NCBI GenBank assembly: GCA_007375735.1
Contig: VMEW01000001.1
Span: 11,831 to 75,830 of the forward strand
Origin: Candidatus Peregrinibacteria bacterium Greene0416_19
Lineage (GTDB): Bacteria > Patescibacteriota > Gracilibacteria > Peribacterales > Peribacteraceae
Direction: 5' to 3'
Length of the DNA: 64,000 bases
The notes under the pieces were generated by a model. The model had not been told where the DNA came from. It saw only the letters and a list, made by a program, of their open reading frames with translations, and made no database searches. Positions 1 through 64,000 of this stretch are shown here, piece by piece. Numbering within the stretch: position 1 is the first letter of the stretch; every line of letters starts with the position of its first letter. Made by a program: the position numbers and the translations under genes.

Positions 1-50
1 AGCGGGAATCCCAGAGCAAGAAGTGGAATACTGACCATTGCATCCACTTA

Positions 51-335
51 TCACTGAAAATTCACCACGATTAAAAACAACAGGAACACCACCAGCGGTG
101 CGGCGATCATAGTTGCCAGGAACCGCGAATGCGACCGCCCTGCGGCCAGACTCAGGTACACGCTGAACCCGCCGAACATCATCGCCACGAGCATGAAGGG
201 GAGGCGGGCGGCCTGCAGCCACCAGGCGCTCCACGGGAGGAGGATGTCGTTGCGCATCAGCACGTACGACAGGAAGAACGTCGCGCCGATGACGTAGAAG
301 AGGATCCCGGAGAGCTGGTGGAGGAACCGCGGCAC
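51..335 (-). CDS. small integral membrane protein (hypothetical)
   Basis: 94-aa ORF with three hydrophobic helices. The GTG start lies 6 nt downstream of a TACCAT box (complement of 342-347). No family recognised. Confidence 0.5.
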   Translation of the reverse strand: MPRFLHQLSGILFYVIGATFFLSYVLMRNDILLPWSAWWLQAARLPFMLVAMMFGGFSVYLSLAAGRSHSRFLATMIAAPLVVFLLFLIVVNFQ

Positions 336-434
336 CGCCGTATGGTATCACCAGCCTTCGCCGCGTGGCTACGGCCGGCAAGAACAGATAGTACTCATTT
401 TTCCAGATTGTATTGCTGCCAATGCCAGTGAGAT

Positions 435-590
435 CTACAGGTTCTTCTTTTTCTTCCGGTGCTGCACGGTCAGGATCTTGCGTCCTGTGCGGCGCCTGCG
501 GGCCAGCACCTTGCGGCCATCCGATGTCTTGCTGCGCTTGAGGAAGCCGTGCTTGCGGAGCCGCCGGCGCCATTTCAACTTGTTCAACAT
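435..590 (-). CDS. rpmH: 50S ribosomal protein L34
   Basis: Not in the ORF track (51 aa). Hand translation of the minus strand gives [51 protein letters not shown]. The core [21 protein letters not shown] is the L34 signature. ATG at 590, TAG at 437-435. Confidence 0.9.
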
Positions 591-610
591 CCGGCATAGA
601 GTACATCCAA

Positions 611-642
611 ATTCTCAATTTTCAATTCTCAATTTTCAATTA
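611..642. repeat. tandem ATTCTCAATTTTCA words in the divergent rpmH/M16 promoter region
   Basis: ATTCTCAATTTTCA occurs at 611-624 and again at 625-638, followed by a partial third unit. Related ATTCTC(A/C)ATT words occur at 4779-4807, 10835-10893 and 31745-31755. Confidence 0.8.
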
Positions 643-653
643 CACTCTGTCCC

Positions 654-1913
654 ATGTTCACCGTGCAGAAGCTCAAAAGCGGCCTCCGCGTCCTCACCGC
701 CCCCATCGACGGCACCGAATCCGTCACCGTCCTCATCTTTGCAGGGGCAGGTTCACGCTATGAGGAGCGGAAGGAGCGGGGGATCAGCCACTTCCTGGAA
801 CACATGTTCTTCAAGGGCGGCAAGAAGTACCGCAATACCAAGGAGGTGAGCGCGGCGATCGACGGGGTGGGCGGCGAGTTCAACGCGTTCACCGGCAAGG
901 AGTACGCGGGTTACTACGTGAAGATCGCCGCAACGGAGACGGAGCTCGCGTGCGACGTGCTCTCCGACATGCTCCTCCACGCATCGTTCCCGCCGCAGGA
1001 GATCGAGAAGGAGCGCGGCGTCATCATGGAGGAGGAGCGCATGTACCAGGACACGCCCATGTACCGGGCCGGGTGGGACTTCGAAGAGCTCATCTTCGGC
1101 GATCACCCGCTGGGGTGGGACACCATCGGCACCGAGGAACTCATCCGCGGCGTCACGCAGGCGGACTTCCAGAAACACAAGGACGAGTTCTACACGCCGG
1201 ATAACCTGGTCGTCACGTTCGCCGGCCGGATCGACGAGACCCGGGCACTCGCGCTCTCAGAGCAGTACTTCTCTGTCATAAAGGGGAAGAACACACGCCG
1301 GTTCCCCCCATTCGAAGGCTTCGCGAAGGAGAAAGTGTTCCTGCGGACGAAGAGCACCGAACAGGCGCACCTGGTGCTCGGTGTCCCAGGCGTCCACTCG
1401 CTCCATGCGGACCACTTCGTCCAGAAAGTCCTCTCCGTCATCCTCGGCGGCAACATGAGTTCGCGGATGTTCCTGAACATCCGCGAGGCGCAGGGGCTCT
1501 GCTACTACATCGCGACCGACGTCGACAATTACCTGGATGCCGGCGCCCTCTCCACGCGCGCGGGGGTCGACCAGTCCCGCCTCCACGAGGCAGTGCGCCG
1601 CATCCGGGAGGAGTACCTCCTCTGCGCCCGGGACAGCGTCACCGATGAGGAGGTCGACCGTGCGAAGGCCTTCTTGAAGGGGAAGATCACGCTTTCGCTC
1701 GAGGACAGCGAGGAGCGGGCGCACTTCTACGGCAAGCAGGAGCTGCTCTACCCCAAGACGCGGGACACCGACGAGTACTTCATGGAGATCGACAAGGTGT
1801 CGGTCGAGCAGGTGCATGCGCTCGCGAAGCGTCTGCTCCTTCCGGAGGAGATGCGGCTCGTCGTGATCGGGAAGGAAGAGAGGAAAGACGCTCTCGAGCA
1901 GCTGATGACGTGA
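654..1913 (+). CDS. M16 (pitrilysin/insulinase) family zinc peptidase
   Basis: 419 aa. Inverted zinc motif HxxEH (HFLEH) near the N-terminus, followed by EERMYQD-type downstream Glu region. Two-domain M16 length. Confidence 0.9.
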   Translation: MFTVQKLKSGLRVLTAPIDGTESVTVLIFAGAGSRYEERKERGISHFLEHMFFKGGKKYRNTKEVSAAIDGVGGEFNAFTGKEYAGYYVKIAATETELACDVLSDMLLHASFPPQEIEKERGVIMEEERMYQDTPMYRAGWDFEELIFGDHPLGWDTIGTEELIRGVTQADFQKHKDEFYTPDNLVVTFAGRIDETRALALSEQYFSVIKGKNTRRFPPFEGFAKEKVFLRTKSTEQAHLVLGVPGVHSLHADHFVQKVLSVILGGNMSSRMFLNIREAQGLCYYIATDVDNYLDAGALSTRAGVDQSRLHEAVRRIREEYLLCARDSVTDEEVDRAKAFLKGKITLSLEDSEERAHFYGKQELLYPKTRDTDEYFMEIDKVSVEQVHALAKRLLLPEEMRLVVIGKEERKDALEQLMT

Positions 1914-2914
1914 TGCCGTCCGCAGGTAAACCTATGACCATGCTCCACAGACTCAGACCGTGGCTCCCCACACTGTTCGGGCTGCTGCTGTTCTGTGTTG
2001 CGCTCTGGGTGCTTGGCCGTGAGCTTCGACACCACCCGCCAGAGGCGATCGTCGCCACCATGCAATCCATCCCGCGCCTGCGATTGCTCCTGTCGCTCAT
2101 GTTCGGCATTCTCTGCTACCTCCTCCTGACCGCGTACGATGAGATTGCGCTTCGGATGCTCGGCCGGAAGGTGCGGTACCGGAGCATCGCGTTCGCGTCG
2201 TTCGTGAGCTACGCGTTCGGCAATAATCTCGGGATGTCCGCCGTCACCGCAGGATCAGTACGGTTCCGCTTCTACAGCCATACAGGGCTCTCCATGAAGG
2301 ACGTTGTTGCAGTGACCGCCTGCTGCAGCCTCACCTTCTGGCTCGGTTTCCTGGCGCTGACCGGCCTCGTGTTCCTCGTCATGCCACCATCGATGTCTCC
2401 GTTCATCGCGGCACTGCCGTTCCATGCTGCGCAGGCGCTTGGCGCCGTGTTCCTGGGTGTCCTCCTGCTCTATTTCCTCTGGAACGGATTCTCGCGGACC
2501 CCGGTCAAAGTCGGACGCTTCCGCATACCGTCGCCGCCGCTCCGGCTCTCCCTCGCCCAGACGATCGTGGCCGCGCTGGAGATGATGCTCGTGGCTGGCA
2601 TGATCTACGTGCTCCTGCCCCCGGGCACCGGACTCGGGTATCTCCAGTTCCTCGGCCTGTTCCTCCTGGCGCACCTGCTCGGGCTCGCGAGCCAGGTGCC
2701 GGGCGGCATCGGCGTCTTCGAAACGGCGCTCATCGAGCTCCTTCCAGTGTCCGTTCCGGTCCCAGCGAGCATCGGCGCTCTCCTCGTCTACCGCATCATG
2801 TACAATCTCATCCCCCTCGCCCTTGCGGCGACGCTGGTGGCGCTGCGGGAAGTGCATGACCATCGAGCAGCACGGAGACACGCTCGGGACTGTGGCATGC
2901 GTAATATTGAATAG
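1913..2914 (+). CDS. MprF-like (lysylphosphatidylglycerol synthase TM region / UPF0104) membrane protein
   Basis: Polytopic membrane ORF. The N-terminal segment LRHHPPEAI...LLTAYDEIALRMLGRKVRY...FGNNLG is typical of the flippase-like LPG_synthase_TM family. Its ATG overlaps the M16 TGA by 1 nt (TGATG). Confidence 0.7.
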   Translation: MPSAGKPMTMLHRLRPWLPTLFGLLLFCVALWVLGRELRHHPPEAIVATMQSIPRLRLLLSLMFGILCYLLLTAYDEIALRMLGRKVRYRSIAFASFVSYAFGNNLGMSAVTAGSVRFRFYSHTGLSMKDVVAVTACCSLTFWLGFLALTGLVFLVMPPSMSPFIAALPFHAAQALGAVFLGVLLLYFLWNGFSRTPVKVGRFRIPSPPLRLSLAQTIVAALEMMLVAGMIYVLLPPGTGLGYLQFLGLFLLAHLLGLASQVPGGIGVFETALIELLPVSVPVPASIGALLVYRIMYNLIPLALAATLVALREVHDHRAARRHARDCGMRNIE

Positions 2915-2951
2915 CTAGCGTGAGCCCAAATCGTTGCTCTATACTGCTGCC

Positions 2952-3371
2952 GTGCAACAGACTCTCATCCTCCTCAAGCCCGACGCCCTCACGAAGCGTT
3001 TCTGCGGCAAAGTCATCACGCGGTTCGAAGATGCCGGTTTCAGTATTCGCGGTTGCAAGATGATCCGGCTGACGCCGCCGATTCTGCGCGAGCACTACGC
3101 GCACATCGCCGACAAGCCCTTCTACCCCGAAGTAGAGAAGTTCATGGGCTCGGCCCCGGTCATCGCGCTCGTGCTCGAAGGCGACGATGTGGTGGCGAAG
3201 GTGCGCGACATGCTCGGCGTCACCGACAGCCGCAGAGCCGCCCCCGGCACCCTCCGCGCGGAGCTTGGCGTGGACCAGATGGTGAACGTGGCGCATGCGT
3301 CGGATTCCCCGGAAACCGCCGGAAAAGAACTAGCGAGGTTCTTCCGACCTGAGGAACTGTGTATCTACTGA
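2952..3371 (+). CDS. ndk: nucleoside diphosphate kinase
   Basis: TLILLKPDA start motif and catalytic-His motif NVAHASDS. I prefer GTG 2952 (6 nt after TATACT 2940-2945) over the track start TTG 2934. Confidence 0.9.
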   Translation: MQQTLILLKPDALTKRFCGKVITRFEDAGFSIRGCKMIRLTPPILREHYAHIADKPFYPEVEKFMGSAPVIALVLEGDDVVAKVRDMLGVTDSRRAAPGTLRAELGVDQMVNVAHASDSPETAGKELARFFRPEELCIY

Positions 3372-3394
3372 GGATGCCGAGGATACCGAAGAGT

Positions 3395-3454
3395 CCGAAG
3401 AATCCGACGATGGCAACCTGTCCTCGAACTCGTCGGTATCGTCGGATTCTTCGG
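3395..3454. terminator. bidirectional hairpin between convergent ndk and S41 protease
   Basis: Perfect 17-bp stem: CCGAAGAATCCGACGAT (3395-3411) pairs with ATCGTCGGATTCTTCGG (3438-3454). It fills the 88-nt gap between two convergent stop codons. Confidence 0.6.
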
Positions 3455-3459
3455 AATCC

Positions 3460-4809
3460 TCAATTTGACGAAGCCGACGATGACGCCTTCTGCGTCACAT
3501 CCTCATGATCCAGCAGCCACTCTAGCGCAGCATCCAGCTGCGGATCGCGCTTGGCCTTCGCGTCCTCCACCGTCCGGTCCATCTTGATATCCGGCTGCAC
3601 CTTCTCCTTCCCTAAATTCTTTCCTTTGGGGGTCAGCCAGTGGGCGATGGTGACGCGCAGACTGCTGCCGCCGGGCAAATCGATGATTTCCTGCACCGTC
3701 CCCTTGCCGAAGGTTGGCATGCCGACCAACATTGCTCTCTTGTGGTCCTGCAGGGCACCGGCGGTGATCTCCGACGCCGACGCCGATCCTTCGTTGATAA
3801 GGACGACCAGAGGCAGCGTCGGCTCGATGACCCGCCCGTTCACGTCGTGATGTATCGAATCGGCGTCACGGCGTTCCACGGATACCACCCGTCCCTCCTT
3901 CAGGAACATCGACACGAGCTGGGTCGCACCCTCCAGGTAGCCCCCTCCGTTGAAGCGCAGGTCGAGGATGAGAGCTTTGATGGGCGGCTTTTCCTTCTTG
4001 AAAGTCTGCAGAGCCTCCCGCACTTCGTTGATGCTGTTCTCGCCGAACTGATTCAGGATGATCACGCCCACGGCCCCGCTCTGGGTTTGCTTGACCGATG
4101 ATTCCACGCTCGGGATGCGGATTTCGTCGCGGACGATCACGAGCGTACGTTCTCTTCCTTCGTTCTTGCGGAAGACGTTGAGCACCACCTTCGTTCCCTT
4201 GGGACCGCGGATCAGGTCCACGACCTGCGTGAGCGTGAGCCCCTGCACCGTGGTGCCGTCCACTTCCAGAATGATATCATCGGGGGCCAGGCCCGCCTTC
4301 TCGGCCGGCGATCCCTTGAGCGGCGATACCACGATGATCAGGCCGTCGCGTTCCACCAGCTCCGCGCCGATGCCTTGGAGTTTGCCGTTCAATGACTGGC
4401 GGAAATTCGTGTTTTCCTTGGGTGTCATGAACACGGTGTACGGATCGCCAATCGAGCGCACCAGCCCCTCCACCGCGCCGTACACCATCTTGCCGGTCTG
4501 CAGCTTGTCCGGCTCGATGTGGAAGCGCAGGAGCAGCCGCCACACGCTCCAGAGGAGCGCGAGGTCCACCTCCCGTTCCGGATCGGACATCACCTGTCCG
4601 CTCCCGGTCGCCGGGGAGAAGATCCGGTCGATCGCCCCCATCTTGTCTTCCAGCACTTTCACCTGGTACCGCATGCCCAAATGCCAGCCGAGCAGCAGCG
4701 CGAGCAGAATCAGCAGCCAGTAGCGATAATCTCTATACATACCCGCATGGAGCATGACGAATGGCGAACGAAAGAAACTCTCCATTCCCATTCTCCATTC
4801 GCAATTCAC
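3460..4809 (-). CDS. S41 family C-terminal processing peptidase with PDZ domain
   Basis: 449 aa. N-terminal TM helix, PDZ-like segment (GLAPDDIILEVDG) and S41 core with TFGKGTVQ. GTG start at 4809. Confidence 0.9.
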   Translation of the reverse strand: MNCEWRMGMESFFRSPFVMLHAGMYRDYRYWLLILLALLLGWHLGMRYQVKVLEDKMGAIDRIFSPATGSGQVMSDPEREVDLALLWSVWRLLLRFHIEPDKLQTGKMVYGAVEGLVRSIGDPYTVFMTPKENTNFRQSLNGKLQGIGAELVERDGLIIVVSPLKGSPAEKAGLAPDDIILEVDGTTVQGLTLTQVVDLIRGPKGTKVVLNVFRKNEGRERTLVIVRDEIRIPSVESSVKQTQSGAVGVIILNQFGENSINEVREALQTFKKEKPPIKALILDLRFNGGGYLEGATQLVSMFLKEGRVVSVERRDADSIHHDVNGRVIEPTLPLVVLINEGSASASEITAGALQDHKRAMLVGMPTFGKGTVQEIIDLPGGSSLRVTIAHWLTPKGKNLGKEKVQPDIKMDRTVEDAKAKRDPQLDAALEWLLDHEDVTQKASSSASSN

Positions 4810-4813
4810 CGAT

Positions 4814-4820
4814 TAGGATA
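4814..4820. promoter_or_regulatory. overlapping -10 boxes for two divergent, apparently leaderless genes
   Basis: TAGGAT (4814-4819, + strand) lies 6 nt before ATG 4826. TATCCT (complement of 4815-4820) lies 5 nt before GTG 4809. Only 16 nt separate the two start codons. Confidence 0.55.
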
Positions 4821-4825
4821 GGCCT

Positions 4826-5410
4826 ATGGTAAAGGCCAGATCGAGAATGCACAAACAGGCTTCAAAGCACTCGATCCGCATCACGAGCGCCATGCCGGTC
4901 GGTGACATCGTCGCGCTGCTGCCGGACGCACAGGGGTTGCTTGCGGAGTACGGCCTGCACTGCGCCGGTTGCTCGGTGGGCATGGTGGAGTCGCTCGAGG
5001 ATGGCTGTTCCATGCATGGGATCGACGACGCGGAGATCACGGAGCTGGTCGATGACCTGAACACGCTGCTGGACCGCATGCCGCAGCGGCCGCAGTCTCT
5101 GACGCTCACGTCCGCCGCCGCCCGCGCCATCCGCAAGGTGGCTGAGAAGGAGGGCAGAACAGGACAAGGCCTCGTCGTCGTGGTGGACAGTCATGGGGGC
5201 TTCTGCATGGAATTCCGCCAGGATGGCGATGGAAATGAGCGGACATTCACGAACGAGGAAGAGCCGGATGTTCACATCTTCGCATCAACGCTGACCCTGC
5301 AGCGGATCGGCGGATCGACCATCGATTTCCGCGAGGGGAGGTTTAAGCTGGATTTGGCGGAGGATGCGGGCTCTGGATGCGCATGTGGAGGTAGTTGCAA
5401 TTGTAAGTAA
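4826..5410 (+). CDS. DUF1858 (hybrid-cluster-associated redox disulfide domain) fused to a HesB/IscA-like Fe-S assembly domain
   Basis: N-terminal YGLHCAGCSVG...HGIDD motif is DUF1858-like. The C-terminal half resembles IscA/HesB and ends in a Cys-rich tail, GSGCACGGSCNCK. Confidence 0.7.
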   Translation: MVKARSRMHKQASKHSIRITSAMPVGDIVALLPDAQGLLAEYGLHCAGCSVGMVESLEDGCSMHGIDDAEITELVDDLNTLLDRMPQRPQSLTLTSAAARAIRKVAEKEGRTGQGLVVVVDSHGGFCMEFRQDGDGNERTFTNEEEPDVHIFASTLTLQRIGGSTIDFREGRFKLDLAEDAGSGCACGGSCNCK

Positions 5411-5421
5411 TAAAGAAGCAG

Positions 5422-5509
5422 GAGAGCGCCCTTCCATGGGCGCGGTCATCGATCAATGTTTCGTGGGGCCTTGTTTAACTTGCCACCCGCGCCCATGGAG
5501 GGCGCTCTC
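5422..5509. repeat. REPIN-like doublet of inverted REP hairpins
   Basis: GAGAGCGCCCTTCCATGGGCGCGG (5422-5445) and CCGCGCCCATGGAGGGCGCTCTC (5487-5509) are near-perfect reverse complements. Each unit is itself a GCGCCC/GGGCGC hairpin. A third copy is at 8318-8341. Confidence 0.8.
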
Positions 5510-5552
5510 GTTGATGATGGTTTTCGTTTTCAGTTCTTCTATACTGATTTTC

Positions 5553-6128
5553 ATGATCCGCCTCCCCGCCGCCCTGGAGCGTCTGCTCGCCGAACTCTTC
5601 CCGCGGATGCGCGAGCGCGATGAGTTTGTGATTCGGGCGATCGAGGAGGCGCTGGGGGAAGACGCACCGGAAGAAACCGAGCCGAAGGCGGTCGGCGGTA
5701 CTCTGCACCTCTTCACCGACGGCGGGTCGCGGGGGAACCCCGGGCAGGCGGCGATTGCTGCCATTCTGGAGGATCCGACACGCGGTGAGACGCTGAAACA
5801 ATATGCCGGACGCATCGGCATCGAGACCAATAACATCGCAGAGTACAGGGCGCTGATCGAAGGGTTGAAGATGGCCCGGCAGTTTCACCCGAACCGGCTC
5901 ATCTGTCACCTGGATGCGGAACTGGTGGTGAAGCAGCTCAACGGCGAGTACCGCGTGAAGATGCTCACGTTCGAGCCGCTGGTGCAGGAGATCCGCGACC
6001 TCTCCATGGACTTTCCCGACATCGTCTTCAAGCACATCCCGCGGGGCGACAACTACCGAGCCGACGCGTTGGTGAACAAGGTCTTGGACGAGCACCCGTC
6101 GCCGAGCTACAAACCGCCGCGCCATTGA
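5553..6128 (+). CDS. rnhA: ribonuclease H (type 1)
   Basis: FTDGGSRGNPG, NNIAEYRALIEGL and IPRGDNYRADALV motifs. ATG 5553 lies 7 nt after TATACT 5540-5545. The track start 5364 would read through the REP doublet. Confidence 0.85.
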   Translation: MIRLPAALERLLAELFPRMRERDEFVIRAIEEALGEDAPEETEPKAVGGTLHLFTDGGSRGNPGQAAIAAILEDPTRGETLKQYAGRIGIETNNIAEYRALIEGLKMARQFHPNRLICHLDAELVVKQLNGEYRVKMLTFEPLVQEIRDLSMDFPDIVFKHIPRGDNYRADALVNKVLDEHPSPSYKPPRH

Positions 6129-6178
6129 TCGCCGATTGATCGACAAACGAAGACCGGGCTCCGTACAATGGCGCCCGC

Positions 6179-7465
6179 ATGCGCTGCCTCATCGGACTCC
6201 TCGGCGTACTCGGCATCCTCGGTTTCGTCGGGCCGGCGCAGGCCGCACCGGATATCCTCACCTACCGCTACCAGCACCATCTCTTCGCCCTGCGGCCCTC
6301 TGCTCTCCCGGGTTGGCGGTCTCTTAGGGAGGTATGGATGGCGGACGGCCGGGAGATTGTGCCGCCGCCGGCATTTCGGGTGGATGGTGATGCACCGCCG
6401 CCGCTCCCGACTGGCGTCAGTGTCATCCGGAAAAACGGCTGGAACACAGCCGCAATCCGGGAGACGCTGCGGCAGCGTATCGGCGCATTCCTGCACCGCG
6501 ATGCGGGACGGGTGACGGTCCATCGCACCGGCTCCGGTGACATCACCTTCGACGGCGTCGGCCTCACGGGACGCGAGGTCAATCTGGAGCTCCTGGCCGG
6601 GCTGACTGTGTCTGCCTTGGAACAGAACGTTTCGGAAGTCCTTGTTCCAGTGATCGAGACGCAGCCGGAGATCACGGTGACGGATCCGTCCCTCGCCGAG
6701 CTGGGGATCAAGGAAGTCATCACGATCGGCGAATCCGACTACAGCAACTCGCCGCGCAACCGCCTTCACAACATCGCAGTAGGATTGAACAAGTTCAACG
6801 GGCATCTGATCCAGCCCGACGAAGTCTTTTCTTTCGTCAAAGTACTTGGGCCGGTGGACGGATCGACGGGATACCTGAAAGAACTTGTGATCAAGGGCGA
6901 CAGGACGGTCCCCGATTATGGTGGCGGTCTCTGCCAGGTGGGCACTACCGCCTATCGCGGCGTGTGGGAGTACGGTTTCCCCATCGTCCAGCGCCAGAAC
7001 CACAGCTACACGGTGAGTCACTACTTCCCCTACGGAACGGACGCGACGGTGTATCCGCCCTTCATCGACATGAAGTTCAGGAACGATCTGAAAAGCGGGC
7101 TCCTCATCCAGACGTACCAGCAGGGCGATTTCGCGTACTTCATCTACTACGGCACCCGGGACGGACGTTCAACCGAGCTCTACGGCCCCTACACCTGGGA
7201 CAAGACCGAGCCCCCGCCGGATCGTACCGAGGAGACGACCGACCTGCCGCCGGGCGAGCGCAAGAAGCTCAACGAACGCATCCCGGGCCTGAAGGCGATA
7301 TGGCACCGCATCGTCCGCACGTCGACCGGCGCGGAGATCGGGGAGCCGGTCTTCAGCAGCTACGAGGCACGGCCGCTCTTCTATCAGCTGGGGGTGGAGA
7401 GGTTACCGGAGAGTGAGCCGACGGTGGAGGAGGTGAATCAGGCGGAACCGCCGAGGGCGTTCTGA
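6179..7465 (+). CDS. VanW family protein
   Basis: Signal-peptide-like N-terminus (LLGVLGILGFVGPAQA). VanW core: GGGLCQVGTTAYRG...QNHSY.VSHY. Confidence 0.85.
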   Translation: MRCLIGLLGVLGILGFVGPAQAAPDILTYRYQHHLFALRPSALPGWRSLREVWMADGREIVPPPAFRVDGDAPPPLPTGVSVIRKNGWNTAAIRETLRQRIGAFLHRDAGRVTVHRTGSGDITFDGVGLTGREVNLELLAGLTVSALEQNVSEVLVPVIETQPEITVTDPSLAELGIKEVITIGESDYSNSPRNRLHNIAVGLNKFNGHLIQPDEVFSFVKVLGPVDGSTGYLKELVIKGDRTVPDYGGGLCQVGTTAYRGVWEYGFPIVQRQNHSYTVSHYFPYGTDATVYPPFIDMKFRNDLKSGLLIQTYQQGDFAYFIYYGTRDGRSTELYGPYTWDKTEPPPDRTEETTDLPPGERKKLNERIPGLKAIWHRIVRTSTGAEIGEPVFSSYEARPLFYQLGVERLPESEPTVEEVNQAEPPRAF

Positions 7466-7492
7466 GAGTTGTGAGCGTCGCGGCTGTTATAC

Positions 7493-7727
7493 ATGCCCCC
7501 TCCCCCGGCCCCTCCCCCTCGGCCTCGACCCTCTGGGGTCTCGGCCTGGGAGAGGGGAAGGTTAATCTTTCAATGCCGCACGGCGGAGCCGTGCTGCTGA
7601 TTGCAATAATGAACAATTGATCGTAGCAGCACGGCTCCGCCGTGCGGCATTCACCTACGCCTTGCCCTCTCCCAGGCCGTAGGCCCGCAGGCTGAGGCCG
7701 AGGGGGAGGGGTCGGGGGAGGGGGCAT
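7493..7727. repeat. 235-bp nested palindromic element (ATGCCCCC-terminus family)
   Basis: Outer 34-bp arms 7493-7526 / 7694-7727 have 1 mismatch. The middle arms contain CGGCCTGGGAGAGGG. Inner perfect 27-bp arms are 7572-7598 / 7625-7651. Confidence 0.9.
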
Positions 7728-7763
7728 GGAACAAGGCGGGCAAAAACTCGCTACAATCCTCAG

Positions 7764-8216
7764 GTGGACTTCCTCGTCTTCCGTCGCGCGTGGAGCCTGT
7801 CGCCGGTAACTCAGGTCGTGGCAATCGTCATTCTTTATCTGCTCTCCATCGTCGTTGGATATGTCGAGTTGCACACAAAGGGCACGTTTTTCGGATATCC
7901 GCTCTCCATCTCCATCCTCTTCGTGCCCATCTACGAAGAAATCATTTTCCGCGGTTTCATACTCGAAGCGCTGGCGAAGCGGTACTCGCCGGTGGCATCG
8001 GTGCTCCTGTCGTCGTTGCTTTTCGCCCTGTGGCATGCAAAGAATATTTTTTTCGTGCCGGTGAATGACGTGATTATGCAAATGATCTACACCGGCTGCG
8101 TCATCGGACCGATCTTCGGATTCATGGCTATGAAGAAGCGGACCGTCTGGCCAAGTGTGATTCTACATTATCTCAATAACATCGTGAGTCGGGTTCCGGC
8201 GATATTCTTGGTTTGA
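7764..8216 (+). CDS. CPBP (CAAX/Abi) family intramembrane metalloprotease, short form
   Basis: Motifs EEIIFRG (EExxxR), FALWH and HYLNN. GTG start 6 nt after TACAAT 7752-7757. Only 150 aa. Confidence 0.8.
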   Translation: MDFLVFRRAWSLSPVTQVVAIVILYLLSIVVGYVELHTKGTFFGYPLSISILFVPIYEEIIFRGFILEALAKRYSPVASVLLSSLLFALWHAKNIFFVPVNDVIMQMIYTGCVIGPIFGFMAMKKRTVWPSVILHYLNNIVSRVPAIFLV

Positions 8217-8223
8217 TTCCTCT

Positions 8224-8248
8224 TCACATCCTCCCCACCACCCCCGCC
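8224..8248. repeat. 25-bp direct repeat, copy 1 (duplicate of the recO 3' end)
   Basis: TCACATCCTCCCCACCACCCCCGCC is identical to 9230-9254. Confidence 0.9.
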
Positions 8249-8317
8249 CCGCAGATGAGGGGAGAAGGACAGGAATGGTATACACCCCTGCATAGGTGTC
8301 CATCAATCCTTTCGCGA

Positions 8318-8341
8318 CCGCGCCCGTGGAAGGGCGCTCTC
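8318..8341. repeat. solitary REP of the 5422-5509 family
   Basis: CCGCGCCCGTGGAAGGGCGCTCTC has one mismatch to the reverse complement of 5422-5445. Confidence 0.8.
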
Positions 8342-8415
8342 ACGGTGAAAGAATTTGCGTTGTAGCCGAGATTTTGATTATTGAAAAAAATGTGTTTTAC
8401 ATGTATTATATACAT

Positions 8416-9186
8416 ATGAAACTGCACACACCTTCTTCTTTGACAGGTCCCTCCGCCCCGTTGGAGCCCGAAGGTGCACTGCCTGTTTCCGATACGATAG
8501 AGCGAGACCGGGCTCAGAGCGGAAATATCGCACGTAGGATGGCTGATCTTCCGACTGCGCCGGAGTACCGCAATGGTCTGCCCGTGCTCACCCCGGAGGA
8601 ATTCCGCACCAATTACAACACGGATCAGGGTATCAACGGCATCGGGTCCATGACCACGTTCGATTTCCAAGGTTACGTTCGGACGAAAGACGGTGTCCAT
8701 TTCAAGGATGTTCTGGCGACTAACGGTCTCCTGAAGACGGAAACGTGTAAGGGCATACATGTGGGCACGGATGGAATCGTGGATTACAGTGCGATGACAG
8801 AAAATCGTCAGATGAAAGGTCCTCAGGATGTCGGAGAGTACGATATGTACATCCTCGTTCCCGGTGAGATTCAGCGGCAAACCGGCTGCGTGTGTGAATG
8901 CGATTCGTGTCGACGTCTTGATGATTTCAACGGTACAAAGGAAGAACTTGAAAAAATCTACAGTGGAGAAGGCTACATCGTCATCCGCATGATGCTGGAT
9001 CCCAAAGAAGACCCCCATGCGAGGGACAAAGCTGCCATCATCCATGATCTCATTGTGCATCACATCCGCGCAGGGAAGCCCCTCTATGAGATCGAATCGC
9101 TCCAGCGCGAGTGGGAGGGCAGATTGATGGGCATCTCGGAAAACGATCTGCATCGCGAGATGCGCACTCGGCATTTACTGGCATGA
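8416..9186 (+). CDS. hypothetical protein (no family recognised)
   Basis: 256 aa from ATG 8416, which lies 6 nt after TATTAT 8404-8409 in an AT-rich stretch. GC looks lower than the surroundings. Contains CVCECDSC. The opposite-strand ORF 8224..9174 looks like a shadow. Confidence 0.55.
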   Translation: MKLHTPSSLTGPSAPLEPEGALPVSDTIERDRAQSGNIARRMADLPTAPEYRNGLPVLTPEEFRTNYNTDQGINGIGSMTTFDFQGYVRTKDGVHFKDVLATNGLLKTETCKGIHVGTDGIVDYSAMTENRQMKGPQDVGEYDMYILVPGEIQRQTGCVCECDSCRRLDDFNGTKEELEKIYSGEGYIVIRMMLDPKEDPHARDKAAIIHDLIVHHIRAGKPLYEIESLQREWEGRLMGISENDLHREMRTRHLLA

Positions 9187-9229
9187 GAACGAACCTTCGA
9201 TGGAAGTATGTATTGGCACCCGGGTAGCG

Positions 9230-9254
9230 TCACATCCTCCCCACCACCCCCGCC
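9230..9254. repeat. 25-bp direct repeat, copy 2 (native recO 3' end)
   Basis: Identical to 8224-8248. It encodes the recO C-terminal residues AGVVGRM plus the stop. Confidence 0.9.
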
Positions 9255-9862
9255 GCCCTTAGCGGCGACGACAACTGCTCGCGGAGAATGTGATTGGTCA
9301 GCGCTTTCAGCTGCTCCGGAGAGGAGGGCACCGGAAGGTTCCTGAAATCCCCTTGCAACGCCACGTGCACGAACAGGTGATCGGCCACTTCCACATTTGC
9401 CATCTCCTCGATCTCCTCCGTCCCAGGCAAAAAGCCCAGATGATGGAGGAGGTGCAGCGTGTAGGCGAGGACGAGGTGCGGGACATCCTTTCCGCAGAGC
9501 ATGAGGAAGAGGCAGGTGGCGTCGAAGATTTTCGGGAGCGGCTCTTCTGCCTGCGTGAGTATAAGGAGAAGTTCGATTCCCTGTTGCGCTTCCGTGAAAA
9601 AGGACAGAGTGGCCACAGGTCTCTCACCTTTGGACTGCACGCCCGCGATGATCGACCCGGCTCGACTCTCTTTTAATTGCACAAGTGCTCGTTGAAATGG
9701 CAGGAGCGTGCCGCCCATCCGGCTCTTCAACTTCCGGACTCCTGAAGCCCTGGCCGATACTCTGCCGAGCTCCCGCGTCAGGAGCACGCAGTAGCGGTCC
9801 GCCTCGCCGACATCGTAGGTGCGGAGAATGAGAGCGTCGACGGTTCTCGCGTGCGGCATCAC
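9230..9862 (-). CDS. recO: DNA repair protein RecO
   Basis: N-terminal OB-fold-like DALILRTYDVGEADRYCVLLTRELGRVSARASGVRK is typical of RecO. Start is GTG 9862 or ATG 9859, downstream of TATGAT (complement of 9868-9873). Confidence 0.85.
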   Translation of the reverse strand: MMPHARTVDALILRTYDVGEADRYCVLLTRELGRVSARASGVRKLKSRMGGTLLPFQRALVQLKESRAGSIIAGVQSKGERPVATLSFFTEAQQGIELLLILTQAEEPLPKIFDATCLFLMLCGKDVPHLVLAYTLHLLHHLGFLPGTEEIEEMANVEVADHLFVHVALQGDFRNLPVPSSPEQLKALTNHILREQLSSPLRAAGVVGRM

Positions 9863-9868
9863 TGCGCA

Positions 9869-10804
9869 TCATACCTTCCTCACCCCCCACCAGGCTCCAA
9901 CAACACTGATAAAGGGAACGCACAAAATCTGAAGAGCCAGGATCCAGAACCAGGAGCGCCGCAGCAGGTGGACCACTTCCCGGGTGAGGCCGCCGAAGGC
10001 GCCGTCAGCCGCCAGCGCCGGCACGGCGAGCGGCAGCAGATTGACGATGACGGCCGTGAGCAGCGTGGCGAGCAGGAGCGAGAGGAGGAGGAGGATTCCC
10101 GCCTCCATCGCGAAAGGCAGGAGGACCGACACCTCGTCCGCGCCCACCAGGCGCTCCACCGTCACTTCCTCTTCCCGGGCCGCCGACCGGCTGCGGATGA
10201 GGGACACGGTCACGGCCAGCACCACGACAGACAGAAGCACGATGAGGAGCGAAACCAGAGCGCGGATAGCCAGGGTTACGTGCAGAAGTTCCCGCGCCTC
10301 CCGTTCCTGGTCCGTGGCTTTGGTCAGGTACGAGGGATCGATCACGCTCTTCCACTGCGGTTGCCTCGTGAACGTGATGAAGGAGTCCACGTCTTCGAGC
10401 GACCGCAACGTCACCCCGATCGTATCCGGGAACGGATTGCGGAGACCGTACTTTTCCAGGAATTGGACAAGGTTGGGGTCGCGCCTCCGTTCCTCTTCGT
10501 ACGCTTTCTCCTTGGTGATGTAGACGGCACGTTCGACCGCAGGGAGGGCCCGCGCCGCCGCGAAGAATAGCTGCGCGTCCTGGTCGGTGGCGCTCGTGAG
10601 CAGCTCTAGGCGCAGATCGGTCCGCGCGCGTAGCAGGTGCTGCAGCCCCTGCACGCCGATCATCAGGAACAGGAACAGCTGTCCGAGCAAGACGATGCCG
10701 AGCAGGGTGGTGAAGGCGCCGGCCCAGGTGCGCTCACGCAACAGGGAGACATACCCGCGCCGGAGACCCCGCTTGACGGTGAGAAGAGTCAGTCCATGAA
10801 GCAC
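9869..10804 (-). CDS. FtsX-like permease (cell-division/ABC-type)
   Basis: N-terminal TM, large extracytoplasmic loop and three C-terminal TMs. I prefer GTG 10804 (7 nt after TATACT, complement of 10812-10817). The track start 10897 reads through an AT-rich repeat. No ftsE is adjacent. Confidence 0.7.
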   Translation of the reverse strand: MLHGLTLLTVKRGLRRGYVSLLRERTWAGAFTTLLGIVLLGQLFLFLMIGVQGLQHLLRARTDLRLELLTSATDQDAQLFFAAARALPAVERAVYITKEKAYEEERRRDPNLVQFLEKYGLRNPFPDTIGVTLRSLEDVDSFITFTRQPQWKSVIDPSYLTKATDQEREARELLHVTLAIRALVSLLIVLLSVVVLAVTVSLIRSRSAAREEEVTVERLVGADEVSVLLPFAMEAGILLLLSLLLATLLTAVIVNLLPLAVPALAADGAFGGLTREVVHLLRRSWFWILALQILCVPFISVVGAWWGVRKV

Positions 10805-10834
10805 GGTGGTCAGTATAGACGCTCGCCCGCCGGC

Positions 10835-10893
10835 ATTGAGAATTGAGAATTGAAAATTGAGCATTACATTCTCCATTCTCAATTCAGCATTCC
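10835..10893. repeat. AT-rich imperfect palindrome of ATTGAGAAT / ATTCTCNATT words
   Basis: ATTGAGAATTGAGAATTGAAAATTGAGCATTACATTCTCCATTCTCAATTCAGCATTCC. Same word family as 611-642 and 4779-4807. Confidence 0.75.
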
Positions 10894-10898
10894 CCACA

Positions 10899-11531
10899 TC
10901 ATGAGACGGCTTGCTTCGCTTTCTCGCGCCTTCTCGGCTCCGCGAGCGACATCAAGTGCTCGGTCGTCTGCAGACACTCCTTCGCGCGGCGGTTCTCCGG
11001 TTCCAGATCCAGCGCGCGGCGGAAGAGCATGATCGCTTTGGAAAAGTGGCGTACTTGCAGGTACGCCACCCCCAGGTCGCAGAGAGTGAGGACGCTGTCC
11101 TTGTCAATATTGAGCGACCGCTCGAGCGTGACGACGCCCTGCGCGCGCTTACCGGCATTGAAGAGAGACCACCCCAGACATCGCAGGATCTCGCTGTTAT
11201 TCGGCTTCAATGCGTTAGCGGTCTTGAGTTGCCGAGTGGACTCGCGCCAGTGTTCCTCACGTGAGCGCAGGAAACCCAGAATGTAGTAGCCGGTGTAGCT
11301 CTCCCGATCGAGGCGCACCGCTTCCGCCGCCGCCGCCTCCGCCCGAGCATGGCGGCCCAGGCTCAGTTCGTTGTCAGCGATTTCCTCCAGTGCGGATACG
11401 TTGCTGGGATCTTCCAGCAGAAGTTCCTCCAGGATCATGAGTGCGGCTACATGATCTCCCTGGAGCTTGAGCTGTTCCGCATGCTCGAGGCGATCCAACG
11501 TGTCATCGGACCCGTCGTCGTGAGGCATCAT
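10899..11531 (-). CDS. tetratricopeptide repeat protein
   Basis: 210 aa with several TPR-like 34-aa units (A..Y..LG/A..AL.L.P). ATG lies 8 nt after TACAAT (complement of 11540-11545). Confidence 0.8.
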   Translation of the reverse strand: MMPHDDGSDDTLDRLEHAEQLKLQGDHVAALMILEELLLEDPSNVSALEEIADNELSLGRHARAEAAAAEAVRLDRESYTGYYILGFLRSREEHWRESTRQLKTANALKPNNSEILRCLGWSLFNAGKRAQGVVTLERSLNIDKDSVLTLCDLGVAYLQVRHFSKAIMLFRRALDLEPENRRAKECLQTTEHLMSLAEPRRREKAKQAVS

Positions 11532-11690
11532 GATGCCCCATTGTAGGGAAGACCAGTGTGGTTGCCAGTATTTTTCTGGCCATTCTTCCCTTGCATGCCT
11601 TCCGTGAGTCCATCAGTCACGATCGGCACCACCAATGAACATCTTGTGGCTTCCGCAAGAGCTCTTGTAAACTTCATCCGTTCATTTTCT

Positions 11691-11707
11691 GCCGCCCTAG
11701 CTCAGAG
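11691..11707 (+). other. orphan copy of the tRNA-Thr 5' end (acceptor 5' strand + D-arm start)
   Basis: GCCGCCCTAGCTCAGAG is identical to 11787-11803, 96 nt upstream of the real tRNA. It is followed by a CCGAGCGG/CCGCTCGG hairpin. Confidence 0.7.
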
Positions 11708-11786
11708 CCCAGCTCCGCCGAGCGGAGCGTCAGAAAACAAGAACCGCTCGGTCGTCGATCATTTCTTCCTCCATCACCATTCATAC

Positions 11787-11861
11787 GCCGCCCTAGCTCA
11801 GAGGTAGAGCACCTCCATGGTAAGGAGGGGGTCACGGGTTCAATTCCCGTGGGCGGCTCCA
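11787..11861 (+). tRNA. tRNA-Thr (anticodon GGU), CCA encoded
   Basis: Hand-folded cloverleaf. Acceptor GCCGCCC/GGGCGGC, D stem GCTC/GAGC and anticodon stem CCTCC/GGAGG with loop AUGGUAA. T arm ACGGG-TTCAATT-CCCGT, discriminator T, then CCA. Confidence 0.9.
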
Positions 11862-12093
11862 CGTACCAGAACGCCGCAGGCCCTTCGGGCAAGCGCTGCG
11901 CTTTCGCTTGCGTGCGTCGTTCGGTACGTGGCACCGCCGAGGCTGTTCTGGGACGTGCCCTGTACCGATGCGTTGTTCTCGTGCTACTGGCACCCGGAAA
12001 GCATCTGGTACAGGGCAGAAGTATGAGCACCCTCAAACCGAGCGCACAATCATCTCCCTCTTTACCTGGGTAGAGTAGAATTGCCATGTTCTC

Positions 12094-12681
12094 ATGACGA
12101 AGCCTCTTCCCTCTGCCGGCGTTCTCCTTCTTTCCATTTTCCTCTTGTCCTGCGGCGCCCAACCGATCTCGGAGAATACATCCAGCGCTCCTGGCTTCGA
12201 CTTCAGCCGCGAGCCAGTCTCCTTCACCTACGAACCATCCGATCGCAACTACGGAAGCACTCTTTCGAAGAGGGTGGAATTGATGCCGTTCACCGGCAAA
12301 GATCTGGCGGCGATGTGGGGGTGCGGCGATGCCGTCGCGGGACAGTATGATGGCCTGACCGCGATGTTCGCTGGCGCGCAGAAGACCATCTATTCGGTGG
12401 CGTACGTGACTGGCAATGTTGCGCGACAAACGGATGCTGCTCTGCAACCGAAGAAAGTAGGCACATACGAGCTGGCGCTCTATCCGAACATGGCGGGATA
12501 CCAGGATGTCGCCGCGTTTCAGAATCAGTTTCCTCCCTGCGGCGCCGGCGGCCCGCATCCCGTTCTCGTGAGCAGGCAGTGGCTCGTGTTTGAACATCGC
12601 TGCTACGACATCCCGATGGACGGCATGGAGCTGTGTGACGAGCTGACTGCGCCCGCCGCTGGGAGCGTCCGGTTACGCTGA
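12094..12681 (+). CDS. putative lipoprotein (hypothetical)
   Basis: Signal peptide with lipobox LLSC (MTKPLPSAGVLLLSIFLLSCG). No family recognised. Confidence 0.6.
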   Translation: MTKPLPSAGVLLLSIFLLSCGAQPISENTSSAPGFDFSREPVSFTYEPSDRNYGSTLSKRVELMPFTGKDLAAMWGCGDAVAGQYDGLTAMFAGAQKTIYSVAYVTGNVARQTDAALQPKKVGTYELALYPNMAGYQDVAAFQNQFPPCGAGGPHPVLVSRQWLVFEHRCYDIPMDGMELCDELTAPAAGSVRLR

Positions 12682-12761
12682 GACCAGCCCCCGTGCGAGA
12701 CGTCTCCAGGCGTTGGCACGCTTGGTGACACGGACTCGTCGACGAACTTCACGGACCGGGG

Positions 12762-13058
12762 CTACACCTGTTCGTTCTCTGTCTGCCTCACCGATGTGGT
12801 TGCTCCATTGTCGACATCACCGATTTGCTCCAGAACAAGGCGAACGCTGTAGCCCAGCGCCCCGGCCAAGTTCGTAATGGTCTCCATCGACGGAGAATTC
12901 TTCCCAAGCTCAATCTGACTAATGTACTCCAGTGACACACGCGTCCGACGAGAGAGTTGCTGCAGCGTCAGTCCACGGGCCTTACGGAGTTGATGAATTG
13001 TACTGCCGAATTGGTCGAAGCTCGTGGTCACTCCCGCTTTCAATGCGCTTTTCGCCAT
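12762..13058 (-). CDS. XRE-family helix-turn-helix transcriptional regulator
   Basis: HTH_3-like core: IHQLRKARGLTLQQLSRRTRVSLEYISQIELGKNSPSMETI. Start uncertain (ATG 13058 or GTG 13031). Either start overlaps the sufU-like 3' end. Confidence 0.7.
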   Translation of the reverse strand: MAKSALKAGVTTSFDQFGSTIHQLRKARGLTLQQLSRRTRVSLEYISQIELGKNSPSMETITNLAGALGYSVRLVLEQIGDVDNGATTSVRQTENEQV

Positions 13059-13479
13059 CTGGTTGAGGAGGGCAGAGTCTTCCCGCCGTCTCCATCCAAC
13101 TCTGCGGCGGCAAGCTCTGGAACTTCCTGATGGCATTCTTCAGCGTGTGCAGGCACAGCAGCGCGCACTTGGAGCGTCGCTGCCCGATGGAGACACCGAG
13201 CATGGTGCGGATGTTCTGCTCGCCCAGGGTGTTCACTTCATCGATGGTTTTGCCGGTCAGTTCCTCGCACAGCATCGACATGCCGGCCTGACTGATGGCG
13301 CAGCCGGTGCCATCCCAACCCACCACCTCAATCGCTCTCTCTTGTATGAGGAGGTCGACGGTCAGTGCGTCCCCGCAGGAGTGATTCACTTCCTCGTGGG
13401 AGATAGACGGCTGCGCGAGCCGCGATTTTCCGCGAGGATGCCGGTAATGGTCGAGGATCTGCTCGGCGTAGACGTCCAT
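12982..13479 (-). CDS. sufU: NifU/IscU/SufU-type Fe-S cluster scaffold
   Basis: Three Cys ligand contexts (NHSCGD, GTGCAIS, RSKCALL) and YRHPRG near the N-terminus. The non-conserved C-terminal tail is long. Confidence 0.8.
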   Translation of the reverse strand: MDVYAEQILDHYRHPRGKSRLAQPSISHEEVNHSCGDALTVDLLIQERAIEVVGWDGTGCAISQAGMSMLCEELTGKTIDEVNTLGEQNIRTMLGVSIGQRRSKCALLCLHTLKNAIRKFQSLPPQSWMETAGRLCPPQPDGEKRIESGSDHELRPIRQYNSSTP

Positions 13480-13480
13480 T

Positions 13481-13497
13481 TATAATTATAGTATAAT
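13481..13497. promoter_or_regulatory. back-to-back TATAAT boxes for divergent leaderless genes
   Basis: TATAAT 13492-13497 lies 6 nt before ATG 13504. TATAAT on the minus strand (complement of 13485-13490) lies 5 nt before ATG 13479. The intergenic gap is 24 nt. Confidence 0.6.
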
Positions 13498-13503
13498 GAT
13501 TCT

Positions 13504-13797
13504 ATGGTGAACTTCACACTCATCGATAAATTTTCCTCTCCGGACACCACCCTCCCTCCGCCCGCCATCGCCACGGAGCTTTTCAACAGTATTCGACAGT
13601 TCACGGAGGAAACGTTGCCAGTGTACAGTAAGACGCCGGATAGGGTGCGGACGGCTGAGGGTGTGCAGCGTATCACGTCGTGCCTGGGCGCGCTCGAGAG
13701 TGTGTGCGTCGTGCTCGGCGCCGGTGACGATGAATACCTCTCGCGAGAGATGACGCGCATTCGCAGCGGACTGACCGCCATGCTGACCGGTGATTAG
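13504..13797 (+). CDS. hypothetical protein inside the suf locus
   Basis: 97 aa. Codon third positions are GC-rich like neighbouring genes. Its end overlaps the sufS stop by 4 nt (convergent). Confidence 0.55.
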   Translation: MVNFTLIDKFSSPDTTLPPPAIATELFNSIRQFTEETLPVYSKTPDRVRTAEGVQRITSCLGALESVCVVLGAGDDEYLSREMTRIRSGLTAMLTGD

Positions 13798-15026
13798 TGC
13801 GAGAGGAGCACGGCGAGAACCTGCTCGATCGCTCCAGCTGCCGCATCGATTTCCTCGGTCATGTTGTAGATCCCGATCGACAGCCGCGTGGTGGCGGTCA
13901 GGCCCAAGCGACGATGGAGTGGTTGGGTGCAGTGGTGCCCGGCGCGCAGGCAGATGCCCCGCTTTCCGAGAATGTCCGTCAGGTCGTGCGGGTGCACACC
14001 GTCGATGGTGAAGCTCAGGCAGCCGTGGATATCCGACGGATCATCGGAGCCGATGATGCGCAGCCCGTCGATGCTGGTGAGCGTTCGGTACGTATGATCG
14101 ATGAGCGACCGCTCGTGCGCGATGATCTCATCCCACGGGTATTGCGAGAGCCAGTCGATCGCCGACCGGAGGCCGACTGCCTCAGCCACGGGCATCGTCC
14201 CGGCCTCAAATTTGTGCGGGATGTCTGCAGACGAGAATCCATCGGTCGTCACTTCATGGATCATCTGGCCCCCGCCGAGGAAGGGTGGCATCCTCTCCAG
14301 GAGCGCGCGTTTGCCGTAGAGGACGCCGATTCCGGTTGGTCCGTAGAGCTTGTGCCCGGAGAAAGCGAGGAAATCAATATCCAGTGCCCGCACATCGGTG
14401 GGCATGTGCGCTATTGATTGCGCGGCGTCGACCAGGACGAGCGCGCCGGCAGCGCGCGCAAGGTGGATCATCTCCGCGAGGGGCGGCCGCACGCCGAGGA
14501 CGTTACTTTGCCCCGTAACGCCCACAAGCTTCACGCGCCCGCCCCTCAGATACTCCCGCAACTGATCGAGCCGCAGATGCCCCCGGTCGTCGATGTCGAT
14601 CCAGCGGATGACGATGCCGCGCTCCGCTGCGAGTGCCTGCCACGCTACGATATTACTGTGATGTTCGAGTAGCGTGAGGAGCACCTCATCGCCGGTTTTC
14701 AACGTCGATCCTAAGGAGCGTGCGACCAGATTGATCGCCTCGGTGCAGTTTTTGGTGAAGATGATTTCCTCCGGCGCGGCCGCGCCGATGAAGCGCTGGA
14801 CGGTCCGGCGCGCTTCCTCGTAGGCGATCGTAGCTTCCTCCGCGAGCACGTGCATGCTGCGGTGCGGATTTCCGTTACTCTCCCGGTAGAAACGATCCAT
14901 CGATTGCACCACCGCTTCCGGCTTCAGCGCGGTCGCCGCGTTGTCCAGGCAGATGAGAGGATGTCCGTTGATGGTTCTGCGGAGAATGGGGAATTCCCGG
15001 CGGATGGCGGCGACGTTCAAGGCCAT
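13794..15026 (-). CDS. sufS: cysteine desulfurase, SufS-like (class V aminotransferase)
   Basis: PLP-Lys context SGHKLYGPTGIGVLYG and catalytic Cys loop RAGHHCTQPL. Confidence 0.9.
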   Translation of the reverse strand: MALNVAAIRREFPILRRTINGHPLICLDNAATALKPEAVVQSMDRFYRESNGNPHRSMHVLAEEATIAYEEARRTVQRFIGAAAPEEIIFTKNCTEAINLVARSLGSTLKTGDEVLLTLLEHHSNIVAWQALAAERGIVIRWIDIDDRGHLRLDQLREYLRGGRVKLVGVTGQSNVLGVRPPLAEMIHLARAAGALVLVDAAQSIAHMPTDVRALDIDFLAFSGHKLYGPTGIGVLYGKRALLERMPPFLGGGQMIHEVTTDGFSSADIPHKFEAGTMPVAEAVGLRSAIDWLSQYPWDEIIAHERSLIDHTYRTLTSIDGLRIIGSDDPSDIHGCLSFTIDGVHPHDLTDILGKRGICLRAGHHCTQPLHRRLGLTATTRLSIGIYNMTEEIDAAAGAIEQVLAVLLSH

Positions 15027-15182
15027 AGATGATCAGTATACGGCCGTCAAGCACGCGGGGGCAGAGCCCCCGCGCTTGACCCTGAGCCAGCCGGACGTGG
15101 AACGCCATTCTCCGACGCGGCCGCAAGCGGCCGCGCTTCGTCGAAGGGTGACTCGTTTCGCAGAAGACGCTAGACTGCCCAC

Positions 15183-17999
15183 GTGCAACAGCGAACCGTC
15201 CAGATCCTCACCTACGCCCTGCTGGCTGCTTTGCTGACGTGGGGGGTGTATGCGGTGATTGCCTACATCGGCGCGCCACTCCACTCCGCGGTGCTGGCAC
15301 CGGATGACGCGCTTGCAGCCGTTGATGCCGCCTGCGGGGACAAGAATCTCTTCTGCCGCGGCCTGCAGACGCTCCTGCCGTTCCTCGTCTTCACCGTCAC
15401 CCGCGCGGCTCCTTTTCTGTGGTACGCGGTGTTGAGCCTGGTTGCGTACGGTGTCTTTGTTGGTTGGAAAGCCGCGCAGTCGGGGAGCGGGAGGTTTTCG
15501 CTGCGCATCCGACCTTGGCATGTCTTCGTGTGGTTCCTGATCTCGCTCTGGGCGGTCTTCCTGGCTCTCAGCCACCTCAGTACCGCCGAACTACCGGTGC
15601 GGAAGATGGTGGAACCGCGGCCGGAAGTGTACGCCTCGGTGAGCGCAGAAACCCTGAAAGTGCTCAAAGAAAACTTCGATGAATTGAAGAACAGCGATTG
15701 CCTCTCCTCCGAGGTGGAGATGTTGGGGAATGTTCCCGTCTACACCATGAAGGGAACGTGCGTGCAGACCGCGTTCGTGACTCGTGTGCTCAGTCAGGTC
15801 CTCATTGCCATCATCTTCTTATTCGAGCTGCTGCTTGCGGGGCACACCGTTCTGATGCTCCTGCGTCTGCGGCCACGCAGTCTGCTGCTCGAAGGCATGC
15901 TGAGTGTCGGGATCGGCGTATACGTGTGGATCTTCGCCCTATGGCTTCTCGCTATCTCGTCGCTCTTCACCGCCAATGCCGGCTGGCTGTTGGTCATCGC
16001 TGTTCCCATCACATGCTTCCGGAGCGTCCTCTACTGGGCTGAGCGATTTTGGCGGCACGAATGGGAAGTACATCTCCGCTGGAGCAGCCCGCTCATTCTG
16101 CTGGCATGGTTGCTCATCAGTTACCTGGCATTCAATTTCCTGACCGTCGTCCGCCCGTTCCCGATCGGATGGGATGATCTGGGCAGCTACCTGAACCGGC
16201 CGCGACTGCTCGTGAGCTACGGGACATTCATCCACAGCATGGCCACGTTCCAGTGGGAGTACCTGACCGCGCTCGGTTTCCTGCTGTTCGGCTTCGCCAA
16301 TCCCTTCGCCGCCACGGCCTCCATGATCATCAACTGGACGGAGGGTCTGCTGGCCGTGCTGACGGTGTACCTGTTCACGAACCAGTTCCTGGGCCGCGGC
16401 CGGGGGATACTCGCGGCGCTGCTCTACTACTCGCTTCCACTTGTCGGTCACTTCTCGTTCGCGGACATGAAGATCGACAATGCCGTCTTCACCATGGCGG
16501 CGCTCGGGCTCCTGGCACTCTTTCTCTTCCTTTTTCCCACTGCCGAGGAGGCGGATCAGGAAGGAACCGATCCTCCCTGCCCGGATCTGCGGCTCCTGCT
16601 GCTCAGCGGACTCTTCATCTCCGTCGCGTTCGCCATGAAGTCAACGGCCATTATGACTCTCATGGCGCTTGCTGCGATTCTGGTGGCGGCGCGGTTGCAT
16701 TGGACGGCATTCATCAGCATGTCCGTTCTGATCTTCGTCCTCTTTGCGCTGCAGGGGGTGCTGGGTGTGGGTGACGTTGCCCGGCGGCTCTTTGGAGCGG
16801 AGGCCGATCTGTCCCGGACCACGTTCGTCGTGACCGCCGTTATCATCGCCCTGATTCCGGCGATGTATGCGGCATTCCGCGGCCGCGAGCGGCTGCTCTC
16901 CACCTTCCTGTACGGCGGCATCATCGGCGCCTGTTTCCTCGCATTCAACTTCCCGTGGATCCTCTACAATAACATCCAGAATGGCACCGGTACGCTGCGG
17001 CTGGAGATGGGCGCGCCCAATCGTTTCACGCCGGCCATTTCCCTCCGCGGAAAGGCAGACGTGAATGACAAGGGACAGGACATCCGCGTCCTGCCGCCCG
17101 AGCTGGCCGTTAACCCCGATCACCCGCTGTGCAAGGCATCGGGGGCGAAGGAGGAACTGGACCGCTACTGGGGCTTCCGCGTGGGATGGACACACTACCT
17201 AACGCTCCCGTGGCGGACGGTGATGAACCTGGATTCCGGCGGGTACTACGTGACGACCGCCGCCGCGCTGCTGCTCTTCCCGCTGCTCCTGCTCCTGCCC
17301 TACTTCTGGACCCGCAAGGGACGCTGGATGCGTTCCCTGTTTGGGGCGACGATCCTCATTCTCCTGGAGTGGATGTTCCTCGCCAACGGCATCCCGTGGT
17401 ACGGGGTGGGTGTCTTCCTTGGCCTCGCGATCGGTCTTGAGGTCCTCGTCGCCCGCGCGCCCGATATCCTGAGCAAAATCACGGTTTCCATCCTCATCAC
17501 GCTCTCACTGATGGCGTCCTTCGCCATGCGGTTCTGGCAGTTCGACCAACAGCAGAACCTGATCGAGTATCCGATGGGCAAGATCTCCGCCCGTGCGCTC
17601 TCCCAGCGTACCATTCCCTGGTACGAACCCATCCAGCAGATCGTAGTCGAACGGCATGAGAAGATCCCCAATCGTCCCTACCTGTACCGCATCGGGACGT
17701 TCATCCCGTACTTCATTCCCAAGAATCTGGAGACGATCGGCGTCACCGATCACCAACTCGATTTCTTCAACTGCCTGTACCAGGATCGCAATCCTGAACT
17801 CATGCTCAAGCGGCTGAAGACGCTCGGCTTCAACAGCATCATCTTCGACACGAACACGGCGACGATCGAGCGCGACGAACAGGGATCGCTCCATAAAAAA
17901 GTGCAGACATTTCTGGACTTCGTGAACACCCCGTCACTGGGCTTGCAGGTGCTGGTGAATGATCCTGGGAGCGGGGTGGCGTTTCTCCTTATTCCCTAA
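15183..17999 (+). CDS. 938-aa polytopic membrane protein, putative GT-C-fold glycosyltransferase with C-terminal soluble domain
   Basis: More than 15 hydrophobic segments. Acidic loop motif WDDLGSYLNRP resembles the DDx/DExY loop of ArnT/PMT-type GT-C enzymes. It sits directly upstream of a Dpm1/GtrB-like GT2. The fold assignment is an inference. Confidence 0.6.
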   Translation: MQQRTVQILTYALLAALLTWGVYAVIAYIGAPLHSAVLAPDDALAAVDAACGDKNLFCRGLQTLLPFLVFTVTRAAPFLWYAVLSLVAYGVFVGWKAAQSGSGRFSLRIRPWHVFVWFLISLWAVFLALSHLSTAELPVRKMVEPRPEVYASVSAETLKVLKENFDELKNSDCLSSEVEMLGNVPVYTMKGTCVQTAFVTRVLSQVLIAIIFLFELLLAGHTVLMLLRLRPRSLLLEGMLSVGIGVYVWIFALWLLAISSLFTANAGWLLVIAVPITCFRSVLYWAERFWRHEWEVHLRWSSPLILLAWLLISYLAFNFLTVVRPFPIGWDDLGSYLNRPRLLVSYGTFIHSMATFQWEYLTALGFLLFGFANPFAATASMIINWTEGLLAVLTVYLFTNQFLGRGRGILAALLYYSLPLVGHFSFADMKIDNAVFTMAALGLLALFLFLFPTAEEADQEGTDPPCPDLRLLLLSGLFISVAFAMKSTAIMTLMALAAILVAARLHWTAFISMSVLIFVLFALQGVLGVGDVARRLFGAEADLSRTTFVVTAVIIALIPAMYAAFRGRERLLSTFLYGGIIGACFLAFNFPWILYNNIQNGTGTLRLEMGAPNRFTPAISLRGKADVNDKGQDIRVLPPELAVNPDHPLCKASGAKEELDRYWGFRVGWTHYLTLPWRTVMNLDSGGYYVTTAAALLLFPLLLLLPYFWTRKGRWMRSLFGATILILLEWMFLANGIPWYGVGVFLGLAIGLEVLVARAPDILSKITVSILITLSLMASFAMRFWQFDQQQNLIEYPMGKISARALSQRTIPWYEPIQQIVVERHEKIPNRPYLYRIGTFIPYFIPKNLETIGVTDHQLDFFNCLYQDRNPELMLKRLKTLGFNSIIFDTNTATIERDEQGSLHKKVQTFLDFVNTPSLGLQVLVNDPGSGVAFLLIP

Positions 18000-18030
18000 G
18001 GATCCCGACGATATCGAGGAGAAAACGCCG

Positions 18031-18066
18031 TTCCTCGGACTCTTCGGTTTCCTCGGACTCTTCGGC
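18031..18066. repeat. tandem 18-mer TTCCTCGGACTCTTCGG(T/C) x2
   Basis: Units at 18031-18048 and 18049-18066. The reverse complement CCGAAGAGTCCGAGG matches 3386-3400 at 14 of 15 positions. Confidence 0.8.
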
Positions 18067-18157
18067 CTTCGCCGGCCGTAGTCACTGAGGCATTCCAGGG
18101 GATGTGCTGCAATTTCCAAAGTGGCTCCGGCCGACGGAGGTCGGTATCCTTACAGAG

Positions 18158-18823
18158 ATGATTATCGCAGTCATACCGGCCTACAACGAAGAGTCCCGCC
18201 TGGCTCAGGTGGTGCGTGATGCGCGGAAGTTCGCCCAGAAGGTCATTGTTGTGGATGATGGATCGACCGACGGCACAGCTGAGGTTGCGAGGCATGAGGA
18301 GGCGACCGTCGTGCGCCATGTGCAGAATTGCGGCGCGGGAGCCGCGACCATGACCGGCATCGAGGCGGCGCGGACGGCAGGGGCCACGGTGATCGTCACG
18401 CTCGACGCCGACGGGCAGCATGATCCACACGACATCCCCGCCCTGCTGAGACCGGCGGAGGAGGACAAGGCCGACATCGTCTTCTCGAACCGGTTCGGCC
18501 AGCGCAATCGCATCCCGTTCACGCGCCGTCTGTTCAACGCAATCGGGAACGTCGTGACGTTCGTCGCGACGGGCAAATGGGTGAGTGACAGCCAGAGCGG
18601 CTTCAAGGTGTTCGGCCCTCGGGCGCTCAGGGAAATCCAGCTCCGCATGAGCGGCTTCGAGTTCTGCACCGAGATCGTCCGCGAGGCGGCCAAGCATAAA
18701 TGGCGTGTCGCGCAAATTCCGACGAAGGTCGTCTACTCCGAGTACACCATGGCGAAGGGGCAATCGTTCGCCTCGGGGGTGAAGACGGCTCTCAAGATTC
18801 TGCTGCGGTCGTTCCTCCGGTAA
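18158..18823 (+). CDS. GT2 glycosyltransferase, Dpm1/GtrB-like (polyprenyl-phosphate sugar synthase type)
   Basis: IIAVIPAYNEE, VVDDGSTDGT and DADGQHDPHDIPALL motifs. ATG 18158 lies 7 nt after TATCCT 18145-18150. Confidence 0.85.
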   Translation: MIIAVIPAYNEESRLAQVVRDARKFAQKVIVVDDGSTDGTAEVARHEEATVVRHVQNCGAGAATMTGIEAARTAGATVIVTLDADGQHDPHDIPALLRPAEEDKADIVFSNRFGQRNRIPFTRRLFNAIGNVVTFVATGKWVSDSQSGFKVFGPRALREIQLRMSGFEFCTEIVREAAKHKWRVAQIPTKVVYSEYTMAKGQSFASGVKTALKILLRSFLR

Positions 18824-18833
18824 CATATCCCCT

Positions 18834-19193
18834 ATGAAGCTCACCCCCTACCAAATCGTCGCCCCCCTCATCGCCCTCCTAGCGGTCGTGTACGCGTGGA
18901 ACCTGGTGTTCCGGGGCAAGAAGACGGTGTGGGAAGCGAGTTTCTGGACCCTCTTCTGGGGGGCCATCGCGTTCGTAGCGCTCTTCCCCAACACGCTGGG
19001 ATACCTGTCCACCGTTACGGGGATCGAGAACCAGGAGAACGCCGTCATCGTCACCTTCCTCGGCATCCTCTTCTTCATTGTGTTCTACCTGGTCATTCGT
19101 CTGGAGGAACTGGAGCAGCGCCAGACGAGGATGGTGCGGGCGATGGCACTGCGCGAAGCTGAAATGAGTGGAAAATTGAAAACAGAAAAATGA
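18834..19193 (+). CDS. DUF2304-like small membrane protein
   Basis: 119 aa with 3-4 TM helices and a charged C-terminal helix (RLEELEQRQTRMVRAMALRE). Its position after a GT2 is typical of the GT2+DUF2304 pairing. Confidence 0.7.
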   Translation: MKLTPYQIVAPLIALLAVVYAWNLVFRGKKTVWEASFWTLFWGAIAFVALFPNTLGYLSTVTGIENQENAVIVTFLGILFFIVFYLVIRLEELEQRQTRMVRAMALREAEMSGKLKTEK

Positions 19194-19245
19194 AAGACGC
19201 TCGCATGGGTGACCTTTTTGCTGTTTTGAATTACTCTGTGTCCTC

Positions 19246-20394
19246 ATGCAGGCCATCCTCCTCATCAGCCCTTACTTCCGCGAGGAACACCGCTGGATGG
19301 TGAGCACGGTCAAGCTCGCGGAGCTGTGGCAGCGGCTGGGGTACCGGGTCATCGTCGCGTGCATGGGGGCGAAGACGGGGAGAGAGGCGGTGTCCGACAC
19401 GCTCACGATCTACCGCAAGAAAGATTTCTTCATTCCGGATCCATGGAACACGGGCATCGCATTCGGCTTCACCGGTATGGCCCGCCGGATCATCCGGGAG
19501 GAGCGGCCGGATATCATCATCGTCAACAAAGTCCTGTTCTGGACATCGCTCACGCTCATTGCGCTCCGCGCGCGCGGGATACATGCGCTGTTATTGACCG
19601 ATGCGCTCGTTGGGATCACGTGGATGCCCCGCGGAAGGCTGCCGCGGATCGTTGCGCGGATCGCCGCGTGGACGGTGGGATGGATCATCCTGCGCTGTGC
19701 CGCTCGGATCGTGACGTTCCATCCGCAGCCGGGAAAGGTTCTCAAGCGGCTCGGAGTGGCGGGGAAGACGCAGGTCGTTCCGACGGGGATAGATCTTGGA
19801 CCATTCAGGGACTCGGAACGTGAGACTCGGGACTCTGGTTCGAGAGTGACAGTAACGTATCTGGGGAGATTGGAGTCCGTGAAAGGGGTGGACGACTACC
19901 TGGCGGCGGCGGTAGAGCTGAAGAAGGAGCATCCGGGGGCGAAGTTCCAGGTCGTCGGCTGGTATAAGGAGGGACATCCCCTTGTGGCACAGTACGAACG
20001 CGAGGTCCTGTTCACCGGACTGAGACACGACATCGCGGCGATTCTTGCAAGCACCGACATCTTCGTTCTCCCGAGCTACAGCGAGGGCCTCAGCAATTCC
20101 CTGATGGAAGCGATGGCGAGCGGCTGCGCATGCGTGGCGTCGGATGTCGGCGGCAACGCGTACCTCATCCAGAACGGCGTATCGGGATTTTTGTTCCCGG
20201 CCGGAGACCGGCAGTCGCTTGCGGCCCACATCCGGCGGCTGATCGAAGATCCTCACAAGCGCAAAGCGATGGGGGAGGCGGCACAGCGGAGGATCGCGCA
20301 GTCGTTCGCTTGGGAGATCGTGGGATCTCTGTACGATCGCCTGTTCGCTGAGATGACGCCTAGCAGCCCTGCGGCTCCAGACCGATATTGTTGA
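19246..20394 (+). CDS. GT4 (GT-B, Glycos_transf_1) glycosyltransferase
   Basis: C-terminal E-x7-E region: LPSYSEGLSNSLMEAMASGCACVASDVGGN. Confidence 0.85.
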   Translation: MQAILLISPYFREEHRWMVSTVKLAELWQRLGYRVIVACMGAKTGREAVSDTLTIYRKKDFFIPDPWNTGIAFGFTGMARRIIREERPDIIIVNKVLFWTSLTLIALRARGIHALLLTDALVGITWMPRGRLPRIVARIAAWTVGWIILRCAARIVTFHPQPGKVLKRLGVAGKTQVVPTGIDLGPFRDSERETRDSGSRVTVTYLGRLESVKGVDDYLAAAVELKKEHPGAKFQVVGWYKEGHPLVAQYEREVLFTGLRHDIAAILASTDIFVLPSYSEGLSNSLMEAMASGCACVASDVGGNAYLIQNGVSGFLFPAGDRQSLAAHIRRLIEDPHKRKAMGEAAQRRIAQSFAWEIVGSLYDRLFAEMTPSSPAAPDRYC

Positions 20395-20719
20395 AGATTT
20401 CCAATCTGGCACGTACCTCCTCCGACGTACGCACTATCCGAGGATACTTTTGATCATAGGAACTATTGAGTTGCCATTCTTCTCCTCTCCATCTCACCAA
20501 ACATATCCAATCATGACGACCAATGAGCGCATATGCACCAGCACGAGCATCGGATTCCAAATGCCGGATCTTCTCTCGGAGGTTTCGGCATCGGGGATTT
20601 CCGAGCAATTCCGCCGAAAATGCCGTTGCCAGGTCTTCGTCATGGCCGGGGGGTGCGTTGCCGATGGTGCGTTTCTTACCGGGCATGAGGGTGGAGCAGG
20701 ATATAGGACTCCCCGGCAT
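20360..20719 (-). CDS. hypothetical ORF, possibly an N-terminally truncated remnant
   Basis: 119-aa ORF in a lower-GC spacer between two GT4 genes. The frame stays open upstream to 20815 (..GFILIAHDGLVGHNGEPGV) with no start codon. No family recognised. Confidence 0.3.
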   Translation of the reverse strand: MPGSPISCSTLMPGKKRTIGNAPPGHDEDLATAFSAELLGNPRCRNLREKIRHLESDARAGAYALIGRHDWICLVRWRGEEWQLNSSYDQKYPRIVRTSEEVRARLEIFNNIGLEPQGC

Positions 20720-20835
20720 GACGCCGGGTTCGCCATTGTGCCCTACCAGGCCGTCATGGGCAATGAGAATGAATCCTGAAGGAATCCCCTGAAGGAAACT
20801 TGAGTTCCCAGGGTGCTATGCGATCATAAGCCCCT

Positions 20836-21978
20836 ATGCGAGCGCGGATCGTCATCCTGTCGGCATTCGCCACCCCCTACCGCAGCGGCGCGGAGGCGTG
20901 CGCGGAAGAGATCGCGAAGCGACTCCTGCCGCGCTACGACGTCACGATCGTGACGGCGCGAATGCGGAGGGATCTGCCGCGCTCCACGAAGATCGCCGGC
21001 GGCGTGCCGCTCCTGCGCGTCGGTATCGGGAGCGAGCGACTCGATCCGTGGCTCTTCCCGCTCCTCGCGCCGTTCCATGTCCGCCGGCTGCGGCCGGTCC
21101 TGATCCACGCGATCCTGGAGACGTTCGCGGGGTTGGCACTGCACTGGTGCGGATTCTTTTCGAAAAAATCCAAGCGGCTCCTCACGCTGCAGACGACCAA
21201 CCGCAGCTTTCTCAAGTCGACCATCCTGCGTTCGCCTGATGCCGTCACCGCCATCAGCTCCGCACTTGTCCGGTCCGGCAGGGAGCGCGGACGGACGGAC
21301 ATCGAACTCATCTCCAACGGCGTCGATCTCCCCGCACTCCGCCAGGCTTGTGAGCGGTACCCGAAGATGTCCGGGAGAATCCTCTTCGTCGGCAGGCTCG
21401 AGCCGATGAAGGGGATCGATATCCTCCTGCGCTCATGCGCCGAAATTTTCTCGGAACCGGGAGCCCGGGGCGTAAAGCCCACGTGGGGGCCACGCCCCCT
21501 TTACGGGGCTCCCGGTTGCATGGATGTGAGGATCGTCGGGGATGGCTCACAGCGCCGGTCGCTTGAAAAGCTGGCACATGGCCTGGGCGTCGCCGGGCAC
21601 GTGCAGTTCCTGGGCTACCTCCCTCCTGCCGCCGTCTGTCGCGAATTCGCGCAAGCGGAAATATTTTGCGGGCTCTCGATCAGCGAGGCGATGGGGAACG
21701 TGTTCCTGGAAGCACAGGCTGCTGGCTGCGCGGTCATCGGCACGCGCGTGGGCGGGATTCCGGACATCGTCAAGGATGGCGAAACGGGGCTCCTCATTCC
21801 CCCGAACGATGTGAATACCGCCGCATGGGCGCTCAAGGCGCTCCTCACCGACGCACATCTCCGCTCGCGGTTGCAGGAAGCGGCACGGCGACACGCGGAA
21901 GAATACGACTGGGATATCGTCGCCGGCAGGTATGCAACTGTGTATGATCGGCTGCTCCCATCAGTCGCTCATGCCTGA
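20836..21978 (+). CDS. GT4 glycosyltransferase carrying an in-frame palindromic insert
   Basis: E-x7-E region: LSISEAMGNVFLEAQAAGCAVIGTRVGGIPDIV. Residues ARGVKPTWGPRPLYGA are encoded by the repeat at 21466-21511. Confidence 0.85.
   Translation: MRARIVILSAFATPYRSGAEACAEEIAKRLLPRYDVTIVTARMRRDLPRSTKIAGGVPLLRVGIGSERLDPWLFPLLAPFHVRRLRPVLIHAILETFAGLALHWCGFFSKKSKRLLTLQTTNRSFLKSTILRSPDAVTAISSALVRSGRERGRTDIELISNGVDLPALRQACERYPKMSGRILFVGRLEPMKGIDILLRSCAEIFSEPGARGVKPTWGPRPLYGAPGCMDVRIVGDGSQRRSLEKLAHGLGVAGHVQFLGYLPPAAVCREFAQAEIFCGLSISEAMGNVFLEAQAAGCAVIGTRVGGIPDIVKDGETGLLIPPNDVNTAAWALKALLTDAHLRSRLQEAARRHAEEYDWDIVAGRYATVYDRLLPSVAHA
21466..21511 (+). repeat. 46-nt palindromic element, copy 1 (intragenic, in-frame)
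   Basis: CGGGGCGTAAAGCCCACGTGGGGGCCACGCCCCCTTTACGGGGCTC. The exact reverse complement is at 22759-22804. It contains the CCCACGTGGG palindrome and a GGGGCGT/ACGCCCC stem. Confidence 0.9.
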
Positions 21979-22351
21979 TATCCCCTCGCTCATCGAACGT
22001 TGGGATACGCAGATGAATCGACGGAGCGCGTCCGACGATTGTTTCCTCAACCACGACCATGCGGCGCGGGCACTCCTGACTCTACTCGAGGAGATGCTGG
22101 CGCATCCCGCCGCCGCCCGTGCATTCGTACTAGCCAAAGCCGAGCGGCTCATCGCACCGGACCGTTTGCTGTTTTTCGCGACCGCCGTCGCTGCGGAGCT
22201 GTTTTCAATCTACGTCAGACTCCATGCCACCTTTCACGAAGATCCTCTCACGCATGACGACCTTGCCGCCGCCGCACGAGCTCTGCTGCCCGGAACAGAC
22301 TCTCAAACGTCCCCGCATCCATCCATTCCTCCCGCAGCACCGTTGCCTTGA
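21971..22351 (+). CDS. hypothetical helical protein (uncertain)
   Basis: The ORF has GC-rich third positions over its first two thirds. Its last ~100 nt overlap the convergent nucleotidyltransferase gene. Start uncertain (21932/21944/21971). Confidence 0.3.
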   Translation: MPDIPSLIERWDTQMNRRSASDDCFLNHDHAARALLTLLEEMLAHPAAARAFVLAKAERLIAPDRLLFFATAVAAELFSIYVRLHATFHEDPLTHDDLAAAARALLPGTDSQTSPHPSIPPAAPLP

Positions 22352-23003
22352 GTGCCCCGCGTTCCAGGTATGCCCTGCTTACATCCGTGATCTCGATCTC
22401 TCCACGAGGCGATGGCGGGAGCTTCCGGATGATATCGAAGCAATGTTTATCGTACACGTAGCATCCTGTCACTGCGAGATCGCTCTTGGGTTTCGTCGGT
22501 TTTTCTTCAATGGATATGATGCGATTGCCCTCCATCTCCGCCACGCCAAACCGTTCAGGGTCCGTCACTTGCTTGATGAACACATGGCCGCCTGCTTCGA
22601 ATGACTTGATGACCGGTGACAGATCATCGAAATACACGTTGTCTCCCAGGATGGCGCAGACGCTGTCGTTGTCGGCGAACTCTTCGGCGAGACCCAGTGC
22701 CTGTGCGATGCCGCCGGGCTTCTCCTGCACTTTGAAGGCGAACTCGCAGCCGAAGCGCGAGCCCCGTAAAGGGGGCGTGGCCCCCACGTGGGCTTTACGC
22801 CCCGACCCCAGGAACCGCGCGATCTGCTCCATATGCTCGGTGCCGGTCACCACCGCGATTTCCCGGATGCCCGCGGAGAGCAGCACCTGGAGCGGGTACT
22901 CGATGAGAGGCTTGTCATAGACCGGGAGCAGGCTCTTATTGGTGATCTCGGTCAGGGGCTTCAGCCGGGTGCCGGTGCCGCCGCAAATGAGGACTCCTTT
23001 CAT
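22248..23003 (-). CDS. sugar-1-phosphate nucleotidyltransferase (RmlA-like, short form) carrying an in-frame palindromic insert
   Basis: MKGVLICGGTGTRLKPLT (GxGTRL), VQEKPGGIAQAL and WMDAGT motifs. Residues GRKAHVGATPPLRGS are encoded by the repeat at 22759-22804. Confidence 0.85.
   Translation of the reverse strand: MKGVLICGGTGTRLKPLTEITNKSLLPVYDKPLIEYPLQVLLSAGIREIAVVTGTEHMEQIARFLGSGRKAHVGATPPLRGSRFGCEFAFKVQEKPGGIAQALGLAEEFADNDSVCAILGDNVYFDDLSPVIKSFEAGGHVFIKQVTDPERFGVAEMEGNRIISIEEKPTKPKSDLAVTGCYVYDKHCFDIIRKLPPSPRGEIEITDVSRAYLERGALKATVLREEWMDAGTFESLFRAAELVRRRQGRHA
22759..22804 (-). repeat. 46-nt palindromic element, copy 2 (intragenic, in-frame)
   Basis: GAGCCCCGTAAAGGGGGCGTGGCCCCCACGTGGGCTTTACGCCCCG is the reverse complement of 21466-21511. 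Confidence 0.9.
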
Positions 23004-23006
23004 AAA

Positions 23007-23140
23007 GATTCAGGGGATTCAGGAGAAGCAGGAGATTCAGGAGAAATAGTAGTAGAATCCAGCTCCGGCGTATAATCATATCATTCTCCTGAATCCCCTG
23101 AATCTCCCGCTTCTCCTGAATCTCCCGCTTCTCCTGAATC
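23007..23140. promoter_or_regulatory. divergent control region with inverted arrays of CCTGAATC words
   Basis: Three GATTCAGG words at 23007-23045 and four CCTGAATC words at 23084-23140. TAGAAT (23053-23058) and TATAAT (23071-23076) lie between the arrays. Confidence 0.6.
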
Positions 23141-23144
23141 TGAT

Positions 23145-24134
23145 ATGAATCTGCTGGTCACCGGCGGCGCCGGCTTCATCGGTTCCCACTTCGTCCTCCG
23201 GCATAAGCAGCGTTTCCCGGACGATGCAATCGTCGTGCTCGACAAGCTGACGTACGCGGGGAGCAAGGCGTTCCTCGATTCGGTCATCAATCGCATCCGC
23301 TTCGCGCAGGGGGACATCACCGACGTGGAGCTCACCGCCCAACTGATCGGACGCTACGGAATCGACACGATCGTCAACTTCGCAGCGGAGACGCACGTGG
23401 ACCGGAGCATCAAGAATGCGGTTCCCTTCATCCATACGAATATTCTGGGGGTGCAGAGTCTGATCGAAGTGTGCCGCGCGCATCCGGAAGTGCGGCTGCT
23501 CCACATCTCATCTGATGAAGTGTACGGCGACATCGCGGACGAAGACGCTCCTTGCAAGGTGGGCGATCCGCTCTTCCCCAGCTCTCCCTATGCGGCATCG
23601 AAAGCTGCCGGCGAAATGCTCCTCCTCTCTGCGATGCGCACCTACGGCATCAAGTGCGCTATCACGCGGTGCACCAATAATTTCGGTCCCCATCAGGACG
23701 ATGAGAAGTTCATCCCCACCGTCATCCGGCACGCGCTCAAGAACGAACCGGTCCCCGTCTACGGCAAGGGGAAGAACAAGCGTGACTGGCTGTACGTGAC
23801 CGATCACACCGATGCGCTCGAGCTCGTGCTGCAAACGGAGTGGGCATTCCACGATCCGGCTGTGCCGGGTGTCCATCCAAGCCAGCCCCGCGGTTCCGGT
23901 CACTTCTTCAACATCTCCGCCGACGACGAGCGCGAAAATTTCGAAGTGGCGAAAGCGGTGCTCGATATTCTCGGCAAGCCGCACTCGCTCATCTCCTTCG
24001 TCGAAGACCGGCCGGGGCATGACTGGCGGTACGCGCTGGATTCGTCTGCGATTCGGAATCTTGGATGGCAGCCGACAGTCGGCTTCAGGCAGGGTCTTGA
24101 GAAGACGGTGGAGTGGTACCGATCGAGACAGTAA
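23145..24134 (+). CDS. rfbB: dTDP-glucose 4,6-dehydratase-like SDR
   Basis: VTGGAGFIGSHF, YAASKAAGEM (YxxxK) and RmlB-like length. Divergent from the RmlA-like gene. Confidence 0.8.
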   Translation: MNLLVTGGAGFIGSHFVLRHKQRFPDDAIVVLDKLTYAGSKAFLDSVINRIRFAQGDITDVELTAQLIGRYGIDTIVNFAAETHVDRSIKNAVPFIHTNILGVQSLIEVCRAHPEVRLLHISSDEVYGDIADEDAPCKVGDPLFPSSPYAASKAAGEMLLLSAMRTYGIKCAITRCTNNFGPHQDDEKFIPTVIRHALKNEPVPVYGKGKNKRDWLYVTDHTDALELVLQTEWAFHDPAVPGVHPSQPRGSGHFFNISADDERENFEVAKAVLDILGKPHSLISFVEDRPGHDWRYALDSSAIRNLGWQPTVGFRQGLEKTVEWYRSRQ

Positions 24135-24139
24135 AACGA

Positions 24140-24163
24140 GCCCGCTCCAGAAGAGGAGCGGGC
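24140..24163. terminator. hairpin between convergent genes
   Basis: 9-bp stem GCCCGCTCC-AGAAGA-GGAGCGGGC, 6 nt after the rfbB stop. Confidence 0.6.
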
Positions 24164-24169
24164 GATGCG

Positions 24170-24445
24170 CTAGTAGAACCATTTCGCTCCCAGCGTTGCG
24201 CTTGTCCAGTACATGAAGCCAGTCATGACTCCCGTGAGGACGGCGCGGAGCTGTCGCATGTCGTAGGATCTGTTCCAGGTGGCGCCCAGTCCATTGAAGA
24301 TCGCCACCCAGGCGATCACCGTTGGATGTGAGATCCAGGAACGGGCCCAATCCAGCTGGCTGCCGCAGGCGATGAAGAGCAGACCGCCCAACAGCCCGAG
24401 TGCCATCATTCCGCACAACACCTTCCATTCTCTCGAGCGATTCAT
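24170..24445 (-). CDS. small membrane protein (hypothetical)
   Basis: 91 aa with 2-3 TM helices and GC-rich third positions. AAGGAG Shine-Dalgarno 6 nt upstream of ATG 24445. Confidence 0.6.
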   Translation of the reverse strand: MNRSREWKVLCGMMALGLLGGLLFIACGSQLDWARSWISHPTVIAWVAIFNGLGATWNRSYDMRQLRAVLTGVMTGFMYWTSATLGAKWFY

Positions 24446-24567
24446 CGTTATCTCCTTTCACGACAGTGAAATGATCAGAACGCGCATGCATCTAAATATC
24501 AAATTTACAATGTTCTGTCAATATGCGAAGCGGGATCGGGAGACTAGCGGAAGCTAGGATCTTCTGG

Positions 24568-25707
24568 ATGAAGATTCTTCTTGCTACAGGCATCTACCCG
24601 CCCGACATCGGCGGGCCGGCGACGTACGTGGAGCGGCTGGGGCGGGAGCTGTGCCAGAGGGGGATGCGGGTGGTGGTGGTGACCTACTCGGCAAAGGACG
24701 ATGGACAGGGGACCCCACTTCACACTTCGGGCTTCGAGGGGCAGGCGACGGACGACGGAGTGGAAATCGTGAGCGTGGCGAAATCCGGAGGTCCGCTCCT
24801 GCGGTGGAATCGGTACACGAAGGCATTGAAGGAGCATGGGGCCGATGCCGACCTTATCTACGTATTCTCCACGGTGAGCGCGGGGGTGCCGCTCGCGATG
24901 GCGGGGCTGAAAAAGCCTGTGCAGATCCTCCGGTTGGGGGGTGACTTCCTGTGGGAGCGGTACACGGGGCTTGGTGGCAAGATGTCGCTTAGGGCCTTCT
25001 ACGGCCGGTACGTGAGACTGCGGCATCTGCTGCAGTGGGTGCTGCGGCAGTTCGATCATATCGTCTTCTCCACCGAGTTTCAGCAGCGGATCTACGAACG
25101 CGCGTACCGGAGCCTGCCGGCACGGTCAGTGATCCAGAATGCGCTGCCCGAGGGGGAGCCCATGATGCACCAGCGCCATGAGCCGTTACGGATGCTCTTC
25201 CTGGGCCGGTTTGTAGGATTCAAGAACCTCCAGCGGCTCCTGCGGGCGGCACGGCTGTTGCCGCACGTTTCGCTCACGCTCATCGGCGCAGGCCCGCTCC
25301 AGAAGAGCCTGCAGCAGACGGTCGACAAGCTCGGTCTTGGGGGGCGGGTTTCCTTTCGTGCATCCGTGCACGGTGCAGACAAGCAGCAGGCGCTGCAGGA
25401 CCACGACCTGCTCGTGTTGCCCTCGTTCACCGAAATCAGTCCCCACGCAGCCATCGAAGCCCGTGCGGCGGGACTGCCGGTGCTCCTGACCGAGGAGACG
25501 GGACTCTCCACCGAGCTCACCGAAGGGATGAGCGTCCGCCCGCTCAAGACGGTCACCGACATCACCCGCGCGGTGCTGGAAGTGGAGCAGAACTACGAGG
25601 CGATTGCGCAGGCCGCCGCCGCGCCGTTCCGGTACCGGAGGACGTGGGAGGAGCTGGTTGCGGAGCACATGATGCTCTTCGGGGAACTGCTTTCGGGGCA
25701 ACGATGA
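24568..25707 (+). CDS. GT4 glycosyltransferase
   Basis: MKILLATGIYPPDIGGPATYV N-terminus and LPSFTEISPHAAIEARAAGLPVL. ATG 24568 lies 7 nt after TAGGAT 24555-24560. Confidence 0.85.
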   Translation: MKILLATGIYPPDIGGPATYVERLGRELCQRGMRVVVVTYSAKDDGQGTPLHTSGFEGQATDDGVEIVSVAKSGGPLLRWNRYTKALKEHGADADLIYVFSTVSAGVPLAMAGLKKPVQILRLGGDFLWERYTGLGGKMSLRAFYGRYVRLRHLLQWVLRQFDHIVFSTEFQQRIYERAYRSLPARSVIQNALPEGEPMMHQRHEPLRMLFLGRFVGFKNLQRLLRAARLLPHVSLTLIGAGPLQKSLQQTVDKLGLGGRVSFRASVHGADKQQALQDHDLLVLPSFTEISPHAAIEARAAGLPVLLTEETGLSTELTEGMSVRPLKTVTDITRAVLEVEQNYEAIAQAAAAPFRYRRTWEELVAEHMMLFGELLSGQR

Positions 25708-25718
25708 GTGGTGAGTGA

Positions 25719-25997
25719 TCAGCGATCAACAGTCACTTCAACATCTGGCGTGACATCGTCGTTGGTCTCATCAGCAAACCGCTCTGTTGCATCCGGCTGC
25801 CCACTCAGTTCGGGATGCTCTTTGAGCAACTCAGCGATGTGAGAAGAGACAAACGGTCGTCCGACGCTCTGCAGCCGCCTCATCACTTCGAGTGAGCTTT
25901 TTGCGATTTCGTGCTCAAACGCACGCTGTTCCTCGGGAGTGCGCTGCACAAAGTCTTCAGGCCTGAATGCTCGCTTTGATTTCATGTTCACGCGCAT
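25719..25997 (-). CDS. hypothetical protein
   Basis: 92-aa charged ORF in a lower-GC spacer. No family recognised. Confidence 0.4.
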   Translation of the reverse strand: MRVNMKSKRAFRPEDFVQRTPEEQRAFEHEIAKSSLEVMRRLQSVGRPFVSSHIAELLKEHPELSGQPDATERFADETNDDVTPDVEVTVDR

Positions 25998-26047
25998 GAA
26001 ATAGAGGGGGAAAGATTCATGTACTATACTCTGCTATTCTCCCTCTG

Positions 26048-27193
26048 ATGAAACTTCTGATGGTCTCCGGCGACCGATCGCTGATGGAAGGCAAAAAAAG
26101 CGCCTTCTGGTACACGCTGGAGGAGCTGCACAGGCACTGGGACAGGATTGATGTTATCTGTCCCCGTCCTGCCCTCACATTCCCTCTGCCGCGGCGTGGA
26201 GAAGGGAGTGGAGAGCCGGAGTTCCAGAATGTCTTTCTCCATCCGTCCCCGTGGGGACTCATACGCCAGCCTCGATGGATTCTGCAGAAAGGCCGCGAGC
26301 TCATCGTCGAACAGCATCACGATGTGATGACCGTGCATGAATATCCTCCTTTTTATAACGGACTGGGCGCCTCACGACTTCATCGTGCGACCGGCATTCC
26401 GTACGCGCTCGAAATTCATCACATCATCGGATATCCGGCGGCATCGTCGATGAGCGAATTCGTCGGGCACGTGTTGTCGCAGATCTATTTCCGGTATGGT
26501 GTTACACGGCCTGCCGCTGTGCGCGTGGTCAATGAGGAGGTGAAGGGTGTGCTCACGAGGTGGGGGGTCCCGGCAGAAAAGATTCATGTGGTACATTCGG
26601 CGTACCTCGATCATGCATTGCATGGGAGCCCGATAGTCCCGGAGAGCGACAAACAATATGATGTCGTGTTCGCCGGACGACTCGTCGCGAACAAAGGATT
26701 ACCAGAGGTCATCGATGCGATGTCCGGTCTTTCAGATGCAACATTGCTCATCATTGGGGATGGCCCTCTGCGCGCACAGGCGGAAGCCCGGGTGCGGGCC
26801 CTCGGGATGCAGAGCAGGGTGTCGTTCCGGGGGTGGCTGCCGGAGCAGCGGGATGTGGCGGAAGCCGTTCGATCGGCCAGGCTATTCGTGATGAACTCGA
26901 AGAGCGAAGGCGGGCCGCGGGTGGCGCTGGAGGCGATGGCGATGGGGATACCGGTGATTGTGACGCGGGTGGGGCTGATGCCGGAGGTGGTGCATGACGG
27001 GGTGAACGGTGTGTTCACCGATGGGACACCGGGGGATCTCCGGAAAAAGATTGAACATCTGTTGCATCATGAAAGTGTCAGGCAAGAGATTGGGATGGAG
27101 GCTCAGAAGATTCTTGAGAAATTTGAGAGGGTGCATTTGATTAAAGAATATGCGGAATTTTTAAAGGTTGTAGCTGGTTCTCACCGCGGGTAG
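26048..27193 (+). CDS. GT4 glycosyltransferase
   Basis: MNSKSEGGPRVALEAMAMGIPVIVTRVG. Its stop codon lies inside a REP (27184-27206). Confidence 0.85.
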   Translation: MKLLMVSGDRSLMEGKKSAFWYTLEELHRHWDRIDVICPRPALTFPLPRRGEGSGEPEFQNVFLHPSPWGLIRQPRWILQKGRELIVEQHHDVMTVHEYPPFYNGLGASRLHRATGIPYALEIHHIIGYPAASSMSEFVGHVLSQIYFRYGVTRPAAVRVVNEEVKGVLTRWGVPAEKIHVVHSAYLDHALHGSPIVPESDKQYDVVFAGRLVANKGLPEVIDAMSGLSDATLLIIGDGPLRAQAEARVRALGMQSRVSFRGWLPEQRDVAEAVRSARLFVMNSKSEGGPRVALEAMAMGIPVIVTRVGLMPEVVHDGVNGVFTDGTPGDLRKKIEHLLHHESVRQEIGMEAQKILEKFERVHLIKEYAEFLKVVAGSHRG

Positions 27194-27206
27194 AAAACCC
27201 GCTCTC
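27184..27206. repeat. solitary REP of the RAYT-associated family
   Basis: CCGCGGGTAGAAAACCCGCTCTC matches 50670-50691 and the reverse complement of 50157-50179. Confidence 0.85.
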
Positions 27207-27210
27207 GATT

Positions 27211-28224
27211 ATGCGATTATTGATTGTCACCCAAAAGGTTGATCGGAAGGATCCCATCCTGGGGTTCTTCCATCGGTGGATCGAGGAGTTCGCAAAGAAG
27301 TGCGAGCAGGTGACGGTGATCGGGCAGTTCGTTGGTGATCATCAGTTTCAGAAGCATGTACAGGTTCTATCGCTCGGGAAAGAGCGGGGGCTTCCGCGGT
27401 GGCGGCAAGTGTTCCGGTTTTGGAGAATTATCTGGTCGCAGCGGCGCTCGTACGATGCGGTGCTGGTGCATATGACGCCGATGTGGGTGGTGCTCGGCGC
27501 TCCTCTCTGGTGGATCGCCGGCAAACCGATGTATCAGTGGTACGAGGCGAGGGGGGGTGGATGGGTGCTCCGGATTGCAGAGAAATGCGTACAGAAGATT
27601 TTTTCGGCCAGCGCATTCGGCATGCCCTGGAAATCCGCCAAGCAAGTCGTGACCGGGCATGGCATCGATACGGAGATGTTTTCCCCCGGTTTGGATTCCC
27701 GCGATCCACAGCTAATTTGCTCGGTTGGTCGTATTACTGCATCAAAGAACGTAGATCGTCTTGTGGATGCTTTCACGAAGCTGGGTCGCTCGTACCAGTT
27801 TGTGATCGCAGGCGAAGCGATCCGACCGGATGATCAGAATCTGCTGAAGCAACTGCACGACACGTTCATTCATACGTCGGACGTGAAGCTCAATCTAGCA
27901 ATTGGAACCCGCTCTCAAGAGGAAGTTGTATCGCTACTTCAACGGGCGTCTCTTTTTCTTCATGCCTCGGCTACTGCGCTTGATAAGGCGCTCCTTGAGG
28001 CGATGGCATGTGAATGTCCTGTGATCTCCGCTGCCGAAGCCGCTTGCGGCGTGTTGCCGTCAGAGTGTGTGGCTACACTCGATACCCTGGTCGATCGTGC
28101 CAGGCACATGCTGGATCTCGATGAATCGGAGCGCATAAGAATCGGAAGGAAGTTGAGGATGACCGTCGTTGAAAACCACAGCCTTCCCCGGCTCATCGAC
28201 CGGTTGGTCCGGGAGATGCAATAG
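27211..28224 (+). CDS. GT4-like (GT-B) glycosyltransferase
   Basis: MRLLIVTQKVDRKDPILGFF N-terminus and LHASATALDKALLEAMACECPVISA. Confidence 0.8.
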   Translation: MRLLIVTQKVDRKDPILGFFHRWIEEFAKKCEQVTVIGQFVGDHQFQKHVQVLSLGKERGLPRWRQVFRFWRIIWSQRRSYDAVLVHMTPMWVVLGAPLWWIAGKPMYQWYEARGGGWVLRIAEKCVQKIFSASAFGMPWKSAKQVVTGHGIDTEMFSPGLDSRDPQLICSVGRITASKNVDRLVDAFTKLGRSYQFVIAGEAIRPDDQNLLKQLHDTFIHTSDVKLNLAIGTRSQEEVVSLLQRASLFLHASATALDKALLEAMACECPVISAAEAACGVLPSECVATLDTLVDRARHMLDLDESERIRIGRKLRMTVVENHSLPRLIDRLVREMQ

Positions 28225-28229
28225 CCGGG

Positions 28230-28973
28230 ATGACGAATCCCGGCTACCATCGGTGTGTGCCCTCCCCCAGGCTCACCATCGTCGTGCCCGTGTATAACGA
28301 AGAGCGGACGCTTGAGACGATCATCGATCGCATTTTCCAATCGTGCGGGGAGATTGCGAACGTCGTCTTCGTGGACGACGGATCGAAGGACCGGTCGCTC
28401 GAGATACTCAAGCGCCGGGCACGTCCGCAGGATACGGTTCTCACCAAGCCGAACGGCGGAAAAGGGTCGGCGGTGCGCATGGGGTACGCGCATGCCATCG
28501 GTGTCTACACCATCGTGCAGGATGCGGACCTGGAGTACGCACCGTCCGATATTCCGCCTCTGCTCGAACAGGCCGAGGCGCATCATCTCCCAGCCGTTTT
28601 TGGGTCCCGACGCCTGAAAAAGCAGAAGCAGTTCGTGCACCTCTCCACCTTCATCGGCGGCTCGATGCTCACGCACATCTGCAACATGCTCTACCGCACG
28701 CGCCTGACCGATCAGCCTACCTGCTACAAGATGGTGCGGACCGATATCATCAGGCGTCTTCCGCTCAAAGAGAACGATTTCCGGTTTGATCCGGAGCTGA
28801 CGGTACTGCTCGCACAGAACGGCATCCACATCAGAGAATTCCCGGTCTCTTATTCCCCCCGCACACGCAAGGAGGGCAAGAAAATCAACTGGAAAGACTG
28901 GTTTAAATGGGTGTGGGTGTTCGTGTCGCTGCGGTTCGCTCTCCGAACAAGATGGGCGCTGAGACAATCCTGA
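28230..28973 (+). CDS. GT2 glycosyltransferase, Dpm1/GtrB-like
   Basis: IVVPVYNEE, FVDDGSKDRS and VQDADLEYAPSDIPPLL motifs. Confidence 0.85.
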   Translation: MTNPGYHRCVPSPRLTIVVPVYNEERTLETIIDRIFQSCGEIANVVFVDDGSKDRSLEILKRRARPQDTVLTKPNGGKGSAVRMGYAHAIGVYTIVQDADLEYAPSDIPPLLEQAEAHHLPAVFGSRRLKKQKQFVHLSTFIGGSMLTHICNMLYRTRLTDQPTCYKMVRTDIIRRLPLKENDFRFDPELTVLLAQNGIHIREFPVSYSPRTRKEGKKINWKDWFKWVWVFVSLRFALRTRWALRQS

Positions 28974-28985
28974 TATGATCCATCG

Positions 28986-30365
28986 GTGCCTATCACCATG
29001 ATTCATCATCGGTGGTTTCCCTCAGGATTCGTTCTCGCATGTTGCGCCATTCTGATCGCGCTTTGGTTGCCGCTCATCCGGTATCCGGTGGTGAGCGACA
29101 CGTTGAATTACGCGCTGCTCGGTCAGAGCCTGTGGGAACACGGCACCTACATGCTCAACGGCGTGCCGTGGTCCAAGCATCTGCCGCTGCACGCCATCTT
29201 GTCGTATCCGCTCGTGAAGGTGTTTGGTTTGCATCTGGGGATGCACATCGCGAGCCTGCTCGGTGGCTTCGGCGTGCTGCTTGGAACGTACCTCGTCCTC
29301 CAGCGGACTGTGGGACGATCGGCTGCACTCCTGACAGTTCTGTTGGTTCTTCTTCATCCCGGCTTCGTGCTGATGTCCGCACTTGGATCTGCCGATCTGC
29401 TCTTCACAACTCTCCTGCTCCTCTCACTTGCGTTCTACCTGGAAGCGGATAAGGACGAGCGATGGTACGTGTTGGCTGGGCTCGCAGCCGGACTCGCGTG
29501 CCTCACCCGCTACAACGGCGCGCCGCTTTTTTTGCTCTTCCTTGGATACACATACTGGAAGCGCAGGGCGCATCTCCGCTCACACTGGTTCTGGTCCGGC
29601 ATAGTGCTCGGGTCCGCGGTCTTCAGTCTGTGGCTCGTCCGCAATATGGTGACGTTCGGCAACCCGCTCGCCTCCGGCTACCGTGATGAGCTGGCGCAGG
29701 AGGCGCCGAGCATCATCGGCCAGTTCCTCTCGAATGTCCTCTACTACGGGAATCCCGTCCACAACGTCTTTCCGTTCCTGTTCATCTTCGCCGCCGCGGG
29801 AGTGATCCTGCATGCCCGTCGACAGCCATTCCTGTTCCTCGCGATGCTCACAGCGTGGGTGGTGTCGGCGGTGTGGTGGGTGCAGGCGATCCGGTTCTTC
29901 TTCCCGGGATACCCGCTGCTCCAGGCATTCGCGGCACTTGCATTGCTTGATCTGTGGCGGAGGTGGAAGGCCATCCCATGGCTCATGGGGCTCGTCGCGG
30001 TTGTCGGGATGTCAGTCCAGGCATTCTCTTTGTGCATATACACCTATGGTGCCTGCAACGCATGGTTCGACCGGACCGTCGGTCTGCTGCCGGTGAACAT
30101 GGGGCTGACGTCTGAAGGGTTCTACGCTTGGGGACTCGCTCGCGATTATTTGAATGCGCACGCGCCGAAAGGGGCGACCGTCTACTATGAATTCATTGAA
30201 GATACCGGCGGGCATTTTCGTTCGGATTTCAGGATGACGTCGGATCAGAGCGATTGTGAGGCATATAGGATCACGCAGCGGCCGGAGGACAGTGAGGAGA
30301 TAGTGTTCCGGACGGAGGCAGCGCCGGTGACGTACGTGGTGGAGAGAGTATGCACCTCACCCTAA
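28986..30365 (+). CDS. GT-C glycosyltransferase (ArnT/PMT_2-like, GT39/83-type)
   Basis: 459 aa with ~11 TM helices and a first-loop acidic motif (VVSDTLNYALLGQSL). It directly follows a Dpm1-like GT2. Confidence 0.75.
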   Translation: MPITMIHHRWFPSGFVLACCAILIALWLPLIRYPVVSDTLNYALLGQSLWEHGTYMLNGVPWSKHLPLHAILSYPLVKVFGLHLGMHIASLLGGFGVLLGTYLVLQRTVGRSAALLTVLLVLLHPGFVLMSALGSADLLFTTLLLLSLAFYLEADKDERWYVLAGLAAGLACLTRYNGAPLFLLFLGYTYWKRRAHLRSHWFWSGIVLGSAVFSLWLVRNMVTFGNPLASGYRDELAQEAPSIIGQFLSNVLYYGNPVHNVFPFLFIFAAAGVILHARRQPFLFLAMLTAWVVSAVWWVQAIRFFFPGYPLLQAFAALALLDLWRRWKAIPWLMGLVAVVGMSVQAFSLCIYTYGACNAWFDRTVGLLPVNMGLTSEGFYAWGLARDYLNAHAPKGATVYYEFIEDTGGHFRSDFRMTSDQSDCEAYRITQRPEDSEEIVFRTEAAPVTYVVERVCTSP

Positions 30366-30560
30366 CCCTCTCCTCGCCTCGTCATGAACAAGATGAGTTT
30401 GTTCTTCATTACAGAGCTTTAGACAGAGGAGAGGGAATGTTTGTGTTTTGTATGGCTTGTGCAAAAAACATACACATCCCCTCTCCCTGCTCCGATTCAG
30501 TGAAAATAATATCTCTGCTGCCAGCTCCTGCATAAGCTGGGAGAGGGTTAGGGTGAGGTG
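30353..30560. mobile_element. MITE-like element with 21-bp perfect terminal inverted repeats
   Basis: CACCTCACCCTAACCCTCTCC (30353-30373) pairs with GGAGAGGGTTAGGGTGAGGTG (30540-30560). The interior is AT-richer and contains a second hairpin. The left TIR overlaps the stop of the GT-C gene. Confidence 0.65.
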
Positions 30561-30582
30561 GGTACAAGAACAACAAACAAAA

Positions 30583-31611
30583 CTACAATGCCTTATGCAA
30601 TCGTTCCCCCGCCTCATCAATCCACCCAAACGACCGGTACTCCGGCATGATCCTCTCTTTTTCTTTCCTCAACTTCTCCAACTCCATCCTCGATGGCAAC
30701 GACGGAAGCGGATAATCCTTTCCGGTGATTACCTTATGACATTCCTGAATGGTCCGTGCGGCGAGGAGGGCGGAAAATGTTCCGAACAGGATGTTGCCGC
30801 TCCAGGCCTTGTCCGGTGCCGACCGGAACCAGTCGAGCGTCTCGTCCGGTTTCTTGAAATACCTGAGCAGCATCACCGCGCCGCTCATGCCGCTGAAGCC
30901 GGTGATGTAGTCGGTCTCCTGTTCCTTCGGCACGATGAAACAGCGGTACCCTTTTTTCAGCAGGATCTCATTGGCCTTATCACCTGTGTCGTAGCGGCCG
31001 GGCGCCTTGCCGCTGTCGAAGGGATTCGCGTTCCCGTCGGCCGGTGCGAGTGAGAGTTTCTCCCAGTCGCAGAAAATCCCGCGATTGTACGCGATGCAGT
31101 AGCTGCTGCTCGGCCAGTGATGCTCCCCGCCAATCCTGAAGTGCCACCATGTGCGCGGGCGGAAGCTCACGCTCGCGGTCTTCGGCACTGCGAGTTCGCG
31201 CTCTACCAGATCGACCGCTTTCCCGCTCACGAAGAAGATATCGTCATCGCAGAGCCAGCCGATCCTCCGGTTGCGAGCGATGCGATACAAGAACTCATCG
31301 CTTTTCGTCGCGGCGTAGAAGTTCAGAAATTTCTGTACGCGCGCGCCCGGGAAATCTTTTGGGTTGAGTTCGCCAGAACAATCGAAGATGACAATGTCCA
31401 CACGATCACCCAGGTACTTCCGCGCGCAGTGGTGCCACACCGTCATCATCGGCGGCAGAATGTTCATGGTGAAGAGGGCGGGCTTTTCAGAAGGCGGCAG
31501 CTGGGGTCGGCGCAGGTAGTAGCCGAGCGTCGGAAGCAGCGTCCGGCGCGCGGTCGCGATGCTGAAGCCCTTGAAGAGCCGGGGGAGGAGGGCATGATAA
31601 GGATTTGCCAC
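30583..31611 (-). CDS. putative GT-A-fold glycosyltransferase, family not recognised
   Basis: 342 aa with a DDD motif (WLCDDDIFFV) after a Rossmann-like N-terminal half. GTG 31611 lies 6 nt after TATGAT (complement of 31618-31623). Confidence 0.55.
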   Translation of the reverse strand: MANPYHALLPRLFKGFSIATARRTLLPTLGYYLRRPQLPPSEKPALFTMNILPPMMTVWHHCARKYLGDRVDIVIFDCSGELNPKDFPGARVQKFLNFYAATKSDEFLYRIARNRRIGWLCDDDIFFVSGKAVDLVERELAVPKTASVSFRPRTWWHFRIGGEHHWPSSSYCIAYNRGIFCDWEKLSLAPADGNANPFDSGKAPGRYDTGDKANEILLKKGYRCFIVPKEQETDYITGFSGMSGAVMLLRYFKKPDETLDWFRSAPDKAWSGNILFGTFSALLAARTIQECHKVITGKDYPLPSLPSRMELEKLRKEKERIMPEYRSFGWIDEAGERLHKAL

Positions 31612-31758
31612 GGGAGCATCATACTTGTCGTCCCGCGCATACAGCTATGGGGAAAAAACAACACCTGCTCACCCGCCCGCCCCATTCTTCGCGCATTTTA
31701 TTTTCTTCTTGATTTAAGAAAATTCTATGTCTAGAATTGCGGACTATTCTCCATTTTT

Positions 31759-32079
31759 ATGCCTACACCTGAAGAAATCAGTTCCTTCTGTGGACATTGT
31801 GATCAAAAGAGACCGGATGGAACGTGCGACTTGGATAGAGGCCGTTCAACCGGCTCCGTTGTCGACATCGTTATTGGTACGCTCGTGAGACCCATCCTCG
31901 AAGAGATTGCATCAAGAGAAGGAGTTGCAACTCCTACCACAGCACAAAGGGATGTGCTTGCCTCCATGAGTGGAATGAAAAATCAAGAAAGATATGTGAT
32001 GCGTAATTGGTGTGGATGGGCTTCCGTCAATGGTCAGAGGGGAAATATGACCAAGGAAGGCTTTAAGCCAAAGGAATAG
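31759..32079 (+). CDS. hypothetical protein
   Basis: 106-aa ORF in a low-GC patch. TATTCT 31745-31750 lies 8 nt before the ATG. No family recognised. Confidence 0.4.
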   Translation: MPTPEEISSFCGHCDQKRPDGTCDLDRGRSTGSVVDIVIGTLVRPILEEIASREGVATPTTAQRDVLASMSGMKNQERYVMRNWCGWASVNGQRGNMTKEGFKPKE

Positions 32080-32085
32080 AGAAAT

Positions 32086-33279
32086 TCATCGCCCGGTCAG
32101 TACTGCGGACAAGATTCGGCGGACCTGCCCTTGGCGGGTGACACACCATTCGATTAGCATGAAATCGACGAATCCCGGTACCAGGATGAACCGCCAATCC
32201 AGCAGAAACCCCGGACGGTACTGCAGATAGAAATAGAACCATTGGAAGTGCAGCGTTGCCAGCACGATCGGAATCCACAGCGGGAACCGACGCAGCATCG
32301 GCAGGGCGGCGATGGTGAAGAGCAGAATCGATGCCTCCATGTAGAAGTGATCCATGTGATCGAGGAGCGCATTCATGCCGATCCCGATGATGGCACCCAG
32401 GAGCAGGCTCCGCATCAGTCGCCGGTCGGCTCCCGCCGTGTCTGGTGCGAGCATGGCGAAGAGTCCCAAGAATACGATAACCGGCGTCGTGTGCATCATA
32501 TTCCCCGGTCCCGTCAGTGCGGGATTCGGATAGTAGTAGTTGTGAACCGAGAAGAGGATCTGCAATCCATGTGCGATGTTCAGCAGGATCCTCGTCGGAC
32601 CCTGCAGCGCCCCGGCCTCACTCAGGTCCGCATGCGCACCCACGAAGATGCGGCCGGCTTGGACGTACTGGATCAGCAGATAGAGCGCGACGATTGCGCC
32701 TCCCATGAAGACCGCACGATGCCGCTCCCAGTTTTTTTCTTTCGATGGGTTCAGAACAAAGAGAAGCGGCAGCAGGACGATCGCGAAGGGCTTGGTGAGG
32801 ATCGCGAGCGCGAAGAGGATTCCCGTCAGCCACCAGCGTTTCGTCGTCGCAGACCAGATAGTCAGGAGCATCAGGAGCCAGTAGCCGGGACCGGTCCATC
32901 CTCTGAGAGAGACGAATGAAATGAACGGCATCAACGCGACGATCGAGGCGAGAACGATGCCGTGCCAGTCCTCTTTAAAGATCGATCGCCCGGCGAGGAA
33001 CCCCGCGAGTGGCAACAGGGCGGCGGCGATGAAGAGGCCGTAGATCTGCGCGATCGGCGATCGCGTGAACACGTAGATAATGAATCCGAATAGATCTGAG
33101 CCGTGGAAGCCGGGGATGGAGAGATCGAGTCGCCCGCCAGCGAGTGATTCGATGAAGCGCTGGTAGAGGAAGTGATCGTCCTGAGGACTCGGTGTCGCGC
33201 TCAAGAGCGAGATGCCGAGCACGATCGCAAGCGATCCGACGTAGATCCACGCGAGGAGCGATGCGGGACGTTCTTTCAT
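32086..33279 (-). CDS. polytopic membrane protein, GT-C-like
   Basis: About 10 TM helices. First loop carries DDHFLYQRF. The TKPFAIVLLPLLF segment resembles ArnT/DUF2029-type proteins. ATG 33279 lies 7 nt after TATCAT (complement of 33287-33292). Confidence 0.65.
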   Translation of the reverse strand: MKERPASLLAWIYVGSLAIVLGISLLSATPSPQDDHFLYQRFIESLAGGRLDLSIPGFHGSDLFGFIIYVFTRSPIAQIYGLFIAAALLPLAGFLAGRSIFKEDWHGIVLASIVALMPFISFVSLRGWTGPGYWLLMLLTIWSATTKRWWLTGILFALAILTKPFAIVLLPLLFVLNPSKEKNWERHRAVFMGGAIVALYLLIQYVQAGRIFVGAHADLSEAGALQGPTRILLNIAHGLQILFSVHNYYYPNPALTGPGNMMHTTPVIVFLGLFAMLAPDTAGADRRLMRSLLLGAIIGIGMNALLDHMDHFYMEASILLFTIAALPMLRRFPLWIPIVLATLHFQWFYFYLQYRPGFLLDWRFILVPGFVDFMLIEWCVTRQGQVRRILSAVLTGR

Positions 33280-33303
33280 CTGGTAAATGATACACCAACG
33301 AAA

Positions 33304-33329
33304 GACCCTCCCCCGCACGGGGGAGGGTC
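33304..33329 (-). terminator. G/C hairpin between co-directional genes
   Basis: 11-bp stem GACCCTCCCCC-GCAC-GGGGGAGGGTC, 21 nt after the upstream stop and just before the next -10 box. Same core as the CCCTCCCCC/GGGGGAGGG repeat family. Confidence 0.5.
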
Positions 33330-33349
33330 AAGTTGATCGGGAGCCGGCA

Positions 33350-34066
33350 TCATGCGGCGAAGGGATTTTTATGCTCCTTCATGAGCTTCTGCAGCCGATC
33401 GATTTCCTGTTCGACTGTCAGGCGGAGGCGGATCTTGCAGTCCGGGCACACGCGAAGGTGCTTCCGTCGTAGCTTGGGCAAGTCCAGTGCCCGGCAGAGC
33501 GCCGTAATTTCCCCCGCGTCCAGGCAACGGTGGAAACGTTCTGCATGGTGCTCGAGGAGCGCCAGGTCGTCCACGAACCGTTGAAGGATGTCATGCGGTA
33601 CCAGACGCTCGGTATCCAGCATTTCCTGGAGCTGCTGGCGCGGATTGTCCGTCGCGTAGTACATCACCCGCGCAAGCTCCGCGGCCGAGCTCAAGCCTCC
33701 ATGCTTGGCGAGAACCTTCTCTGCCAGGTCATAGAAGCGGGGTACCTCCCGGTCCTCGAGACCCTTCTTCCGGATGTACCCTTCGACCCGGAAGTCCATC
33801 CAGTCCGGATCGAATTCCGGCTTCGACTGAGTCACCGGCGGTGCCGCACTTTCAGTCGAATCCTCCCATGTCATAGCCAATTCCCTTACAGCGGATACCG
33901 CTTTCTTCTGTGCGGCTTCCTCGATGGTTACGAGAAAATCTTCATTGGTGCGCATCTTTCTTTCCGTAATCAATGTCCGGTGCTTTCGCCAGGCGGCGAA
34001 TAACGCTGCAACGAGCAGCAGGCCTGCGACCGCCGTCGCGCTACTAGTCAGCAAATTCCACTGCAT
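33350..34066 (-). CDS. membrane-anchored hypothetical protein
   Basis: ATG 34066 is preceded by GGAGG 9 nt upstream. One N-terminal TM helix (AVAGLLLVAALFAAW) followed by a charged soluble domain containing CPDC. No family recognised. Confidence 0.6.
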   Translation of the reverse strand: MQWNLLTSSATAVAGLLLVAALFAAWRKHRTLITERKMRTNEDFLVTIEEAAQKKAVSAVRELAMTWEDSTESAAPPVTQSKPEFDPDWMDFRVEGYIRKKGLEDREVPRFYDLAEKVLAKHGGLSSAAELARVMYYATDNPRQQLQEMLDTERLVPHDILQRFVDDLALLEHHAERFHRCLDAGEITALCRALDLPKLRRKHLRVCPDCKIRLRLTVEQEIDRLQKLMKEHKNPFAA

Positions 34067-34163
34067 ACGATTTTCCTCCGTCGGTTTGAAGGACCGAATC
34101 CCGATCTGAGAGCAGCGACAAGCCACTCATTTATTATTCTCGACTATCCTCAATATAAGTCAA

Positions 34164-34952
34164 CTATTCACGATGAGCCCTCATTTGTCGCTGGCAATCG
34201 AACCACACCCCCATCCGTGCCTCCCCCGGCTTCTCCAGCGGCTTCTCGCCCGCATAGTGCAGGATCTTCACATCCGTCTCATCGCCCTTCCAAAAAAAGT
34301 GCGCGTGATAGTTAAAGCGATGGTCCAGGCAATAAATCCTCTTCCATCGGAAGAACCGATTGAGGATGTCCTGATCGGCGGTTGGGCACGGTTTCAGCGG
34401 ACTCCCGAGCAGCTTCTGGTACGTGCGGCCATCCAGATGTTCCCTCCCGATCACCATCACGCCGGTGTTGAAGCCGATGCGGCGGAAGGAATCGGCCACT
34501 TCCTCTTTGCGCTTGCGGTCCTTGCCGGCCGGGCAGGCGGCGAATGGAACATCGAGGGTGAAGAGCGGCGTGATATCGCCGAGGCACAGCATGTCGGCGT
34601 CCAGAAAAATGATCCGGGCGGCATCGATCAAGTTGAACATCTCGAGCTTGAGGAGAGCCGCGTGCAGTCGCGGAGGTGTCACCGGGAAGAAGCGATGGTA
34701 CGGTTCTGCTTTCACTAGCTTGAACGTCACCTCTGGCCATAGAGATCTGATTCTCTGCTGATTCGTTTCCGACAGCGGTGAAAGAGTCTGACTGTGTAAC
34801 ACTACGAGTGGCGCCAGAAGAAATGGATTATGTTTGCGAATGGAAAAGAGCAAGACGCACGCGTACTCGGTGAAGGCGTCGTTGAGAGACATCACCATGC
34901 AGGTGCAATTTGTGTCATTGACCGGTTGGTGACTTCGAAAGAATCGAAACAC
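34164..34952 (-). CDS. GT8 family glycosyltransferase
   Basis: IIFLDADMLCLGDITPLF (DxD), FNTGVMVI and HYAGEKP motifs. GTG 34952 lies 6 nt after TACACT (complement of 34959-34964). Confidence 0.85.
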   Translation of the reverse strand: MFRFFRSHQPVNDTNCTCMVMSLNDAFTEYACVLLFSIRKHNPFLLAPLVVLHSQTLSPLSETNQQRIRSLWPEVTFKLVKAEPYHRFFPVTPPRLHAALLKLEMFNLIDAARIIFLDADMLCLGDITPLFTLDVPFAACPAGKDRKRKEEVADSFRRIGFNTGVMVIGREHLDGRTYQKLLGSPLKPCPTADQDILNRFFRWKRIYCLDHRFNYHAHFFWKGDETDVKILHYAGEKPLEKPGEARMGVWFDCQRQMRAHRE

Positions 34953-34958
34953 CCGGCC

Positions 34959-34968
34959 AGTGTACACT
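34959..34968. promoter_or_regulatory. palindromic AGTGTACACT giving a -10 box on both strands
   Basis: TACACT 34963-34968 lies 6 nt before ATG 34975 (+). TACACT on the complement of 34959-34964 lies 6 nt before GTG 34952 (-). Confidence 0.6.
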
Positions 34969-34974
34969 GGCTCT

Positions 34975-36585
34975 ATGACCGTCCGGCAGTTCCCCTTCGT
35001 CGCTCTAGGAACGGCTGTCCTGCTCGCGATCCTCATCCAGATCCCCGCCTTCATCCAAGAGCGCGATCAGCGTTACCGCGGCGTCCCCATCCATCTTAAT
35101 TCTGACGAGTACGTATACTTCGCGCGGGTGGAGCAGGCGTTGATCGGCGACGGCGCGCACGCCGACAATGCATTCATCGCCGACCGGTCGGTGCGGGGCA
35201 CGCAGTCCGCGCTGCTTGAGCGAATGGTGGGAACACTCTTCCGACCGACCGGCTGGAGCGTGGGGACGGTGCTCACGGTCATGGACTCAGTCACGATCGC
35301 TTTCCTCTTCCTTGCGCTCATCTGGTTTCTGCAGTTGTGCGGATTCCGTCGATGGTATTCCTATGGCGGCGCGCTCGCGTTCTGCGTTATCGAATTCTAC
35401 AACCTGAACCGCCCCATTCACCAGGGGTTGAGTTTTCTCCTGACACTCTTTGCGATGGCAGCGCTCGTGGAGGGAATGAACGGGCGACGGTGGCTCGGAA
35501 TCCTCGGCGGCGCAATGCTCGGGCTCCTTGTCGGGGTGTACTTTTGGGCCTTTACATGGATATGGTTGTTCTTTGGGTTGCTGGCGCTGATTTCGTTGCT
35601 TTTCAGCCGCTCCAAGCACATCGACATCGCGTGGCTCGTGATTTTTGGAGTCACCGGCATGCTCACCGCATTCCCGTTCGTCATCGATGCAGTCAGAGCG
35701 GCAAGCAACCAGCACTTCGCGGAGGCCGTGTTCCGCAGCGGCATGCATCCTGGGCGACTGCCGGAATCGATGCCATACAGCATTCTCTTCACAGTCATGG
35801 CGGGGAGCGTGTTGTGGTTGATCATGCGTGAGCGTGAGTCGATGCGCAAACATGCCGCAGCGGCAGTCATCATTTTCACAGGATTCATTGCGATTCATCA
35901 ACAGCTCGTGCACGGGCAGGTGTTCAATTTCGTCTCGCACTATATGTTCGGGCTCGTGCTGGCGGCGCTGTGCATGGTCCTGCTCGCGGTCACGATCCGG
36001 AAGAAAGTTGCGATCGTCGTCGCGGCTGCCGCCATTGTCTATCTGTCTGCTGTCGCCTGGGATGGCCGGTACGTTCTATCCCAATTCAGACGGCTACCCG
36101 AACGTTTCCATGAGCAGCATCTGGCAGGAGCGTTCTCCGCACTCTCCACCCTTCCGCGCGCGACAGTGCTCAGCGATCCTCGTACGTCGCTCGGCATCGC
36201 CGCGTACACCCATCACGATGTCGTGTATGCGCTGTACCTGAAGAACCTGCTCCTGAGCCACGAGCAGATTGCCGCGCGGTACTGCCTGACACAGCTGCCG
36301 GTGCCACCGGAGGAGCGGCGCATCCGGGAGCAGGAATGGCTCGTCTATCCGGACGCGAACAGCGCCTTCCGAGATCCGGCGGTGCGCGAGAGGGAAGTGC
36401 GGATGGTGGAGGAGGCGTGTGCGGCAATGGACCGGGATCCGGTCGCGCTCATCACGGCGTACGGACCGCAGTACATTCTGTGGGACCGGAAGGATCATCC
36501 GGAATGGAACTTCGACAAAATGGGAGTATTGGTCGATTCGATTTCAAAGGGGGAGGAGTGGGAGATTTTGAGAGTTATTTGGTAA
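34975..36585 (+). CDS. polytopic membrane protein with C-terminal soluble domain (possible GT-C/polymerase-like)
   Basis: 536 aa. Loop motif NSDEYVYFARV after TM1, about 12 TM helices, then ~170 soluble residues. No family recognised with confidence. Confidence 0.6.
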   Translation: MTVRQFPFVALGTAVLLAILIQIPAFIQERDQRYRGVPIHLNSDEYVYFARVEQALIGDGAHADNAFIADRSVRGTQSALLERMVGTLFRPTGWSVGTVLTVMDSVTIAFLFLALIWFLQLCGFRRWYSYGGALAFCVIEFYNLNRPIHQGLSFLLTLFAMAALVEGMNGRRWLGILGGAMLGLLVGVYFWAFTWIWLFFGLLALISLLFSRSKHIDIAWLVIFGVTGMLTAFPFVIDAVRAASNQHFAEAVFRSGMHPGRLPESMPYSILFTVMAGSVLWLIMRERESMRKHAAAAVIIFTGFIAIHQQLVHGQVFNFVSHYMFGLVLAALCMVLLAVTIRKKVAIVVAAAAIVYLSAVAWDGRYVLSQFRRLPERFHEQHLAGAFSALSTLPRATVLSDPRTSLGIAAYTHHDVVYALYLKNLLLSHEQIAARYCLTQLPVPPEERRIREQEWLVYPDANSAFRDPAVREREVRMVEEACAAMDRDPVALITAYGPQYILWDRKDHPEWNFDKMGVLVDSISKGEEWEILRVIW

Positions 36586-36606
36586 TCCGAAATGAATTGT
36601 ACGACA

Positions 36607-36801
36607 CCCGGGTAGCGTCAACGGCATGACCACGGCCGGTACAACAATAGCGTCAGACCGGTTACGTCAATCATCATCTCTGCCGTGACGCGGTTGGCGA
36701 TCATGACCCGGGATCGCGTCACGGCGGAGATTCAGGGTTCTCCCGATTCGTTGACAATAACTGGCACCCCTGAGTTGGTCGTGCCGTTGACGCTACCCGG
36801 G
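36607..36801. mobile_element. MITE-like element with 26-bp terminal inverted repeats
   Basis: CCCGGGTAGCGTCAACGGCATGACCA (36607-36632) pairs with TGGTCGTGCCGTTGACGCTACCCGGG (36776-36801) with 1 mismatch. Inner hairpin at 36682-36692 / 36715-36725. A 16-nt solo end copy is at 9217-9232. Confidence 0.65.
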
Positions 36802-36807
36802 ATGCAG

Positions 36808-37587
36808 TTATCTCTTGAACGGACACGTTTCGACAATCAGTCTCCATCCATACGCAAATCTCGCCCATTCATACGCCAGCGGCAGACGCTTGCCTTGGTG
36901 CGGCAACAGCCAAATGAAGAAAATGCGTATCGCAGCAATGAGCCGTGATCGGAGAGTGTGAAGAATCCTCTTGAACCAATGCAGCCAGCCCTGTCCGCGC
37001 GATGCCCCAGCTTCGATCCTCACGTACCGCTCGTTCTTCTCCTTCCATTCCCTGAGCGGGGGCAGCGGGGCGAGGCATGGATTCTTCAATCGTGTGATCG
37101 GGATGCCCGATTTCACGCGCACCCGTTCATGCACCGGCTTGATCCAGCCGATGACCGCATCGCGGTGGAAGAAGTAGATCCGCTCGTTGGGGTATGTGCT
37201 CGCGTGCTCGATGACTGTTCCGTTGAGCACGTACTTGCGGGGGACGAGGAATGCCACGGGCTCGGTTGATGACGCGATGTTTGTGATCTCCGCGAACAGC
37301 TCCGGGGATGCATATTCGTCGCTGTCGAGGATGAAGATCCACGGTTGTGTCGCTGCCTCGAGCGTGATGTTGCGGATGCGGGCGAAGTCGGTGACGCCCT
37401 CCATACGATCATTCTGCGGGATGATCCGCGCTCCATGCCGCTTCGCAATGTCGAGTGTGTCATCGGTGCTCCCGCCGTCGACGACAAGGATTTCAGCTGC
37501 TCCTTTCACGCTCTCCAGCGCCCGTGCGAGGGTGCGGCCGGAATTCAACGTGAGCACGTGGACGCTCAACGGAAGGGTCTGTTCCAT
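36808..37587 (-). CDS. GT2 glycosyltransferase (DSDE type)
   Basis: VHVLTLNSGRTL, VVDGGSTDDT and ILDSDEY motifs. Confidence 0.85.
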   Translation of the reverse strand: MEQTLPLSVHVLTLNSGRTLARALESVKGAAEILVVDGGSTDDTLDIAKRHGARIIPQNDRMEGVTDFARIRNITLEAATQPWIFILDSDEYASPELFAEITNIASSTEPVAFLVPRKYVLNGTVIEHASTYPNERIYFFHRDAVIGWIKPVHERVRVKSGIPITRLKNPCLAPLPPLREWKEKNERYVRIEAGASRGQGWLHWFKRILHTLRSRLIAAIRIFFIWLLPHQGKRLPLAYEWARFAYGWRLIVETCPFKR

Positions 37588-37629
37588 GGCATGTCATGGT
37601 AACAGCTTTTGCCTCGGCATTCCCCTCCT

Positions 37630-38073
37630 TTATACGTACACCAGATACTTGTATAAAAGGAAATTCCAGCTCACTGTGGTGCCGATGCTGGCGATCTTCG
37701 CGAAGACTTCGATGCTCAACAAGCTCCCGACGAGCGCATCCGGCTGGAAGATCGCCTGTACGAATGCAAATGAACCCGCGACGTCGACGATCAGGAACAC
37801 AATGACGGTCTGTGCAACGATGTTCCACGCCTGCAGGATGATGTATCGGATAGCGTGATTCATCACTTGCTCCTTTTTCCTGAAAACGAAGTATTTGTGG
37901 AAAAGGAACGCCGAGAGCAGCCCCAGGAAGCTCGAGAGCACGGCACCCACCAGGTAGTGGATGCCCAGGAGGAGCATGACCTTGTAGCTCGTGAGCTCAA
38001 TAGCCGCGGCCGAACCGCCGCTTACCAAGTAGAAGAGGAACTGAGGAAGGTGGGGTTTGATTCGCTGGTACAT
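37630..38073 (-). CDS. GtrA-like membrane protein
   Basis: QFLFYLVSGGSAAAIELTSY...HKYFVFRKK is typical of GtrA. ATG 38073 lies 8 nt after TATCCT (complement of 38082-38087). Confidence 0.8.
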   Translation of the reverse strand: MYQRIKPHLPQFLFYLVSGGSAAAIELTSYKVMLLLGIHYLVGAVLSSFLGLLSAFLFHKYFVFRKKEQVMNHAIRYIILQAWNIVAQTVIVFLIVDVAGSFAFVQAIFQPDALVGSLLSIEVFAKIASIGTTVSWNFLLYKYLVYV

Positions 38074-38139
38074 CACGGGGGAGGATAGCGCGATGAGCGC
38101 GGACAATCATCCGGAACCGGCACGACGATGGAACCGGGA

Positions 38140-39552
38140 TTACGAATCCCGGCTGCGGATTGCATTGCAATCATCCGGCATTGGTACCACATAATAACTT
38201 CCGCCTAATTGCACCGCACGGTCGCCGTACGTCGTTATTTCCTCCACGTTCACCTTCCGCACCCGGCGGCGGCAGCGCTGCTCCGGGCGCGGGATACGGT
38301 ACTCCTCGGGCATGGTGGGCGAAACGCGGTCACGGACCAGGAAGAGCAAGCGGGGGTTGCGCGGCAATTGCGCGAAGATTTCCGACTCCTCAATGAAGAG
38401 TTCTTCGTTCTGGTACTCTGCAATGAGTGTTGCGACGCTCCGCTGGAGTTCGGTGCCGAGCCCGGATCCGCGGTGGTCGAGCTGCCACAGACCTTGGAAC
38501 AGGATGATCATCCCGAGAATCAACGCCGCCGCCTTTTGTCCAAGGAGCCTCACTGCTCCTGCTGGCACAAAGAGAAAGAGCAGCAACGTTGCGGGGAGCA
38601 GATGCCGGTACCAGCCGTAGCTGTTCAAAAAGTATCCGCCAAAGAGCACGATGAGCGACGCGATCATCACCAGTGTCGACGTCCTCATTCTGTTCCGGAG
38701 CGCCGCCATGCCGGCCGCACCGAACACAATCATCAATCCGAAGGCCAAGTAGGGCATCCGGAGGAGAATGCCTGCGTTTTCCCGCAGCACGTAGAAGATC
38801 GGCATGTCACCACCGCCAAGAACGAATTCCGAGATTTCCTCGTTCAGGCTCCCCAGCGGCGTGTGAGCCGCCTCCACCAGGCGCCACGGAAGGTACACGG
38901 CGACCGTCAGAATACCGGCAGTGGTCAGTGCAAGAACCTCACTCCACTTCTTTCGGACGAGTGCGATGATCCAGGCGACGCCGAGTGCCGGCAGAATCAA
39001 TCCGAATGTGAGTTTCGAGAGGAAAGAAAGTCCGAACAGGACGCCGGCGAAGACGCCACGCTTGACCGGACGTTCGATCGCTTCGTACGCAAGCAATCCC
39101 AGAATGAGGAACGCGAATGCGGGAACCTCGCCGAGCACGGGTTTGCCCGTGTTCACGAAGGCGGAGAGCGTGACAAGGAGCGCGGTCGACCAGCGCGCCG
39201 CATTCCGGCCGGCAATTCGCTTCGCGAGCAGATAGAACGTCACGGTCGTCAGGATCAGGTACAGCACCATCGGAGCGCGCGCCGCTTCGATGGAGATCCC
39301 AAAGAGCGCGATCGAGAGGGCGGTCGGGAGGATGACCGTCGGACCCACCGCCAGGAAGTACGGGTAGTACCAGATGTCATTCAGGAGCGGGATGCCGTAG
39401 CTCCCACCTTCTGCAAGATGGCGCGCCGTCATGATGAAGAGTCCTTCATCGATCCAGGCGTTGGGGAAGGTGCCCAGTTCCCGGCTAAAGAAGAAGAGGG
39501 CGGTGAGGCCGAGGAGGTATTCGGGGAGGAAGCGGCGGAGGTGGGGGGGCAC
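38140..39552 (-). CDS. GT-C glycosyltransferase (ArnT/PMT_2-like)
   Basis: First-loop motif AWIDEGLFIMTARHL and ~11 TM helices. GTG 39552 lies 6 nt after TATACT (complement of 39559-39564). The track start 39627 is TTG. Confidence 0.75.
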   Translation of the reverse strand: MPPHLRRFLPEYLLGLTALFFFSRELGTFPNAWIDEGLFIMTARHLAEGGSYGIPLLNDIWYYPYFLAVGPTVILPTALSIALFGISIEAARAPMVLYLILTTVTFYLLAKRIAGRNAARWSTALLVTLSAFVNTGKPVLGEVPAFAFLILGLLAYEAIERPVKRGVFAGVLFGLSFLSKLTFGLILPALGVAWIIALVRKKWSEVLALTTAGILTVAVYLPWRLVEAAHTPLGSLNEEISEFVLGGGDMPIFYVLRENAGILLRMPYLAFGLMIVFGAAGMAALRNRMRTSTLVMIASLIVLFGGYFLNSYGWYRHLLPATLLLFLFVPAGAVRLLGQKAAALILGMIILFQGLWQLDHRGSGLGTELQRSVATLIAEYQNEELFIEESEIFAQLPRNPRLLFLVRDRVSPTMPEEYRIPRPEQRCRRRVRKVNVEEITTYGDRAVQLGGSYYVVPMPDDCNAIRSRDS

Positions 39553-39634
39553 GGCAGTAGTATACCGTGGTTGGAAACGCCGCACCCCGGAAGGGTGCTG
39601 CTGTGGTGGTGGCAATTGAACGTCCAAATCAGCA

Positions 39635-39652
39635 GCACGGCTCCTGCCGTGC
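39635..39652 (-). terminator. short hairpin after the methyltransferase gene
   Basis: GCACGGC-TCCT-GCCGTGC. It resembles one arm of the inner palindrome at 7572-7651. Confidence 0.4.
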
Positions 39653-39657
39653 GGTGC

Positions 39658-40473
39658 CTATCCATTTTTTCTCAACACCGCCACGGTCGTCACCCCTTTC
39701 CTGTAAGGTTTCGCTTTCCTCTGTAGAACCTTAACCAATCGCTTCGCCTCCCCCGCGTAGATTGTCTTCAGTATCGCATTGATCGGTGCAGGCGGCATCG
39801 TCACGTCCGTCCCTCCCTCGCCGGACGATGATCCCTTGATGCGGTTGATCATCCGCTGCACCTTCGCGAGTGGGTAGAGCCGGCTCATGCAGTGTGACAT
39901 CAACAGTTCCTCGACCGGCGTACCGGTCCAAAGTTTTCTGAACGTGTCCGGCTCATATCGCCGGTAGTGCTCGAAAGCCACATCATGCGGGCTCCAGAGG
40001 GACATGTCGGCGGGGGCCATCATGATGAGAAAGGCACCCGGCTTCATGTGCTCGATCAGCTCATGGACGAACGCGACGTCATTCTCGATGTGTTCGAGCA
40101 CTTCGATGAGCAGGATGCCGTCGGCTTTCGCAAAATCTTCCGCAACGTCCTTCGGCGCGTAGCCATGGACGAAGGTGCAGTGCGGAAAACGTCCGCGGGC
40201 GCGGTTGAAGCCGTCCTCCGTCGGTTCCACGCCGATGACGCGATACTCCCGTGACAGGTATGCCGTGACACCGCCAGTGCCGCAGCCCACGTCGATCAGC
40301 AGTCGGGATTCGCGTAAAGCGACGTGGTCGCCACGCGACTTTACGTCGTAATCCCGGACCGATGACGGCGGCAGAAGTTCGTGCAACAGTGCATCCAGAA
40401 TCGCGCGGCGGCCCAGGAACCACCAGTGGTGCTCCTCGCAGGCGGCGTGAACGTCAAATTGTGGAGTTTGCAT
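39658..40473 (-). CDS. class I SAM-dependent methyltransferase
   Basis: Motif I LIDVGCGTGGVT and post-I/II segments (ILLIEVLEH). Confidence 0.85.
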   Translation of the reverse strand: MQTPQFDVHAACEEHHWWFLGRRAILDALLHELLPPSSVRDYDVKSRGDHVALRESRLLIDVGCGTGGVTAYLSREYRVIGVEPTEDGFNRARGRFPHCTFVHGYAPKDVAEDFAKADGILLIEVLEHIENDVAFVHELIEHMKPGAFLIMMAPADMSLWSPHDVAFEHYRRYEPDTFRKLWTGTPVEELLMSHCMSRLYPLAKVQRMINRIKGSSSGEGGTDVTMPPAPINAILKTIYAGEAKRLVKVLQRKAKPYRKGVTTVAVLRKNG

Positions 40474-40479
40474 ATGGTG

Positions 40480-41490
40480 TCAGAACATCCGGTTGGTCCA
40501 CGTCTTGGGTGTTTTGTCGGAAATGATCTCGATGTCGAAGGTGTACTTGAATTTCTTCGTTCCGCGCTTCCGGATCCAGTCGATCATCTCCTGCAGGCCC
40601 TGGCGCAGCGTGTAGGTCGTTTTGTAGCCGAGGAGCCTCCGGGCTTTGCCGGCGTCACACGTCGCGAGCTTCACCTCCTGCGGGCGGCCGGGGACGTAGA
40701 CGGGGTCCAGCTTGAATGACAGAAGATCGGCAATCGTCTGCGCGAGCTCATTGATCGTGATAAATTCCTCATCCGGTCCGATGTTGATGACTTCCCCCGC
40801 CACGTTCGGCGCGTCGATGAGTTTTTCAAGAATCTGGATGTCATCTTGTACGAAGCTGAAGCAGCGCTTCTGCTCGCCGTCGCCGTAGATGATCGGCTGG
40901 CGGCCCTGGAGCATCAGGTTGATCATGATGCTTGCCACGTTGCGGTACGGGTCATCGTACTTCTGACGCGGTCCGATGATGTTGTGCGGGACAGCGATGA
41001 CATACTCCATGCTGTGCACGTCTGCGAGGTTCCTCAGCAAATCCTCCCCGGCGAGCTTGGCGATGCCGTAGGGATCCTGCGGCTTGCAGATCATGTCCTC
41101 GGTGAACGGTACCTTCTCCTGCGTGCCGTAGCGCGCCATGCTCGAGCAGTAGACGAACCGGCGCACTCCGGAGGCGATGGCCGCGCTGATCACCGACGCG
41201 GAAATCTGAAATGTGTTCTGCGTGACAAGATTCGGCGCGAAGACCGACAGTCCCTCGTACGCGGTGGCGGCGCAGTGGTAGACGGTGTCCACCCCTTGCA
41301 TCACCTTCTTCATGGAGTTCAGGTACTTGCAGTCGTACTGGTAGAACTCCACTTCATCCGGAACGTTGTCTAGGTAGCCGCCGATCAAGTTATCGCAGCC
41401 GACCACGCCGTACCCGAGTTCCAGGCAGCGTTCGGCCAGGTGACTGCCCAGGAACCCCGCGACGCCGGTGATGAAAATCTTCCTACCCAT
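40480..41490 (-). CDS. NAD-dependent sugar epimerase/dehydratase (SDR)
   Basis: ITGVAGFLGSHL and YGIAKLAGE (YxxxK) motifs. ATG 41490 overlaps the upstream GT4 stop by 8 nt. Confidence 0.85.
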   Translation of the reverse strand: MGRKIFITGVAGFLGSHLAERCLELGYGVVGCDNLIGGYLDNVPDEVEFYQYDCKYLNSMKKVMQGVDTVYHCAATAYEGLSVFAPNLVTQNTFQISASVISAAIASGVRRFVYCSSMARYGTQEKVPFTEDMICKPQDPYGIAKLAGEDLLRNLADVHSMEYVIAVPHNIIGPRQKYDDPYRNVASIMINLMLQGRQPIIYGDGEQKRCFSFVQDDIQILEKLIDAPNVAGEVINIGPDEEFITINELAQTIADLLSFKLDPVYVPGRPQEVKLATCDAGKARRLLGYKTTYTLRQGLQEMIDWIRKRGTKKFKYTFDIEIISDKTPKTWTNRMF

Positions 41491-42610
41491 AGGTTTCAAG
41501 CCATTCGGTGAGTGAAGCCACGATTGTACGTGGCTGGAACTGCGCCTGCGAGAGGCGCAAGCCGCCTTCGCCGATCTTTTTCCGGAGCTGTTCATCGTTC
41601 CTGAGTGTCAGAATAGCCTCCGCAAGCGCATGCGGATCGCCCGACGTCACCAGGAACGAATCCTGACCGTGCCGGAACACTCGCTCAGATGCTGGTGTCC
41701 GGCCGGTGACAAGCGGTCGGCCGCACGCGATCACTTCATACGCTTTATTCGGGATCACGCGAGCGGCTTTGCCGCTCGCGCCGAAGATCCCCAGGCAGAT
41801 GTCCGCGCCGTTCACGAATGCGGGGAGCTCCGTCATCGTCAGCGTGCCTAAGAACTGGACGTTCCGGAGACCCAGCTCGTCGGCGAGCCTCCGCATCGCC
41901 GGATAGGTCTGGCCTTTGCCGGCGAGTTCAAACGTCACATTCTCGCCGCGATCCTGCAACTCCTTGGCTGCAAGAAGAATCGTATCGATACCTTGCAGGG
42001 GGATGAAGGTGCCGTGGAAGCGGATGGTGAACTGCGTCTGTTCCTGCTTTTGATTGTCCCAGCCCCCACCCCCCGGCCCCCTCCCCCGCGGGGGGAGGGG
42101 GAGGAACAAATCAGTACGGCAGCCGATCGGGAGGACCAGAATTTTTTCCGGCGTCAGACCGAACGTGTCGACGAAGTATCGCTTGTGCTCTTCCGTATCG
42201 AGCAGGACAACGGTCGCAAGGTGACATGCGAGCCAGTCGGTGAACCACAGGAACCACGCGTGCGGCGACCATCGGGAAACCCGTTTGCGATCGTGCACTT
42301 CCGTATCGTAGAGCGAGAGGAATGCATCGAGGATGACGGGAATGCCCTCGCGACGTCCGAGCCGCCATGCAAGAAGCATCAAATAGTGGCCCAGGAACGG
42401 AACGTAGATTGCATCAGGTTTGGCTGGCATCGCGTTCCATCTCCGTCCCAGATCGGTGTACTTCGCAAAGAGTCCCTCCGCTTCCGTCCGGCAGAGAGTC
42501 ACCTCGCAGCCTCTTTCGCCGAGCCCGGTGCGGATGACCCACGAACGGGCTCCTTCGAGGTCAAAGTGACCGAAGGCAACGATGCGCTTGGTTGTCGACG
42601 GGGATTCCAT
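41483..42610 (-). CDS. GT4-like glycosyltransferase carrying an in-frame G/C-hairpin insert
   Basis: GT-B architecture. GGAGG lies 9 nt upstream of ATG 42610. Residues PLPPRGRGPGGGGW are encoded by the repeat at 42058-42104, in the inter-domain linker. Confidence 0.8.
   Translation of the reverse strand: MESPSTTKRIVAFGHFDLEGARSWVIRTGLGERGCEVTLCRTEAEGLFAKYTDLGRRWNAMPAKPDAIYVPFLGHYLMLLAWRLGRREGIPVILDAFLSLYDTEVHDRKRVSRWSPHAWFLWFTDWLACHLATVVLLDTEEHKRYFVDTFGLTPEKILVLPIGCRTDLFLPLPPRGRGPGGGGWDNQKQEQTQFTIRFHGTFIPLQGIDTILLAAKELQDRGENVTFELAGKGQTYPAMRRLADELGLRNVQFLGTLTMTELPAFVNGADICLGIFGASGKAARVIPNKAYEVIACGRPLVTGRTPASERVFRHGQDSFLVTSGDPHALAEAILTLRNDEQLRKKIGEGGLRLSQAQFQPRTIVASLTEWLETYG
42058..42104. repeat. 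G/C-hairpin element inside a coding sequence
   Basis: CCCAGCCCCCACCCCCCGGCCCCCTCCCCCGCGGGGGGAGGGGGAGG. Near-identical (3 mismatches by eye over ~40 nt) to the intergenic copy at 44870-44911. Confidence 0.85.
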
Positions 42611-42676
42611 AGACTATTCCTCCAGATCGTACCCTGATCCTAGCCCTTGCCCCAGCCCTGACCCTACAATCCCCGC

Positions 42677-43837
42677 ATGCGCATCGCCTACGTCACCCAT
42701 ACTCGCTTCCCCACCGAAAAGGCGCACGGCATGCAGGTGGCGCAGGTGTGCCATGCTCTGTCGCGCCTGGGACACCAGGTGACGCTCGTGACGCCGACGG
42801 TAGAAAATTCAATTCACGAGGATCCGCACGCGTACTACGGTTTGCCTCATTCGTTCGATGTTCTCACACTCGAGCACTTCGACGCGCGCACGTCGCCGTG
42901 GGTGCCCGGCTTCCTCCACTTCCGCGTGTCGATGCGCGCCTACCGGCGGGAACTTGCAAGATACTTCGCATCCGAGAAGCCCGATCTGATCTACGCGCGC
43001 TCGCCGCTCCTGCTCAGCGAACTCCTCGCGACAGGTGTTCCGGTCATTCTGGAGCTCCACTCACTCCCGCGCGTCGGACGGTGGATATTCGTCAGGAATT
43101 GTCATCGCTGTCGGAGCGTCGTGTGCCTCACATCGCTCCTCAAACATGAACTGCAGTCATGGGGCGTGAAGGAGGAGAACACCATCGTCGAAGGCGATGC
43201 GGTCGATCTGGATCGTTTCCGCGATCCGGTGCCGCTCTACGAGGCGAAGGAACAGTGGAAACTCCCGCGCACTGCGCCCGTCATCGCCTACGTCGGCACA
43301 CTCGTCACGCAGAATACGATCGAGAAGGGGGTTCCGGAGCTCATCGAAGCGTTTGTCCTCCTGCAGAAGAAAGGTATCAAGTTCTTCGGCTGGATTGTCG
43401 GCGGGCCGCACGAGTGGGTCGAGACGTACAAAGCTCGCGCCAAAGAACTCGGCATCGATGCGCACATCCGCTTCGAAGGCGCCATCCGCGTGGAGAAGGT
43501 TCCCTCGGCCCTCAGCGCAGTCGACGTGTGCGTCTACCCCGCGCCGCGCTCCGCTCATCCGTACTTCACCCGCGACACCTCCCCGCTCAAGCTCTTCGAG
43601 TACATGGCCGCCGAAAAGCCGATCGTATGCGCGGATCTGCCGCCGCTGCGCGACGTCGTCGATGAGAAGCTCGTGGAGTTCTGCGAGCCGGGAGATGCGC
43701 AGTCGCTCGCGCATGCGATCGGGAAAGTTCTCAAAAACCCGGATGCCGCGCGTGAGAAGGCACGGCGGGCGTTCCTGGCGATGGGGGGGCGGACGTGGGA
43801 GAAGCGGATGAAGAGAATCCTGGATGCGGCCTCATGA
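42677..43837 (+). CDS. GT4 glycosyltransferase
   Basis: MRIAYVTHTRFPTEKAHG N-terminus and SPLKLFEYMAAEKPIVCADLPPL. ATG lies 6 nt after TACAAT 42665-42670. Confidence 0.85.
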   Translation: MRIAYVTHTRFPTEKAHGMQVAQVCHALSRLGHQVTLVTPTVENSIHEDPHAYYGLPHSFDVLTLEHFDARTSPWVPGFLHFRVSMRAYRRELARYFASEKPDLIYARSPLLLSELLATGVPVILELHSLPRVGRWIFVRNCHRCRSVVCLTSLLKHELQSWGVKEENTIVEGDAVDLDRFRDPVPLYEAKEQWKLPRTAPVIAYVGTLVTQNTIEKGVPELIEAFVLLQKKGIKFFGWIVGGPHEWVETYKARAKELGIDAHIRFEGAIRVEKVPSALSAVDVCVYPAPRSAHPYFTRDTSPLKLFEYMAAEKPIVCADLPPLRDVVDEKLVEFCEPGDAQSLAHAIGKVLKNPDAAREKARRAFLAMGGRTWEKRMKRILDAAS

Positions 43838-43889
43838 TAAATCAAGGAGGCTCCGAAGAGCCCCCTTTTCCCGACGTCAGGCGTCGGTG

Positions 43890-44219
43890 TTACTGCTCCT
43901 TCTCCGGCCAGTCCTCGATGCGCAGGTCGTTACCTTCGCCCTGGATGCACCGAAGGGCCACCATCTGTACAAGATCGTTGATCTCCAGATCTCCGAGGAA
44001 CATCCCGGGAGCGCGGATGGTAGGCATCCCTTTGATGATCCCCAGATTGACTCCTTTCTGAATGATCCGTACGGGGATCGTGTACACCTCGGGCTCTTCC
44101 ATCGCCGCAGCGAATTGGAGGAAACCGACCGGATCGTACGTCATCAACTCCCGGAGCTTGAAGACGATTGCCTGACCCATCGTGCGCGCGGGTCGCTGAG
44201 CCCTCGCCGCTTTTTTCAT
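43890..44219 (-). CDS. hypothetical protein
   Basis: GC-rich third positions. Start uncertain (ATG 44219 or 44279). No family recognised. Confidence 0.45.
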   Translation of the reverse strand: MKKAARAQRPARTMGQAIVFKLRELMTYDPVGFLQFAAAMEEPEVYTIPVRIIQKGVNLGIIKGMPTIRAPGMFLGDLEINDLVQMVALRCIQGEGNDLRIEDWPEKEQ

Positions 44220-44393
44220 CGAGGCCTTCTTCGGAGTCGTCACGACATGTCTCCTTGAAAAGAGCAGATTCCCAGCCATCCATGACCGGGATTCTGCAAA
44301 AACAGGAACCCAGCATCCAGACTGGATGTATACAGTACAATTTCAATTAATTTAGTCAATACAACACTGCGTCGTCCCGGACAGCGTTTTCGT

Positions 44394-44810
44394 ATGATGC
44401 GACGCATGGAAGGCGTTCTGTCGGTTACCAAAGGCTCCGATGTCTACGCCCTGTTCGTCGATGCCTCCCTGCCGGTGGAGGGTCACCACTTCGTCACCGA
44501 CAATGCGGCGGAATTCCAGGTCGGACTGTTCCAGCGCCCCGCCGGACACGCCGTGAAGCCGCACATGCATCCGCGGCGCGCGCAGACCATTCAGGGCGTG
44601 ACGGAGTTCGTGTATATAAAAGAAGGGAAGGTCCGGGTGAAGGTTTTCGACGAGGAGTGGAACGAACTCGCCGTCTACGAAGCCGGGGCCGGACATTTTT
44701 TCGTCTTCTTCCGCGGCGGACATGCGATTGACATGCTGGAGCCGACACGGTTTATAGAAGTGAAGCAGGGGCCGTATCCGGGGGATAAGGTGGCGAAGGT
44801 GTTTCAGTGA
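44394..44810 (+). CDS. cupin-fold protein (possible sugar keto-isomerase/epimerase)
   Basis: 138 aa with a His-rich cupin motif (GHAVKPHMHP ... GGHAIDM). Located upstream of the DegT aminotransferase. The specific activity is not recognised. Confidence 0.6.
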   Translation: MMRRMEGVLSVTKGSDVYALFVDASLPVEGHHFVTDNAAEFQVGLFQRPAGHAVKPHMHPRRAQTIQGVTEFVYIKEGKVRVKVFDEEWNELAVYEAGAGHFFVFFRGGHAIDMLEPTRFIEVKQGPYPGDKVAKVFQ

Positions 44811-44869
44811 GTGGTCTGCATTCATATCTATTGTGGCATTCCAGCCCCCCCCTGCCATTTAAACAAGTA

Positions 44870-44980
44870 GCCCCCACCCCCCGACCCCCTCCCCCGACGG
44901 GGGAGGGGGAGAACGTCAGAAAGAGCATTGATATCGTCCCCCCTTCCCCCATCGGGGGAAGGGGCAGGGGGATGGGGGCT
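44870..44980. repeat. two adjacent G/C hairpin repeats
   Basis: GCCCCCACCCCCCGACCCCCTCCCCCGACGGGGGAGGGGGAG at 44870-44911, and TCCCCCCCTTCCCCCATCGGGGGAAGGGGCAGGGGGATGGGGGC at 44937-44980. Confidence 0.85.
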
Positions 44981-45030
44981 GATTGCTTCAATGGGGATGG
45001 GGGCTGAAAAACCTGTGCTACTCTTGCCCC

Positions 45031-46167
45031 ATGCACGTTCCCGTCAACGAGCCCCTCATCTCCGCCGAAGCCAAGGCGTACGTGAACGATGCGCTTGATA
45101 CCGGCTGGATTTCTTCTTCCGGTCCCTCCATCGATCGGTTTGAGCGCACGTTCGCCGATTACCTGGGAGTGAAGCACGCCGTCACGACGATGAATGGCAC
45201 GACCGCCCTGCATCTCGCGCTCGCCACGCTCGACATCGGCCCGGGTGATGAAGTGATCGTGCCGGACTTCACGATGATCGCTTCGGTCGCGGCGGTTCTC
45301 TACACCGGGGCTCTGCCGGTGTTCGTCGATGCCGATCCGGAGACATGGTGCATGGATGTCTCGCAGATCGAGGGGAAGATCACGCCGAAGACGAAAGCGA
45401 TCATGCCGGTGCACATCTACGGACATCCCTGCGATATGGATCCTGTTCTGGATCTTGCGAAGCGGCATGGACTGACAGTCGTCGAAGACGCAGCGGAAGC
45501 GCATGGTGCCGCTTACAACGGTTCGACGCCGCTCACCGCAGGGGGGCGGCTGTGCGGTTCGATGGGTCGGATCAACGCCTTCAGTTTCTACGCGAATAAA
45601 ATCATCACCACGGGCGAGGGTGGGATGGTCGTGACGGACGATGATGCGCTCGCTGCCCGTGCCCGCTCGCTCAAAGATCTGGCGCACAGTCCCGGCAAGC
45701 GCTTCTGGCACGAGGAACTCGGGTACAACTACCGCATGACCAATTTACAAGCGGCGGTGGGCCTGGGACAACTCGAGAACGTGGCATCCTACCTGGCTCA
45801 CAAGAAATGGATGGCGGCGGAGTACGGCAAACGACTCTCGAAGATTGGCGGCATCCGGCTCCCAGTCACGAAGCCGTGGGCGACGAACGTGTACTGGATG
45901 TATGGCATCGTCATCGAGGAATCATTCGGCATGACCCGTGATCAATTCAGGGATGCATTGAAGGAGAAAGGCGTCGATACCCGGGATTTTTTCTACTCCT
46001 CGGCCACCCAACCAATGGTGAGGAAGCTCGTCGGCGACCAAGGGCCGTTCCCTGTGTCGCAGAGGCTCGGGGAATGTGGACTGTACCTTCCGTCGGGGCT
46101 TGCGCTGACGCAGGAACAAATCGAGTATGTGTGCGATGCAATCCAACAGGTCGCCCGTGCCGCATGA
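45031..46167 (+). CDS. DegT/DnrJ/EryC1/StrS family sugar aminotransferase
   Basis: EPLISAEAKAYVNDALDTGWISS N-terminus and PLP-Lys context FSFYANKIITTGEGG. ATG lies 6 nt after TACTCT 45019-45024. Confidence 0.9.
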   Translation: MHVPVNEPLISAEAKAYVNDALDTGWISSSGPSIDRFERTFADYLGVKHAVTTMNGTTALHLALATLDIGPGDEVIVPDFTMIASVAAVLYTGALPVFVDADPETWCMDVSQIEGKITPKTKAIMPVHIYGHPCDMDPVLDLAKRHGLTVVEDAAEAHGAAYNGSTPLTAGGRLCGSMGRINAFSFYANKIITTGEGGMVVTDDDALAARARSLKDLAHSPGKRFWHEELGYNYRMTNLQAAVGLGQLENVASYLAHKKWMAAEYGKRLSKIGGIRLPVTKPWATNVYWMYGIVIEESFGMTRDQFRDALKEKGVDTRDFFYSSATQPMVRKLVGDQGPFPVSQRLGECGLYLPSGLALTQEQIEYVCDAIQQVARAA

Positions 46168-46915
46168 GATCACATTCGTATCGGTCATCCTCCCCACCTA
46201 CAATGAAGTGGAGAACATCGTGCCGTTGACGGAGGCGATCCACGGCGCGATCAGGTATCCTCATGAGATCATCGTCGTCGATGATAATTCTCCGGATGGA
46301 ACGTCGCAGGCGGTTCGATATGCCATCGATAGTGGCAGCGTTCAGGGACTCAGGCTTGAAACTCGCCTGACCGATCGGGGACTCACCAAGAGCATTCAGC
46401 AGGGCATCGATCTCGCCCAGGGCGACGTGATCGTGTGGATGGATTGCGATTTCTCCATGCCGCCGGAGAAGATCCTGGAGCTGCTCGCAAGGGTCGAAGA
46501 GGGATATGACATGGCGATCGGCTCGCGATTCGTTGCAGGCGGCAGCACGAAGGACTTCGACGCGGGGGGCGGCAAGGAGGAATCGAAACTTGTCATCGTG
46601 CTCAGTCAGTTCCTCAACTGGCTCACGCGTTTCCTTCTCTACAAGAATTTCCACGACTACACCAGTGGCTTCATCGCGGTGCGAAAGGAAGTACTCGAAT
46701 CGATCCCGCTTTGCGGCGACTACGGCGAGTACTTCATGGATTTGATGGTGCATGCGATCAAGCGCGGGTACACATTCATCGAGATTCCGTATACCTGCGT
46801 CCCGCGTCGTGCGGGCGAGACGAAGACGGGCGGAAGTATCATGGTTATTGTCCGGCGTGGGATGAAGTACTTGTGGGCGCTAGCGCGACTCTGGTGCTTC
46901 AAAATCTTCGGATGA
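46127..46915 (+). CDS. GT2 glycosyltransferase, Dpm1/ArnC-like
   Basis: VSVILPTYNEVENI, VVDDNSPDGT and MDCDFSMPPEKI motifs. Start uncertain (46127/46136/GTG 46157); all candidates overlap the DegT 3' end. Confidence 0.8.
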   Translation: MCAMQSNRSPVPHEITFVSVILPTYNEVENIVPLTEAIHGAIRYPHEIIVVDDNSPDGTSQAVRYAIDSGSVQGLRLETRLTDRGLTKSIQQGIDLAQGDVIVWMDCDFSMPPEKILELLARVEEGYDMAIGSRFVAGGSTKDFDAGGGKEESKLVIVLSQFLNWLTRFLLYKNFHDYTSGFIAVRKEVLESIPLCGDYGEYFMDLMVHAIKRGYTFIEIPYTCVPRRAGETKTGGSIMVIVRRGMKYLWALARLWCFKIFG

Positions 46916-47018
46916 AGCAAAATGTTATTTGTTGTGTTTTGAACCGCGCGTGGCATGCACGAATATGGCGACAGCCAAGCCAATGATGGCCAGAGTGAGG
47001 TAGAAGAGCAGGAATGGG

Positions 47019-47219
47019 TCAACGGCAATATTCATTCTTGGCTGAGCAAATATAGAGACTGAAATACCAGAACATGAACGACAAAACCAAGCCCAATGCT
47101 GCTTGCAAAATGTTGATCGAGTCAAGAAGAAAGGGCAAAAAGATTGACGCAAGCGTCACTTGCGCGATGTCGGTGCAGATGCCGGAAAGCCGCTCCCGTT
47201 GAGTGTCGGTCAAAACCAT
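47019..47219 (-). CDS. small membrane protein (hypothetical)
   Basis: 66 aa with 2 TM helices in a low-GC patch. ATG lies 8 nt after TAATCT (complement of 47228-47233). A further 36-aa TM mini-ORF (46925..47035) overlaps its 3' end. Confidence 0.45.
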   Translation of the reverse strand: MVLTDTQRERLSGICTDIAQVTLASIFLPFLLDSINILQAALGLVLSFMFWYFSLYICSAKNEYCR

Positions 47220-47262
47220 AGCATGCGAGATTACTCCCGTGAGTCATACCGGACAAGCGGTA

Positions 47263-48273
47263 TTACAAATCCAGTTCATGCTTTATGACGACAGCAGCTT
47301 TTTCGATCGTGGTGACACTTGGATGAACGGTATCCCAGCTGAGCGTCTCGACTTCATTTCCGAAGGTGTCGTAGAGATCGATCACCGTGAAGCCCGCCTT
47401 CCCAGCGATCGATCGCAGCTTCGGTCGCGTCGGAGCGTGCAGTTCCTTGTCCGGCCAGATAACGAAGAGCTTCGGCATGGATGCCGGCAACGCCGACGCG
47501 AAGGCGCTGAGTGTGCGCGCGTATCGGTCGATGTTCTCCGGGCGGACGCTCTCCTGTTCGGGATGTTCCTTGAATTCCTTCTGTTGCGCGCGCAGGTTGC
47601 TCCTTTCCGTCCGCGCGCTCACGAGTTTCTTCACCGTTCGGTAGAAGGCGCTGTGGAGGTCCAACCAGCAGCGGCCTGGAACCAGGCCCAGGATACCGGT
47701 TTCGATGGGGTTGCAGCGTCGCGGTTCCCGCTGCCATCCGGCTGGACGCAGGTTCCCCTCGTCGTCTACCACGCCGGGGTCCATGTCGTGCAGGTCATTC
47801 CAATAGAAGACGATGATGAGCGCCGCCGGATCGAGCGATCGTATCTTCGTATCGTAGGCAGAAACTTCCTGCGAGAGGGTATAACCCGGCACCCCCGCGT
47901 TCAGGACGTTGTATTGATGGGCCAGGAGCCCGCTCAGTTTTGCGGACAACGTCTGATCATCCGCGACGCCGTAGCCGAACGAGATGGAGTCGCCGAGAAC
48001 AGCGATGGTTCGTTTCTGAGGATCGATCTCTGGCGAACGGAAGCCCAGGGAATTTGTGGTGACGATGCGGCGGTATGCGCGCTCGTGGACGTTTGGACGC
48101 AGCTCGTAACTGATTCGCGGATCGGCGCTCGTGCGGAAAATCTGCGGCGGGCCGGGATGACCTTTCTCCACTCCGGTGACACGGAGTGACACTTCGCCGA
48201 CAACGAAGAAGCCGATGACGGTGCCGAAGAGGAAGGAGAGGTTGATGAGCCGATCGCGCGTCAGGGATCGCAT
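47263..48273 (-). CDS. membrane-anchored SGNH/GDSL hydrolase family protein
   Basis: N-terminal TM helix, block I AVLGDSISFGYG and block V WDTVHPS. Confidence 0.8.
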   Translation of the reverse strand: MRSLTRDRLINLSFLFGTVIGFFVVGEVSLRVTGVEKGHPGPPQIFRTSADPRISYELRPNVHERAYRRIVTTNSLGFRSPEIDPQKRTIAVLGDSISFGYGVADDQTLSAKLSGLLAHQYNVLNAGVPGYTLSQEVSAYDTKIRSLDPAALIIVFYWNDLHDMDPGVVDDEGNLRPAGWQREPRRCNPIETGILGLVPGRCWLDLHSAFYRTVKKLVSARTERSNLRAQQKEFKEHPEQESVRPENIDRYARTLSAFASALPASMPKLFVIWPDKELHAPTRPKLRSIAGKAGFTVIDLYDTFGNEVETLSWDTVHPSVTTIEKAAVVIKHELDL

Positions 48274-48316
48274 CGCGGATACCGTAGCGGTGAGACCGGT
48301 GCTCGGCTACTGGTCG

Positions 48317-48435
48317 GTGCCCCCTCCCTGCGTCCCTCCCCTCGCTTCGCTGGGGGAGGGAAAGAAATATTTTCTTTGCTTACCTTCCCTCTCCCAGGCC
48401 GAAGGCCGAGGGGGAGGGACGCAGGGAGGGGGCAT
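48317..48435. repeat. 119-bp palindromic element (ATGCCCCC-terminus family)
   Basis: GCCCCCTCCCTGCGTCCCTCCCCTCG (left arm) pairs with CGAGGGGGAGGGACGCAGGGAGGGGGC (right arm). The inner word CCCTCTCCCAGGCCG is shared with 7665-7680. Confidence 0.85.
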
Positions 48436-48535
48436 GTTTCCACGCCGCCAGACTTCGAAAAACCCTCCCCGTCGACTCGACCTTTTCCCCTTCGCTACGC
48501 CCAAAGAGTATAGTGGCTAGAGTATTTTCCCCGCT

Positions 48536-50074
48536 ATGCGTCGCTCCATCTCCATCGCACTCCTCACCCTCCTCCCGGCATCAGCCGCCTTCGCCGCGTT
48601 TCCAGATGTTCCATCCGAGTATCCGTATGCGGAGGGGATCGCCTACGTCCAAGAGCAGAACATCGTATCCGGCTATCCGGACGGGACGTACCTCCCCAAC
48701 CGCATGGTCAACCGGGCGGAGTTCACCAAGATCATCATTGCATCCCGCTATGCAAAACCAGCCATCGATGCCTGTCTGCGGCAACACCCGGATGCCCTCC
48801 GCTTCCGGGACGTGCCGGTGGGGAGCTGGTATGCGCCGTTCCTGTGCATGGCGGTGACGGGGAAGATCATTGGCGGTTACCCCGACGGCACCTTCCGCGG
48901 CGCCGGCACCATCAACTTCGCAGAAGCAGCCAAGATCTTCGCAGGCGGTTTCGCGCTCAGGACCGATGACAGCCTGGGCACCGTGTACGGCGAATCGGTG
49001 TGGTACCGGCCGTCCACCATGAAGTTGGCCCAAATGGACGCGATCCCTTCGACGGTCGACCGGAATGATCACCCCGTCACGCGGGGCGAGATGGCGGAAA
49101 TGATCTACCGACTGCAGACGGGGCAGAAGTCCACACCCTCCGAATCGTCGCGCACGGTGAGCGACCCCGCGGGATTCTCCTTCACGTACCCTGCCGACAT
49201 TTTTCTGGTTGTTCCCTCCTCCGATACCGTGGCAGTGGGAGCCGATGTGAGCAAGGAGCGGAAGGTGAATGGTATCCGCCTTGTCCACGCGGCGCCGGTG
49301 GAGCATTGCGATCTGTCGGGATTGCCGGAGCACTGCACGCCGCTCACGCGGGACAGCACGATCGGCTTCTTCGTGGTGCCGGAATTCTACTCGGTTCTCA
49401 AGAACTTGGCACAGCCCTGGCAGCGCGAAACCGAAATGCAGGTCGGCGGCGTCACCGGATTCACCTTCACGTCGGGCGCCGAGGGGGAGGGAAACGTCTA
49501 CATCTTCCTGCCGCTCACCGACCGCAGCACACTCATGATCGTGCGCTCGTTCATCAGCGAGGACACGAATTTGGCATACAAGGGCGTAAGCGGTTTCCTG
49601 CCGATCGCGGAGCAGGAGAAGGTCAGCAAGCAGGTACTGGACTCCCTCACCCTCCAGAGCGCCCCGGCGGGTGCCACAACGCAGGTGAAGCTCTTCTTCT
49701 TCAGTGAGAAGGATCGCAAAGAGGCGACCTACCAGGCGAGTTTTCCCGTGACCCGCACCACCCCCAAATCGGAGCGTATTGCCGATGCCGCGCTCCGGCT
49801 CCTCTTCGCCGGGCCAACGACAGACGAACAGAATCAGGGCGCCCGGACCATGCCGGAACTGTCCGCACTCGCATCGCCCTACATCAGCGTCTCCGTGAAG
49901 GACGGCACCGCGTACGTGAATTTCCACAAGGAGGCGCTGGAGCACCTGAACGCGGTCGCCGGCATCCAGCATATGGTCAAGGCGCCGATTGAGGCCACGC
50001 TCAAGCAGTTCCCGACGATCAAGCAGGTGCAGTATGCGATTGATGGGAAGGTGTATACGGAGTGGGGGGCCTAG
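48536..50074 (+). CDS. secreted cell-wall protein with three SLH repeats and a C-terminal GerMN domain
   Basis: Signal peptide (LLTLLPASAAFA). SLH repeats begin FPDVPSEYPYAEGIAYV, FRDVPVGSWYAPF and VWYRPST. The C-terminus LLFAGPTTDEQNQG...VNFHKE...IDGKVY is GerMN-like. Confidence 0.8.
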   Translation: MRRSISIALLTLLPASAAFAAFPDVPSEYPYAEGIAYVQEQNIVSGYPDGTYLPNRMVNRAEFTKIIIASRYAKPAIDACLRQHPDALRFRDVPVGSWYAPFLCMAVTGKIIGGYPDGTFRGAGTINFAEAAKIFAGGFALRTDDSLGTVYGESVWYRPSTMKLAQMDAIPSTVDRNDHPVTRGEMAEMIYRLQTGQKSTPSESSRTVSDPAGFSFTYPADIFLVVPSSDTVAVGADVSKERKVNGIRLVHAAPVEHCDLSGLPEHCTPLTRDSTIGFFVVPEFYSVLKNLAQPWQRETEMQVGGVTGFTFTSGAEGEGNVYIFLPLTDRSTLMIVRSFISEDTNLAYKGVSGFLPIAEQEKVSKQVLDSLTLQSAPAGATTQVKLFFFSEKDRKEATYQASFPVTRTTPKSERIADAALRLLFAGPTTDEQNQGARTMPELSALASPYISVSVKDGTAYVNFHKEALEHLNAVAGIQHMVKAPIEATLKQFPTIKQVQYAIDGKVYTEWGA

Positions 50075-50156
50075 GGGGCGTTCCACACCAAGATGGAACG
50101 GACATTTTGATGTACCCAAGCCAAGAATCTTCGTTGTTCAACAAATAAAGAACCCC

Positions 50157-50691
50157 GAGAGCGGGTTTTCTACCCGCGGATGGCGAAGGATAACGGCATG
50201 TCCCAACGCCACCCGACCCAAAACGATTGTGTCATGTTCGTGACGACGAACGTGGCCCGTCGCCTGCCCCTCTTCGCCGATCCGGCCTGTGCCCGCGAAG
50301 CAGTCGAGACACTCTATCGTGTCCAGGCGATGTATCCGTTCTTCCTCTTCGGCTTTGTCATTATGCCGGATCATTGCCATCTTCTCCTGAAGGTTCCACC
50401 ACCAGCAGAAATTTCGAGCATCATTGGTTCCTATAAGCGGGCCGTCAGCCACAATCTCGTCCGCGGTCCCATATGGCAGCCACGATTCCATATGAAGATT
50501 CCGGGCGATTGCTATGCAGCGCTGAGATACATTCACCTGAATTCCGTGAGGGCGAAATTGACCGAGAATCCGGAGGAGTACCTGTGGTCATCAGCATCGG
50601 GGCGGTGGGACGTGCAGAGCTTAGAAGGCCCGTAGGGACATGGCGCGGGTGGAATCTTGCACCTTACAACCGCGGGTAGAAAACCCGCTCT
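50157..50691. mobile_element. RAYT cassette: Y1 transposase gene flanked by inverted REPs
   Basis: GAGAGCGGGTTTTCTACCCGCGG (50157-50179) and CCGCGGGTAGAAAACCCGCTCT (50670-50691) are inverted copies bracketing the ORF. Each unit is a GCGGGT/ACCCGC hairpin. Confidence 0.85.
50180..50635 (+). CDS. REP-associated tyrosine transposase (IS200/IS605 Y1 family)
   Basis: HUH motif in VIMPDHCHLLL and catalytic Tyr context ALRYIHLNSVRAKL...EEYLWSS. Confidence 0.85.
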   Translation: MAKDNGMSQRHPTQNDCVMFVTTNVARRLPLFADPACAREAVETLYRVQAMYPFFLFGFVIMPDHCHLLLKVPPPAEISSIIGSYKRAVSHNLVRGPIWQPRFHMKIPGDCYAALRYIHLNSVRAKLTENPEEYLWSSASGRWDVQSLEGP

Positions 50692-50718
50692 TAGATATAT
50701 TTGTTATTTGATTATTTT

Positions 50719-52479
50719 TTAGTCTAATTCAAATTTCTTGAGGTATGTCTCCTGTTCCCGCAGCACCTCCGCCGGCATATCCTTCTTGTTCAGCAAGAAA
50801 CTTCCCAACACCAAATAATCCATATGCGTGTTCAGGAAACAATTCAGGGCGTCTTTCGGCGACTCGACGATGGGCTCGCCTCGCACATTGAACGATGTGT
50901 TGATGATGACGGGGCACTGCGTTTTCTCCTCGAACTTCTTGATCAGGTCGTAGTAGCGCGGGTTCTGGTCACGGCGGATGGTCTGGATTCTCGCTGAACC
51001 GTCGACGTGGGTGACAGCCGGGATCTGCTCGCGGCGGTGGGGGAGGGTGTCGGCCACGAGGAGCATGTAGGGGCTCTCGACGTTCAACGCGAACCATTCG
51101 CCGACTTTCTCCTCCAGCACCGTCGGCGCGAAGGGACGGAAGGACTCGCGGAATTTTATTTTGAGGTTCACCTTCTGCCAATTCTCCCGGTTCCGCGCGT
51201 CCGCGATGATGGAGCGGTTGCCAAGCGACCGAGGGCCGTACTCCATCCGGCCCTGGAACCATCCGATGACATTGTCTCCTTCGAGGAGAGAGGCAACGGA
51301 ATCGAAGAGTGCACCATCGTCGAGCCGCTCGTACGGAAGGTTCTGCTGCCTGAGCAAGCTCTCGATCTCCTCAGTCGAGTATTCGTTCCCCAGGAATGCA
51401 TGCTCCATCTTCTTCGTTCGTGCGCCGTTGAACACACGATGCCAGATGAGGAGTGCCCCGCCGAGTGCCCCGCCGGCGTCTCCTGACGCAGGCTGAATGA
51501 AGATGTCCTTGAAGAGGCCTGCTTTGAGGATTTTCCCATTCGCGACGCAATTGAGCGCCACGCCACCGGCAAGGCACAGGTAATCGCTCGGGCATAGCTC
51601 CTTCGCGCGCATCACGATCTTCATCATCGCCTGCTCGGTGATTTCCTGCAGCGACCGCGCCACGTCTTTGTGGAACTGCGTCAGTTCCTTCTCCGGCTTG
51701 CGGGCGGGCTGTCCGAAGAGCTTCTCGATCGCCCGACCGGTCATCGTCATGCCGTACTCGTAGTTGAAGTACTTCATGTTGAGACGGAAACTGCCGTCTT
51801 CCTTCAACTCGATGAGCTCACGCATCTCTCTCATGTACGTCGGTTGTCCGTACGGCGCGAGCCCCATTACCTTGTACTCGGCACTATTCACCTTAAATCC
51901 CAGATAATAGGTGATGGCGGAGTAGAGGAGACCGAGTGAATGCGGAAAGTGAATTTCCTCTTTCAGCGCAAGGCTCGTTCCCTCGCCCTTCCCGATCGTC
52001 GTCGTCGCCCACTCGCCCACGCCGTCGACCGTCACCACCGTCGCCTGCGGAAAGCCGGAGACGTAGTAGGCCGATGCGGCATGCGATTCGTGGTGTTGGC
52101 AGTAGTAGATCGGTCCCGTGTAGCCGAGTTCCTTCTTGATGTTCTGCGGGATCCACAACTTTTTGGTCATCCATTCTTGCATTGCTGCCTGATACGACCG
52201 CAACCCACGCGGCCATACCTTCATGTAGGTCGGGATGATGCGGTCGAAGAACTTCAGGAGCGGCTTCTCGTAGAAACCGACGGCGTCAATGTCTTTGATC
52301 GTGATGCCGGCGAACTTGAGTGCCTGCTCAACCGCGCGCTTTGGGAGCGCATCGTCATGTTTCTTCCGCGTGTACCGCTCCTCGTGCGCCGCGAAGATCA
52401 CCTCGCCGTCTTTCACCAGGCACGCGGCACTGTCATGGTAGTAGCAGGAGAGGCCGAAGATGTAGATGGGTTTGGGCAT
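50719..52479 (-). CDS. carbamoyltransferase (NodU/CmcH/SxtI family)
   Basis: 586 aa. N-terminal IFGLSCYYHDSAACLV motif and two-domain NodU length. Confidence 0.9.
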   Translation of the reverse strand: MPKPIYIFGLSCYYHDSAACLVKDGEVIFAAHEERYTRKKHDDALPKRAVEQALKFAGITIKDIDAVGFYEKPLLKFFDRIIPTYMKVWPRGLRSYQAAMQEWMTKKLWIPQNIKKELGYTGPIYYCQHHESHAASAYYVSGFPQATVVTVDGVGEWATTTIGKGEGTSLALKEEIHFPHSLGLLYSAITYYLGFKVNSAEYKVMGLAPYGQPTYMREMRELIELKEDGSFRLNMKYFNYEYGMTMTGRAIEKLFGQPARKPEKELTQFHKDVARSLQEITEQAMMKIVMRAKELCPSDYLCLAGGVALNCVANGKILKAGLFKDIFIQPASGDAGGALGGALLIWHRVFNGARTKKMEHAFLGNEYSTEEIESLLRQQNLPYERLDDGALFDSVASLLEGDNVIGWFQGRMEYGPRSLGNRSIIADARNRENWQKVNLKIKFRESFRPFAPTVLEEKVGEWFALNVESPYMLLVADTLPHRREQIPAVTHVDGSARIQTIRRDQNPRYYDLIKKFEEKTQCPVIINTSFNVRGEPIVESPKDALNCFLNTHMDYLVLGSFLLNKKDMPAEVLREQETYLKKFELD

Positions 52480-52480
52480 G

Positions 52481-52711
52481 TTAGAACGGCCGTTTCATCG
52501 TTTCGGCCGTCTCCACTGTTGCCGGGATCCAGAACGACGCTGTCGGTTGCGGACGACGGACGAGTGCCACAATCTTCATGATGATCGCGTAGATCCCGAA
52601 CCCCACGATCCACAGGATCGTCAGGATGATGAAGCTCATGAGCTTCCCGAGTGCGTGGGAGAACTCCATCCATGCATCGTAGAACCAGGAGAGGGGCGGG
52701 GGGAGGCGCAT
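52481..52711 (-). CDS. small 2-TM membrane protein in the SxtJ position
   Basis: 76 aa from ATG 52711, which overlaps the upstream TGA by 1 nt. Only 1 nt separates its stop from the carbamoyltransferase start. SxtJ identity is inferred from position and TM content only. Confidence 0.5.
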   Translation of the reverse strand: MRLPPPLSWFYDAWMEFSHALGKLMSFIILTILWIVGFGIYAIIMKIVALVRRPQPTASFWIPATVETAETMKRPF

Positions 52712-52869
52712 CAAAAAACGGTGTAAATGAACGGTGCCAGTGCCGACCCCTGTGCGAAGACGAGGATGAGGCCCAGGAGCGTGATGAGCAAGATCATCGG
52801 CAGCAGCCACCATTTCTTGCGCACCCGCATGAACTGCCAGAGCTCGGCGAAGATGGCGAGTTTGGACAT
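52711..52869 (-). CDS. DUF5989 / SxtK-like mini-protein
   Basis: 52 aa: MSKLAIFAELWQFMRVRKKWWLLPMILLITLLGLILVFAQGSALAPFIYTVF. The ELW.F...RKK.WL.P and GSA.APFIYT.F patterns match my recollection of DUF5989. Confidence 0.7.
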   Translation of the reverse strand: MSKLAIFAELWQFMRVRKKWWLLPMILLITLLGLILVFAQGSALAPFIYTVF

Positions 52870-52873
52870 GCAG

Positions 52874-54055
52874 CTATAGTAGGGATGCACACACGAATCT
52901 CGCAATCAATTCCCCCGCAACCCGGTGCCCTTCCTCATTCCAGTGTCCGGCTCCCGGACCAGTCTGCTCGAAGCCGTGGAAGGTGAGCGTCCGTTCCTCG
53001 GTCAGTTTCTGCATCATTGGTGCCAGTGTGAGCGTCGGAAAGCCGTACTTTTTACCTGTCCGTTCAATCCTCCGTTCCGGATAAAACAGATCTGTCACGC
53101 CGAGTTCCCGCGCTGCACGCTCACGCACCGCCGGATCCGGGTGGACCTGTATGCCGTTGCTCAGGGTGACGACCGCGAATCCGGCGCCGCTCTCCCGCAC
53201 GTCGATCTGCATTCCTCCCAGGATTTGCTCGGTCAATTCCCACGCTTCCCTCCATTCTCCGGTTCCCGGTTCCCGGTAGACCTCATCGTCCAGCCCGGTC
53301 TCATGGCCCGCAATGTCCGTGCCCGACCCGGTTGATGCGGTGATGGCTGCATTCCGTCCGATGATTTTCTTCGCATGGTACAGCACTTGCAGTGCACGGG
53401 AATGGTGAACCAGAGACTGGAAGAAGCGGGAGCTGAACGAGAGCTGCCGTCGGAATGCCGGATTCTCCCGGAATGAAAAATCGGGATTGAGACTCTCTCC
53501 ATCCAGCCGGAAGTATGGCTTCATCCTGTTCCCCTCGAGCGCGAAGGAGTTGTTGCGGATGTCATTCCCCGTCGTCATCGCGAGGAGCACGATGTCCGGA
53601 GCGAACTGACGCACCACTTGCCGGAAGTGAATGCGCTCCTGCGCGGTGCCGAAGCCGGATACGCCGAAGTTAAGCACTTCGATCTTCTCCCGGTTTAGGC
53701 GGTCACAGGAACGCAGTGCATGCTCCATTACCGCTGGGAATGTCTTCTCCAGCTCCACCTGTCGTGCCTCGGTATAAGAATCTCCCAGGACTGCGATCCG
53801 GACAGTTCCTTCCGGTTTCCCGACCCTGCGATCCTTGTCCCGCATGCCGTGGCGGTTGATGCGCACGTACGCTCGCCCCTCTTCCGTCTGCCACCCGGCT
53901 GCTCCGGGCCGCAGGCTGAAGCCGGTCCATTCGTCGGCGCGCGTCCAGAGGGGGTAGGAGGTGCCGGTGAGGCGGAAGGTGACTTCGACGAGGAGGAAGC
54001 CCACGAGCAACGATCCCGCAAGAAGGCCCAAGGGAACGACAACGTTCTTTCGCAC
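52874..54055 (-). CDS. membrane-anchored SGNH-like hydrolase/acyl-esterase (paralogous architecture to 47263..48273)
   Basis: GTG 54055 lies 7 nt after TAGTCT (complement of 54063-54068). TM helix followed by block I AVLGDSYTEA. The track start 54253 reads through a palindromic repeat. Confidence 0.7.
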   Translation of the reverse strand: MRKNVVVPLGLLAGSLLVGFLLVEVTFRLTGTSYPLWTRADEWTGFSLRPGAAGWQTEEGRAYVRINRHGMRDKDRRVGKPEGTVRIAVLGDSYTEARQVELEKTFPAVMEHALRSCDRLNREKIEVLNFGVSGFGTAQERIHFRQVVRQFAPDIVLLAMTTGNDIRNNSFALEGNRMKPYFRLDGESLNPDFSFRENPAFRRQLSFSSRFFQSLVHHSRALQVLYHAKKIIGRNAAITASTGSGTDIAGHETGLDDEVYREPGTGEWREAWELTEQILGGMQIDVRESGAGFAVVTLSNGIQVHPDPAVRERAARELGVTDLFYPERRIERTGKKYGFPTLTLAPMMQKLTEERTLTFHGFEQTGPGAGHWNEEGHRVAGELIARFVCASLL

Positions 54056-54082
54056 GAGTGTGAGACTACCATTTCTAGGCCC

Positions 54083-54253
54083 ATGCCCCCACCCCCGACC
54101 CCTCCCCCTCCCTCCGGTCGGGAGAGGGGAGAGACGTCTGAGGTGTATTCCCACAGCTTCACAAAGATTATGGAGAGAAGCAGGATGCCTTCTTCCTGAA
54201 TGGAGCTCCCCTCTCCCGACGATAGGAGGGGGAGGGGTCGGGGGTGGGGGCAT
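54083..54253. repeat. 171-bp palindromic element (ATGCCCCC-terminus family) in a divergent promoter region
   Basis: Perfect 29-bp arms ATGCCCCCACCCCCGACCCCTCCCCCTCC (54083-54111) / 54225-54253. Inner 14-bp arms 54118-54131 / 54206-54219. Confidence 0.9.
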
Positions 54254-54320
54254 GAATCAGGAGATCACAACCTTCGATCGACGCTTGTGCTTGGGCAAGT
54301 CGCTCTCCATACTTTCCCCA

Positions 54321-55235
54321 ATGACCACGCTCGTCACGGGCTCCTCCGGCACCATCGGCACGCGGCTCGTGGAAATGATGCTTGAGCGGAAGATCCCCGT
54401 GATGGGTATCGACTGGATGCCCAACAAATGGCAACCGTCCGTGCATGCAGTCACACGACAATGCGACCTTCGCGACTTTCAAGCGCTCGAGCGGCTGGAG
54501 CTTCCGGCAGATGTGGACACAATTATTCACCTGGCCGCAAACGCCCGTGTGTACGAGCTGGTCGAAGACCCGGATCGCGCGCGGGATAACATGATGACCA
54601 CGTACAACGTGCTGGAGTATGCGCGGCGGAAGGGCATCAGACGGTTTCTGTTCGCGTCGTCACGGGAAGTGTATGGCAACGCAGGACACGAGACGTACAG
54701 CGAGGACATGATCACTGTGCCGGGCTGCGAAAGCCCGTACACCGCGAGCAAGATTGCCGGTGAAGCGCTCATGCAGGCCTACACGCGTTGCTACAGCATG
54801 GATCATATCATCTTCCGGTTCAGCAACGTCTACGGCATGTACGATGACAGCAACCGCGTCATCCCACTCTTCCTGCGCTTGGCCCAGAACAATGAGACGC
54901 TCGTGGTATTCGGGAAGGAGAAGTGTCTGGACTTCACCTACATCGATGACACGGTGGAGGGCGTGTTGCTGGGCCTTGAACGATTCGATGCAGTGAAAAA
55001 TGGTACCTACAACCTGGCGTACGGTGAGGGGACGACCATCCTGCACCTGGCGGAACGGGTGAAGGATCTTACCGGCAGCACATCGGAGATTCGCATTGCC
55101 TCCTCCCGTCGCGGAGAGGTGACCAACTACGTCGCCGACATCTCGCAAGCGAAGGCGGCGCTCGGGTACACCCCAAAAACATCCTTCGCGGACGGCATCC
55201 GGAGGACGGCGGAGTGGTACGGGGCGCATACCTGA
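54321..55235 (+). CDS. NAD-dependent sugar epimerase/dehydratase (SDR)
   Basis: VTGSSGTIGTRL and YTASKIAGE motifs. ATG 54321 lies 7 nt after CATACT 54308-54313. Confidence 0.85.
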   Translation: MTTLVTGSSGTIGTRLVEMMLERKIPVMGIDWMPNKWQPSVHAVTRQCDLRDFQALERLELPADVDTIIHLAANARVYELVEDPDRARDNMMTTYNVLEYARRKGIRRFLFASSREVYGNAGHETYSEDMITVPGCESPYTASKIAGEALMQAYTRCYSMDHIIFRFSNVYGMYDDSNRVIPLFLRLAQNNETLVVFGKEKCLDFTYIDDTVEGVLLGLERFDAVKNGTYNLAYGEGTTILHLAERVKDLTGSTSEIRIASSRRGEVTNYVADISQAKAALGYTPKTSFADGIRRTAEWYGAHT

Positions 55236-55238
55236 ATG

Positions 55239-56213
55239 TCATAGGCTGACCAGCCACTGCCTCCTCCGTACGCGTGATGCCATAAGTGGAAACGAGAGAG
55301 GTGTTCGCCGATCCTTCGTCCGGACGGATCCGAGTCCCGCTTCGAATCCGTGCTCCTGCTTCAGCCATCGCGAGAGTTGTCGGAGTTCACGGATGTATGG
55401 TGCATAGATGTGTGTAGCGATCAAACTACTTCCTTCCATGTGGTAGGTCGCAAGGCCTGTGTCGTAGAGCCAGGGTTTGAGCAGCTTCAGCCCATGGAAA
55501 TGGTAGAAGACAAGCGGCCGCCCGTCGACGAGAACGTTCGTCCCGTCCCATGCATACCGGTGGGTATCCAGATTCCACGGTGCAACGTTGAGGCCGGGAT
55601 GCGTTGCAATCTTCACGTTCCGGAAGAGCCGCGGCACCTGCTCCAGATACTTCTGGTTCGAGAATTTCCCATCCTCCACCCGGTCATGGCACCACTCGAT
55701 GCACCGGTCACACCACCACTGCACGGCCTTCGCGCCTTCGGGGGTTTTCGTGGCTGCGCAGAAGCCGGCATTGAAAAGCCCATTCTGGAGCTTCGAGTGG
55801 AGATGCTCGGGGAACCCGTGCGGAGTGAGGAGTATCTCACTTGCGCCGATCTCCCGAGCGATGGCATCGGGAGAGGAGAAGAACCACAGGTCACCGTCGA
55901 GGTAGGTGAGGAGCGTGCCTTCCGACAGACGGTCCAGCACCGAGCGGAGCAGAAAGGGTTTGCTGGTCGCGATGTACTCGTACGACCCCCGCTGGGGTTT
56001 GACGGCCGGGAGCTCCGGATAGGCTGTCTCCACCTCCCGCAGGCTGAAGGCGCTCACGGACGGAATCTTCATGCGGTCAAACAGAGCGAAGGATGCATCG
56101 TCCGTGCACAGGATCCAGAGCCTGAAAGACGTTCCCTGCCGCTCCAGCGAGCGGATGAGCGCCATCGTCCGCAGGACGAAGTGCGCGTCGATCATGGTGC
56201 AGAATTCGAGCAC
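55239..56213 (-). CDS. putative nucleotide-diphospho-sugar transferase (GT-A-like, family not recognised)
   Basis: YLDGDLWFF (DxD) after a Rossmann-like N-terminal half. GTG 56213 lies 6 nt after TACCAT (complement of 56220-56225). Confidence 0.6.
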   Translation of the reverse strand: MLEFCTMIDAHFVLRTMALIRSLERQGTSFRLWILCTDDASFALFDRMKIPSVSAFSLREVETAYPELPAVKPQRGSYEYIATSKPFLLRSVLDRLSEGTLLTYLDGDLWFFSSPDAIAREIGASEILLTPHGFPEHLHSKLQNGLFNAGFCAATKTPEGAKAVQWWCDRCIEWCHDRVEDGKFSNQKYLEQVPRLFRNVKIATHPGLNVAPWNLDTHRYAWDGTNVLVDGRPLVFYHFHGLKLLKPWLYDTGLATYHMEGSSLIATHIYAPYIRELRQLSRWLKQEHGFEAGLGSVRTKDRRTPLSFPLMASRVRRRQWLVSL

Positions 56214-56289
56214 GAAGCGATGGTATCACCATGGCCGTGCGTGCGCTCTCCGGCTTGAGAATCATCAATTCCTCCCATACCCTGCCTGC

Positions 56290-58131
56290 ATGTGCGGCAT
56301 AGCGGGATACACCGGCATCGATGAGCGGGAGTACCTCCAAAAAATGACCGACCGGCTGTTCCACCGCGGCCCGGATGACGGCGGGGAATACCATTCCGCG
56401 GAAGATTGCGTGCATCTTGGCATGCGTCGACTGGCGATTGTGGATATCAAGGATGGCGTGCAGCCCATGACGACGGCCGACGGCCGGTTCTGCATCGTGT
56501 ATAACGGTGAAATATTCAATGCGCCGGAACTGCGGAAAGAATTGGAATCCCAGGGCAGAGCATTCCGCACCGACCACTCGGATACCGAGGTCATCCTCCA
56601 GCTCTATGCGCGCGACGGCGCCATGGCACCCGGCCGGCTCAACGGCATGTTCGCATTCGCCATCTACGATCGCGATCGGCGCACCCTCTTCTGCGCACGG
56701 GATCAGGCCGGCATCAAGCCATTCTTCTACAGTGTCGGTCCGGACGGACGGTTCTCCTTTGCATCAGAAATCAAAGCTTTGTTGTTGCTTCCCTGGGTCG
56801 AGCGAGCGATCGACCGCCAGGCGGTGGCGGACTTCCTCAGCTTCCAGGCCATACCTGCGCCGCGAACTATCTACAGCGCCATCCGCAAGCTGCCGGCGGG
56901 TGCCAGCCTGATCTACTCCCTTGCCGATCACTCCGTTTCCGTTCTGCCATACTGGACACCGCCGGTGGACCTGTACCGCCGTGATCCCCTGCGCGCCGAT
57001 CCACGCGAGTATCCACGCATCATCCGGGGCGCCTTCGAGCGGGCGGTGAATCGTTGGTCCACGAGCGACGTACCGATTGCCTATTCGCTCTCCGGCGGTA
57101 TCGATTCCTCCGCCGTCGTCGGTGCGAGCGCACATATTCTGAAAGGTCCGCTCGCGACGTACACGCTCGGCTTCACCGATAGCCCGGATCTGGATGAGCG
57201 CGCGCCTGCGCGGGAGGTGGCAGCGATGTGGAACACGGATCACCATGAAATCCTGCTGACGGAGCAGGATCTTCTCGGCTCGCTCGATGCGATGGCGGAT
57301 GCGCTCGATGAGCCGTACGCCGGAGGCCTGCCCTCCTGGTTCGTGTTTCGGGAGATGGGCAGGCACGTGAAAGTGGCCATGACCGGCACGGGTGGCGACG
57401 AGCTCTTCGGGAATTACGGGAAATGGCTGGCGCACGAGTGGGGCGGCAAGCGCCTCACGCGCATCCGCACGTTCCTCCGTAACGGCGGCAGCATGCGCCA
57501 CCTCCTCGCCTCTCCCCACGGAGCCCTCCACTACCCGTACTTCACCGATGCCGCCAAACAATCGCTCCTCACCCCGGCATTCGCATCGGGACTCTCCCCC
57601 TCCACAGCATTGCTCGAACACTTGTGGCGCGCGAGCCCCGATGCTGATCCCAGGAGCAGGGTTGCCTTCATGGACTTCCAACTGCAGCTGCCCGAGGAAT
57701 TTCTCTTCATGACGGACAGGTTCTCCATGGCGCACTCAGTGGAAGCCCGCACACCGCTCCTCGACCGGGAACTCGTCGAGACGGTGTTCCGCATCCCCCC
57801 GGAAGCGCGTACGACGAGCGGATCCCTCAAGCGGCTCTTCATCGCCGCCGTCGCCGACCTGCTTCCGCCGGCTGTCCTCTCCTCGCGCAAGCGGGGGTTC
57901 GTCCTGCCCGCCGGCCGGTGGCTCCGGGGGCGGCTCCGGCCGCTCGTGGAGGATCTGTGCAATCCTTCTTCCCTGCGGACGCAGGGCATTTTTCAGGAGT
58001 CCGTCTTCGAGCAGATCGTCCGTCCGCATCTCTCGGGCGAACGAAACCTCGACTGGCAACTCTGGACGATCCTGAGTTTCCAGCTGTGGTACGACCACTT
58101 CATTTCTCCGTCGCGGGTTTCCGTGCGTTGA
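56290..58131 (+). CDS. asparagine synthase (glutamine-hydrolysing)-like amidotransferase
   Basis: MCGIAG N-terminus (Cys2 nucleophile) and PP-loop SLSGGIDSS. 613 aa from ATG 56290. Confidence 0.9.
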   Translation: MCGIAGYTGIDEREYLQKMTDRLFHRGPDDGGEYHSAEDCVHLGMRRLAIVDIKDGVQPMTTADGRFCIVYNGEIFNAPELRKELESQGRAFRTDHSDTEVILQLYARDGAMAPGRLNGMFAFAIYDRDRRTLFCARDQAGIKPFFYSVGPDGRFSFASEIKALLLLPWVERAIDRQAVADFLSFQAIPAPRTIYSAIRKLPAGASLIYSLADHSVSVLPYWTPPVDLYRRDPLRADPREYPRIIRGAFERAVNRWSTSDVPIAYSLSGGIDSSAVVGASAHILKGPLATYTLGFTDSPDLDERAPAREVAAMWNTDHHEILLTEQDLLGSLDAMADALDEPYAGGLPSWFVFREMGRHVKVAMTGTGGDELFGNYGKWLAHEWGGKRLTRIRTFLRNGGSMRHLLASPHGALHYPYFTDAAKQSLLTPAFASGLSPSTALLEHLWRASPDADPRSRVAFMDFQLQLPEEFLFMTDRFSMAHSVEARTPLLDRELVETVFRIPPEARTTSGSLKRLFIAAVADLLPPAVLSSRKRGFVLPAGRWLRGRLRPLVEDLCNPSSLRTQGIFQESVFEQIVRPHLSGERNLDWQLWTILSFQLWYDHFISPSRVSVR

Positions 58132-59119
58132 GGAGGATGCCGTTCCCGCCGCGGCGGATGGACACGTCCGCCAGGTCCGTGCGGCTGCACCATTCCCGCA
58201 CGGACGCGATGGTTTGCGGAAAATCATACCGGGCGGAGAGGGCGTCGAAGGTATCGAGGATCGCCCACTGCACCAGCTGCTCCCGGCTGAGGGGAAGGAT
58301 GCCGGTGTAGTTCCAGCACGGCACGAGGAGCGGGACGATGCGCCGCAGCACCGGGATCCGCCGCATGGCATTGTCGATGGGGAACCACAGCGGAACGTAC
58401 CACTCAGCGATCCCGCGGAGGAGCGATGGAGGGAGGCGCTTCGTGAGCCAGCGGTAGAGGAATTTCGACTGCCATCGGTCGGGCAGCGGCCGCCGCCTCG
58501 ATGGTACCCAGCGGCGGTACACGTCCGCTGCGATCTTCCCGCCCGGCCTGAGCGGGGGCAGGAGGCAGCGGAACGCCCGCTCGGGGTCCGGCGTGTGCTG
58601 GAGCACACCGTAGCAGAAGACGTACTCCACCGAAGACGGGGCGATCGGCAGACGGAACACATCGGCCTGTAGAATGTGCAGTCGCGGGTGCGGCCAGTGA
58701 TTCGCGGCGCAGGCGTCGACGGCGCTGCTGTAGTCCATGGCAATCACCTCCGCGCCGGCTGCGAGCAGGATTTCTGTGAAGCGCCCCGCGCCGCACCCCA
58801 CTTCCAATACCCTCTTCCCTGCAAGTTCATCCGTCCGCCATCCCGTTCCCTCATGGAAGCGGTCACGGCTGATGTGCGTGCCATTGCGGCTGTCGAGCTG
58901 CACGAGCCGGTAGCGGTTCCACTGCAGGCCGAAATTTTCCGTGTATCCGTCATCCTGCACGAAGCGGGGGATGCCGTTGCAGATGGCGTAAGTCTTCCCA
59001 TTCTCTCCGTGCAGCCCCCCCTCCATCACTTCCGCGCCTTCCTGCAGGGTCATCTGCTCAAGCGAGAGCGGGCCGCCGGTGCCGGGATCGCGGAGGAACG
59101 GGAGGAGGGAACGGTGCAT
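58100..59119 (-). CDS. SAM-dependent methyltransferase with N-terminal Trm112-like zinc-ribbon-type segment
   Basis: LLPFLRDPGTGGPL...CNGIPRFV followed by motif I VLEVGCGAGRFT. Start ATG 59119, 4 nt after the upstream stop. Confidence 0.8.
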   Translation of the reverse strand: MHRSLLPFLRDPGTGGPLSLEQMTLQEGAEVMEGGLHGENGKTYAICNGIPRFVQDDGYTENFGLQWNRYRLVQLDSRNGTHISRDRFHEGTGWRTDELAGKRVLEVGCGAGRFTEILLAAGAEVIAMDYSSAVDACAANHWPHPRLHILQADVFRLPIAPSSVEYVFCYGVLQHTPDPERAFRCLLPPLRPGGKIAADVYRRWVPSRRRPLPDRWQSKFLYRWLTKRLPPSLLRGIAEWYVPLWFPIDNAMRRIPVLRRIVPLLVPCWNYTGILPLSREQLVQWAILDTFDALSARYDFPQTIASVREWCSRTDLADVSIRRGGNGILLNARKPATEK

Positions 59120-59123
59120 GGCG

Positions 59124-60764
59124 TCAGTGGGATGCGAGGTAATCCTCGTCCTGCGATCGCAGTACCCAGTCGCGGAAGGCGCGCAAGTCCGGCGCCGCGG
59201 CAAGATCGGGGAGCGATGCTGCGCGGAGGATCACGTTCTGATCGAGGGGATGGCCGAGTTTGCTGAACGATGACTGCACCATCTCCCACGTATGGAACGT
59301 GAGGGGACGGAGCCGGAAGAGCGCGTGCGCATGACGGCGGGCGAGCGTGGTTTCCTCCGGCGTCAGGAGCGGAATATCCTCGATACGCCGAAGCTTTTCC
59401 AGATATTCCTGCGATGAAGCAGAATCATTCGTGAAGCCCAGGCCCGAATAGCGCCCCGTGCCGGCCGTCAGGACCGGGATGCCGAAGCACGGTGCCTCGA
59501 TGCCGATGGTGCCGCGCACCGTGATGCAGTAGTCGGTGATCGCGAAGAAGCTGTAGGTGCTGATGTCGGTGTCCGGCGCAACGACCGTGATGTGGGGCGG
59601 CAGCGTAGCGAAATTGGCGTCGAGCGCGATGACATCGCGCGGCTGGGCCGTAATCCCGAGCTGTTTCATCTTCCATACGTAATCAGGGTGCAGCTTGATC
59701 ACCCAGTTGACCCGGTCGTTGCCGCAGGCGACCTTCACCGTCTCGATGAGCCATTTCTCGTAGTCTTCAAACAGGTTCGTGCCGTAGAAGAACGTCGCAT
59801 CCCAGAGGACGTGTGAAAAGATGACGACCGTCTTCTTCGCGGGGTCCAGACCGAGCTGCGACCGCACCGCGTCTGGGTTCTTCAACTTCTTCCCCTCCAA
59901 GAGGAATTTCCGGTTGAACCACGTGCCCTCGGCGTAGGACCGGCGGAGTTCGGCTATGAACGATTCCTCTGTCTCTGCGGTCCATGGCAAGCGCTTGATC
60001 CGCTCCCAGGCGGACGGCGATACCGATGCGGCATGCACGTCGGCGTTTTCCAACGTGTATCGCTTGAGAAACATCGAATCGCGCGTATGTGCGTGCACGT
60101 ACTGGATGCAGGGACAGCCGTGCGCGAGCGCGGCGTCGAACACTTCGGCGTAGGGGGAGTACCCCTTTTCCAGAAATAATACGACGTCGGTATGCTCTGC
60201 ATCGAAGAACGCGTGCGCGGCTTCCGCAGCCTGAAATGAGCGCGGGAGCAGCCCCCGCAGAAGCTGCTGTGCCTCCGGATCGTCGAACGCAACACTCCCC
60301 TGGCGCAGCCTGCGGACGATGGTCGAGAGCGTGTGCTTTCCCACCCGCACGCCACGATGCGTGCAGCGCATGAATTCGTGGAACGTCGATGAGCGCAGGG
60401 CGGCTTCCAGACGATCCTGTGGGACCCGCGAGGCATGCTGATCCATGAGATCATCGAGGAACACGAATTGATCGATGCCCATTGACCGGAAGTACAGTTG
60501 TGCCCGTTTGTTCGTCCGGTCGGTCAGCACCGTGATTGCGGATCCATCCAACTCAAGCGCCTTGCCGAACACGCCTTCCATCTTCACCTGAGCGACCCAG
60601 TCGGTCAGGCTCACGATCAGGATCTTCTTCCCATTTCCAGCGGACCGGGATTGGTGGAGAAAGAAGACTTTCCATCGGAAGGACAGATAATCCCACAGCA
60701 CCGCCAGGTCGTCCGCCAGGCGCCGCCGGTCGAACAGCCGGCCGAAACGCCGGATGACGCTCAT
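59124..60764 (-). CDS. GT-B-like protein resembling capsule-synthesis (KpsS/KpsC, Capsule_synth) enzymes
   Basis: 546 aa. KKILIVSL N-terminal domain. C-terminal domain with VIFSHVLWD, WVIKLHPDY and ITVRGTIGIEAPCFGIPVL. Its ATG overlaps the neuA stop (ATGA). Family assignment from motif memory only. Confidence 0.5.
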   Translation of the reverse strand: MSVIRRFGRLFDRRRLADDLAVLWDYLSFRWKVFFLHQSRSAGNGKKILIVSLTDWVAQVKMEGVFGKALELDGSAITVLTDRTNKRAQLYFRSMGIDQFVFLDDLMDQHASRVPQDRLEAALRSSTFHEFMRCTHRGVRVGKHTLSTIVRRLRQGSVAFDDPEAQQLLRGLLPRSFQAAEAAHAFFDAEHTDVVLFLEKGYSPYAEVFDAALAHGCPCIQYVHAHTRDSMFLKRYTLENADVHAASVSPSAWERIKRLPWTAETEESFIAELRRSYAEGTWFNRKFLLEGKKLKNPDAVRSQLGLDPAKKTVVIFSHVLWDATFFYGTNLFEDYEKWLIETVKVACGNDRVNWVIKLHPDYVWKMKQLGITAQPRDVIALDANFATLPPHITVVAPDTDISTYSFFAITDYCITVRGTIGIEAPCFGIPVLTAGTGRYSGLGFTNDSASSQEYLEKLRRIEDIPLLTPEETTLARRHAHALFRLRPLTFHTWEMVQSSFSKLGHPLDQNVILRAASLPDLAAAPDLRAFRDWVLRSQDEDYLASH

Positions 60765-61447
60765 CGTTGCCGCAGAAGGAACTCCGCGTAGGCCAGGTCG
60801 TCCGGGCCGTCGATATCGACCGAACTGCGCGCGTCCATCACGAAGGGGATCGAGCGGTCTCCGTAGAGCGTTCCCGCTTCGATCACTGTCCGCCGCACGA
60901 TCAAGATCGCCGGACCGTTGCGCGCGTAGAATCGTTCCTTGTCCTGTCTCCGGAGGACCAGGGGGCCCTCGGAGAGCGGCGCGAGCAGTCCGTCCTTCAG
61001 TTGCATGAGCGAAGTCGGGCTGAAGCGGTGCGGCACCTCCGTCACGCTCACGACGGTGTCGACGTTCTTCTTTTCAAAGAGAGTGAGTGCCGCATCGATG
61101 TGTGCCGTCGTCCGTAGCGGAGAGGTCGGTTGTAGGAGAGCGATTGCATCGGGAACGTACCCCTCGATCCGATCGAGTTCACTCAGAATGTGCTGGAGGA
61201 CAGGCAGGATGGGCGTTGCGTCTTCGGCAAGATTCGCCGGTCGCAGGAAAGGGCATGGCACCCCGAGTGATGCGCCCAGCGCCGCAATTGCCGGATCATC
61301 GGTCGAGAGGATGGCGCGTCCGAGCACGCTCCCAGCCGCAGCCTCGCACGTGTGGGCCATGAGCGGCTTCTCGCCGAGCGGTGCCACGTTCTTATTGGGG
61401 ATGCCCTTCGAGCCGCTGCGCGCGGGGATGATGCCCAGGATTTCCAT
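60761..61447 (-). CDS. neuA: acylneuraminate (nonulosonate) cytidylyltransferase
   Basis: GIIPARSGSKGIPNKN N-terminal motif. 228 aa. Confidence 0.85.
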   Translation of the reverse strand: MEILGIIPARSGSKGIPNKNVAPLGEKPLMAHTCEAAAGSVLGRAILSTDDPAIAALGASLGVPCPFLRPANLAEDATPILPVLQHILSELDRIEGYVPDAIALLQPTSPLRTTAHIDAALTLFEKKNVDTVVSVTEVPHRFSPTSLMQLKDGLLAPLSEGPLVLRRQDKERFYARNGPAILIVRRTVIEAGTLYGDRSIPFVMDARSSVDIDGPDDLAYAEFLLRQR

Positions 61448-61453
61448 AGTCGG

Positions 61454-62608
61454 TCAGTAGGTCAGTTGCTTCTGTACGGAGAGAGTCGCCGTGGAGAGGA
61501 TGTCCGCGATCTTTTCGCCAGCCGTTCCGTCCCCGTAGAGTGTGTCCGGCTCGTACGGGCCGTGCGCCAGCTGCTTTTTCACCGCCGAGACGATCGCCGC
61601 GTGATCGTGACCGGCATCCAGGATATTCGCTCCCCGGTCACGCCCGGTCTGGCGTGTGCCGACGTTCACGACCGGCACCCCCAGGAAGCTCCCCTCGCGG
61701 ATGGCGGCGCTGGAGTTGCCCACCATGCAGGCGCAGTGGCGCATGATGGGGATGAAGGTTTCCACCGGCAGATTCTTGTAGAAGCGTATGTAGCTGTCGT
61801 CTTTGTGTTCGCGGAAGATGCGGATGCCCTGCGCAATGTCTTCCGATCCGGCGTCGGCATTGGGCCAGAAGAAGATGGTGGGGATGTGTAACTCCTCGAT
61901 TGCCTTGAGCGTTTCTTCAATCTGGTCGCGGCCCTGCCCGTACTCGGTGGTGACCGGGTGCTGCATCACGAGCAGGTAGGGCTTGCGGAAGTCGATACCT
62001 CCTCCCACCCCCTCCTGAAGGAGCAGCGGCAGTGACGCCGGATCGGAGTGCAGCCGCGCCACCTCCGCCACCAGGTCCATCCGCGGGCAGCCCACCACGT
62101 GCACCCGCTTCGGATCCTCCCCCATGCGGATGATGCGATCGGCGGCCCGGTCGTTGGATGGGAAGTGCAACTGGGCCAGCTTGGTGACCGCATGTCGGAT
62201 GCTCTCGTCGATGGTGCCGCTCACCTCGCCCCCCATCGTGTGGGCGAGGGGGATGTTCATGTACGCCGCGGCCACCGCGGTCGCCATCGTCTCGAAGCGG
62301 TCGCCCACCGTCACCACCGCGTCCGGCCGCAAGCGGTCGAATACCCGCGCGAGCTCGATCAGCCCTAGCCCGGTCGACTGCGCCATCGTCAGCGGTGTCT
62401 CGCCCTCGATCAGCATGTGCACCCGCTCGTCGGGGGCAAAGCCGTCTTTCTCCATGAATTTGACCACCGATCCATACCGGTCGAGCAGGGCCGATGCGCC
62501 AACCACCACCTGGAGCGCGAGATCCGGATGCGCCTGTACCGCCCGCATCACGCTCTTGATGGAGCTGTAGTTTGCCCGTGAGCCGACGACGACGCAGATT
62601 GTGCGCAT
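61454..62608 (-). CDS. neuC: UDP-N-acetylglucosamine 2-epimerase (hydrolysing) type
   Basis: MRTICVVVGSRANYSSIKSV N-terminus, HTMGGEVSGTIDE and GNSSAAIREG motifs. Confidence 0.85.
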   Translation of the reverse strand: MRTICVVVGSRANYSSIKSVMRAVQAHPDLALQVVVGASALLDRYGSVVKFMEKDGFAPDERVHMLIEGETPLTMAQSTGLGLIELARVFDRLRPDAVVTVGDRFETMATAVAAAYMNIPLAHTMGGEVSGTIDESIRHAVTKLAQLHFPSNDRAADRIIRMGEDPKRVHVVGCPRMDLVAEVARLHSDPASLPLLLQEGVGGGIDFRKPYLLVMQHPVTTEYGQGRDQIEETLKAIEELHIPTIFFWPNADAGSEDIAQGIRIFREHKDDSYIRFYKNLPVETFIPIMRHCACMVGNSSAAIREGSFLGVPVVNVGTRQTGRDRGANILDAGHDHAAIVSAVKKQLAHGPYEPDTLYGDGTAGEKIADILSTATLSVQKQLTY

Positions 62609-62619
62609 AGGGAATTGGC

Positions 62620-63627
62620 TCAGGAGAACTTTTGGAGATCAGATGGTATCATGACAGTATCAGCCGGGATGTCCCGTGTTGCCCTCGTACCGATCACGTC
62701 CGAAATCCTGGCTGCTGGGATCCCGGTGCCTGGCTTCTTGATGCCGAGCATGGCCCGTGTGACGGTTGTGCCTTTCTTGATGGGAACGAGTGCAGCCACG
62801 CTCTTCTCAAATGTCTGCTTCATATTCTTGAATCGCGATGCATCGGATTTGTCCACGGGATGATGCAGCATCGCCTCCGCCGCGCGGATGACCTCGCACA
62901 TCTGGCGAAACTCAGCCGGCTCGAGCGAATGCTTCGCATCGCTGCCGTACATGTGCCGACTGAAGGTGAGGTGTTTCTCAATGACGCTCGCGCCCAAGGT
63001 CACCGCCGCGATCGGCGCCGCGAGTGTCATCGTGTGGTCGGACAGGCCGACGGGGCATTGGTACCGCTCGCGCATTTCCGCAAGCAGGTTCAGGCCCACC
63101 TGCTCCGGGGGGCACGGATACTCGGAGGTGCACTGCAGCACGGTCAGATCGTTGCCGCCGCGACGGATCGTCTCCACCGCACGATCGAGCTCTTCCCATG
63201 AACTCATGCCCGAGGAGAGGATGACCGGCTTGCCCGTCGCTGCGATCTTTTCAAGTAAGGGGAGATTCGTGACCTCGCCCGACGGGACTTTGTAGCGCGC
63301 AACCCCGACCTTCTCGAGCAGATCGACCGCCTCTTCGCTGAAGGGGGAAGACAGGAACTCGATGCCTGTTCCGTCAGCATGCTCTTTCAGTTTCTTCCAT
63401 TGTTCGAGCATGAAGCCGGTCCGCCTGAAGTACTCGTAGCGCGACTCGTCTTTGAAGTAGGGGGACGACGGCGCGTCCTTCGTTGTTTCCGCATCGGCGA
63501 TGTGCGTCTGGAACTTGACCGCGTCGGCGCCCACGTCCTTCGCCAGCTCGATCAATCTCTTGGCGTTTCCGAAGCTCCCGTCGTGGACGGAGCCGATCTC
63601 GGCGATGATGAGGACGCGGGTGCTCAT
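62620..63627 (-). CDS. neuB: N-acetylneuraminate (nonulosonate) synthase with SAF domain
   Basis: IIAEIGSVHDGS and AVKFQTH motifs, with a C-terminal SAF-like segment (GTGIPA...IG). Confidence 0.9.
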   Translation of the reverse strand: MSTRVLIIAEIGSVHDGSFGNAKRLIELAKDVGADAVKFQTHIADAETTKDAPSSPYFKDESRYEYFRRTGFMLEQWKKLKEHADGTGIEFLSSPFSEEAVDLLEKVGVARYKVPSGEVTNLPLLEKIAATGKPVILSSGMSSWEELDRAVETIRRGGNDLTVLQCTSEYPCPPEQVGLNLLAEMRERYQCPVGLSDHTMTLAAPIAAVTLGASVIEKHLTFSRHMYGSDAKHSLEPAEFRQMCEVIRAAEAMLHHPVDKSDASRFKNMKQTFEKSVAALVPIKKGTTVTRAMLGIKKPGTGIPAARISDVIGTRATRDIPADTVMIPSDLQKFS

Positions 63628-63724
63628 TGGATGCTATTGAAGCATGTTTGCGGCTGAACGGCCATACCCACGTCGTCCTTTCACCGCTTCTGGTTGCCGG
63701 TCTTTGGCGGTATGATGGTCGTCA

Positions 63725-64000
63725 ATGCGGAAGCTGGTCATCATCGGCTCGGGCGCCCAGAGCATCGACATTCTGGAGACGGTTCATGCCATCAATGAGC
63801 GACAGCCCACATACGCTCTCACCGGTTTCCTGGATGACGACGTGTCGCTGAGGGGAAAAGAGATATTCGGGCTGCCCATACTCGGCCCCATTGCGGACGG
63901 AGCATCTCTGCCTTCGGACACCTTCTTCGTCAGCGGAATCGGGTTATTGTCCCTCCTCGCCCGCCGGCCCGCCATCATTGCGCGCACCGGCGTCAGCCCC
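63725..64000 (+). CDS. NeuD/PglD-like sugar acetyltransferase, 5' partial (runs off the window)
   Basis: Not in the ORF track because there is no stop. Hand translation gives MRKLVIIGSGAQSIDILETVHAINERQPTYALTGFLDDD..GKEIFGLPILGP, typical of the NeuD/PglD N-terminal domain. ATG lies 8 nt after TATGAT 63711-63716. Confidence 0.6.
   Translation, partial: MRKLVIIGSGAQSIDILETVHAINERQPTYALTGFLDDDVSLRGKEIFGLPILGPIADGASLPSDTFFVSGIGLLSLLARRPAIIARTGVSP

Follow-up and report, generated by a model that had tools for sequence, protein, structure and literature searches.

The window, as we call the whole 64,000-nt stretch of DNA that was analyzed, is contained in the 230,958-bp contig k139_731739 of ENA assembly ERZ27284380, and approximately 19 to 48 kb of it forms a glycan island. 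The genes of this island include several GT4, GT2, GT8, and PMT_2 genes, GtrA, a nucleotidyl transferase, dehydratases, epimerases, a DegT aminotransferase, and methyltransferases. One of the GT4 genes carries, within its coding sequence, a member of a G/C-rich repeat family that is otherwise intergenic in the window. The relevant features, in order of position, are as follows.

7492..7728, no strand assigned: intergenic inverted pair, with units at 7496-7557 and 7665-7724, long first loops, and CATG-tagged ends
26181..26207, plus strand: candidate decayed unit in a hypervariable N-domain loop of a second GT4 gene (26048..27193)
41483..42610, minus strand: intact host gene, coding for a GT4-family GT-B glycosyltransferase of 375 aa, as identified by Pfam, homologues, and AlphaFold
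42061..42103, minus strand: solo repeat unit inside the host gene, with a triplex-motif core at 42064-42101
44869..44983, no strand assigned: intergenic inverted pair, with units at 44872-44909 (G-rich strand minus) and 44940-44977 (G-rich strand plus)
48318..48441, no strand assigned: more degenerate intergenic inverted pair, with units at 48320-48361 and 48386-48432, between divergent gene starts
50180..50635: gene for a REP-associated tyrosine transposase (RAYT, Y1), matching NF047646 at 84 bits against a cutoff of 80
54082..54254, no strand assigned: intergenic inverted pair, with units at 54086-54129 and 54208-54250, the outer 30 nt being 100% complementary

The original prediction placed a 47-nt G/C hairpin string inside a GT4-like gene, and this string was located at 42058-42104, within the minus-strand open reading frame (ORF) 41483..42610. 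The unit itself, at 42061-42103, encodes LPLPPRGRGPGGGGW, which corresponds to residues 170 to 184 of the protein (context ...TDLF-LPLPPRGRGPGGGGW-DNQ...). Because Pfam matches a GT4 N-domain at residues 30 to 167 and a GT1 C-domain at residues 190 to 350, the 15 residues added by the unit fall in the inter-domain linker between both Rossmann halves, as had been predicted. A near-identical intergenic copy with three mismatches had been claimed as well; it was recovered between called genes at 44869-44911, where 40 of 43 bases (93%) are identical to the genic unit. This twin does not stand alone but is one half, the left unit, of the inverted pair at 44869..44983. The label of a G/C hairpin was correct in that the unit can form a hairpin; nevertheless, it understated the architecture, which is a three-block motif composed of a C-stem and two G-stems.

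Read by eye on the coding strand, the genic unit consists of the C-stem CCCCCTCCCCCC, the loop GCG, the G-stem GGGGAGGGGG, the loop CC(G), and a second G-stem, GGGGGTGGGGG, with stems of 11 nt and loops of 3 and 2 nt. Both the 11-bp stem and the triplex register are perfect, which fits either recent arrival or selection for structure. The G-rich strand is the sense strand of the GT4 gene, and all six frames of the unit are free of stop codons. By sequence, this strand (G5-A-G5-CC-G6-T-G5) also has the makings of a G-quadruplex, with at least four G-tracts of at least three G each, separated by loops of 1 to 7 nt. For the sense RNA, ViennaRNA predicts a hairpin of -39.8 kcal/mol and, with G-quadruplexes allowed, a five-layer quadruplex of -69.9 kcal/mol. 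The hairpin z-scores of the short unit, -1.2 and -2.0, are not significant. Since shuffles of such extreme composition fold equally well, family membership was used in preference to fold energy.

Membership in a repeat family was assessed with a three-block scan that required stems of 9 nt, each with no more than one mismatch, and allowed 1 to 6 nt for the second loop; it returned nine units in the window and none in 30 Markov-1 controls. Eight of these units form four inverted intergenic pairs, and the ninth, the genic copy, is the only one that stands alone and the only one in coding sequence. The same scan found no further units in the roughly 9.5 kb of contig past each window end. Moreover, the core CCCCCTCCCCCNNNGGGGGAGGGGG has three matches in the window at up to three mismatches, compared with none in 100 dinucleotide shuffles. 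The absence of both core matches and three-block units from the shuffled and Markov controls excludes chance as an explanation for the family. The pair at 44869-44983 folds as a single long hairpin of -91.6 and -105 kcal/mol on its two strands (z = -8 and -9.9, respectively), and the pairs at 7492-7728, 48318-48441, and 54082-54254 have ends in common with it. First loops in the paired units are up to 30 nt long.

Judged by its architecture, the genic unit is a putative intrastrand-triplex-motif repeat of the BoxC/PIT/TM_ECO kind. Holder et al. (2015, NAR; PMC4666352) described TM_ECO as a G/C-rich intrastrand triplex motif that had earlier been called BoxC or PIT, and their paper also reviews what Hoyne and Maher had previously done on PIT elements. 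The TM_ECO pattern is CCCTCNCCC-N3-6-GGGNGAGGG-N3-GGGNGAGGG, in which the second loop is of the type TTA or CCG. Holder et al. counted 3,610 copies across 262 proteobacterial genomes and also noted that G/C-rich motifs are numerous in cyanobacteria. The 23 copies in E. coli MG1655 are "always located intergenically" and include five inverted pairs; moreover, TM_ECO is unconnected with transposons and is associated with genomic instability. The purine-motif triplex, for which A*A:T and T*A:T are allowed triads, is a DNA structure that is not expected in RNA (PMC4666352).

Several lines of comparison connect the window units to this motif. First, an E. coli TM_ECO copy from the yagA-yagE spacer (L269, positions 302-336, CCCTCGCCCCTTTGGGGAGAGGGCCGGGGTGAGGG) aligns to the genic unit free of gaps, and the CCG second loop is common to both. 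Second, the two groups are alike in construction, having three blocks on one strand, a 3- to 6-nt loop, a 2- to 3-nt second loop, and a mirror-register G-stem. Third, they are alike in habit, since both are multicopy, mostly intergenic, often arranged in close inverted pairs, present in many bacterial lineages, and unlinked to transposons. In the window, the dispersed, inverted-pair arrangement is represented by the four intergenic pairs, with the genic solo copy as the exception. Across phyla, the outer-block position is always A or T, never G or C, as follows from the triads that the purine motif allows.

There are differences as well. The stems are 11 nt here and 9 nt in TM_ECO, the third-block interruption is T here and A there, and paired copies here have first loops of up to 30 nt. 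The host genome belongs to Peregrinibacteria (candidate phyla radiation), the density is approximately 0.11 units/kb over 83 kb (E. coli MG1655 has 23 copies in 4.6 Mb), and one copy lies inside coding sequence, whereas MG1655 copies are always intergenic. A strict TM_ECO regular expression matches the control at position 302 of L269 and none of the window copies, which fail it because of the T in the third stem, where the consensus has A, and because of their 11-nt stems. Under the more general ITxF criteria (pyrimidine, purine, and reverse-Hoogsteen stems on one strand, 6 to 15 nt long with at most one mismatch, and loops of 1 to 6 nt), a sequence scan recognizes the genic unit at 42064-42101 as a triplex motif, while the first loops of paired window units exceed the limit. 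Searches of Rfam gave no matching family, with only a tRNA at the gathering threshold and only generic microRNA-hairpin look-alikes at permissive E-values. Similarly, the exact sequence strings had no match in the literature, and the kinship came to light via the literature on triplexes.

The best homologues of the host protein come from organisms named as Candidatus Peribacteria, Peribacteraceae, or Peregrinibacteria, and the best Foldseek matches to its model are GT-B GT4 enzymes of the MshA, BshA, and PimA type. AlphaFold with a homologue alignment gave a mean pLDDT of 95.3 and a pTM of 0.92, and low confidence was limited to approximately residues 171 to 190, with values below 50 only at residues 182 to 187. 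These models indicate that the GT4 gene is intact and that the two Rossmann halves are probably joined by a loop in which the extra residues are disordered.

Alignment of 119 homologues around the GT-B linker argues that this loop was lengthened by insertion. Between anchor columns F169 and F198, the linker spans 14 to 16 residues in 87 of the 119 aligned homologues, 17 to 18 residues in the nearest relatives (P0003 and P0004), and 28 residues in the window protein, which is 12 to 14 above the mode. The top non-self homologue in the protein database is only 62% identical and no close relative offers an empty site; the insertion event and its precise limits are therefore deduced from distant orthologues. 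In the window, an epimerase gene follows the host GT4 gene, and the DNA of the long-linker homologues is syntenic, with a GT4 gene, then an epimerase gene, and a divergent GT4 gene upstream. Palindromic linker inserts occur in the syntenic orthologous loci L121, L122, L123, and L124, while the nearest relatives are free of inserts.

These inserts belong to two repeat families. The P0016 insert (L121, 10545-10597) reads CCCTTCCCCC-TCA-GGGGGAAGGG-TTA-GGGATGAGGG and is of the TTA type, and the P0017 insert (L122, 5926-5978) reads GGGAGAGGG-CA-GGGAGAGGG, with a complementary C-arm before it. Both are positive in the triplex scan, and in both the G-rich strand is the sense strand. A different palindrome family, with stems of up to 23 bp and further copies in L123 and L054, accounts for the inserts of P0050, its sister P0057, and the distant P0020. 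The insertion points also vary within the linker between insert-bearing orthologues. These data amount to at least five independent linker insertions, from two repeat families, in Peribacteria GT4s. Such recurrence is the pattern expected of a tolerance filter and not of sequence-specific targeting.

The unit had been described in the original prediction as a mobile or recombining DNA element, as opposed to conserved coding sequence, and that description is supported by the orthologues that lack an insert, by the nine family units in the window, and by the model of the protein, in which low confidence is limited to the insert. Among the orthologues, none was seen that shared the linker DNA while its genome lacked the repeat elsewhere. 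The accompanying suggestion, that constraint on GT surface loops is relaxed, also gains support. A further suggestion, that a degenerate look-alike at 26181-26207 in the second GT4 gene is an older insertion, stands in part. The look-alike exists, and relative to its gene it runs the other way from the 42061 copy, but taken alone it is weak: its imperfect hairpin has a z-score of -1.5 against shuffles, and its loop is of typical length. In 79 homologues, this loop spans 15 to 35 residues, with one of 75, and often encodes palindrome-like peptides. The case for an old insertion comes from the orthologue P0139 (L266), in which the same loop contains a unit flagged by the scan and which has GGAGAAGGG(G)AGT in common with the window, making it plausible that the look-alike is a decayed old copy. 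Also, P0153 (L267) has a 225-nt nested palindrome that is built of such units, is in frame, and has a predicted energy of -139.8 kcal/mol.

Beyond this genome, a 24-base strict pattern for the C-rich side was used to search GTDB species genomes. The matches listed comprise more than 120 stretches, and most of those listed are from Longimicrobium and other Gemmatimonadota; also among them are Chloroflexota, Armatimonadota, Alphaproteobacteria, and two Peregrinibacteria. Nearly all of the 132 listed matches continue into a lineage-specific loop and then a complementary G-arm, GGG(A/G)GAGGGG, neither of which the pattern demanded. A stop-free-frame test for genic location was passed by 71 of 132 listed matches, although this test is too noisy at 65 to 70% G+C. 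From a sample of ten candidates, the three that read as real proteins, all from Chloroflexota, were checked with Pfam, and each has domains on both sides of the in-frame copy. One of them, L030, is an ADP-forming acyl-CoA synthetase-like protein in which the copy lies between the Ligase_CoA and ATP-grasp domains; the other two (L051 and L104) are a molybdenum hydroxylase and a CHAT protein. A metagenome scan for the short-loop variant identified 17 loci, none of them from this genome. In viral contigs, the strict pattern has only five matches, which gives no indication that phages carry the unit. A loose C-tract pattern in viral contigs found mostly poly-C contig ends and (CCCCCG)n tracts, and the few loose matches with a hairpin after them have the same interruptions as the strict pattern.

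Other families of dispersed repeats invite comparison. The RPEs of Rickettsia are likewise dispersed palindromic repeats that lie in frame in unrelated genes, encode a fold-compatible peptide, and are absent from orthologues; in the GT4 gene, too, a repeat-family member sits in an ORF at a structurally permissive site from which orthologues lack it. To our knowledge, RPEs are not G/C-tract triplex motifs. According to PMC10969869, which summarizes the work of Ogata et al. (2000, 2002), RPEs are approximately 100 to 150 bp long and restricted to Rickettsia, each RPE family encodes a conserved peptide, and nearly half of the RPEs in Rickettsia conorii are genic. Compared by description, the unit here differs in being 43 nt long, extremely G/C-rich, distributed across phyla, and open in six frames, and one of nine window copies is genic.

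REP/REPIN elements and MITEs resemble the family in being short, dispersed, hairpin-forming, and nonautonomous, often in inverted pairs, and a RAYT gene is present in the window. Membership in a REP/REPIN-RAYT system was rejected, as the unit has no conserved terminal GTAG or CGTC tag and the flanks of the RAYT gene differ from the dispersed units. This gene, the sole transposase-like gene in the window, lies between 45-nt inverted repeats that are unrelated to the triplex-unit family and have no other window copy; no transposase linked to the repeat family was found in the window. Assignment as a MITE was also rejected. The inverted pairs have terminal inverted repeats and the solo genic unit does not, no target-site duplication is visible at the flanks of the genic unit or of the intergenic pairs, and no insertion sequence with matching ends is present in the window.

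We propose, with a probability of approximately 75%, that the genic unit is tolerated selfish or structure-prone DNA, a passenger copy of a dispersed BoxC/PIT-type repeat in the GT4 linker. A DNA-level event would have copied a triplex-type unit into the GT4 coding sequence, and selection would have spared only an outcome that preserved the frame and lay in a permissive loop. Persistence of the copy would then have depended on a unit devoid of stop codons in six frames, on a net change that preserved the reading frame, and on a length-variable, presumably disordered linker as the site, where some 13 to 15 extra Pro/Gly/Arg residues are predicted to leave the GT-B fold undisturbed. Because 43 nt is not a multiple of three, the insertion event would also have gained or lost bases.

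As for the copying itself, we favor replication-associated template switching or gene conversion at structure-prone sequence, to which we assign a little less than even odds, because the closest copy is only 2.8 kb off, because the genic unit corresponds to half a pair, and because reports link triplex motifs to polymerase stalling and to rearrangement. Transposition of a single-strand hairpin by an enzyme of the Y1/RAYT type, such as the one encoded at 50180..50635, is possible but doubtful. The trinucleotide AAC directly follows the unit in both the genic copy and its twin, a match too short to serve as evidence.

Alternatively, the structure-forming insert may have been kept by selection for a function, which we consider unlikely. 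Conceivable functions are a translational or transcriptional pause at the domain boundary, via an RNA hairpin, a G-quadruplex, or a non-template-strand triplex, and a hotspot of instability through which the surface loops of glycan-island enzymes would diversify. In favor of retention, the structure remains perfect within the coding region, the sense RNA is predicted to fold at -39.8 kcal/mol, or at -69.9 kcal/mol with G-quadruplexes allowed, and inserts recur at inter-domain linkers in GT4 orthologues and in L030; however, most orthologues have no insert of any kind, and insert positions and repeat families vary by lineage, as a tolerance filter predicts. Orientation is similarly divided, in that all three triplex-type inserts in GT4 linkers have the G-rich strand as sense (n = 3, not significant), yet in-frame copies of the opposite orientation occur in the second GT4 family and in genes of Chloroflexota. 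Finally, the connection that Holder et al. (PMC4666352) draw between these motifs and genomic instability would suit a functional role, but the passages on PIT elements in the same paper cite tests in E. coli with no promoter, terminator, or polymerase effects in vivo, and purine-motif triplexes do not form in RNA. A more general version of this idea is that these reduced genomes preferentially keep triplex-, G-quadruplex-, or hairpin-forming repeats where glycan-island enzymes have domain boundaries or surface loops because the repeats are useful, whether for inter-domain pausing (and hence co-translational folding or expression tuning) or as hotspots that may keep loops hypervariable. We regard that version as distinctly improbable.

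It is very improbable that the segment is a native low-complexity linker, in which a Pro/Gly/Arg stretch evolved in place and the intergenic likeness reflects convergence, or in which the gene was the donor. Many orthologues are indeed Pro/Ser/Gly-rich at this position (e.g., LPAPASPSAGPRGP in P0002 and PQPEPKTKPQPEP in P0010). Nevertheless, such an origin is difficult to reconcile with a copy 2.8 kb off that matches at 40 of 43 bases when shuffles give no chance matches, with the presence of the three-block unit in eight further intergenic copies here and in many phyla, and with a linker so far above the modal length. Least credible is a mis-joining of the repeat into the GT4 gene during metagenome assembly, for although repeats do break assemblies here, as seen in a 4,571-bp Logan contig (SRR8863439) that stops within the intergenic pair at window position 44898, that contig comes from a different pipeline and is 100% identical to window positions 40328-44898, the genic unit and both its flanks included, the GT4 ORF is intact and in frame, and analogous in-frame inserts are found in unrelated NCBI, ENA, JGI, and Logan assemblies. 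This Logan contig was the sole other contig located for the locus, and no insert-free allele was found.

With the unit read as a tolerated passenger, the type of element is already known from E. coli and its in-frame behavior from the RPEs of Rickettsia. The novelty lies in the host lineage, in the presence of a triplex-type element within coding sequence, and in the repeated, independent colonization of the same enzyme loops. BoxC/PIT-type repeats, which have been experimentally characterized only in E. coli, can now be placed in candidate-phyla-radiation bacteria and many other phyla, and, contrary to prior expectation, they can sit inside reading frames. Moreover, the GT-B linker insertions of two repeat families, together with the hypervariable loop of the second GT4, provide a natural map of the places at which GT4 enzymes tolerate 10 to 75 extra residues. 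Such a map should be useful for protein engineering and for interpreting odd Pro/Gly/Arg segments in metagenomic proteins. Recognizing the units would also improve annotation, as they break assemblies and yield spurious "hypothetical protein" peptides. If the less probable, functional explanation were true, then non-B DNA or RNA structure would be tied to domain-wise folding or to glycan diversification. A separate observation is that the shared orientation of the three triplex-type linker inserts, in each of which the G-rich strand is sense, is one that a pure-passenger model does not predict, although three cases are too few for significance.

A palindromic repeat of a second family (TGTCATGGTGAGC...GTCGAACC...), with stems of up to 23 bp, lies in frame in the GT4 linker of the sister homologues P0050 and P0057, the same linker that holds the insert in the window. 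The distant homologue P0020 carries a linker insert of this family too, which is an event independent of that in P0050/P0057. The encoded peptides are of the CHGE..RTMT...FDRA..D type, and copies were located in fetched DNA loci as follows.

L123, 10502-10576: in-frame GT4-linker insert
L124, 5452-5520: in-frame GT4-linker insert
L123, 3397-3421: additional copy
L054, 7893-7922: additional copy

Among homologues of the second GT4 (26048..27193), alignment A3 revealed that the N-domain loop from P39 to V62 is hypervariable, spanning 15-75 residues. The loop abounds in apparently repeat-encoded peptides, among them ENGKWKMENE, NHELRIMNHE, and IENLKLKIEN; simple repeats of the AATTCTCAATTTTCAAT type, present at two places in the window, would encode similar ones. 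The 75-residue GT4 loop of P0153 is the in-frame translation of a nested palindrome composed of several triplex-type units.

Window 610-640 and 10835-10865: AATTCTCAATTTTCAAT-type simple repeats
L267 (locus of the P0153 gene), 1175-1399: nested palindrome, 225 nt, predicted at -139.8 kcal/mol

Other repeats sit in or between glycan genes of the window. A 52-nt repeat, distinct from the triplex-type unit of 42061-42103 and presumably identical with the 46-nt element mentioned in the note, is present in two copies that are 96% complementary; the Pfam GT1 match of the GT4 20836..21978 is broken at the first of these. The surface protein encoded at 48536-50074, with SLH and Germane domains, adjoins the glycan island.

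Window 21466-21517: 52-nt repeat, within GT4 20836..21978
Window 22753-22804: 52-nt repeat, inverted, within nucleotidyl transferase gene 22248..23003
Window 23006-23140: two mutually inverted arrays of tandemly repeated 9-nt units (AGATTCAGG.../...CCTGAATCT), separating the nucleotidyl transferase and dehydratase genes

The triplex-type unit is found in frame in three genes of Chloroflexota MAGs (L030, L051, and L104), which are acyl-CoA synthetase-like, molybdenum hydroxylase, and CHAT-domain genes. In each, Pfam domains flank the unit on both sides, and the C-rich strand is sense, encoding APTPGPSP... In another organism, from metagenome Ga0256914, the unit heads a longer conserved repeat (...ttgtcaagtatGCCCCCACCCCCGACCCCTCCCCC-NNN-GGGGGAGGGG-cgtgtttgtcaggtgtgtgtgcggcgcact) with at least six copies (L253, L255, L257, L261, L263, and L264); the triplex module is therefore reused within larger, lineage-specific elements. 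The independent Logan contig L273 ends at window position 44898, inside the intergenic inverted pair, so these units are assembly breakpoints.

The window additionally encodes a REP-associated tyrosine transposase (RAYT), which matches NCBIfam NF047646 with a score of 84 bits, the cutoff being 80, as well as Pfam Y1_Tnp. Its placement between inverted repeats (50138-50711) is the classic RAYT layout; these repeats have no further copy within the window and no resemblance to the C5/G5 family.

Window 50138-50182: 45-nt inverted repeat
Window 50180..50635: RAYT gene, 151 aa
Window 50667-50711: 45-nt inverted repeat

Finally, the only Rfam match at the gathering threshold in the window is a tRNA (11787-11858), and a NeuB, UDP-GlcNAc 2-epimerase, and cytidylyltransferase trio of the nonulosonic-acid pathway occupies the right end (60761-63627).

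Follow-up and report, generated by a model that had tools for sequence, protein, structure and literature searches.

A Peribacteria surface-sugar gene island carries a local version of the carbamoyltransferase, SxtJ and SxtK/DUF5989 module with SGNH partner genes

Carbamoyltransferases of the NodU/CmcH/TobZ family use carbamoyl phosphate and ATP to form carbamoyl-AMP, and the carbamoyl group is then moved to a hydroxyl. In the saxitoxin cluster the carbamoyltransferase gene sxtI is followed by sxtJ and sxtK and then directly by sxtL, whose product, a GDSL lipase, has a suggested role in decarbamoylation (PMC2679770; PMC2885083). The genes sxtJ, sxtK and sxtL are also found as a group in the suomilide gene cluster (PMC10157211). 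The crocagin protein CgnD comes from a gene cluster that also holds a carbamoyltransferase, CgnI (PMC10070186).

The window, which is the whole stretch of 64,000 nucleotides analysed here, contains a true four-gene operon on the minus strand, inside a surface-sugar gene island of Peribacteria, members of the candidate phyla radiation (CPR). The operon is a local version of a widespread module of carbamoyltransferase (CT), SxtJ and SxtK/DUF5989, with or without a GDSL/SGNH esterase, that was first seen in the saxitoxin cluster. For its SGNH partner SxtL is a precedent, which was overlooked in the earlier note on this DNA. The features of the locus and the evidence for each are as follows.

52874 to 54055, minus strand: SGNH1, an N-terminally membrane-anchored SGNH/GDSL protein of 393 aa with a GTG start (ORF and source-contig call, family alignment, AlphaFold2, Foldseek).
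52711 to 52869, minus strand: DUF5989 (SxtK-position) mini-protein of 52 aa (Pfam PF19451, invariant residues, hydropathy).
52481 to 52711, minus strand: short SxtJ-family mini-protein of 76 aa (Pfam PF19588, iterative search, alignment, AlphaFold2).
50719 to 52479, minus strand: O-carbamoyltransferase (CT) of the NodU/CmcH/TobZ type, 586 aa (Carbam_trans_N and Carbam_trans_C, structure matches, motifs).
47263 to 48273, minus strand: SGNH2, a paralogous membrane-anchored SGNH protein of 336 aa (similarity to SGNH1, Lipase_GDSL_2).
54082 to 54254, strand not set: G-rich palindromic repeat element with 30-nt perfect arms, intergenic between SGNH1 and a divergent epimerase gene (inverted-repeat search).
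50138 to 50711, plus strand: small mobile element with a Y1 (IS200/IS605- or RAYT-like) transposase (PF01797 Y1_Tnp, inverted repeat).

The earlier note had described four tightly packed minus-strand genes in a glycan island, and both parts of that description hold. The four ORFs are confirmed, and the gene calls made for the source contig are the same four (393, 52, 76 and 586 aa). Read directly from the sequence in the order SGNH1, DUF5989, SxtJ, CT, the junctions are a 4-nt gap, a 1-nt TGATG overlap (-1) and a 1-nt gap, exactly as had been claimed. The domain content of the neighbouring genes agrees with a glycan island: Epimerase_2, CTP_transf_3, a methyltransferase, an Asn synthase, NAD-epimerases, GT2, two GT4 and a DegT aminotransferase. 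A leaderless promoter with a TAGTCT box had also been proposed. The hexamer is present at 54068-54063, 7 nt ahead of the GTG, but a promoter role is unsupported, and a sigma-70 scan upstream of 54055 found nothing. The hexamer adjoins the palindromic element, which is one of three copies within the window (5 arm matches observed, 0 expected), and overlaps a GTCTCAC motif that is also found ahead of the paralogous SGNH gene at 48273. At the other end of the operon, the mobile element is inserted 8 nt past the CT stop codon, and its transposase gene (50180-50635) is enclosed by 45-nt inverted repeats.

The large enzyme belongs to the NodU/CmcH/TobZ-type O-carbamoyltransferases, and its activity is predicted on that basis. 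Carbam_trans_N (Kae1/ASKHA-like, 288.7 bits) and Carbam_trans_C (YrdC-like, 248 bits) together span the whole protein, and residues 12-566 align to the structures of NovN, GdmN and TobZ with E values of 1e-104 to 1e-75. The translation carries the metal-binding HHxxH motif (CQHHESHAAS) and GPRSLGNRS; the corresponding SxtI motif is given as GPRALGRS (bioRxiv 10.64898/2026.06.11.731795). The score against the NodU equivalog model, 162 bits, is far under the cut-off of 1000. No hydrophobic membrane span is found in CT by hydropathy.

The 52-aa peptide matches DUF5989 (PF19451) over model positions 2-49 of 49 with 81.9 bits (E=3.3e-23, cut-off 27), which confirms the assignment in the earlier note. 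It has an amphipathic N-terminus, an RKKWW motif, one transmembrane (TM) segment, which is the single hydrophobic segment in its hydropathy profile, and a conserved C-terminal tail. The family comprises 6150 homologous clusters. The peptide is likened to SxtK by size (the sxtK gene is 165 bp) and position.

Membership of the 76-aa peptide in the SxtJ family, also proposed earlier, is a marginal pass by Pfam PF19588 (24.6 bits, cut-off 24.4, model positions 51-93 of 99). Support comes from an iterative search that links the short form to full-length SxtJ genes scoring 32-35 bits and, in 79 loci, to the gene located between CT and DUF5989. Short forms make up a separate subfamily (94 representative clusters). 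The 76-aa peptide corresponds to the C-terminal module only of the full-length architecture (~125-145 aa), and the two hydrophobic segments in the N-terminal half of the full-length forms are absent from it. The description of this peptide as having two TM segments was therefore incorrect: hydropathy reveals one hydrophobic stretch, and AlphaFold2 (47 homologues) predicts one continuous long helix, residues 7-51, with pLDDT 88. A literature search found no functional study of DUF5989 or of SxtJ, in agreement with the statement in the earlier note that the function of the mini-proteins is undescribed.

The recurrence of the module was examined with a DUF5989 pattern search of a species-genome collection, in which 558 of 600 matches encode DUF5989 relatives; the best 80 loci were analysed. 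In 72 of these 80 the full trio of CT, SxtJ and DUF5989 is contiguous on one strand, so that both mini-proteins do recur beside a carbamoyltransferase as anticipated. The trio loci span Peribacteria, Gemmatimonadota, Acidobacteriota, Ignavibacteria/Melioribacter, KSB1, Omnitrophota, Nitrospirae, Calditrichaeota and Proteobacteria; outside Peribacteria, the nearest-neighbour survey often places the trio away from any glycan locus.

Among the genes nearest to the trio, SGNH is the only recurring family, even outside glycan loci. Lipase_GDSL_2 accounts for 26 of 121 nearest neighbours and ALGX for 11 of 121, and no other family exceeds 4. The expectation that SGNH would be a recurrent partner was thus justified: an SGNH gene lies within 600 nt of the trio in 21 of 46 evaluable loci, and SGNH density is 0.146 per kb within that distance vs 0.016 per kb in the distant flanks, a ~9-fold enrichment. 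Among the 35 SGNH genes adjoining the trio, 27 share its strand and 33 encode an N-terminal hydrophobic anchor. The association holds across six phyla or more and under several arrangements of the genes, often with a gap of only 4 nt.

Gene order is shuffled and the gene set is kept. The window shares the order SGNH-DUF5989-SxtJ-CT with loci L006, L008, L011, L012 and L088. The commonest order is CT-SxtJ-DUF5989-SGNH (L049, L062, L067, L068, L070, L072, L074, L079). Others are DUF5989-SGNH-SxtJ-CT-SGNH2 (L089), GT4::SxtJ-CT-DUF5989-X-SGNH (L087) and, on a plasmid of Ensifer canadensis, SGNH-SxtJ-DUF5989-CT. The same gene set is carried by pSymB of Sinorhizobium meliloti 1021, which makes the module testable.

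SGNH1 scores 26.5 bits against Lipase_GDSL_2, under the cut-off of 32.9. Its place in the SGNH/GDSL superfamily is given by blocks I, II, III and V and by the fold. Across the family alignment the GDS, G, GxND and H blocks do not vary (G91-D92-S93, N129-F130-G131, N164-D165 and H371), nor do C117 and C389. With Ser in a GDS block towards the N-terminus and His close to the C-terminal end, SGNH1 follows the classical SGNH order; its residue at -3 from the catalytic His is not Asp (AGHWN). The AlphaFold2 model (pLDDT 93) has a TM helix at residues 2-30; this helix and the two invariant cysteines indicate that the domain is probably outside the cell. Foldseek matches are CgnD, TesA and Axe2. By sequence, SGNH1 may be either a hydrolase or a transferase. 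It is likened to SxtL by size (~400 aa class) and by its place beside sxtK/DUF5989; a search seeded with a cyanobacterial SGNH-family member returned no protein named SxtL (ABI75102) among the best 120.

SGNH2 is 27% identical to SGNH1 (E=7e-9) and scores 40.6 bits against Lipase_GDSL_2. Its orthologues in related Peribacteria (44-53% identity) are immediately downstream of CT in L006-L009, L011-L015, L022 and L089, and the SGNH2 of the window is therefore probably a fifth cassette member that has been displaced.

With slightly more confidence than doubt, we regard the locus as the Peribacteria version of a self-contained O-carbamoylation module serving a surface glycan, in which the mini-proteins anchor CT and the SGNH enzymes edit. 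The soluble cytoplasmic CT would be held at the inner membrane face by two single-pass mini-proteins, in each of which an amphipathic N-terminal helix would be cytoplasmic, a single span would cross the membrane and a short conserved tail would be exposed outside. From this position the anchored enzyme would act on a membrane-bound (lipid-linked) sugar precursor of the surface glycan and carbamoylate it. Once the glycan is exported, the outward-facing SGNH1, encoded upstream, and SGNH2, normally encoded directly downstream of CT, would take off or shift its ester-type substituents (carbamoyl or acetyl), a role that would parallel the one proposed for SxtL. The surface-glycan acceptor is suggested by context only, because the trio is often outside glycan loci elsewhere and the saxitoxin acceptor is a small alkaloid.

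We infer the anchoring of CT from topology, synteny and one fusion protein. In this natural fusion the SxtJ module forms the C-terminus of a cytoplasmic-type GT4 glycosyltransferase encoded directly upstream of CT, and the N-terminus of the module should therefore be cytoplasmic. Both mini-proteins have strongly conserved C-terminal tails that are predicted to be outside. The tails of many SxtJ homologues are rich in lysine and arginine, however, and by the positive-inside rule would be cytoplasmic, in conflict with the topology based on the fusion.

The alternative that survives best confines the unit to the trio and treats the SGNH genes as independent glycan tailoring functions, such as O-acetyl esterases or partners of AsnB-like amidotransferases, that share the island and the transcript. 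An adjacent SGNH gene is missing from 25 of the 46 evaluable trio loci, and 5 of 8 sampled SGNH1-family loci have no trio, so that the family is a frequent partner and not an obligate one; both counts also weigh against the anchored-CT module with SGNH editing. SGNH1 similarity does not track CT phylogeny: SGNH1 shares 51% identity with a deltaproteobacterial homologue that lacks the trio vs 41-43% with the trio-linked Peribacteria ones, a pattern that likewise counts against the anchored-CT module. An AsnB-like Asn_synthase gene adjoins SGNH1-family genes in L003, L088, L090 and L091 and is 2 kb off in the window. Against independence stand the ~9-fold enrichment, with its phylum range, strand bias and short gaps, the status of SGNH as sole recurrent neighbour even where the trio is outside a glycan locus, the position of sxtL behind sxtK in the saxitoxin cluster and the company of sxtJ, sxtK and sxtL in the suomilide cluster. 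We consider independent SGNH genes rather unlikely.

A trans-membrane carbamoyl relay, which corresponds to the membrane-associated machine of the earlier note, is improbable. CT would load a carrier, the mini-proteins would pass the carbamoyl group across the membrane and an outside SGNH transferase would place it on the exported glycan, by analogy with O-acetylation by AlgI/AlgJ/AlgX or PatA/PatB but without an MBOAT protein. Consistent with a relay are the anchored SGNH domain, the conserved tails of the mini-proteins, the embedding of an SGNH gene between DUF5989 and SxtJ in L089 and the lack of any MBOAT or AT3 gene among the called genes in 22 kb around the operon. Trio-adjacent SGNH proteins of other phyla also have a D-x-H-[W/L/F]-[S/N] His block, and some of them reach ALGX (32.1 and 33.9 vs 26.5 bits). 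An AlgX/AlgJ-like architecture had in fact been suggested for SGNH1, and what stands of it is this C-terminal His block of the relatives, which match ALGX at model positions ~22-133 through their C-terminal third with 19-34 bits, near the cut-off of 26.5. SGNH1 of the window has no match to ALGX (PF16822) at E<=1, and structural matching of its model returns classical SGNH esterases and CgnD rather than AlgX or PatB. As an AlgX/AlgJ-type acetyltransferase SGNH1 was rejected, since the D-x-H...Ser order and an MBOAT partner are both lacking. Two single-pass peptides are an unlikely conduit, and the loci in which trio and SGNH occur apart speak against a relay as well. TobZ, NovN and GdmN carbamoylate the final acceptor hydroxyl directly, and we know of no precedent for carbamoyl export.

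Less probable still is a trans-envelope complex in which CT joins with both mini-proteins and the anchored SGNH protein, coupling cytoplasmic carbamoyl activation to glycan modification or editing outside. Such a complex would be a new glycan-tailoring class and an MBOAT-free counterpart of the O-acetylation relays, with a carbamoyl-serine intermediate of the SGNH enzyme as the transfer species, and would explain why sxtJ, sxtK and sxtL travel with sxtI.

It is very unlikely that the mini-proteins are not anchors but CT assembly or stability factors, or exporter or flippase couplers tying carbamoylation to product export, since there is no conserved exporter among the nearest neighbours of the trio and orphan DUF5989 genes are only 4 of 80, although MATE exporters occur near sxtI-L, where the acceptor is a soluble small molecule (PMC2885083), the Ensifer cassette has an oligosaccharide flippase gene nearby, and in L042 and L081 DUF5989 occurs alone in an unrelated setting, flanked by SIS-domain and BatA genes.

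The preferred reading, an anchored CT with SGNH editing enzymes, can be set beside four kinds of known system. AlgI/AlgJ/AlgF/AlgX and PatA/PatB (OatA) likewise combine, within a glycan locus, an outward-facing anchored SGNH-type domain and membrane proteins; the window differs from AlgI/AlgJ/AlgF/AlgX and PatA/PatB by the lack of MBOAT/AT3, the GDS-first order and the classical-esterase fold matches. CgnD (PDB 8a2n) is the best structural match of SGNH1 (Foldseek E=1.6e-8; TM-score 0.49 by query length, 0.62 by target length), but it is a soluble enzyme that works as a slow leader peptidase in the pathway of a ribosomal peptide (RiPP), is 14% identical to SGNH1, has no membrane anchor and has no reported SxtJ/DUF5989 partners. 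NodU/NolO, CmcH, TobZ, NovN and GdmN have the two-domain architecture and motifs of the window CT and, so far as is known, are soluble enzymes that work without partners; in the clade of the window CT, by contrast, genes for two membrane mini-proteins almost always accompany the CT gene. The saxitoxin genes sxtI-J-K-L comprise the same four gene kinds (CT, SxtJ-family membrane protein, ~50-aa SxtK-size/DUF5989 protein and ~400-aa GDSL/SGNH protein), in the order that is commonest among the trio loci. The window differs in its order of SGNH-DUF5989-SxtJ-CT, its short 76-aa SxtJ and the second SGNH paralogue of its cassette, and its setting is a surface-glycan island of a CPR bacterium in place of an alkaloid pathway.

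The four genes between 50719 and 54055 form a real operon that mostly matches its earlier description. The earlier note had claimed a tightly spaced minus-strand operon, and open reading frames, junctions and independent gene calls all agree with that claim. Read directly from the sequence, the junctions are a 4-nt gap, a one-base overlap (TGATG) and a 1-nt gap, and gene calls made independently on the source metagenome contig gave the same four proteins:

52874-54055, minus strand, SGNH1, a membrane-anchored SGNH/GDSL protein, 393 aa from a GTG at 54055
52711-52869, minus strand, DUF5989 mini-protein, 52 aa
52481-52711, minus strand, SxtJ-family mini-protein, 76 aa
50719-52479, minus strand, CT, an O-carbamoyltransferase of the NodU/CmcH type, 586 aa

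Longer frames were considered for two of these genes. An ATG start for SGNH1 at 54253 was rejected because the extension crosses a palindromic repeat and because homologues and the source gene call begin near the GTG. A 110-aa SxtJ frame from 52813 was rejected because its extra 34 residues overlap the DUF5989 gene and have no homologue support, and because the relatives begin at the same Met as the 76-aa protein.

Repeats and a mobile element lie in the window, mostly around SGNH1 and its paralog SGNH2 (336 aa):

50138-50711, Y1 (IS200/IS605- or RAYT-like) mobile element with a transposase gene at 50180-50635 on the plus strand
7492-7728, 48318-48436 and 54082-54254, G-rich nested palindromic element in three copies
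54056-54068 and 48289-48296, minus strand, GTCTCAC motif, located between this element and the SGNH1 or SGNH2 start codon

The Y1 element lies 8 nt downstream of the CT stop codon and is flanked by 45-nt inverted repeats that are 78% complementary. SGNH2 normally stands directly after CT in Peribacteria, or after a methyltransferase gene; its place in the window has shifted to 47263-48273, and the Y1 element and an SLH/Germane gene (48536-50074) intervene. The terminal arms of the palindromic element (CATGCCCCC...CCCCTCCCCCTC / GAGGGGGAGGGG...GGGGGCATG) pair without mismatch over 24-30 nt, with a variable core between them; the copy near SGNH1 has perfect 30-nt arms (54082-54111 and 54225-54254). 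Five matches to the arms occur in the window, against 0 expected, and two of the copies precede the SGNH1 and SGNH2 start codons by 27-45 nt. The element is of MITE/REP-like type, or possibly regulatory. The hexamer TAGTCT, at which the earlier note had placed a leaderless promoter, is present 7 nt ahead of the SGNH1 GTG. The promoter was not borne out: a sigma-70 consensus scan found no site upstream of 54055, and its counts over the whole region do not exceed those in shuffles. The hexamer abuts the palindromic element and overlaps GTCTCAC, a motif common to the upstream regions of SGNH1 and SGNH2, which may be part of the repeat element or a common regulatory site.

The identification of the 52-aa peptide as DUF5989 holds (Pfam, 81.9 bits, E = 3.3e-23). 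The 76-aa protein, previously taken for a two-span peptide in the SxtJ position, does match the SxtJ family, marginally (24.6 bits against a cut-off of 24.4, model positions 51-93 of 99 only), but it has one span rather than two. Hydropathy reveals a single hydrophobic stretch, and the AlphaFold2 model, built with 47 homologs, is one unbroken helix over residues 7-51 (mean pLDDT 88). The short SxtJ corresponds to the C-terminal module of long SxtJ: an amphipathic stretch that includes a conserved Trp (W14 in the window), then one span, then a tail in which SYW is conserved and which ends in QF. Short forms make up a separate subfamily of 94 representative clusters at 50% identity. CT contains both Carbam_trans_N (288.7 bits) and Carbam_trans_C (248 bits), matches the solved structures of NovN, GdmN and TobZ end to end (E 1e-104 to 1e-75), carries the HHESH and GPRSLGNRS motifs and has zero hydrophobic segments. 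That the function of the mini-proteins is undescribed still stands, as a literature search for DUF5989, PF19451 or PF19588 returned no mention and reviews continue to enter SxtJ and SxtK as unknown.

The set of CT, SxtJ and DUF5989 (hereafter the trio) has been known since the description of the saxitoxin cluster, and its members have their own Pfam families. As a mobile module it occurs in at least several hundred species genomes, spread over many phyla and mostly outside toxin pathways. A DUF5989 pattern scan of one genome per species yielded at least 558 confirmed relatives among the 600 matches listed. Open reading frames were called in the best 80 of these loci and searched iteratively with the window proteins, and the trio is contiguous and on one strand in 72 of the 80. 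The order is DUF5989-SxtJ(short)-CT in Peribacteria, CT-SxtJ(long, ~125-145 aa)-DUF5989 in Gemmatimonadota, Acidobacteriota, Ignavibacteria, KSB1, Omnitrophota, Calditrichaeota and Proteobacteria, and CT-DUF5989-SxtJ in two Nitrospirae-type loci (L053, L064). The remaining eight loci are mostly truncated by contig ends; four are true DUF5989 orphans (L040, L042, L077, L081), and a check of these four for other partner enzymes found no informative pattern beyond SIS-DUF5989-BatA twice.

Two of the orphans, L042 (5406-5561) and L081 (864-1019), from a KSB1 and a Cytophagia genome, are without CT or SxtJ within reach and have a conserved SIS-domain / DUF5989 / BatA-VWA / HflX arrangement. Tandem DUF5989 genes, two adjoining copies, occur in several loci (L006 at 9234-9566, L013, L020, L085). 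Locus L009, labelled 'Methanobacteriota archaeon', has the same gene layout and scores as the Candidatus Peribacter contig L008; mis-binning or mislabelling of a MAG contig is the probable cause.

An SGNH/GDSL protein is the sole recurrent fourth partner of the trio. In 30 of the 80 loci the trio has an SGNH frame of 250 aa or more no farther than 600 nt away; the figure is 21 of 46 when only evaluable loci are counted, those with a complete trio and 1.5 kb or more on each side. SGNH density is 0.146 per kb beside the trio and 0.016 per kb farther off, and the 121 nearest neighbors include 26 Lipase_GDSL_2 and 11 ALGX proteins, all other Pfam families reaching at most 4. The association seen in the window recurs in other genomes. 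Among 35 trio-adjoining SGNH genes, 27 are co-directional with the trio and 33 encode a hydrophobic N-terminal anchor with a conserved Glu at its end. The gene set is retained although the order varies: SGNH-DUF5989-SxtJ-CT in the window, L006, L008, L011, L012 and L088; DUF5989-SGNH-SxtJ-CT-SGNH2 in L089; and CT-SxtJ-DUF5989-SGNH, often with 4-nt spacing, in L067, L068, L072, L074, L079 and others. In L087 (6001-11361), within a UDP-ManNAcA-type glycan cluster from an organism of 39% GC, the order is GT4::SxtJ-CT-DUF5989-X-SGNH, where the GT4::SxtJ fusion is P0318, X is a 295-aa unknown protein and the SGNH gene is on the opposite strand.

The relationship also loosens on the SGNH side. Three of eight sampled SGNH1-family genes have the trio, all Peribacteria-like (L006, L088, L089), and five do not (L003, L004, L005, L090, L091). 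In a comparison with L003, L008, L011 and L012, window SGNH1 is 51% identical to a trio-less deltaproteobacterial homolog versus 41-43% to several trio-linked Peribacteria ones. The SGNH1 family therefore has a carbamoylation-independent function. Because SGNH1 is nearer the deltaproteobacterial protein while CT similarity tracks taxonomy, sequence comparison suggests that the SGNH gene has a separate history or was horizontally transferred. An AsnB-like glutamine amidotransferase gene (Asn_synthase) adjoins SGNH1-family genes in L003, L088, L090 and L091, in glycan loci with or without the trio, and its window counterpart (56290-58131) is 2 kb from SGNH1. This recurrent adjacency suggests a second functional partner of the SGNH1 family, possibly a more general one.

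SGNH1 had been described as a TM-anchored protein of AlgX/AlgJ-like architecture; the anchor is upheld and the likeness is limited. The Lipase_GDSL_2 match is sub-threshold, and an alignment of 59 homologs has invariant G91-D92-S93, G131, N164-D165 and H371. The AlphaFold2 model (pLDDT 93, pTM 0.91) has an N-terminal TM helix (2-30), a small beta-sheet, an SGNH core and a big helical insertion at about residues 194-290. In a Foldseek search of the PDB the crocagin hydrolase CgnD ranked first (E = 1.6e-8, TM-scores 0.49 and 0.62), followed by the classical SGNH esterases TesA and Axe2 and carbohydrate esterases; AlgX, AlgJ and PatB were absent from the top matches, and an AlgX/PatB-like protein was rejected as the closest fold for this reason. 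A PDB profile search gave weak block-I matches only. ALGX model positions ~22-133 match the C-terminal third of SGNH relatives, the His block, with 19-34 bits, and many non-Peribacteria SGNH partners carry D-x-H-[WLF]-[SN]. The likeness to AlgX is confined to this third, and the nucleophile stays in the classical N-terminal GDS block. CgnD was not adopted as a functional analog, given 14% identity, moderate TM-scores and its soluble peptidase function. An extracytoplasmic SGNH domain is favored by the N-terminal anchor together with two invariant cysteines (C117, C389); the enzyme would be a hydrolase or a transferase.

The operon is embedded in a glycan island, as the earlier note had it. Gene calls and domains over the surrounding 22 kb identify Epimerase_2, a CTP_transf_3 cytidylyltransferase, a methyltransferase, the AsnB-like amidotransferase, NAD-epimerases, a GT2, two GT4, a DegT aminotransferase and an SLH-domain protein. 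The nearest relatives of all four operon proteins are from Candidatus Peribacteria/Peregrinibacteria (DUF5989 up to 90% identity, CT 66-78%). The product of 48536-50074, beside the island in this CPR (Peribacteria) genome, has both an SLH and a Germane domain and is consistent with an S-layer whose anchoring polymer or glycan the island may build.

Given the identities of the parts, the conserved trio and the enriched SGNH partner, the two single-pass mini-proteins would tether the soluble CT so that it acts at the membrane. The GT4::SxtJ fusion directly before the CT gene, in which the SxtJ module would be the membrane tail of a cytoplasmic sugar enzyme, indicates a cytoplasmic N-terminus of that module. 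Long SxtJ has an even number of additional spans, which fits this topology, with the charged C-terminal tails as a caveat. The acceptor would most likely be a lipid-linked intermediate of the island's surface glycan, and outward-facing SGNH enzymes might then edit its ester or carbamate substituents. A relay, in which the carbamoyl group is handed outward and then transferred by the SGNH enzyme, seems distinctly improbable, being without precedent and a poor fit to trio-only loci.

The module is widespread, and genetically tractable rhizobia carry it. SGNH-SxtJ-DUF5989-CT is on Ensifer canadensis plasmid pT173d (L093), annotated as GDSL-type esterase / hypothetical / DUF5989 / carbamoyltransferase, and the same set is on pSymB of S. 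meliloti 1021 (L092, record 482.2-486.4 kb). Both megaplasmid loci comprise a GDSL/SGNH protein, a 143-aa SxtJ-like protein, DUF5989 and a 610-aa carbamoyltransferase, and have two-component system, GT4 and flippase genes as neighbors; DUF5989 matches occur on 30 Sinorhizobium plasmids. A literature search on the S. meliloti pSymB locus found nothing relevant. To our knowledge, nobody has demonstrated the function of the two mini-proteins or the GDSL partner, and their presence in tractable rhizobia makes it experimentally addressable. Solving the module would shed light on the final step of saxitoxin biosynthesis and on its decarbamoylated variants, and also on how surface glycans of bacteria are carbamoylated.

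In the saxitoxin cluster, sxtI-sxtJ-sxtK-sxtL follow the same CT-SxtJ-DUF5989-SGNH order. These four genes have consecutive accessions (ABI75099-75102) and measure 1839, 405, 165 and 1281 bp (PMC2679770; PMC2684587), and SxtL is a GDSL lipase with a proposed decarbamoylating role (PMC2679770; PMC2885083). The proposed equivalence with sxtIJKL rests on Pfam membership, size and position; no protein named Sxt is among the best 120 homologs of the cyanobacterial family member P0113. Because sxtL follows sxtK, and because sxtJ, K and L are also grouped in the suomilide gene cluster (PMC10157211), the SGNH gene is the usual fourth member and not a novel fusion to the trio, a point that the earlier note missed. 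The window's own copy is an ordinary member, a short-SxtJ, rearranged, two-SGNH layout of a known module with an unsolved mechanism.

Follow-up and report, generated by a model that had tools for sequence, protein, structure and literature searches.

At one end of the window (the whole 64,000-nucleotide stretch of DNA that was analyzed), five genes form a tight minus-strand operon comprising neuB, neuC, neuA, a 546-aa open reading frame that we call X546, and a SAM methyltransferase gene. The features considered here are as follows.

62620-63627, minus strand: neuB, nonulosonate synthase of the Neu/Leg type, 335 aa (PF03102, E 2e-82, plus an SAF domain)
61454-62608, minus strand: neuC, hydrolyzing UDP-HexNAc 2-epimerase of the NeuC/LegG type, 384 aa (TIGR03568, 401 bits, cut-off 235.9; PF02350, E 1e-74)
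60761-61447, minus strand: neuA, CMP-nonulosonate synthetase, 228 aa (PF02348, E 3e-16)
59124-60764, minus strand: X546, KpsC-like GT-B protein, putative CMP-nonulosonate glycosyltransferase, 546 aa (PF05159, E 1.4e-3)
58100-59119, minus strand: class I SAM-dependent methyltransferase, 339 aa, last in the operon (Methyltransf_11, E 1e-18)
56290-58131, plus strand: AsnB-type glutamine-dependent amidotransferase, 613 aa, with an MCGIAG N terminus (Asn_synthase, E 2e-77, plus GATase_7)
63725-64000, plus strand: NeuD/PglB/VioB-family hexapeptide acetyltransferase, 5' part, 91 aa in the window (PglD_N, E 1.6e-4)
44983-46167: DegT gene

Gene junctions were taken straight from the nucleotide sequence. 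The gaps are 11 nt from neuB to neuC and 6 nt from neuC to neuA, and the X546 start overlaps the neuA stop as ATGA; an earlier note on this DNA had described both the contiguous neuB-neuC-neuA order and the overlap, and both can be read in the sequence. Since the methyltransferase ATG lies 4 nt past the X546 stop, we take this protein to be 339 aa long, and an alternative 367-aa open reading frame starting at TTG was dropped. The partial NeuD/PglD-like acetyltransferase gene that the note had placed divergent from neuB leaves the window at its end; at full length on the parent contig (216 aa), its product scores 185 bits against TIGR03570 (NeuD/PglB/VioB; cut-off 160.8). The DegT gene was likewise found elsewhere in the window, as the note had said.

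The neuB product scores higher against the NeuB profile TIGR03569 (376 bits) than against PseI (279 bits), and it is not classed as a KDO-8-P or other aldolase-type synthase, an outcome that the note had considered. The top NCBIfam match of the neuA product is PseF, at 131 bits, under the PseF cut-off. Large trees do not resolve Neu from Leg types of NeuB (PMC8208679), so NeuB phylogeny could not settle which of the two is present. A sugar of the Neu5Ac or legionaminic type, not pseudaminic acid, is our best reading.

Remote relationship of X546 to KpsC

X546 belongs to a family of 5,686 clusters (50% identity, E <= 1e-3) whose sole annotation is "hypothetical." Its members come chiefly from uncultured environmental phyla and include Peribacteria, Nitrospira, Planctomycetota, Chloroflexota, and Acidobacteriota, among others. 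The motifs VIFSHVLWD, WVIKLHPDY, and GTIGIEAPCFGIPVL, which had prompted the earlier comparison with the Capsule_synth family, are present in the translation, and the likeness itself holds up in profile searches. PF05159 is matched by residues 352 to 457 (E 1.4e-3), with 18.6 bits that narrowly miss the gathering score of 20. Of 40 relatives, 34 match the same Pfam family (best E 1e-6). In hhalign comparisons, an X546 profile built from 243 sequences aligned to E. coli KpsC-N with a probability of 90% (E 1.7e-6) and to KpsC-C with a probability of 70% (E 3.9e-5).

These alignments pair TVVIFSHVLWD of X546 with IVLVVDQTFND of KpsC and IKLHPD with VKVHPD. D322 of the X546 HxxxD motif falls on the KpsC nucleophile D160 (QxxxD), and H359 falls on H194 of the KpsC HP motif. 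In KpsC, Asp160 of QXXXD is an experimentally proven nucleophile and the HP-motif His is the general acid (PMC10148158). D322, H359, and P360 are each invariant in the X546 family (243/243), E423 is present in 242 of the 243 sequences, and position 199 is E or D in 238. In the two proteins the motifs come in the same order and with the same spacing, namely a beta-strand leading into [Q/H]xxxD, ~34 to 37 aa, K-x-H-P-D, T/S-x-x-G-x-E, and G..Y.G.G.T.D. Judged by these sequence comparisons, X546 and KpsC (GT107) are remotely homologous. X546 differs from the KpsC proteins of E. coli and Thermosulfurimonas (GT107, PF05159) in that identity is about 25% over only 134 residues, the nucleophile motif is HxxxD rather than QxxxD, and the N-terminal half is much larger. 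KpsC is also linked to kdsB and kps export genes, whereas X546 is linked to neuBCA.

Searches against other families gave no significant match. By sequence, the single weak PDB match was a 2-epimerase (E 0.51), and similarity to the KpsS profile was not significant (E 0.33). Among the sialyltransferase families that the note had proposed for comparison, Pfam searches at E <= 0.1 with X546 and 39 relatives matched none of GT38, GT42, GT52, or GT80, nor did they match TagB-like or Maf families, and no unrelated well-characterized family was matched. Epimerase_2 and Glyco_tran_28_C were also unmatched in X546 and the relatives searched.

The AlphaFold2 (AF2) model of X546 (pLDDT 89.7, pTM 0.88) has two Rossmann-like halves, of which the N-terminal one spans ~300 aa and carries a long helical insert. 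By TM-score, the top Foldseek matches are KpsC (6mgb, TMt 0.50) and WbbB (5fa1, TMq 0.32), and the WbbB structures 5fa1 and 8csf match with E values of about 4e-6 and TMq of 0.31 to 0.32. When matches are ranked by Foldseek E value, generic GT-B enzymes (UDP-GlcNAc 2-epimerases, including NeuC, and GT1 enzymes) precede KpsC, and the X546 fold alone is therefore not specific to the Kdo-transferase clan. The retaining Kdo transferases WbbB (GT99 module) and KrkA (GT140) share with X546 the clan-level fold and the Asp-adduct mechanism that we propose below, but they have no detectable sequence similarity to it and their donor is Kdo.

Conserved gene neighborhoods and domain fusions

Nonulosonate genes accompany X546 homologues across the family. 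Of the 67 loci whose upstream sequence extends to 4 kb or more, 65 carry a NeuA, NeuB, or NeuC gene within 10 kb, and the other 2 have none within that distance. All three are upstream on the same strand in 43 of the 67, and NeuA lies no more than 400 nt upstream in 31/73 loci. The synthases at these loci are of the NeuB/LegI type and the epimerases of the NeuC type; PseI was never seen. The recurrent neighbors are GT4s, SDRs, methyltransferases, and a sulfotransferase, and among them we found neither a nonulosonate transferase of any other known type nor a kdsA/kdsB-like cluster. In the lipopolysaccharide (LPS) cluster of Legionella adelaidensis, a distant family member lies three genes past an acylneuraminate cytidylyltransferase gene. 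Also, like KpsC, WbbB, and KrkA, some X546 relatives are built of several modules, namely X546 with GT4, GT2, or a methyltransferase, and a tandem X546 pair (P0241).

The link between X546 and the methyltransferase is supported by gene fusions (P0120 and P0343), and at 12 or more further loci an orthologue of the methyltransferase (43 to 56% identity) is encoded downstream of X546. The enzyme had been called a Trm112-type methyltransferase; the methyltransferase part of this assignment stands, while the Trm112 label is weakly supported. NF038101 matches at E 2.9e-4 with 20.9 bits where the cut-off is 77, the N terminus is weakly Trm112-like and cysteine-free, and Pfam Trm112p has no match in the N-terminal 80 aa at E <= 0.1. 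In the PDB, the enzyme comes closest to generic methyltransferases of class I.

The AsnB-type amidotransferase belongs to the same conserved module. In the window, its gene is convergent with the operon and shares the last 32 nt of its 3' end with the methyltransferase gene; in many relatives it follows X546 immediately and in the same orientation, and the AsnB cluster occurs at 32/81 loci with a median offset of +223 nt. The protein scores 403 bits against TIGR01536 (cut-off 267), and its top PDB match is the hydroxyamidotransferase 7ylz (E 6e-49). The earlier note's discussion did not include this gene.

Proposed function of X546 and alternative readings

We consider it fairly likely that X546 is a cytoplasmic glycosyltransferase that transfers a CMP-activated nonulosonate of the Neu or Leg type, and not Pse, to a surface glycan, likely with retention via an Asp322 adduct, and that the methyltransferase and AsnB probably modify this residue or its neighbor. 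X546 would thus probably be the missing enzyme for attaching the nine-carbon acid sugar to the surface glycan. What we observed here is the order and coupling of the genes, a remote homology in which invariant catalytic positions align, a fold, family-wide synteny, and domain fusions; from these we infer the donor, the acceptor, the stereochemical outcome, and what the methyltransferase and the amidotransferase do. NeuC, NeuB, and NeuA would act in turn to make the CMP-activated nine-carbon acid, and X546, with its modified GT-B fold, would move the sugar onto the growing glycan. By homology with KpsC, WbbB, KpsS1, and KrkA, the reaction is most likely a double displacement, in which the departing CMP phosphate would be protonated by His359 (HP motif) and Asp322 (HxxxD) would attack the sugar at C2, so that the nonulosonate becomes covalently bound to the Asp. 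The acceptor hydroxyl would then be activated by a base, and such a double displacement would leave the donor with its anomeric configuration retained. Within the LEKGY motif, Glu199 is possibly this general base; hhalign in global mode did not place it on KpsC Glu66, and a Legionella relative has His at this position. The general-base position varies among retaining Kdo-transferase families (PMC12887879).

KpsC itself uses a CMP-activated 2-keto-3-deoxy acid sugar, and we propose the same kind of donor for X546. A functional precedent is KpsS1 (GT118) of Acinetobacter baumannii, a relative of KpsS (PF05159 family) and an established retaining Pse5Ac7Ac transferase with a CMP donor (PMC12887879). 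KpsS1 and KpsS are about 30% identical. X546 has no such similarity to KpsS, and its loci point to a donor other than CMP-Pse. The note had suggested a new type of nonulosonate transferase. The transferase reading is upheld by the KpsC homology, the GT-B model, and the neuBCA linkage, but "new type" was overstated; given KpsS1, X546 is probably a new family of a known kind rather than a new principle. The inverting sialyltransferases of GT38, GT42, GT52, and GT80 and the TagB-like Pse/Leg transferases of Tannerella forsythia also use CMP-nonulosonate donors, and the HP motif of X546 occurs in GT38/52/80 and the Tannerella enzymes as well (PMC5420450; PMC10148158). Retention is expected for X546, in contrast to the inverting bacterial sialyltransferases.

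It is very unlikely that X546 is a true beta-Kdo transferase of the KpsC/KpsS kind that builds a Kdo linker or cap beside neu genes by chance. Kdo transferases are its only detectable sequence relatives of known function, and its fold resembles KpsC and WbbB. However, X546 is coupled to neuA and not kdsB, and the family keeps company with NeuB/C/A rather than with kdsA/kdsB-like genes. The short stretch of identity and the different N-terminal half also argue against this reading, and the residues with which KpsC reads the Kdo side chain are not kept (at position 361, 119 of the 243 sequences have D and 90 have A). A GT-B nucleotide-sugar enzyme other than a transferase, such as a PseG- or NeuC-like hydrolase or epimerase, or a scaffold modifying the CMP-sugar, might be expected within a biosynthetic operon, and both the Foldseek E-value ranking and the weak PDB match lean toward epimerases. 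This is nonetheless improbable, as a bona fide NeuC above its model cut-off is already in the operon, the Pfam models Epimerase_2 and Glyco_tran_28_C are unmatched, the invariant positions fall on the Asp and His used in catalysis by transferases that form a glycosyl-enzyme, and GT2 and GT4 fusions are typical of glycan-assembly enzymes.

Unlikely, in our view, is a nonulosonate transferase that terminates or caps chains together with the methyltransferase (compare the WbbB Kdo cap and the WbdD methyl cap), or a homopolymerase, instead of one adding an internal residue. Fusion to and adjacency with methyltransferases recur, the tandem P0241 recalls KpsC, and the WbbB GT99 module ends O-antigen chains with Kdo (PMC12887879). 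Yet beside the operon in the window we identified neither an ABC transporter nor a carbohydrate-binding module, the orthologous methyltransferase occurs at only about 15/81 loci, and one cluster accounts for the tandem form.

Under the preferred reading, transfer to a growing glycan, the methyltransferase and AsnB would serve as a recurrent accessory module, probably for methylation or carboxyl amidation of the transferred residue or a neighbor; O-methylation of the product, specifically, is a guess. There is a parallel in PtmG and PtmH of Campylobacter jejuni and ORF8 of Legionella pneumophila, which modify CMP-legionaminic acid by acetamidino formation and N-methylation (PMC3766260). In those systems, too, a methyltransferase gene, with or without an amidotransferase gene, adjoins the nonulosonate genes. 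The amidotransferase beside X546 is a full AsnB-type enzyme, glutaminase domain included, and not of the WbuX/PtmG type. The host of the operon, with its sialic-acid-type sugar pathway, is an uncultured groundwater-type Peribacteria/CPR bacterium.

Composition of the operon and nature of the sugar

Five closely packed genes on the minus strand span positions 58100-63627, with an amidotransferase gene converging on them and an acetyltransferase gene diverging from them.

Genes of the nonulosonic-acid operon, its flanks and the DegT gene of the same island
62620-63627, minus: neuB (PF03102, E 2e-82, with SAF)
61454-62608, minus: neuC (TIGR03568, 401 bits; cut-off 236)
60761-61447, minus: neuA (PF02348, E 3e-16)
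59124-60764, minus: X546, 546-aa ORF, the putative KpsC-like CMP-nonulosonate glycosyltransferase (PF05159 below threshold)
58100-59119, minus: SAM methyltransferase, 339 aa (ATG 4 nt past the X546 stop)
56290-58131, plus: AsnB-type glutamine amidotransferase (start MCGIAG; TIGR01536, 403 bits; cut-off 267)
63725-64000, plus: NeuD/PglD-type acetyltransferase, partial, divergent (PglD_N, E 1.6e-4)
44983-46167: DegT

The earlier note had described neuB, neuC and neuA in tandem on the minus strand, with the neuA stop overlapping the start of the 546-aa protein. All three genes were found, and the junctions, read directly, agree with that description exactly: the first two gaps measure 11 and 6 nt, and the neuA stop and X546 start share an ATGA. 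The partial acetyltransferase divergent from neuB and the DegT gene elsewhere in the island, both named in the same note, were also recovered. Because an ATG lies 4 nt behind the X546 stop, the methyltransferase was taken as 339 aa and a 367-aa ORF starting at TTG was dismissed; its 3' end overlaps that of the convergent AsnB gene by 32 nt. On the parent metagenomic contig of 230,958 bp, the region past position 64000 encodes the complete 216-aa acetyltransferase (TIGR03570, 185 bits, above cut-off), a 461-aa SGNH/AlgX-like protein, a second DegT protein (PseC model 253 bits and LegC 171 bits, both under cut-off), a weakly GalE-like SDR and a 450-aa protein with no family match.

The cassette combines a NeuB-type synthase, a hydrolysing 2-epimerase and a CMP-synthetase, as in pathways of the neuraminic/legionaminic (Neu/Leg) type. 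The product is predicted not to be pseudaminic (Pse), because the synthase favors NeuB (TIGR03569, 376 bits; cut-off 400) over PseI (279 bits) and the epimerase is of the NeuC rather than the PseG type; six divergent cassettes from other phyla likewise showed NeuB scoring above PseI and a NeuC-type epimerase. NeuB typing was dropped as a way of telling Neu from Leg, as the curated NCBIfam models cover both Neu5Ac- and legionaminic-type enzymes and a phylogeny of 13,941 sequences did not separate NeuB from LegI (PMC8208679). With curated models covering both, the earlier view that the sugar could be of either type, sequence alone not deciding, still holds.

Several genes point to a legionaminic-type sugar: the NeuD/PglD-family acetyltransferase divergent from neuB, the two DegT genes nearby, of which the 44983-46167 copy scores 333 bits on the LegC-family model TIGR04181 (cut-off 420), and weak LegB-like SDRs (best LegB score 135 bits; cut-off 475). 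NeuD is also part of classical sialic-acid operons, and among 23 loci with a NeuB sharing 55-72% identity with the window's (flanks of up to 10 kb), a DegT match occurred in one and a NeuD match in none, both of which point to Neu5Ac. Since the LegC-like DegT adjoins a GT2 gene, and the island has two ArnT-like GT-C genes in other places, it may belong instead to an Arn-like lipid-carrier module, possibly occupying 38140-46915. We lean slightly toward a Neu5Ac-type product.

Genes of the possible Arn-like module, and the second GT-C gene
44983-46167: DegT (LegC-family 333 bits, ArnB 228 bits)
46127-46915: GT2, overlapping DegT
40480-41595: SDR with weak ArnA/UXS similarity
39658-40473: methyltransferase
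38140-39627: ArnT/PMT_2-type GT-C
28986-30365: second GT-C

Sequence motifs and predicted fold of X546

The C-terminal half of X546 had also been likened to the Capsule_synth family (PF05159). That resemblance is borne out by its relatives, 34 of 40 of which match PF05159 at E<=0.1 (best 1e-6), but X546 itself reaches only 18.6 bits (E 1.4e-3), under the gathering score of 20 bits, and a precomputed PF05159 match exists for just 7 of 120 homologues. Given these sub-threshold scores, we regard X546 as a remote relative of PF05159 rather than a member at the curated threshold. Beyond PF05159, 39 relatives searched at E<=0.1 gave just three single, unrelated matches at chance level. X546 had no NCBIfam match and, at E<=0.01, no Pfam match besides PF05159; inverting sialyltransferases (GT38/42/52/80), TagB-like proteins and Maf were thus all without a match. 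Nothing usable was obtained against all PDB chains, with either X546 (best E 0.51) or a 40-sequence profile (zero matches).

For direct comparison, KpsC and KpsS of E. coli CFT073 were taken from the kps locus. The X546 HMM gave only marginal hmmsearch scores against them, and a significant score to KpsC came solely from hhalign with a 243-sequence profile. The first KpsC module was aligned with 90% probability (E 1.7e-6; X546 312-463 on KpsC 150-284) and the second with 70% probability (E 3.9e-5). Similarity to a 19-sequence KpsS profile was not significant (E 0.33); that profile holds close enterobacterial KpsS only (at least 63% identity), without KpsS1 or diverse GT107 members.

The hhalign pairings place TVVIFSH318VLWD322 on IVLVVDQ156TFND160, IKLH359P360D361 on VKVH194P195D196, and TVRGTIGIE423...GTGRYSGLGFT on VVTSQYGFE...GQPWYAGWGLT; H318-V-L-W-D322 also pairs with QVEDD of the second module. 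The KpsC nucleophile, on which the covalent Kdo adduct forms, is Asp160 of the QXXXD motif, and the HP-motif His acts as its general acid (PMC10148158). D322, H359, P360, T415 and G418 are kept in 243/243 sequences of the X546 family, E423 in 242 and H318 in 236. The HP motif is thus invariant. The QXXXD motif, with its catalytic Asp, is present in a variant form, HxxxD, since D322 is invariant but the first residue is His where KpsC has Gln. As a side observation, the text of PMC10148158 gives the general acid of KpsC as 'His94'; in CFT073 KpsC (26743-28770 of the fetched kps locus, L084) the HP motif lies at His194-Pro195, directly ahead of Asp196, a residue likewise named in that paper, and 'His94' probably arose as a misprint or in conversion.

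In the N-terminal half, LE199KGY of X546 resembles by eye LE66DGF of KpsC, where Glu66 is the general base, and FEEGY of KpsS; an acidic residue, E or D, occupies position 199 in 238 of 243 family sequences. The local mode of hhalign stops short of this region, and the global mode pairs KpsC Glu66 with a different strand.

By the two residues behind HP, the family divides into HPD[YL] and HPAN forms (position 361 is D in 119 and A in 90 of 243 sequences; residues 361-362 lie at about 59679-59684 of the window, minus strand). HPAN occurred almost only with a NeuB type 33-39% identical to that of the window (14 versus 2 among loci L004-L083, which are phylogenetically non-independent), a correlation that we consider suggestive. 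As the equivalent KpsC residue, Asp196, binds the O8 hydroxyl of Kdo, position 361 may be a determinant of donor specificity.

An AlphaFold2 model of X546 built on 40 homologues (pLDDT 89.7, pTM 0.88) has two alpha/beta halves, the first with a long helical insert, and Foldseek against the PDB returned GT-B proteins throughout. The best E-values belonged to UDP-GlcNAc 2-epimerases and GT1 enzymes, and the best TM-scores to KpsC 6mgb (TMt 0.50, rmsd 7.4) and WbbB 5fa1 (TMq 0.32). The WbbB structures 5fa1 and 8csf gave E about 4e-6 and TMq 0.31-0.32, with generic GT-B proteins scoring alike; KrkA was absent from the top 50.

Family distribution, gene neighborhoods and accessory enzymes

A word-indexed search with X546 gave more than 1,084 homologues, and every named one was a 'hypothetical protein.' An exhaustive profile search returned, as clusters at 50% identity, 5,686 (E<=1e-3), 3,258 (E<=1e-10) and 940 (E<=1e-30). 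GTDB species representatives that carry the family, nearly all of them recorded as MAGs, belong to Peribacteria, Nitrospira, Planctomycetota, Chloroflexota, Vicinamibacterales, Omnitrophota, Gaiellales, Desulfobacterota and others; the nearest homologues of X546 among them come from Peribacteria MAGs.

The sole member found in a cultured organism, WP_058461785.1 of Legionella adelaidensis NCTC12735, is distant (118 bits against the family HMM). This 543-aa 'hypothetical protein' (NZ_LR134429.1; 2573-4204 of the fetched locus L085) is encoded three genes behind an acylneuraminate cytidylyltransferase gene, within an LPS cluster that also holds Wzz, an O-antigen ligase, DegT and a PglF-like dehydratase. 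The record is labeled a plasmid; it looks like a chromosome fragment, because tilS, accA, rnhB and birA are present.

Multi-domain relatives of X546 were also seen. A C-terminal module is GT4 in P0050, GT2 in P0360 and a methyltransferase in P0120 and P0343, whereas P0241 (1161 aa) is a tandem double X546 module; P0300 and P0244 are further multi-domain relatives, and some forms carry N-terminal extensions of unknown type. Such architectures are typical of the capsule and O-antigen assembly enzymes KpsC, WbbB and KrkA (PMC12887879).

The proteins of the window served to score 80 loci, fetched with at most 10 kb of flanking sequence. Among the 67 with at least 4 kb upstream, 65 had a NeuA, NeuB or NeuC gene within 10 kb, and in 43 all three lay upstream on the same strand. 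In 31/73 loci, no more than 400 nt separated the end of NeuA from the start of X546. Neighboring ORFs were also clustered de novo over 81 loci.

Recurrent neighbors of X546 (81 loci)
NeuC cluster: 54 loci
NeuB cluster: 54 loci
NeuA cluster: 50 loci
SDR cluster: 45 loci
Three GT4 clusters: 44, 28 and 26 loci
AsnB amidotransferase cluster: 32 loci (same strand, median offset +223 nt)
Several methyltransferase clusters, the window's orthologue among them: 15 loci
Sulfotransferase cluster: 11 loci

These recurrent neighbors included neither a kdsB-type cluster nor a nonulosonate transferase of any other known kind. Instead of the kps/kdsB context of GT107, the window and 65/67 related loci show neuB-neuC-neuA.

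The methyltransferase is a generic class I enzyme; in the PDB it comes closest to methyltransferases of phosphoethanolamine, ubiquinone and small molecules (E about 1e-10). The earlier note had called it Trm112-type, and a match to NF038101 Trm112_arch (E 2.9e-4, 20.9 bits; cut-off 77) lends weak support to a Trm112-like N-terminus; the usual cysteines of the Trm112 zinc ribbon are missing from this segment, and the N-terminal 80 aa had no Pfam match at E<=0.1. Support for a functional tie with X546 comes from translational proximity; in addition, at least 12 loci have an orthologue downstream of X546, and two architectures fuse the two proteins.

The AsnB protein appears from its sequence to be a complete glutamine-dependent enzyme of the carboxylate-amidating type (best PDB match the hydroxyamidotransferase 7ylz, E 6e-49). 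In many phyla AsnB is the next gene after X546 and has the same orientation, frequently with the methyltransferase orthologue behind it (L005, L029, L031, L032, L047 and L061-L080 have AsnB after X546), whereas in the window X546 is followed by the methyltransferase and AsnB is inverted. One possibility is that AsnB amidates a sugar carboxylate; the methyltransferase might act on a hydroxyl or on an amidine. Sugar-modifying methyltransferases are described from nonulosonate loci, namely PtmH of C. jejuni and ORF8 of L. pneumophila (PMC3766260). We did not adopt a PtmG/PtmH analogy for the AsnB-methyltransferase pair, because AsnB falls outside the acetamidino-forming WbuX/PtmG type.

Proposed mechanism and the surrounding glycan island

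In the mechanism that we propose, NeuC, NeuB and NeuA would make a CMP-activated Neu/Leg-type nonulosonate, which the C-terminal Rossmann half of X546 would bind through the HP motif and the T415/G418/E423 block. His359 would protonate the leaving CMP phosphate as a glycosyl-enzyme intermediate formed on Asp322, and the acceptor would be activated by a base in the N-terminal half, for which Glu199 in LEKGY is a candidate. With this second step following the Asp322 adduct, configuration would be retained. The operon, the KpsC homology, the invariant residues, the fold, the synteny and the fusions are observations of this analysis, from which the donor, the acceptor, retention and the roles of the neighboring genes are inferred.

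The Asp-adduct ulosonic-acid transferases comprise GT99 (WbbB), GT107 (KpsC/KpsS), GT118 (KpsS1, Pse) and GT140 (KrkA) (PMC12887879). X546 would work like these enzymes, yet it falls outside each of the families testable here. It scores under the PF05159 threshold, lacks KpsS similarity, and has a different first motif residue, N-terminal half and donor pathway. From GT118, whose KpsS1 is about 30% identical to KpsS, it is set apart by having neither close KpsS kinship, as judged with the 19-sequence KpsS profile, nor the context of a Pse pathway. X546 would be a fifth branch of this small double-displacement clan.

Because X546 keeps the retaining Asp-adduct machinery of Kdo and Pse transferases on a Neu/Leg-type pathway, its glycosides would retain the configuration of the CMP donor, and retention in the neuraminic/legionaminic series would mean beta-linked residues. 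We know of no beta-linked Neu5Ac in natural glycoconjugates. If X546 is retaining with Neu/Leg donors, the stereochemistry of the product would itself be unusual, which adds to its interest, and together with the coupled methyltransferase and AsnB it could yield a nonulosonate cap, methylated and/or amidated, at the surface of an episymbiont.

Nonulosonate transfer by an enzyme of the KpsS/PF05159 kind is not a new idea. A family this large on Neu/Leg cassettes in environmental phyla, including CPR bacteria, appears undescribed in the literature searched, and our searches found no paper on the X546 family or on nonulosonates in Peribacteria. The enzymes that attach nonulosonic acids are known for a handful of pathogens only. 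The acids themselves have been found by chemical analysis in wastewater biofilms and in environmental bacteria of a very wide range (PMC8157484, PMC10483923). An unnamed family of at least 940 clusters (E<=1e-30) beside neuBCA across phyla is therefore a concrete candidate for the missing transferase, and one that can be cloned. The most far-reaching reading is that X546 founds a new and very large GT family that serves uncultured environmental bacteria as their principal nonulosonate ('sialyl-') transferase, retaining, with beta-linked products and possibly a methylated or amidated cap; taken whole, we think it unlikely to be correct. The phyla concerned would be CPR/Peribacteria, Nitrospira, Planctomycetota, Chloroflexota and Acidobacteriota. 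X546 would also serve as a metagenome marker gene for sialylated surfaces, including those of CPR bacteria, whose cell-surface chemistry is so far essentially unknown.

Judged by the relatives of its SufS and by the nearest X546 homologues, the window comes from a CPR bacterium akin to Peribacteria/Peregrinibacteria, with a GC content of about 60%. Glycan genes fill roughly 19-64 kb of the window, and ~45 kb of glycan biosynthesis is a heavy commitment for a lineage with small genomes. The island holds many GT4 and GT2 genes, one GT8, the two ArnT-like GT-C genes, a carbamoyltransferase and an SLH-domain protein. ORFs at 15183-17999 (plus, 938 aa) and 34960-36585 (plus, 541 aa) had no Pfam match at E<=1e-3.

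Other genes of the window
13794-15026: SufS (best named relatives, 62-66% identity, all Candidatus Peregrinibacteria/Peribacteria)
48536-50074: SLH-domain protein with Germane domain
50180-50635: IS200-type Y1 transposase
50719-52479: NodU/CmcH-type carbamoyltransferase, followed by small ORFs

The last three of these genes and the small ORFs take up 48536-52813; on the parent contig, one small ORF behind the carbamoyltransferase is a DUF5989 protein. The minus-strand gene at 52874-54253 encodes an SGNH/GDSL-like protein of 393-459 aa with a Pro/Gly-rich N-terminus and no confident family. Likewise without a confident family is the 318-324-aa protein at 55239-56213 (minus), which contains a DxD-like segment, YLDGDLWFF; four other loci encode weakly similar proteins (28-32% identity) at 1-2 kb downstream of X546.
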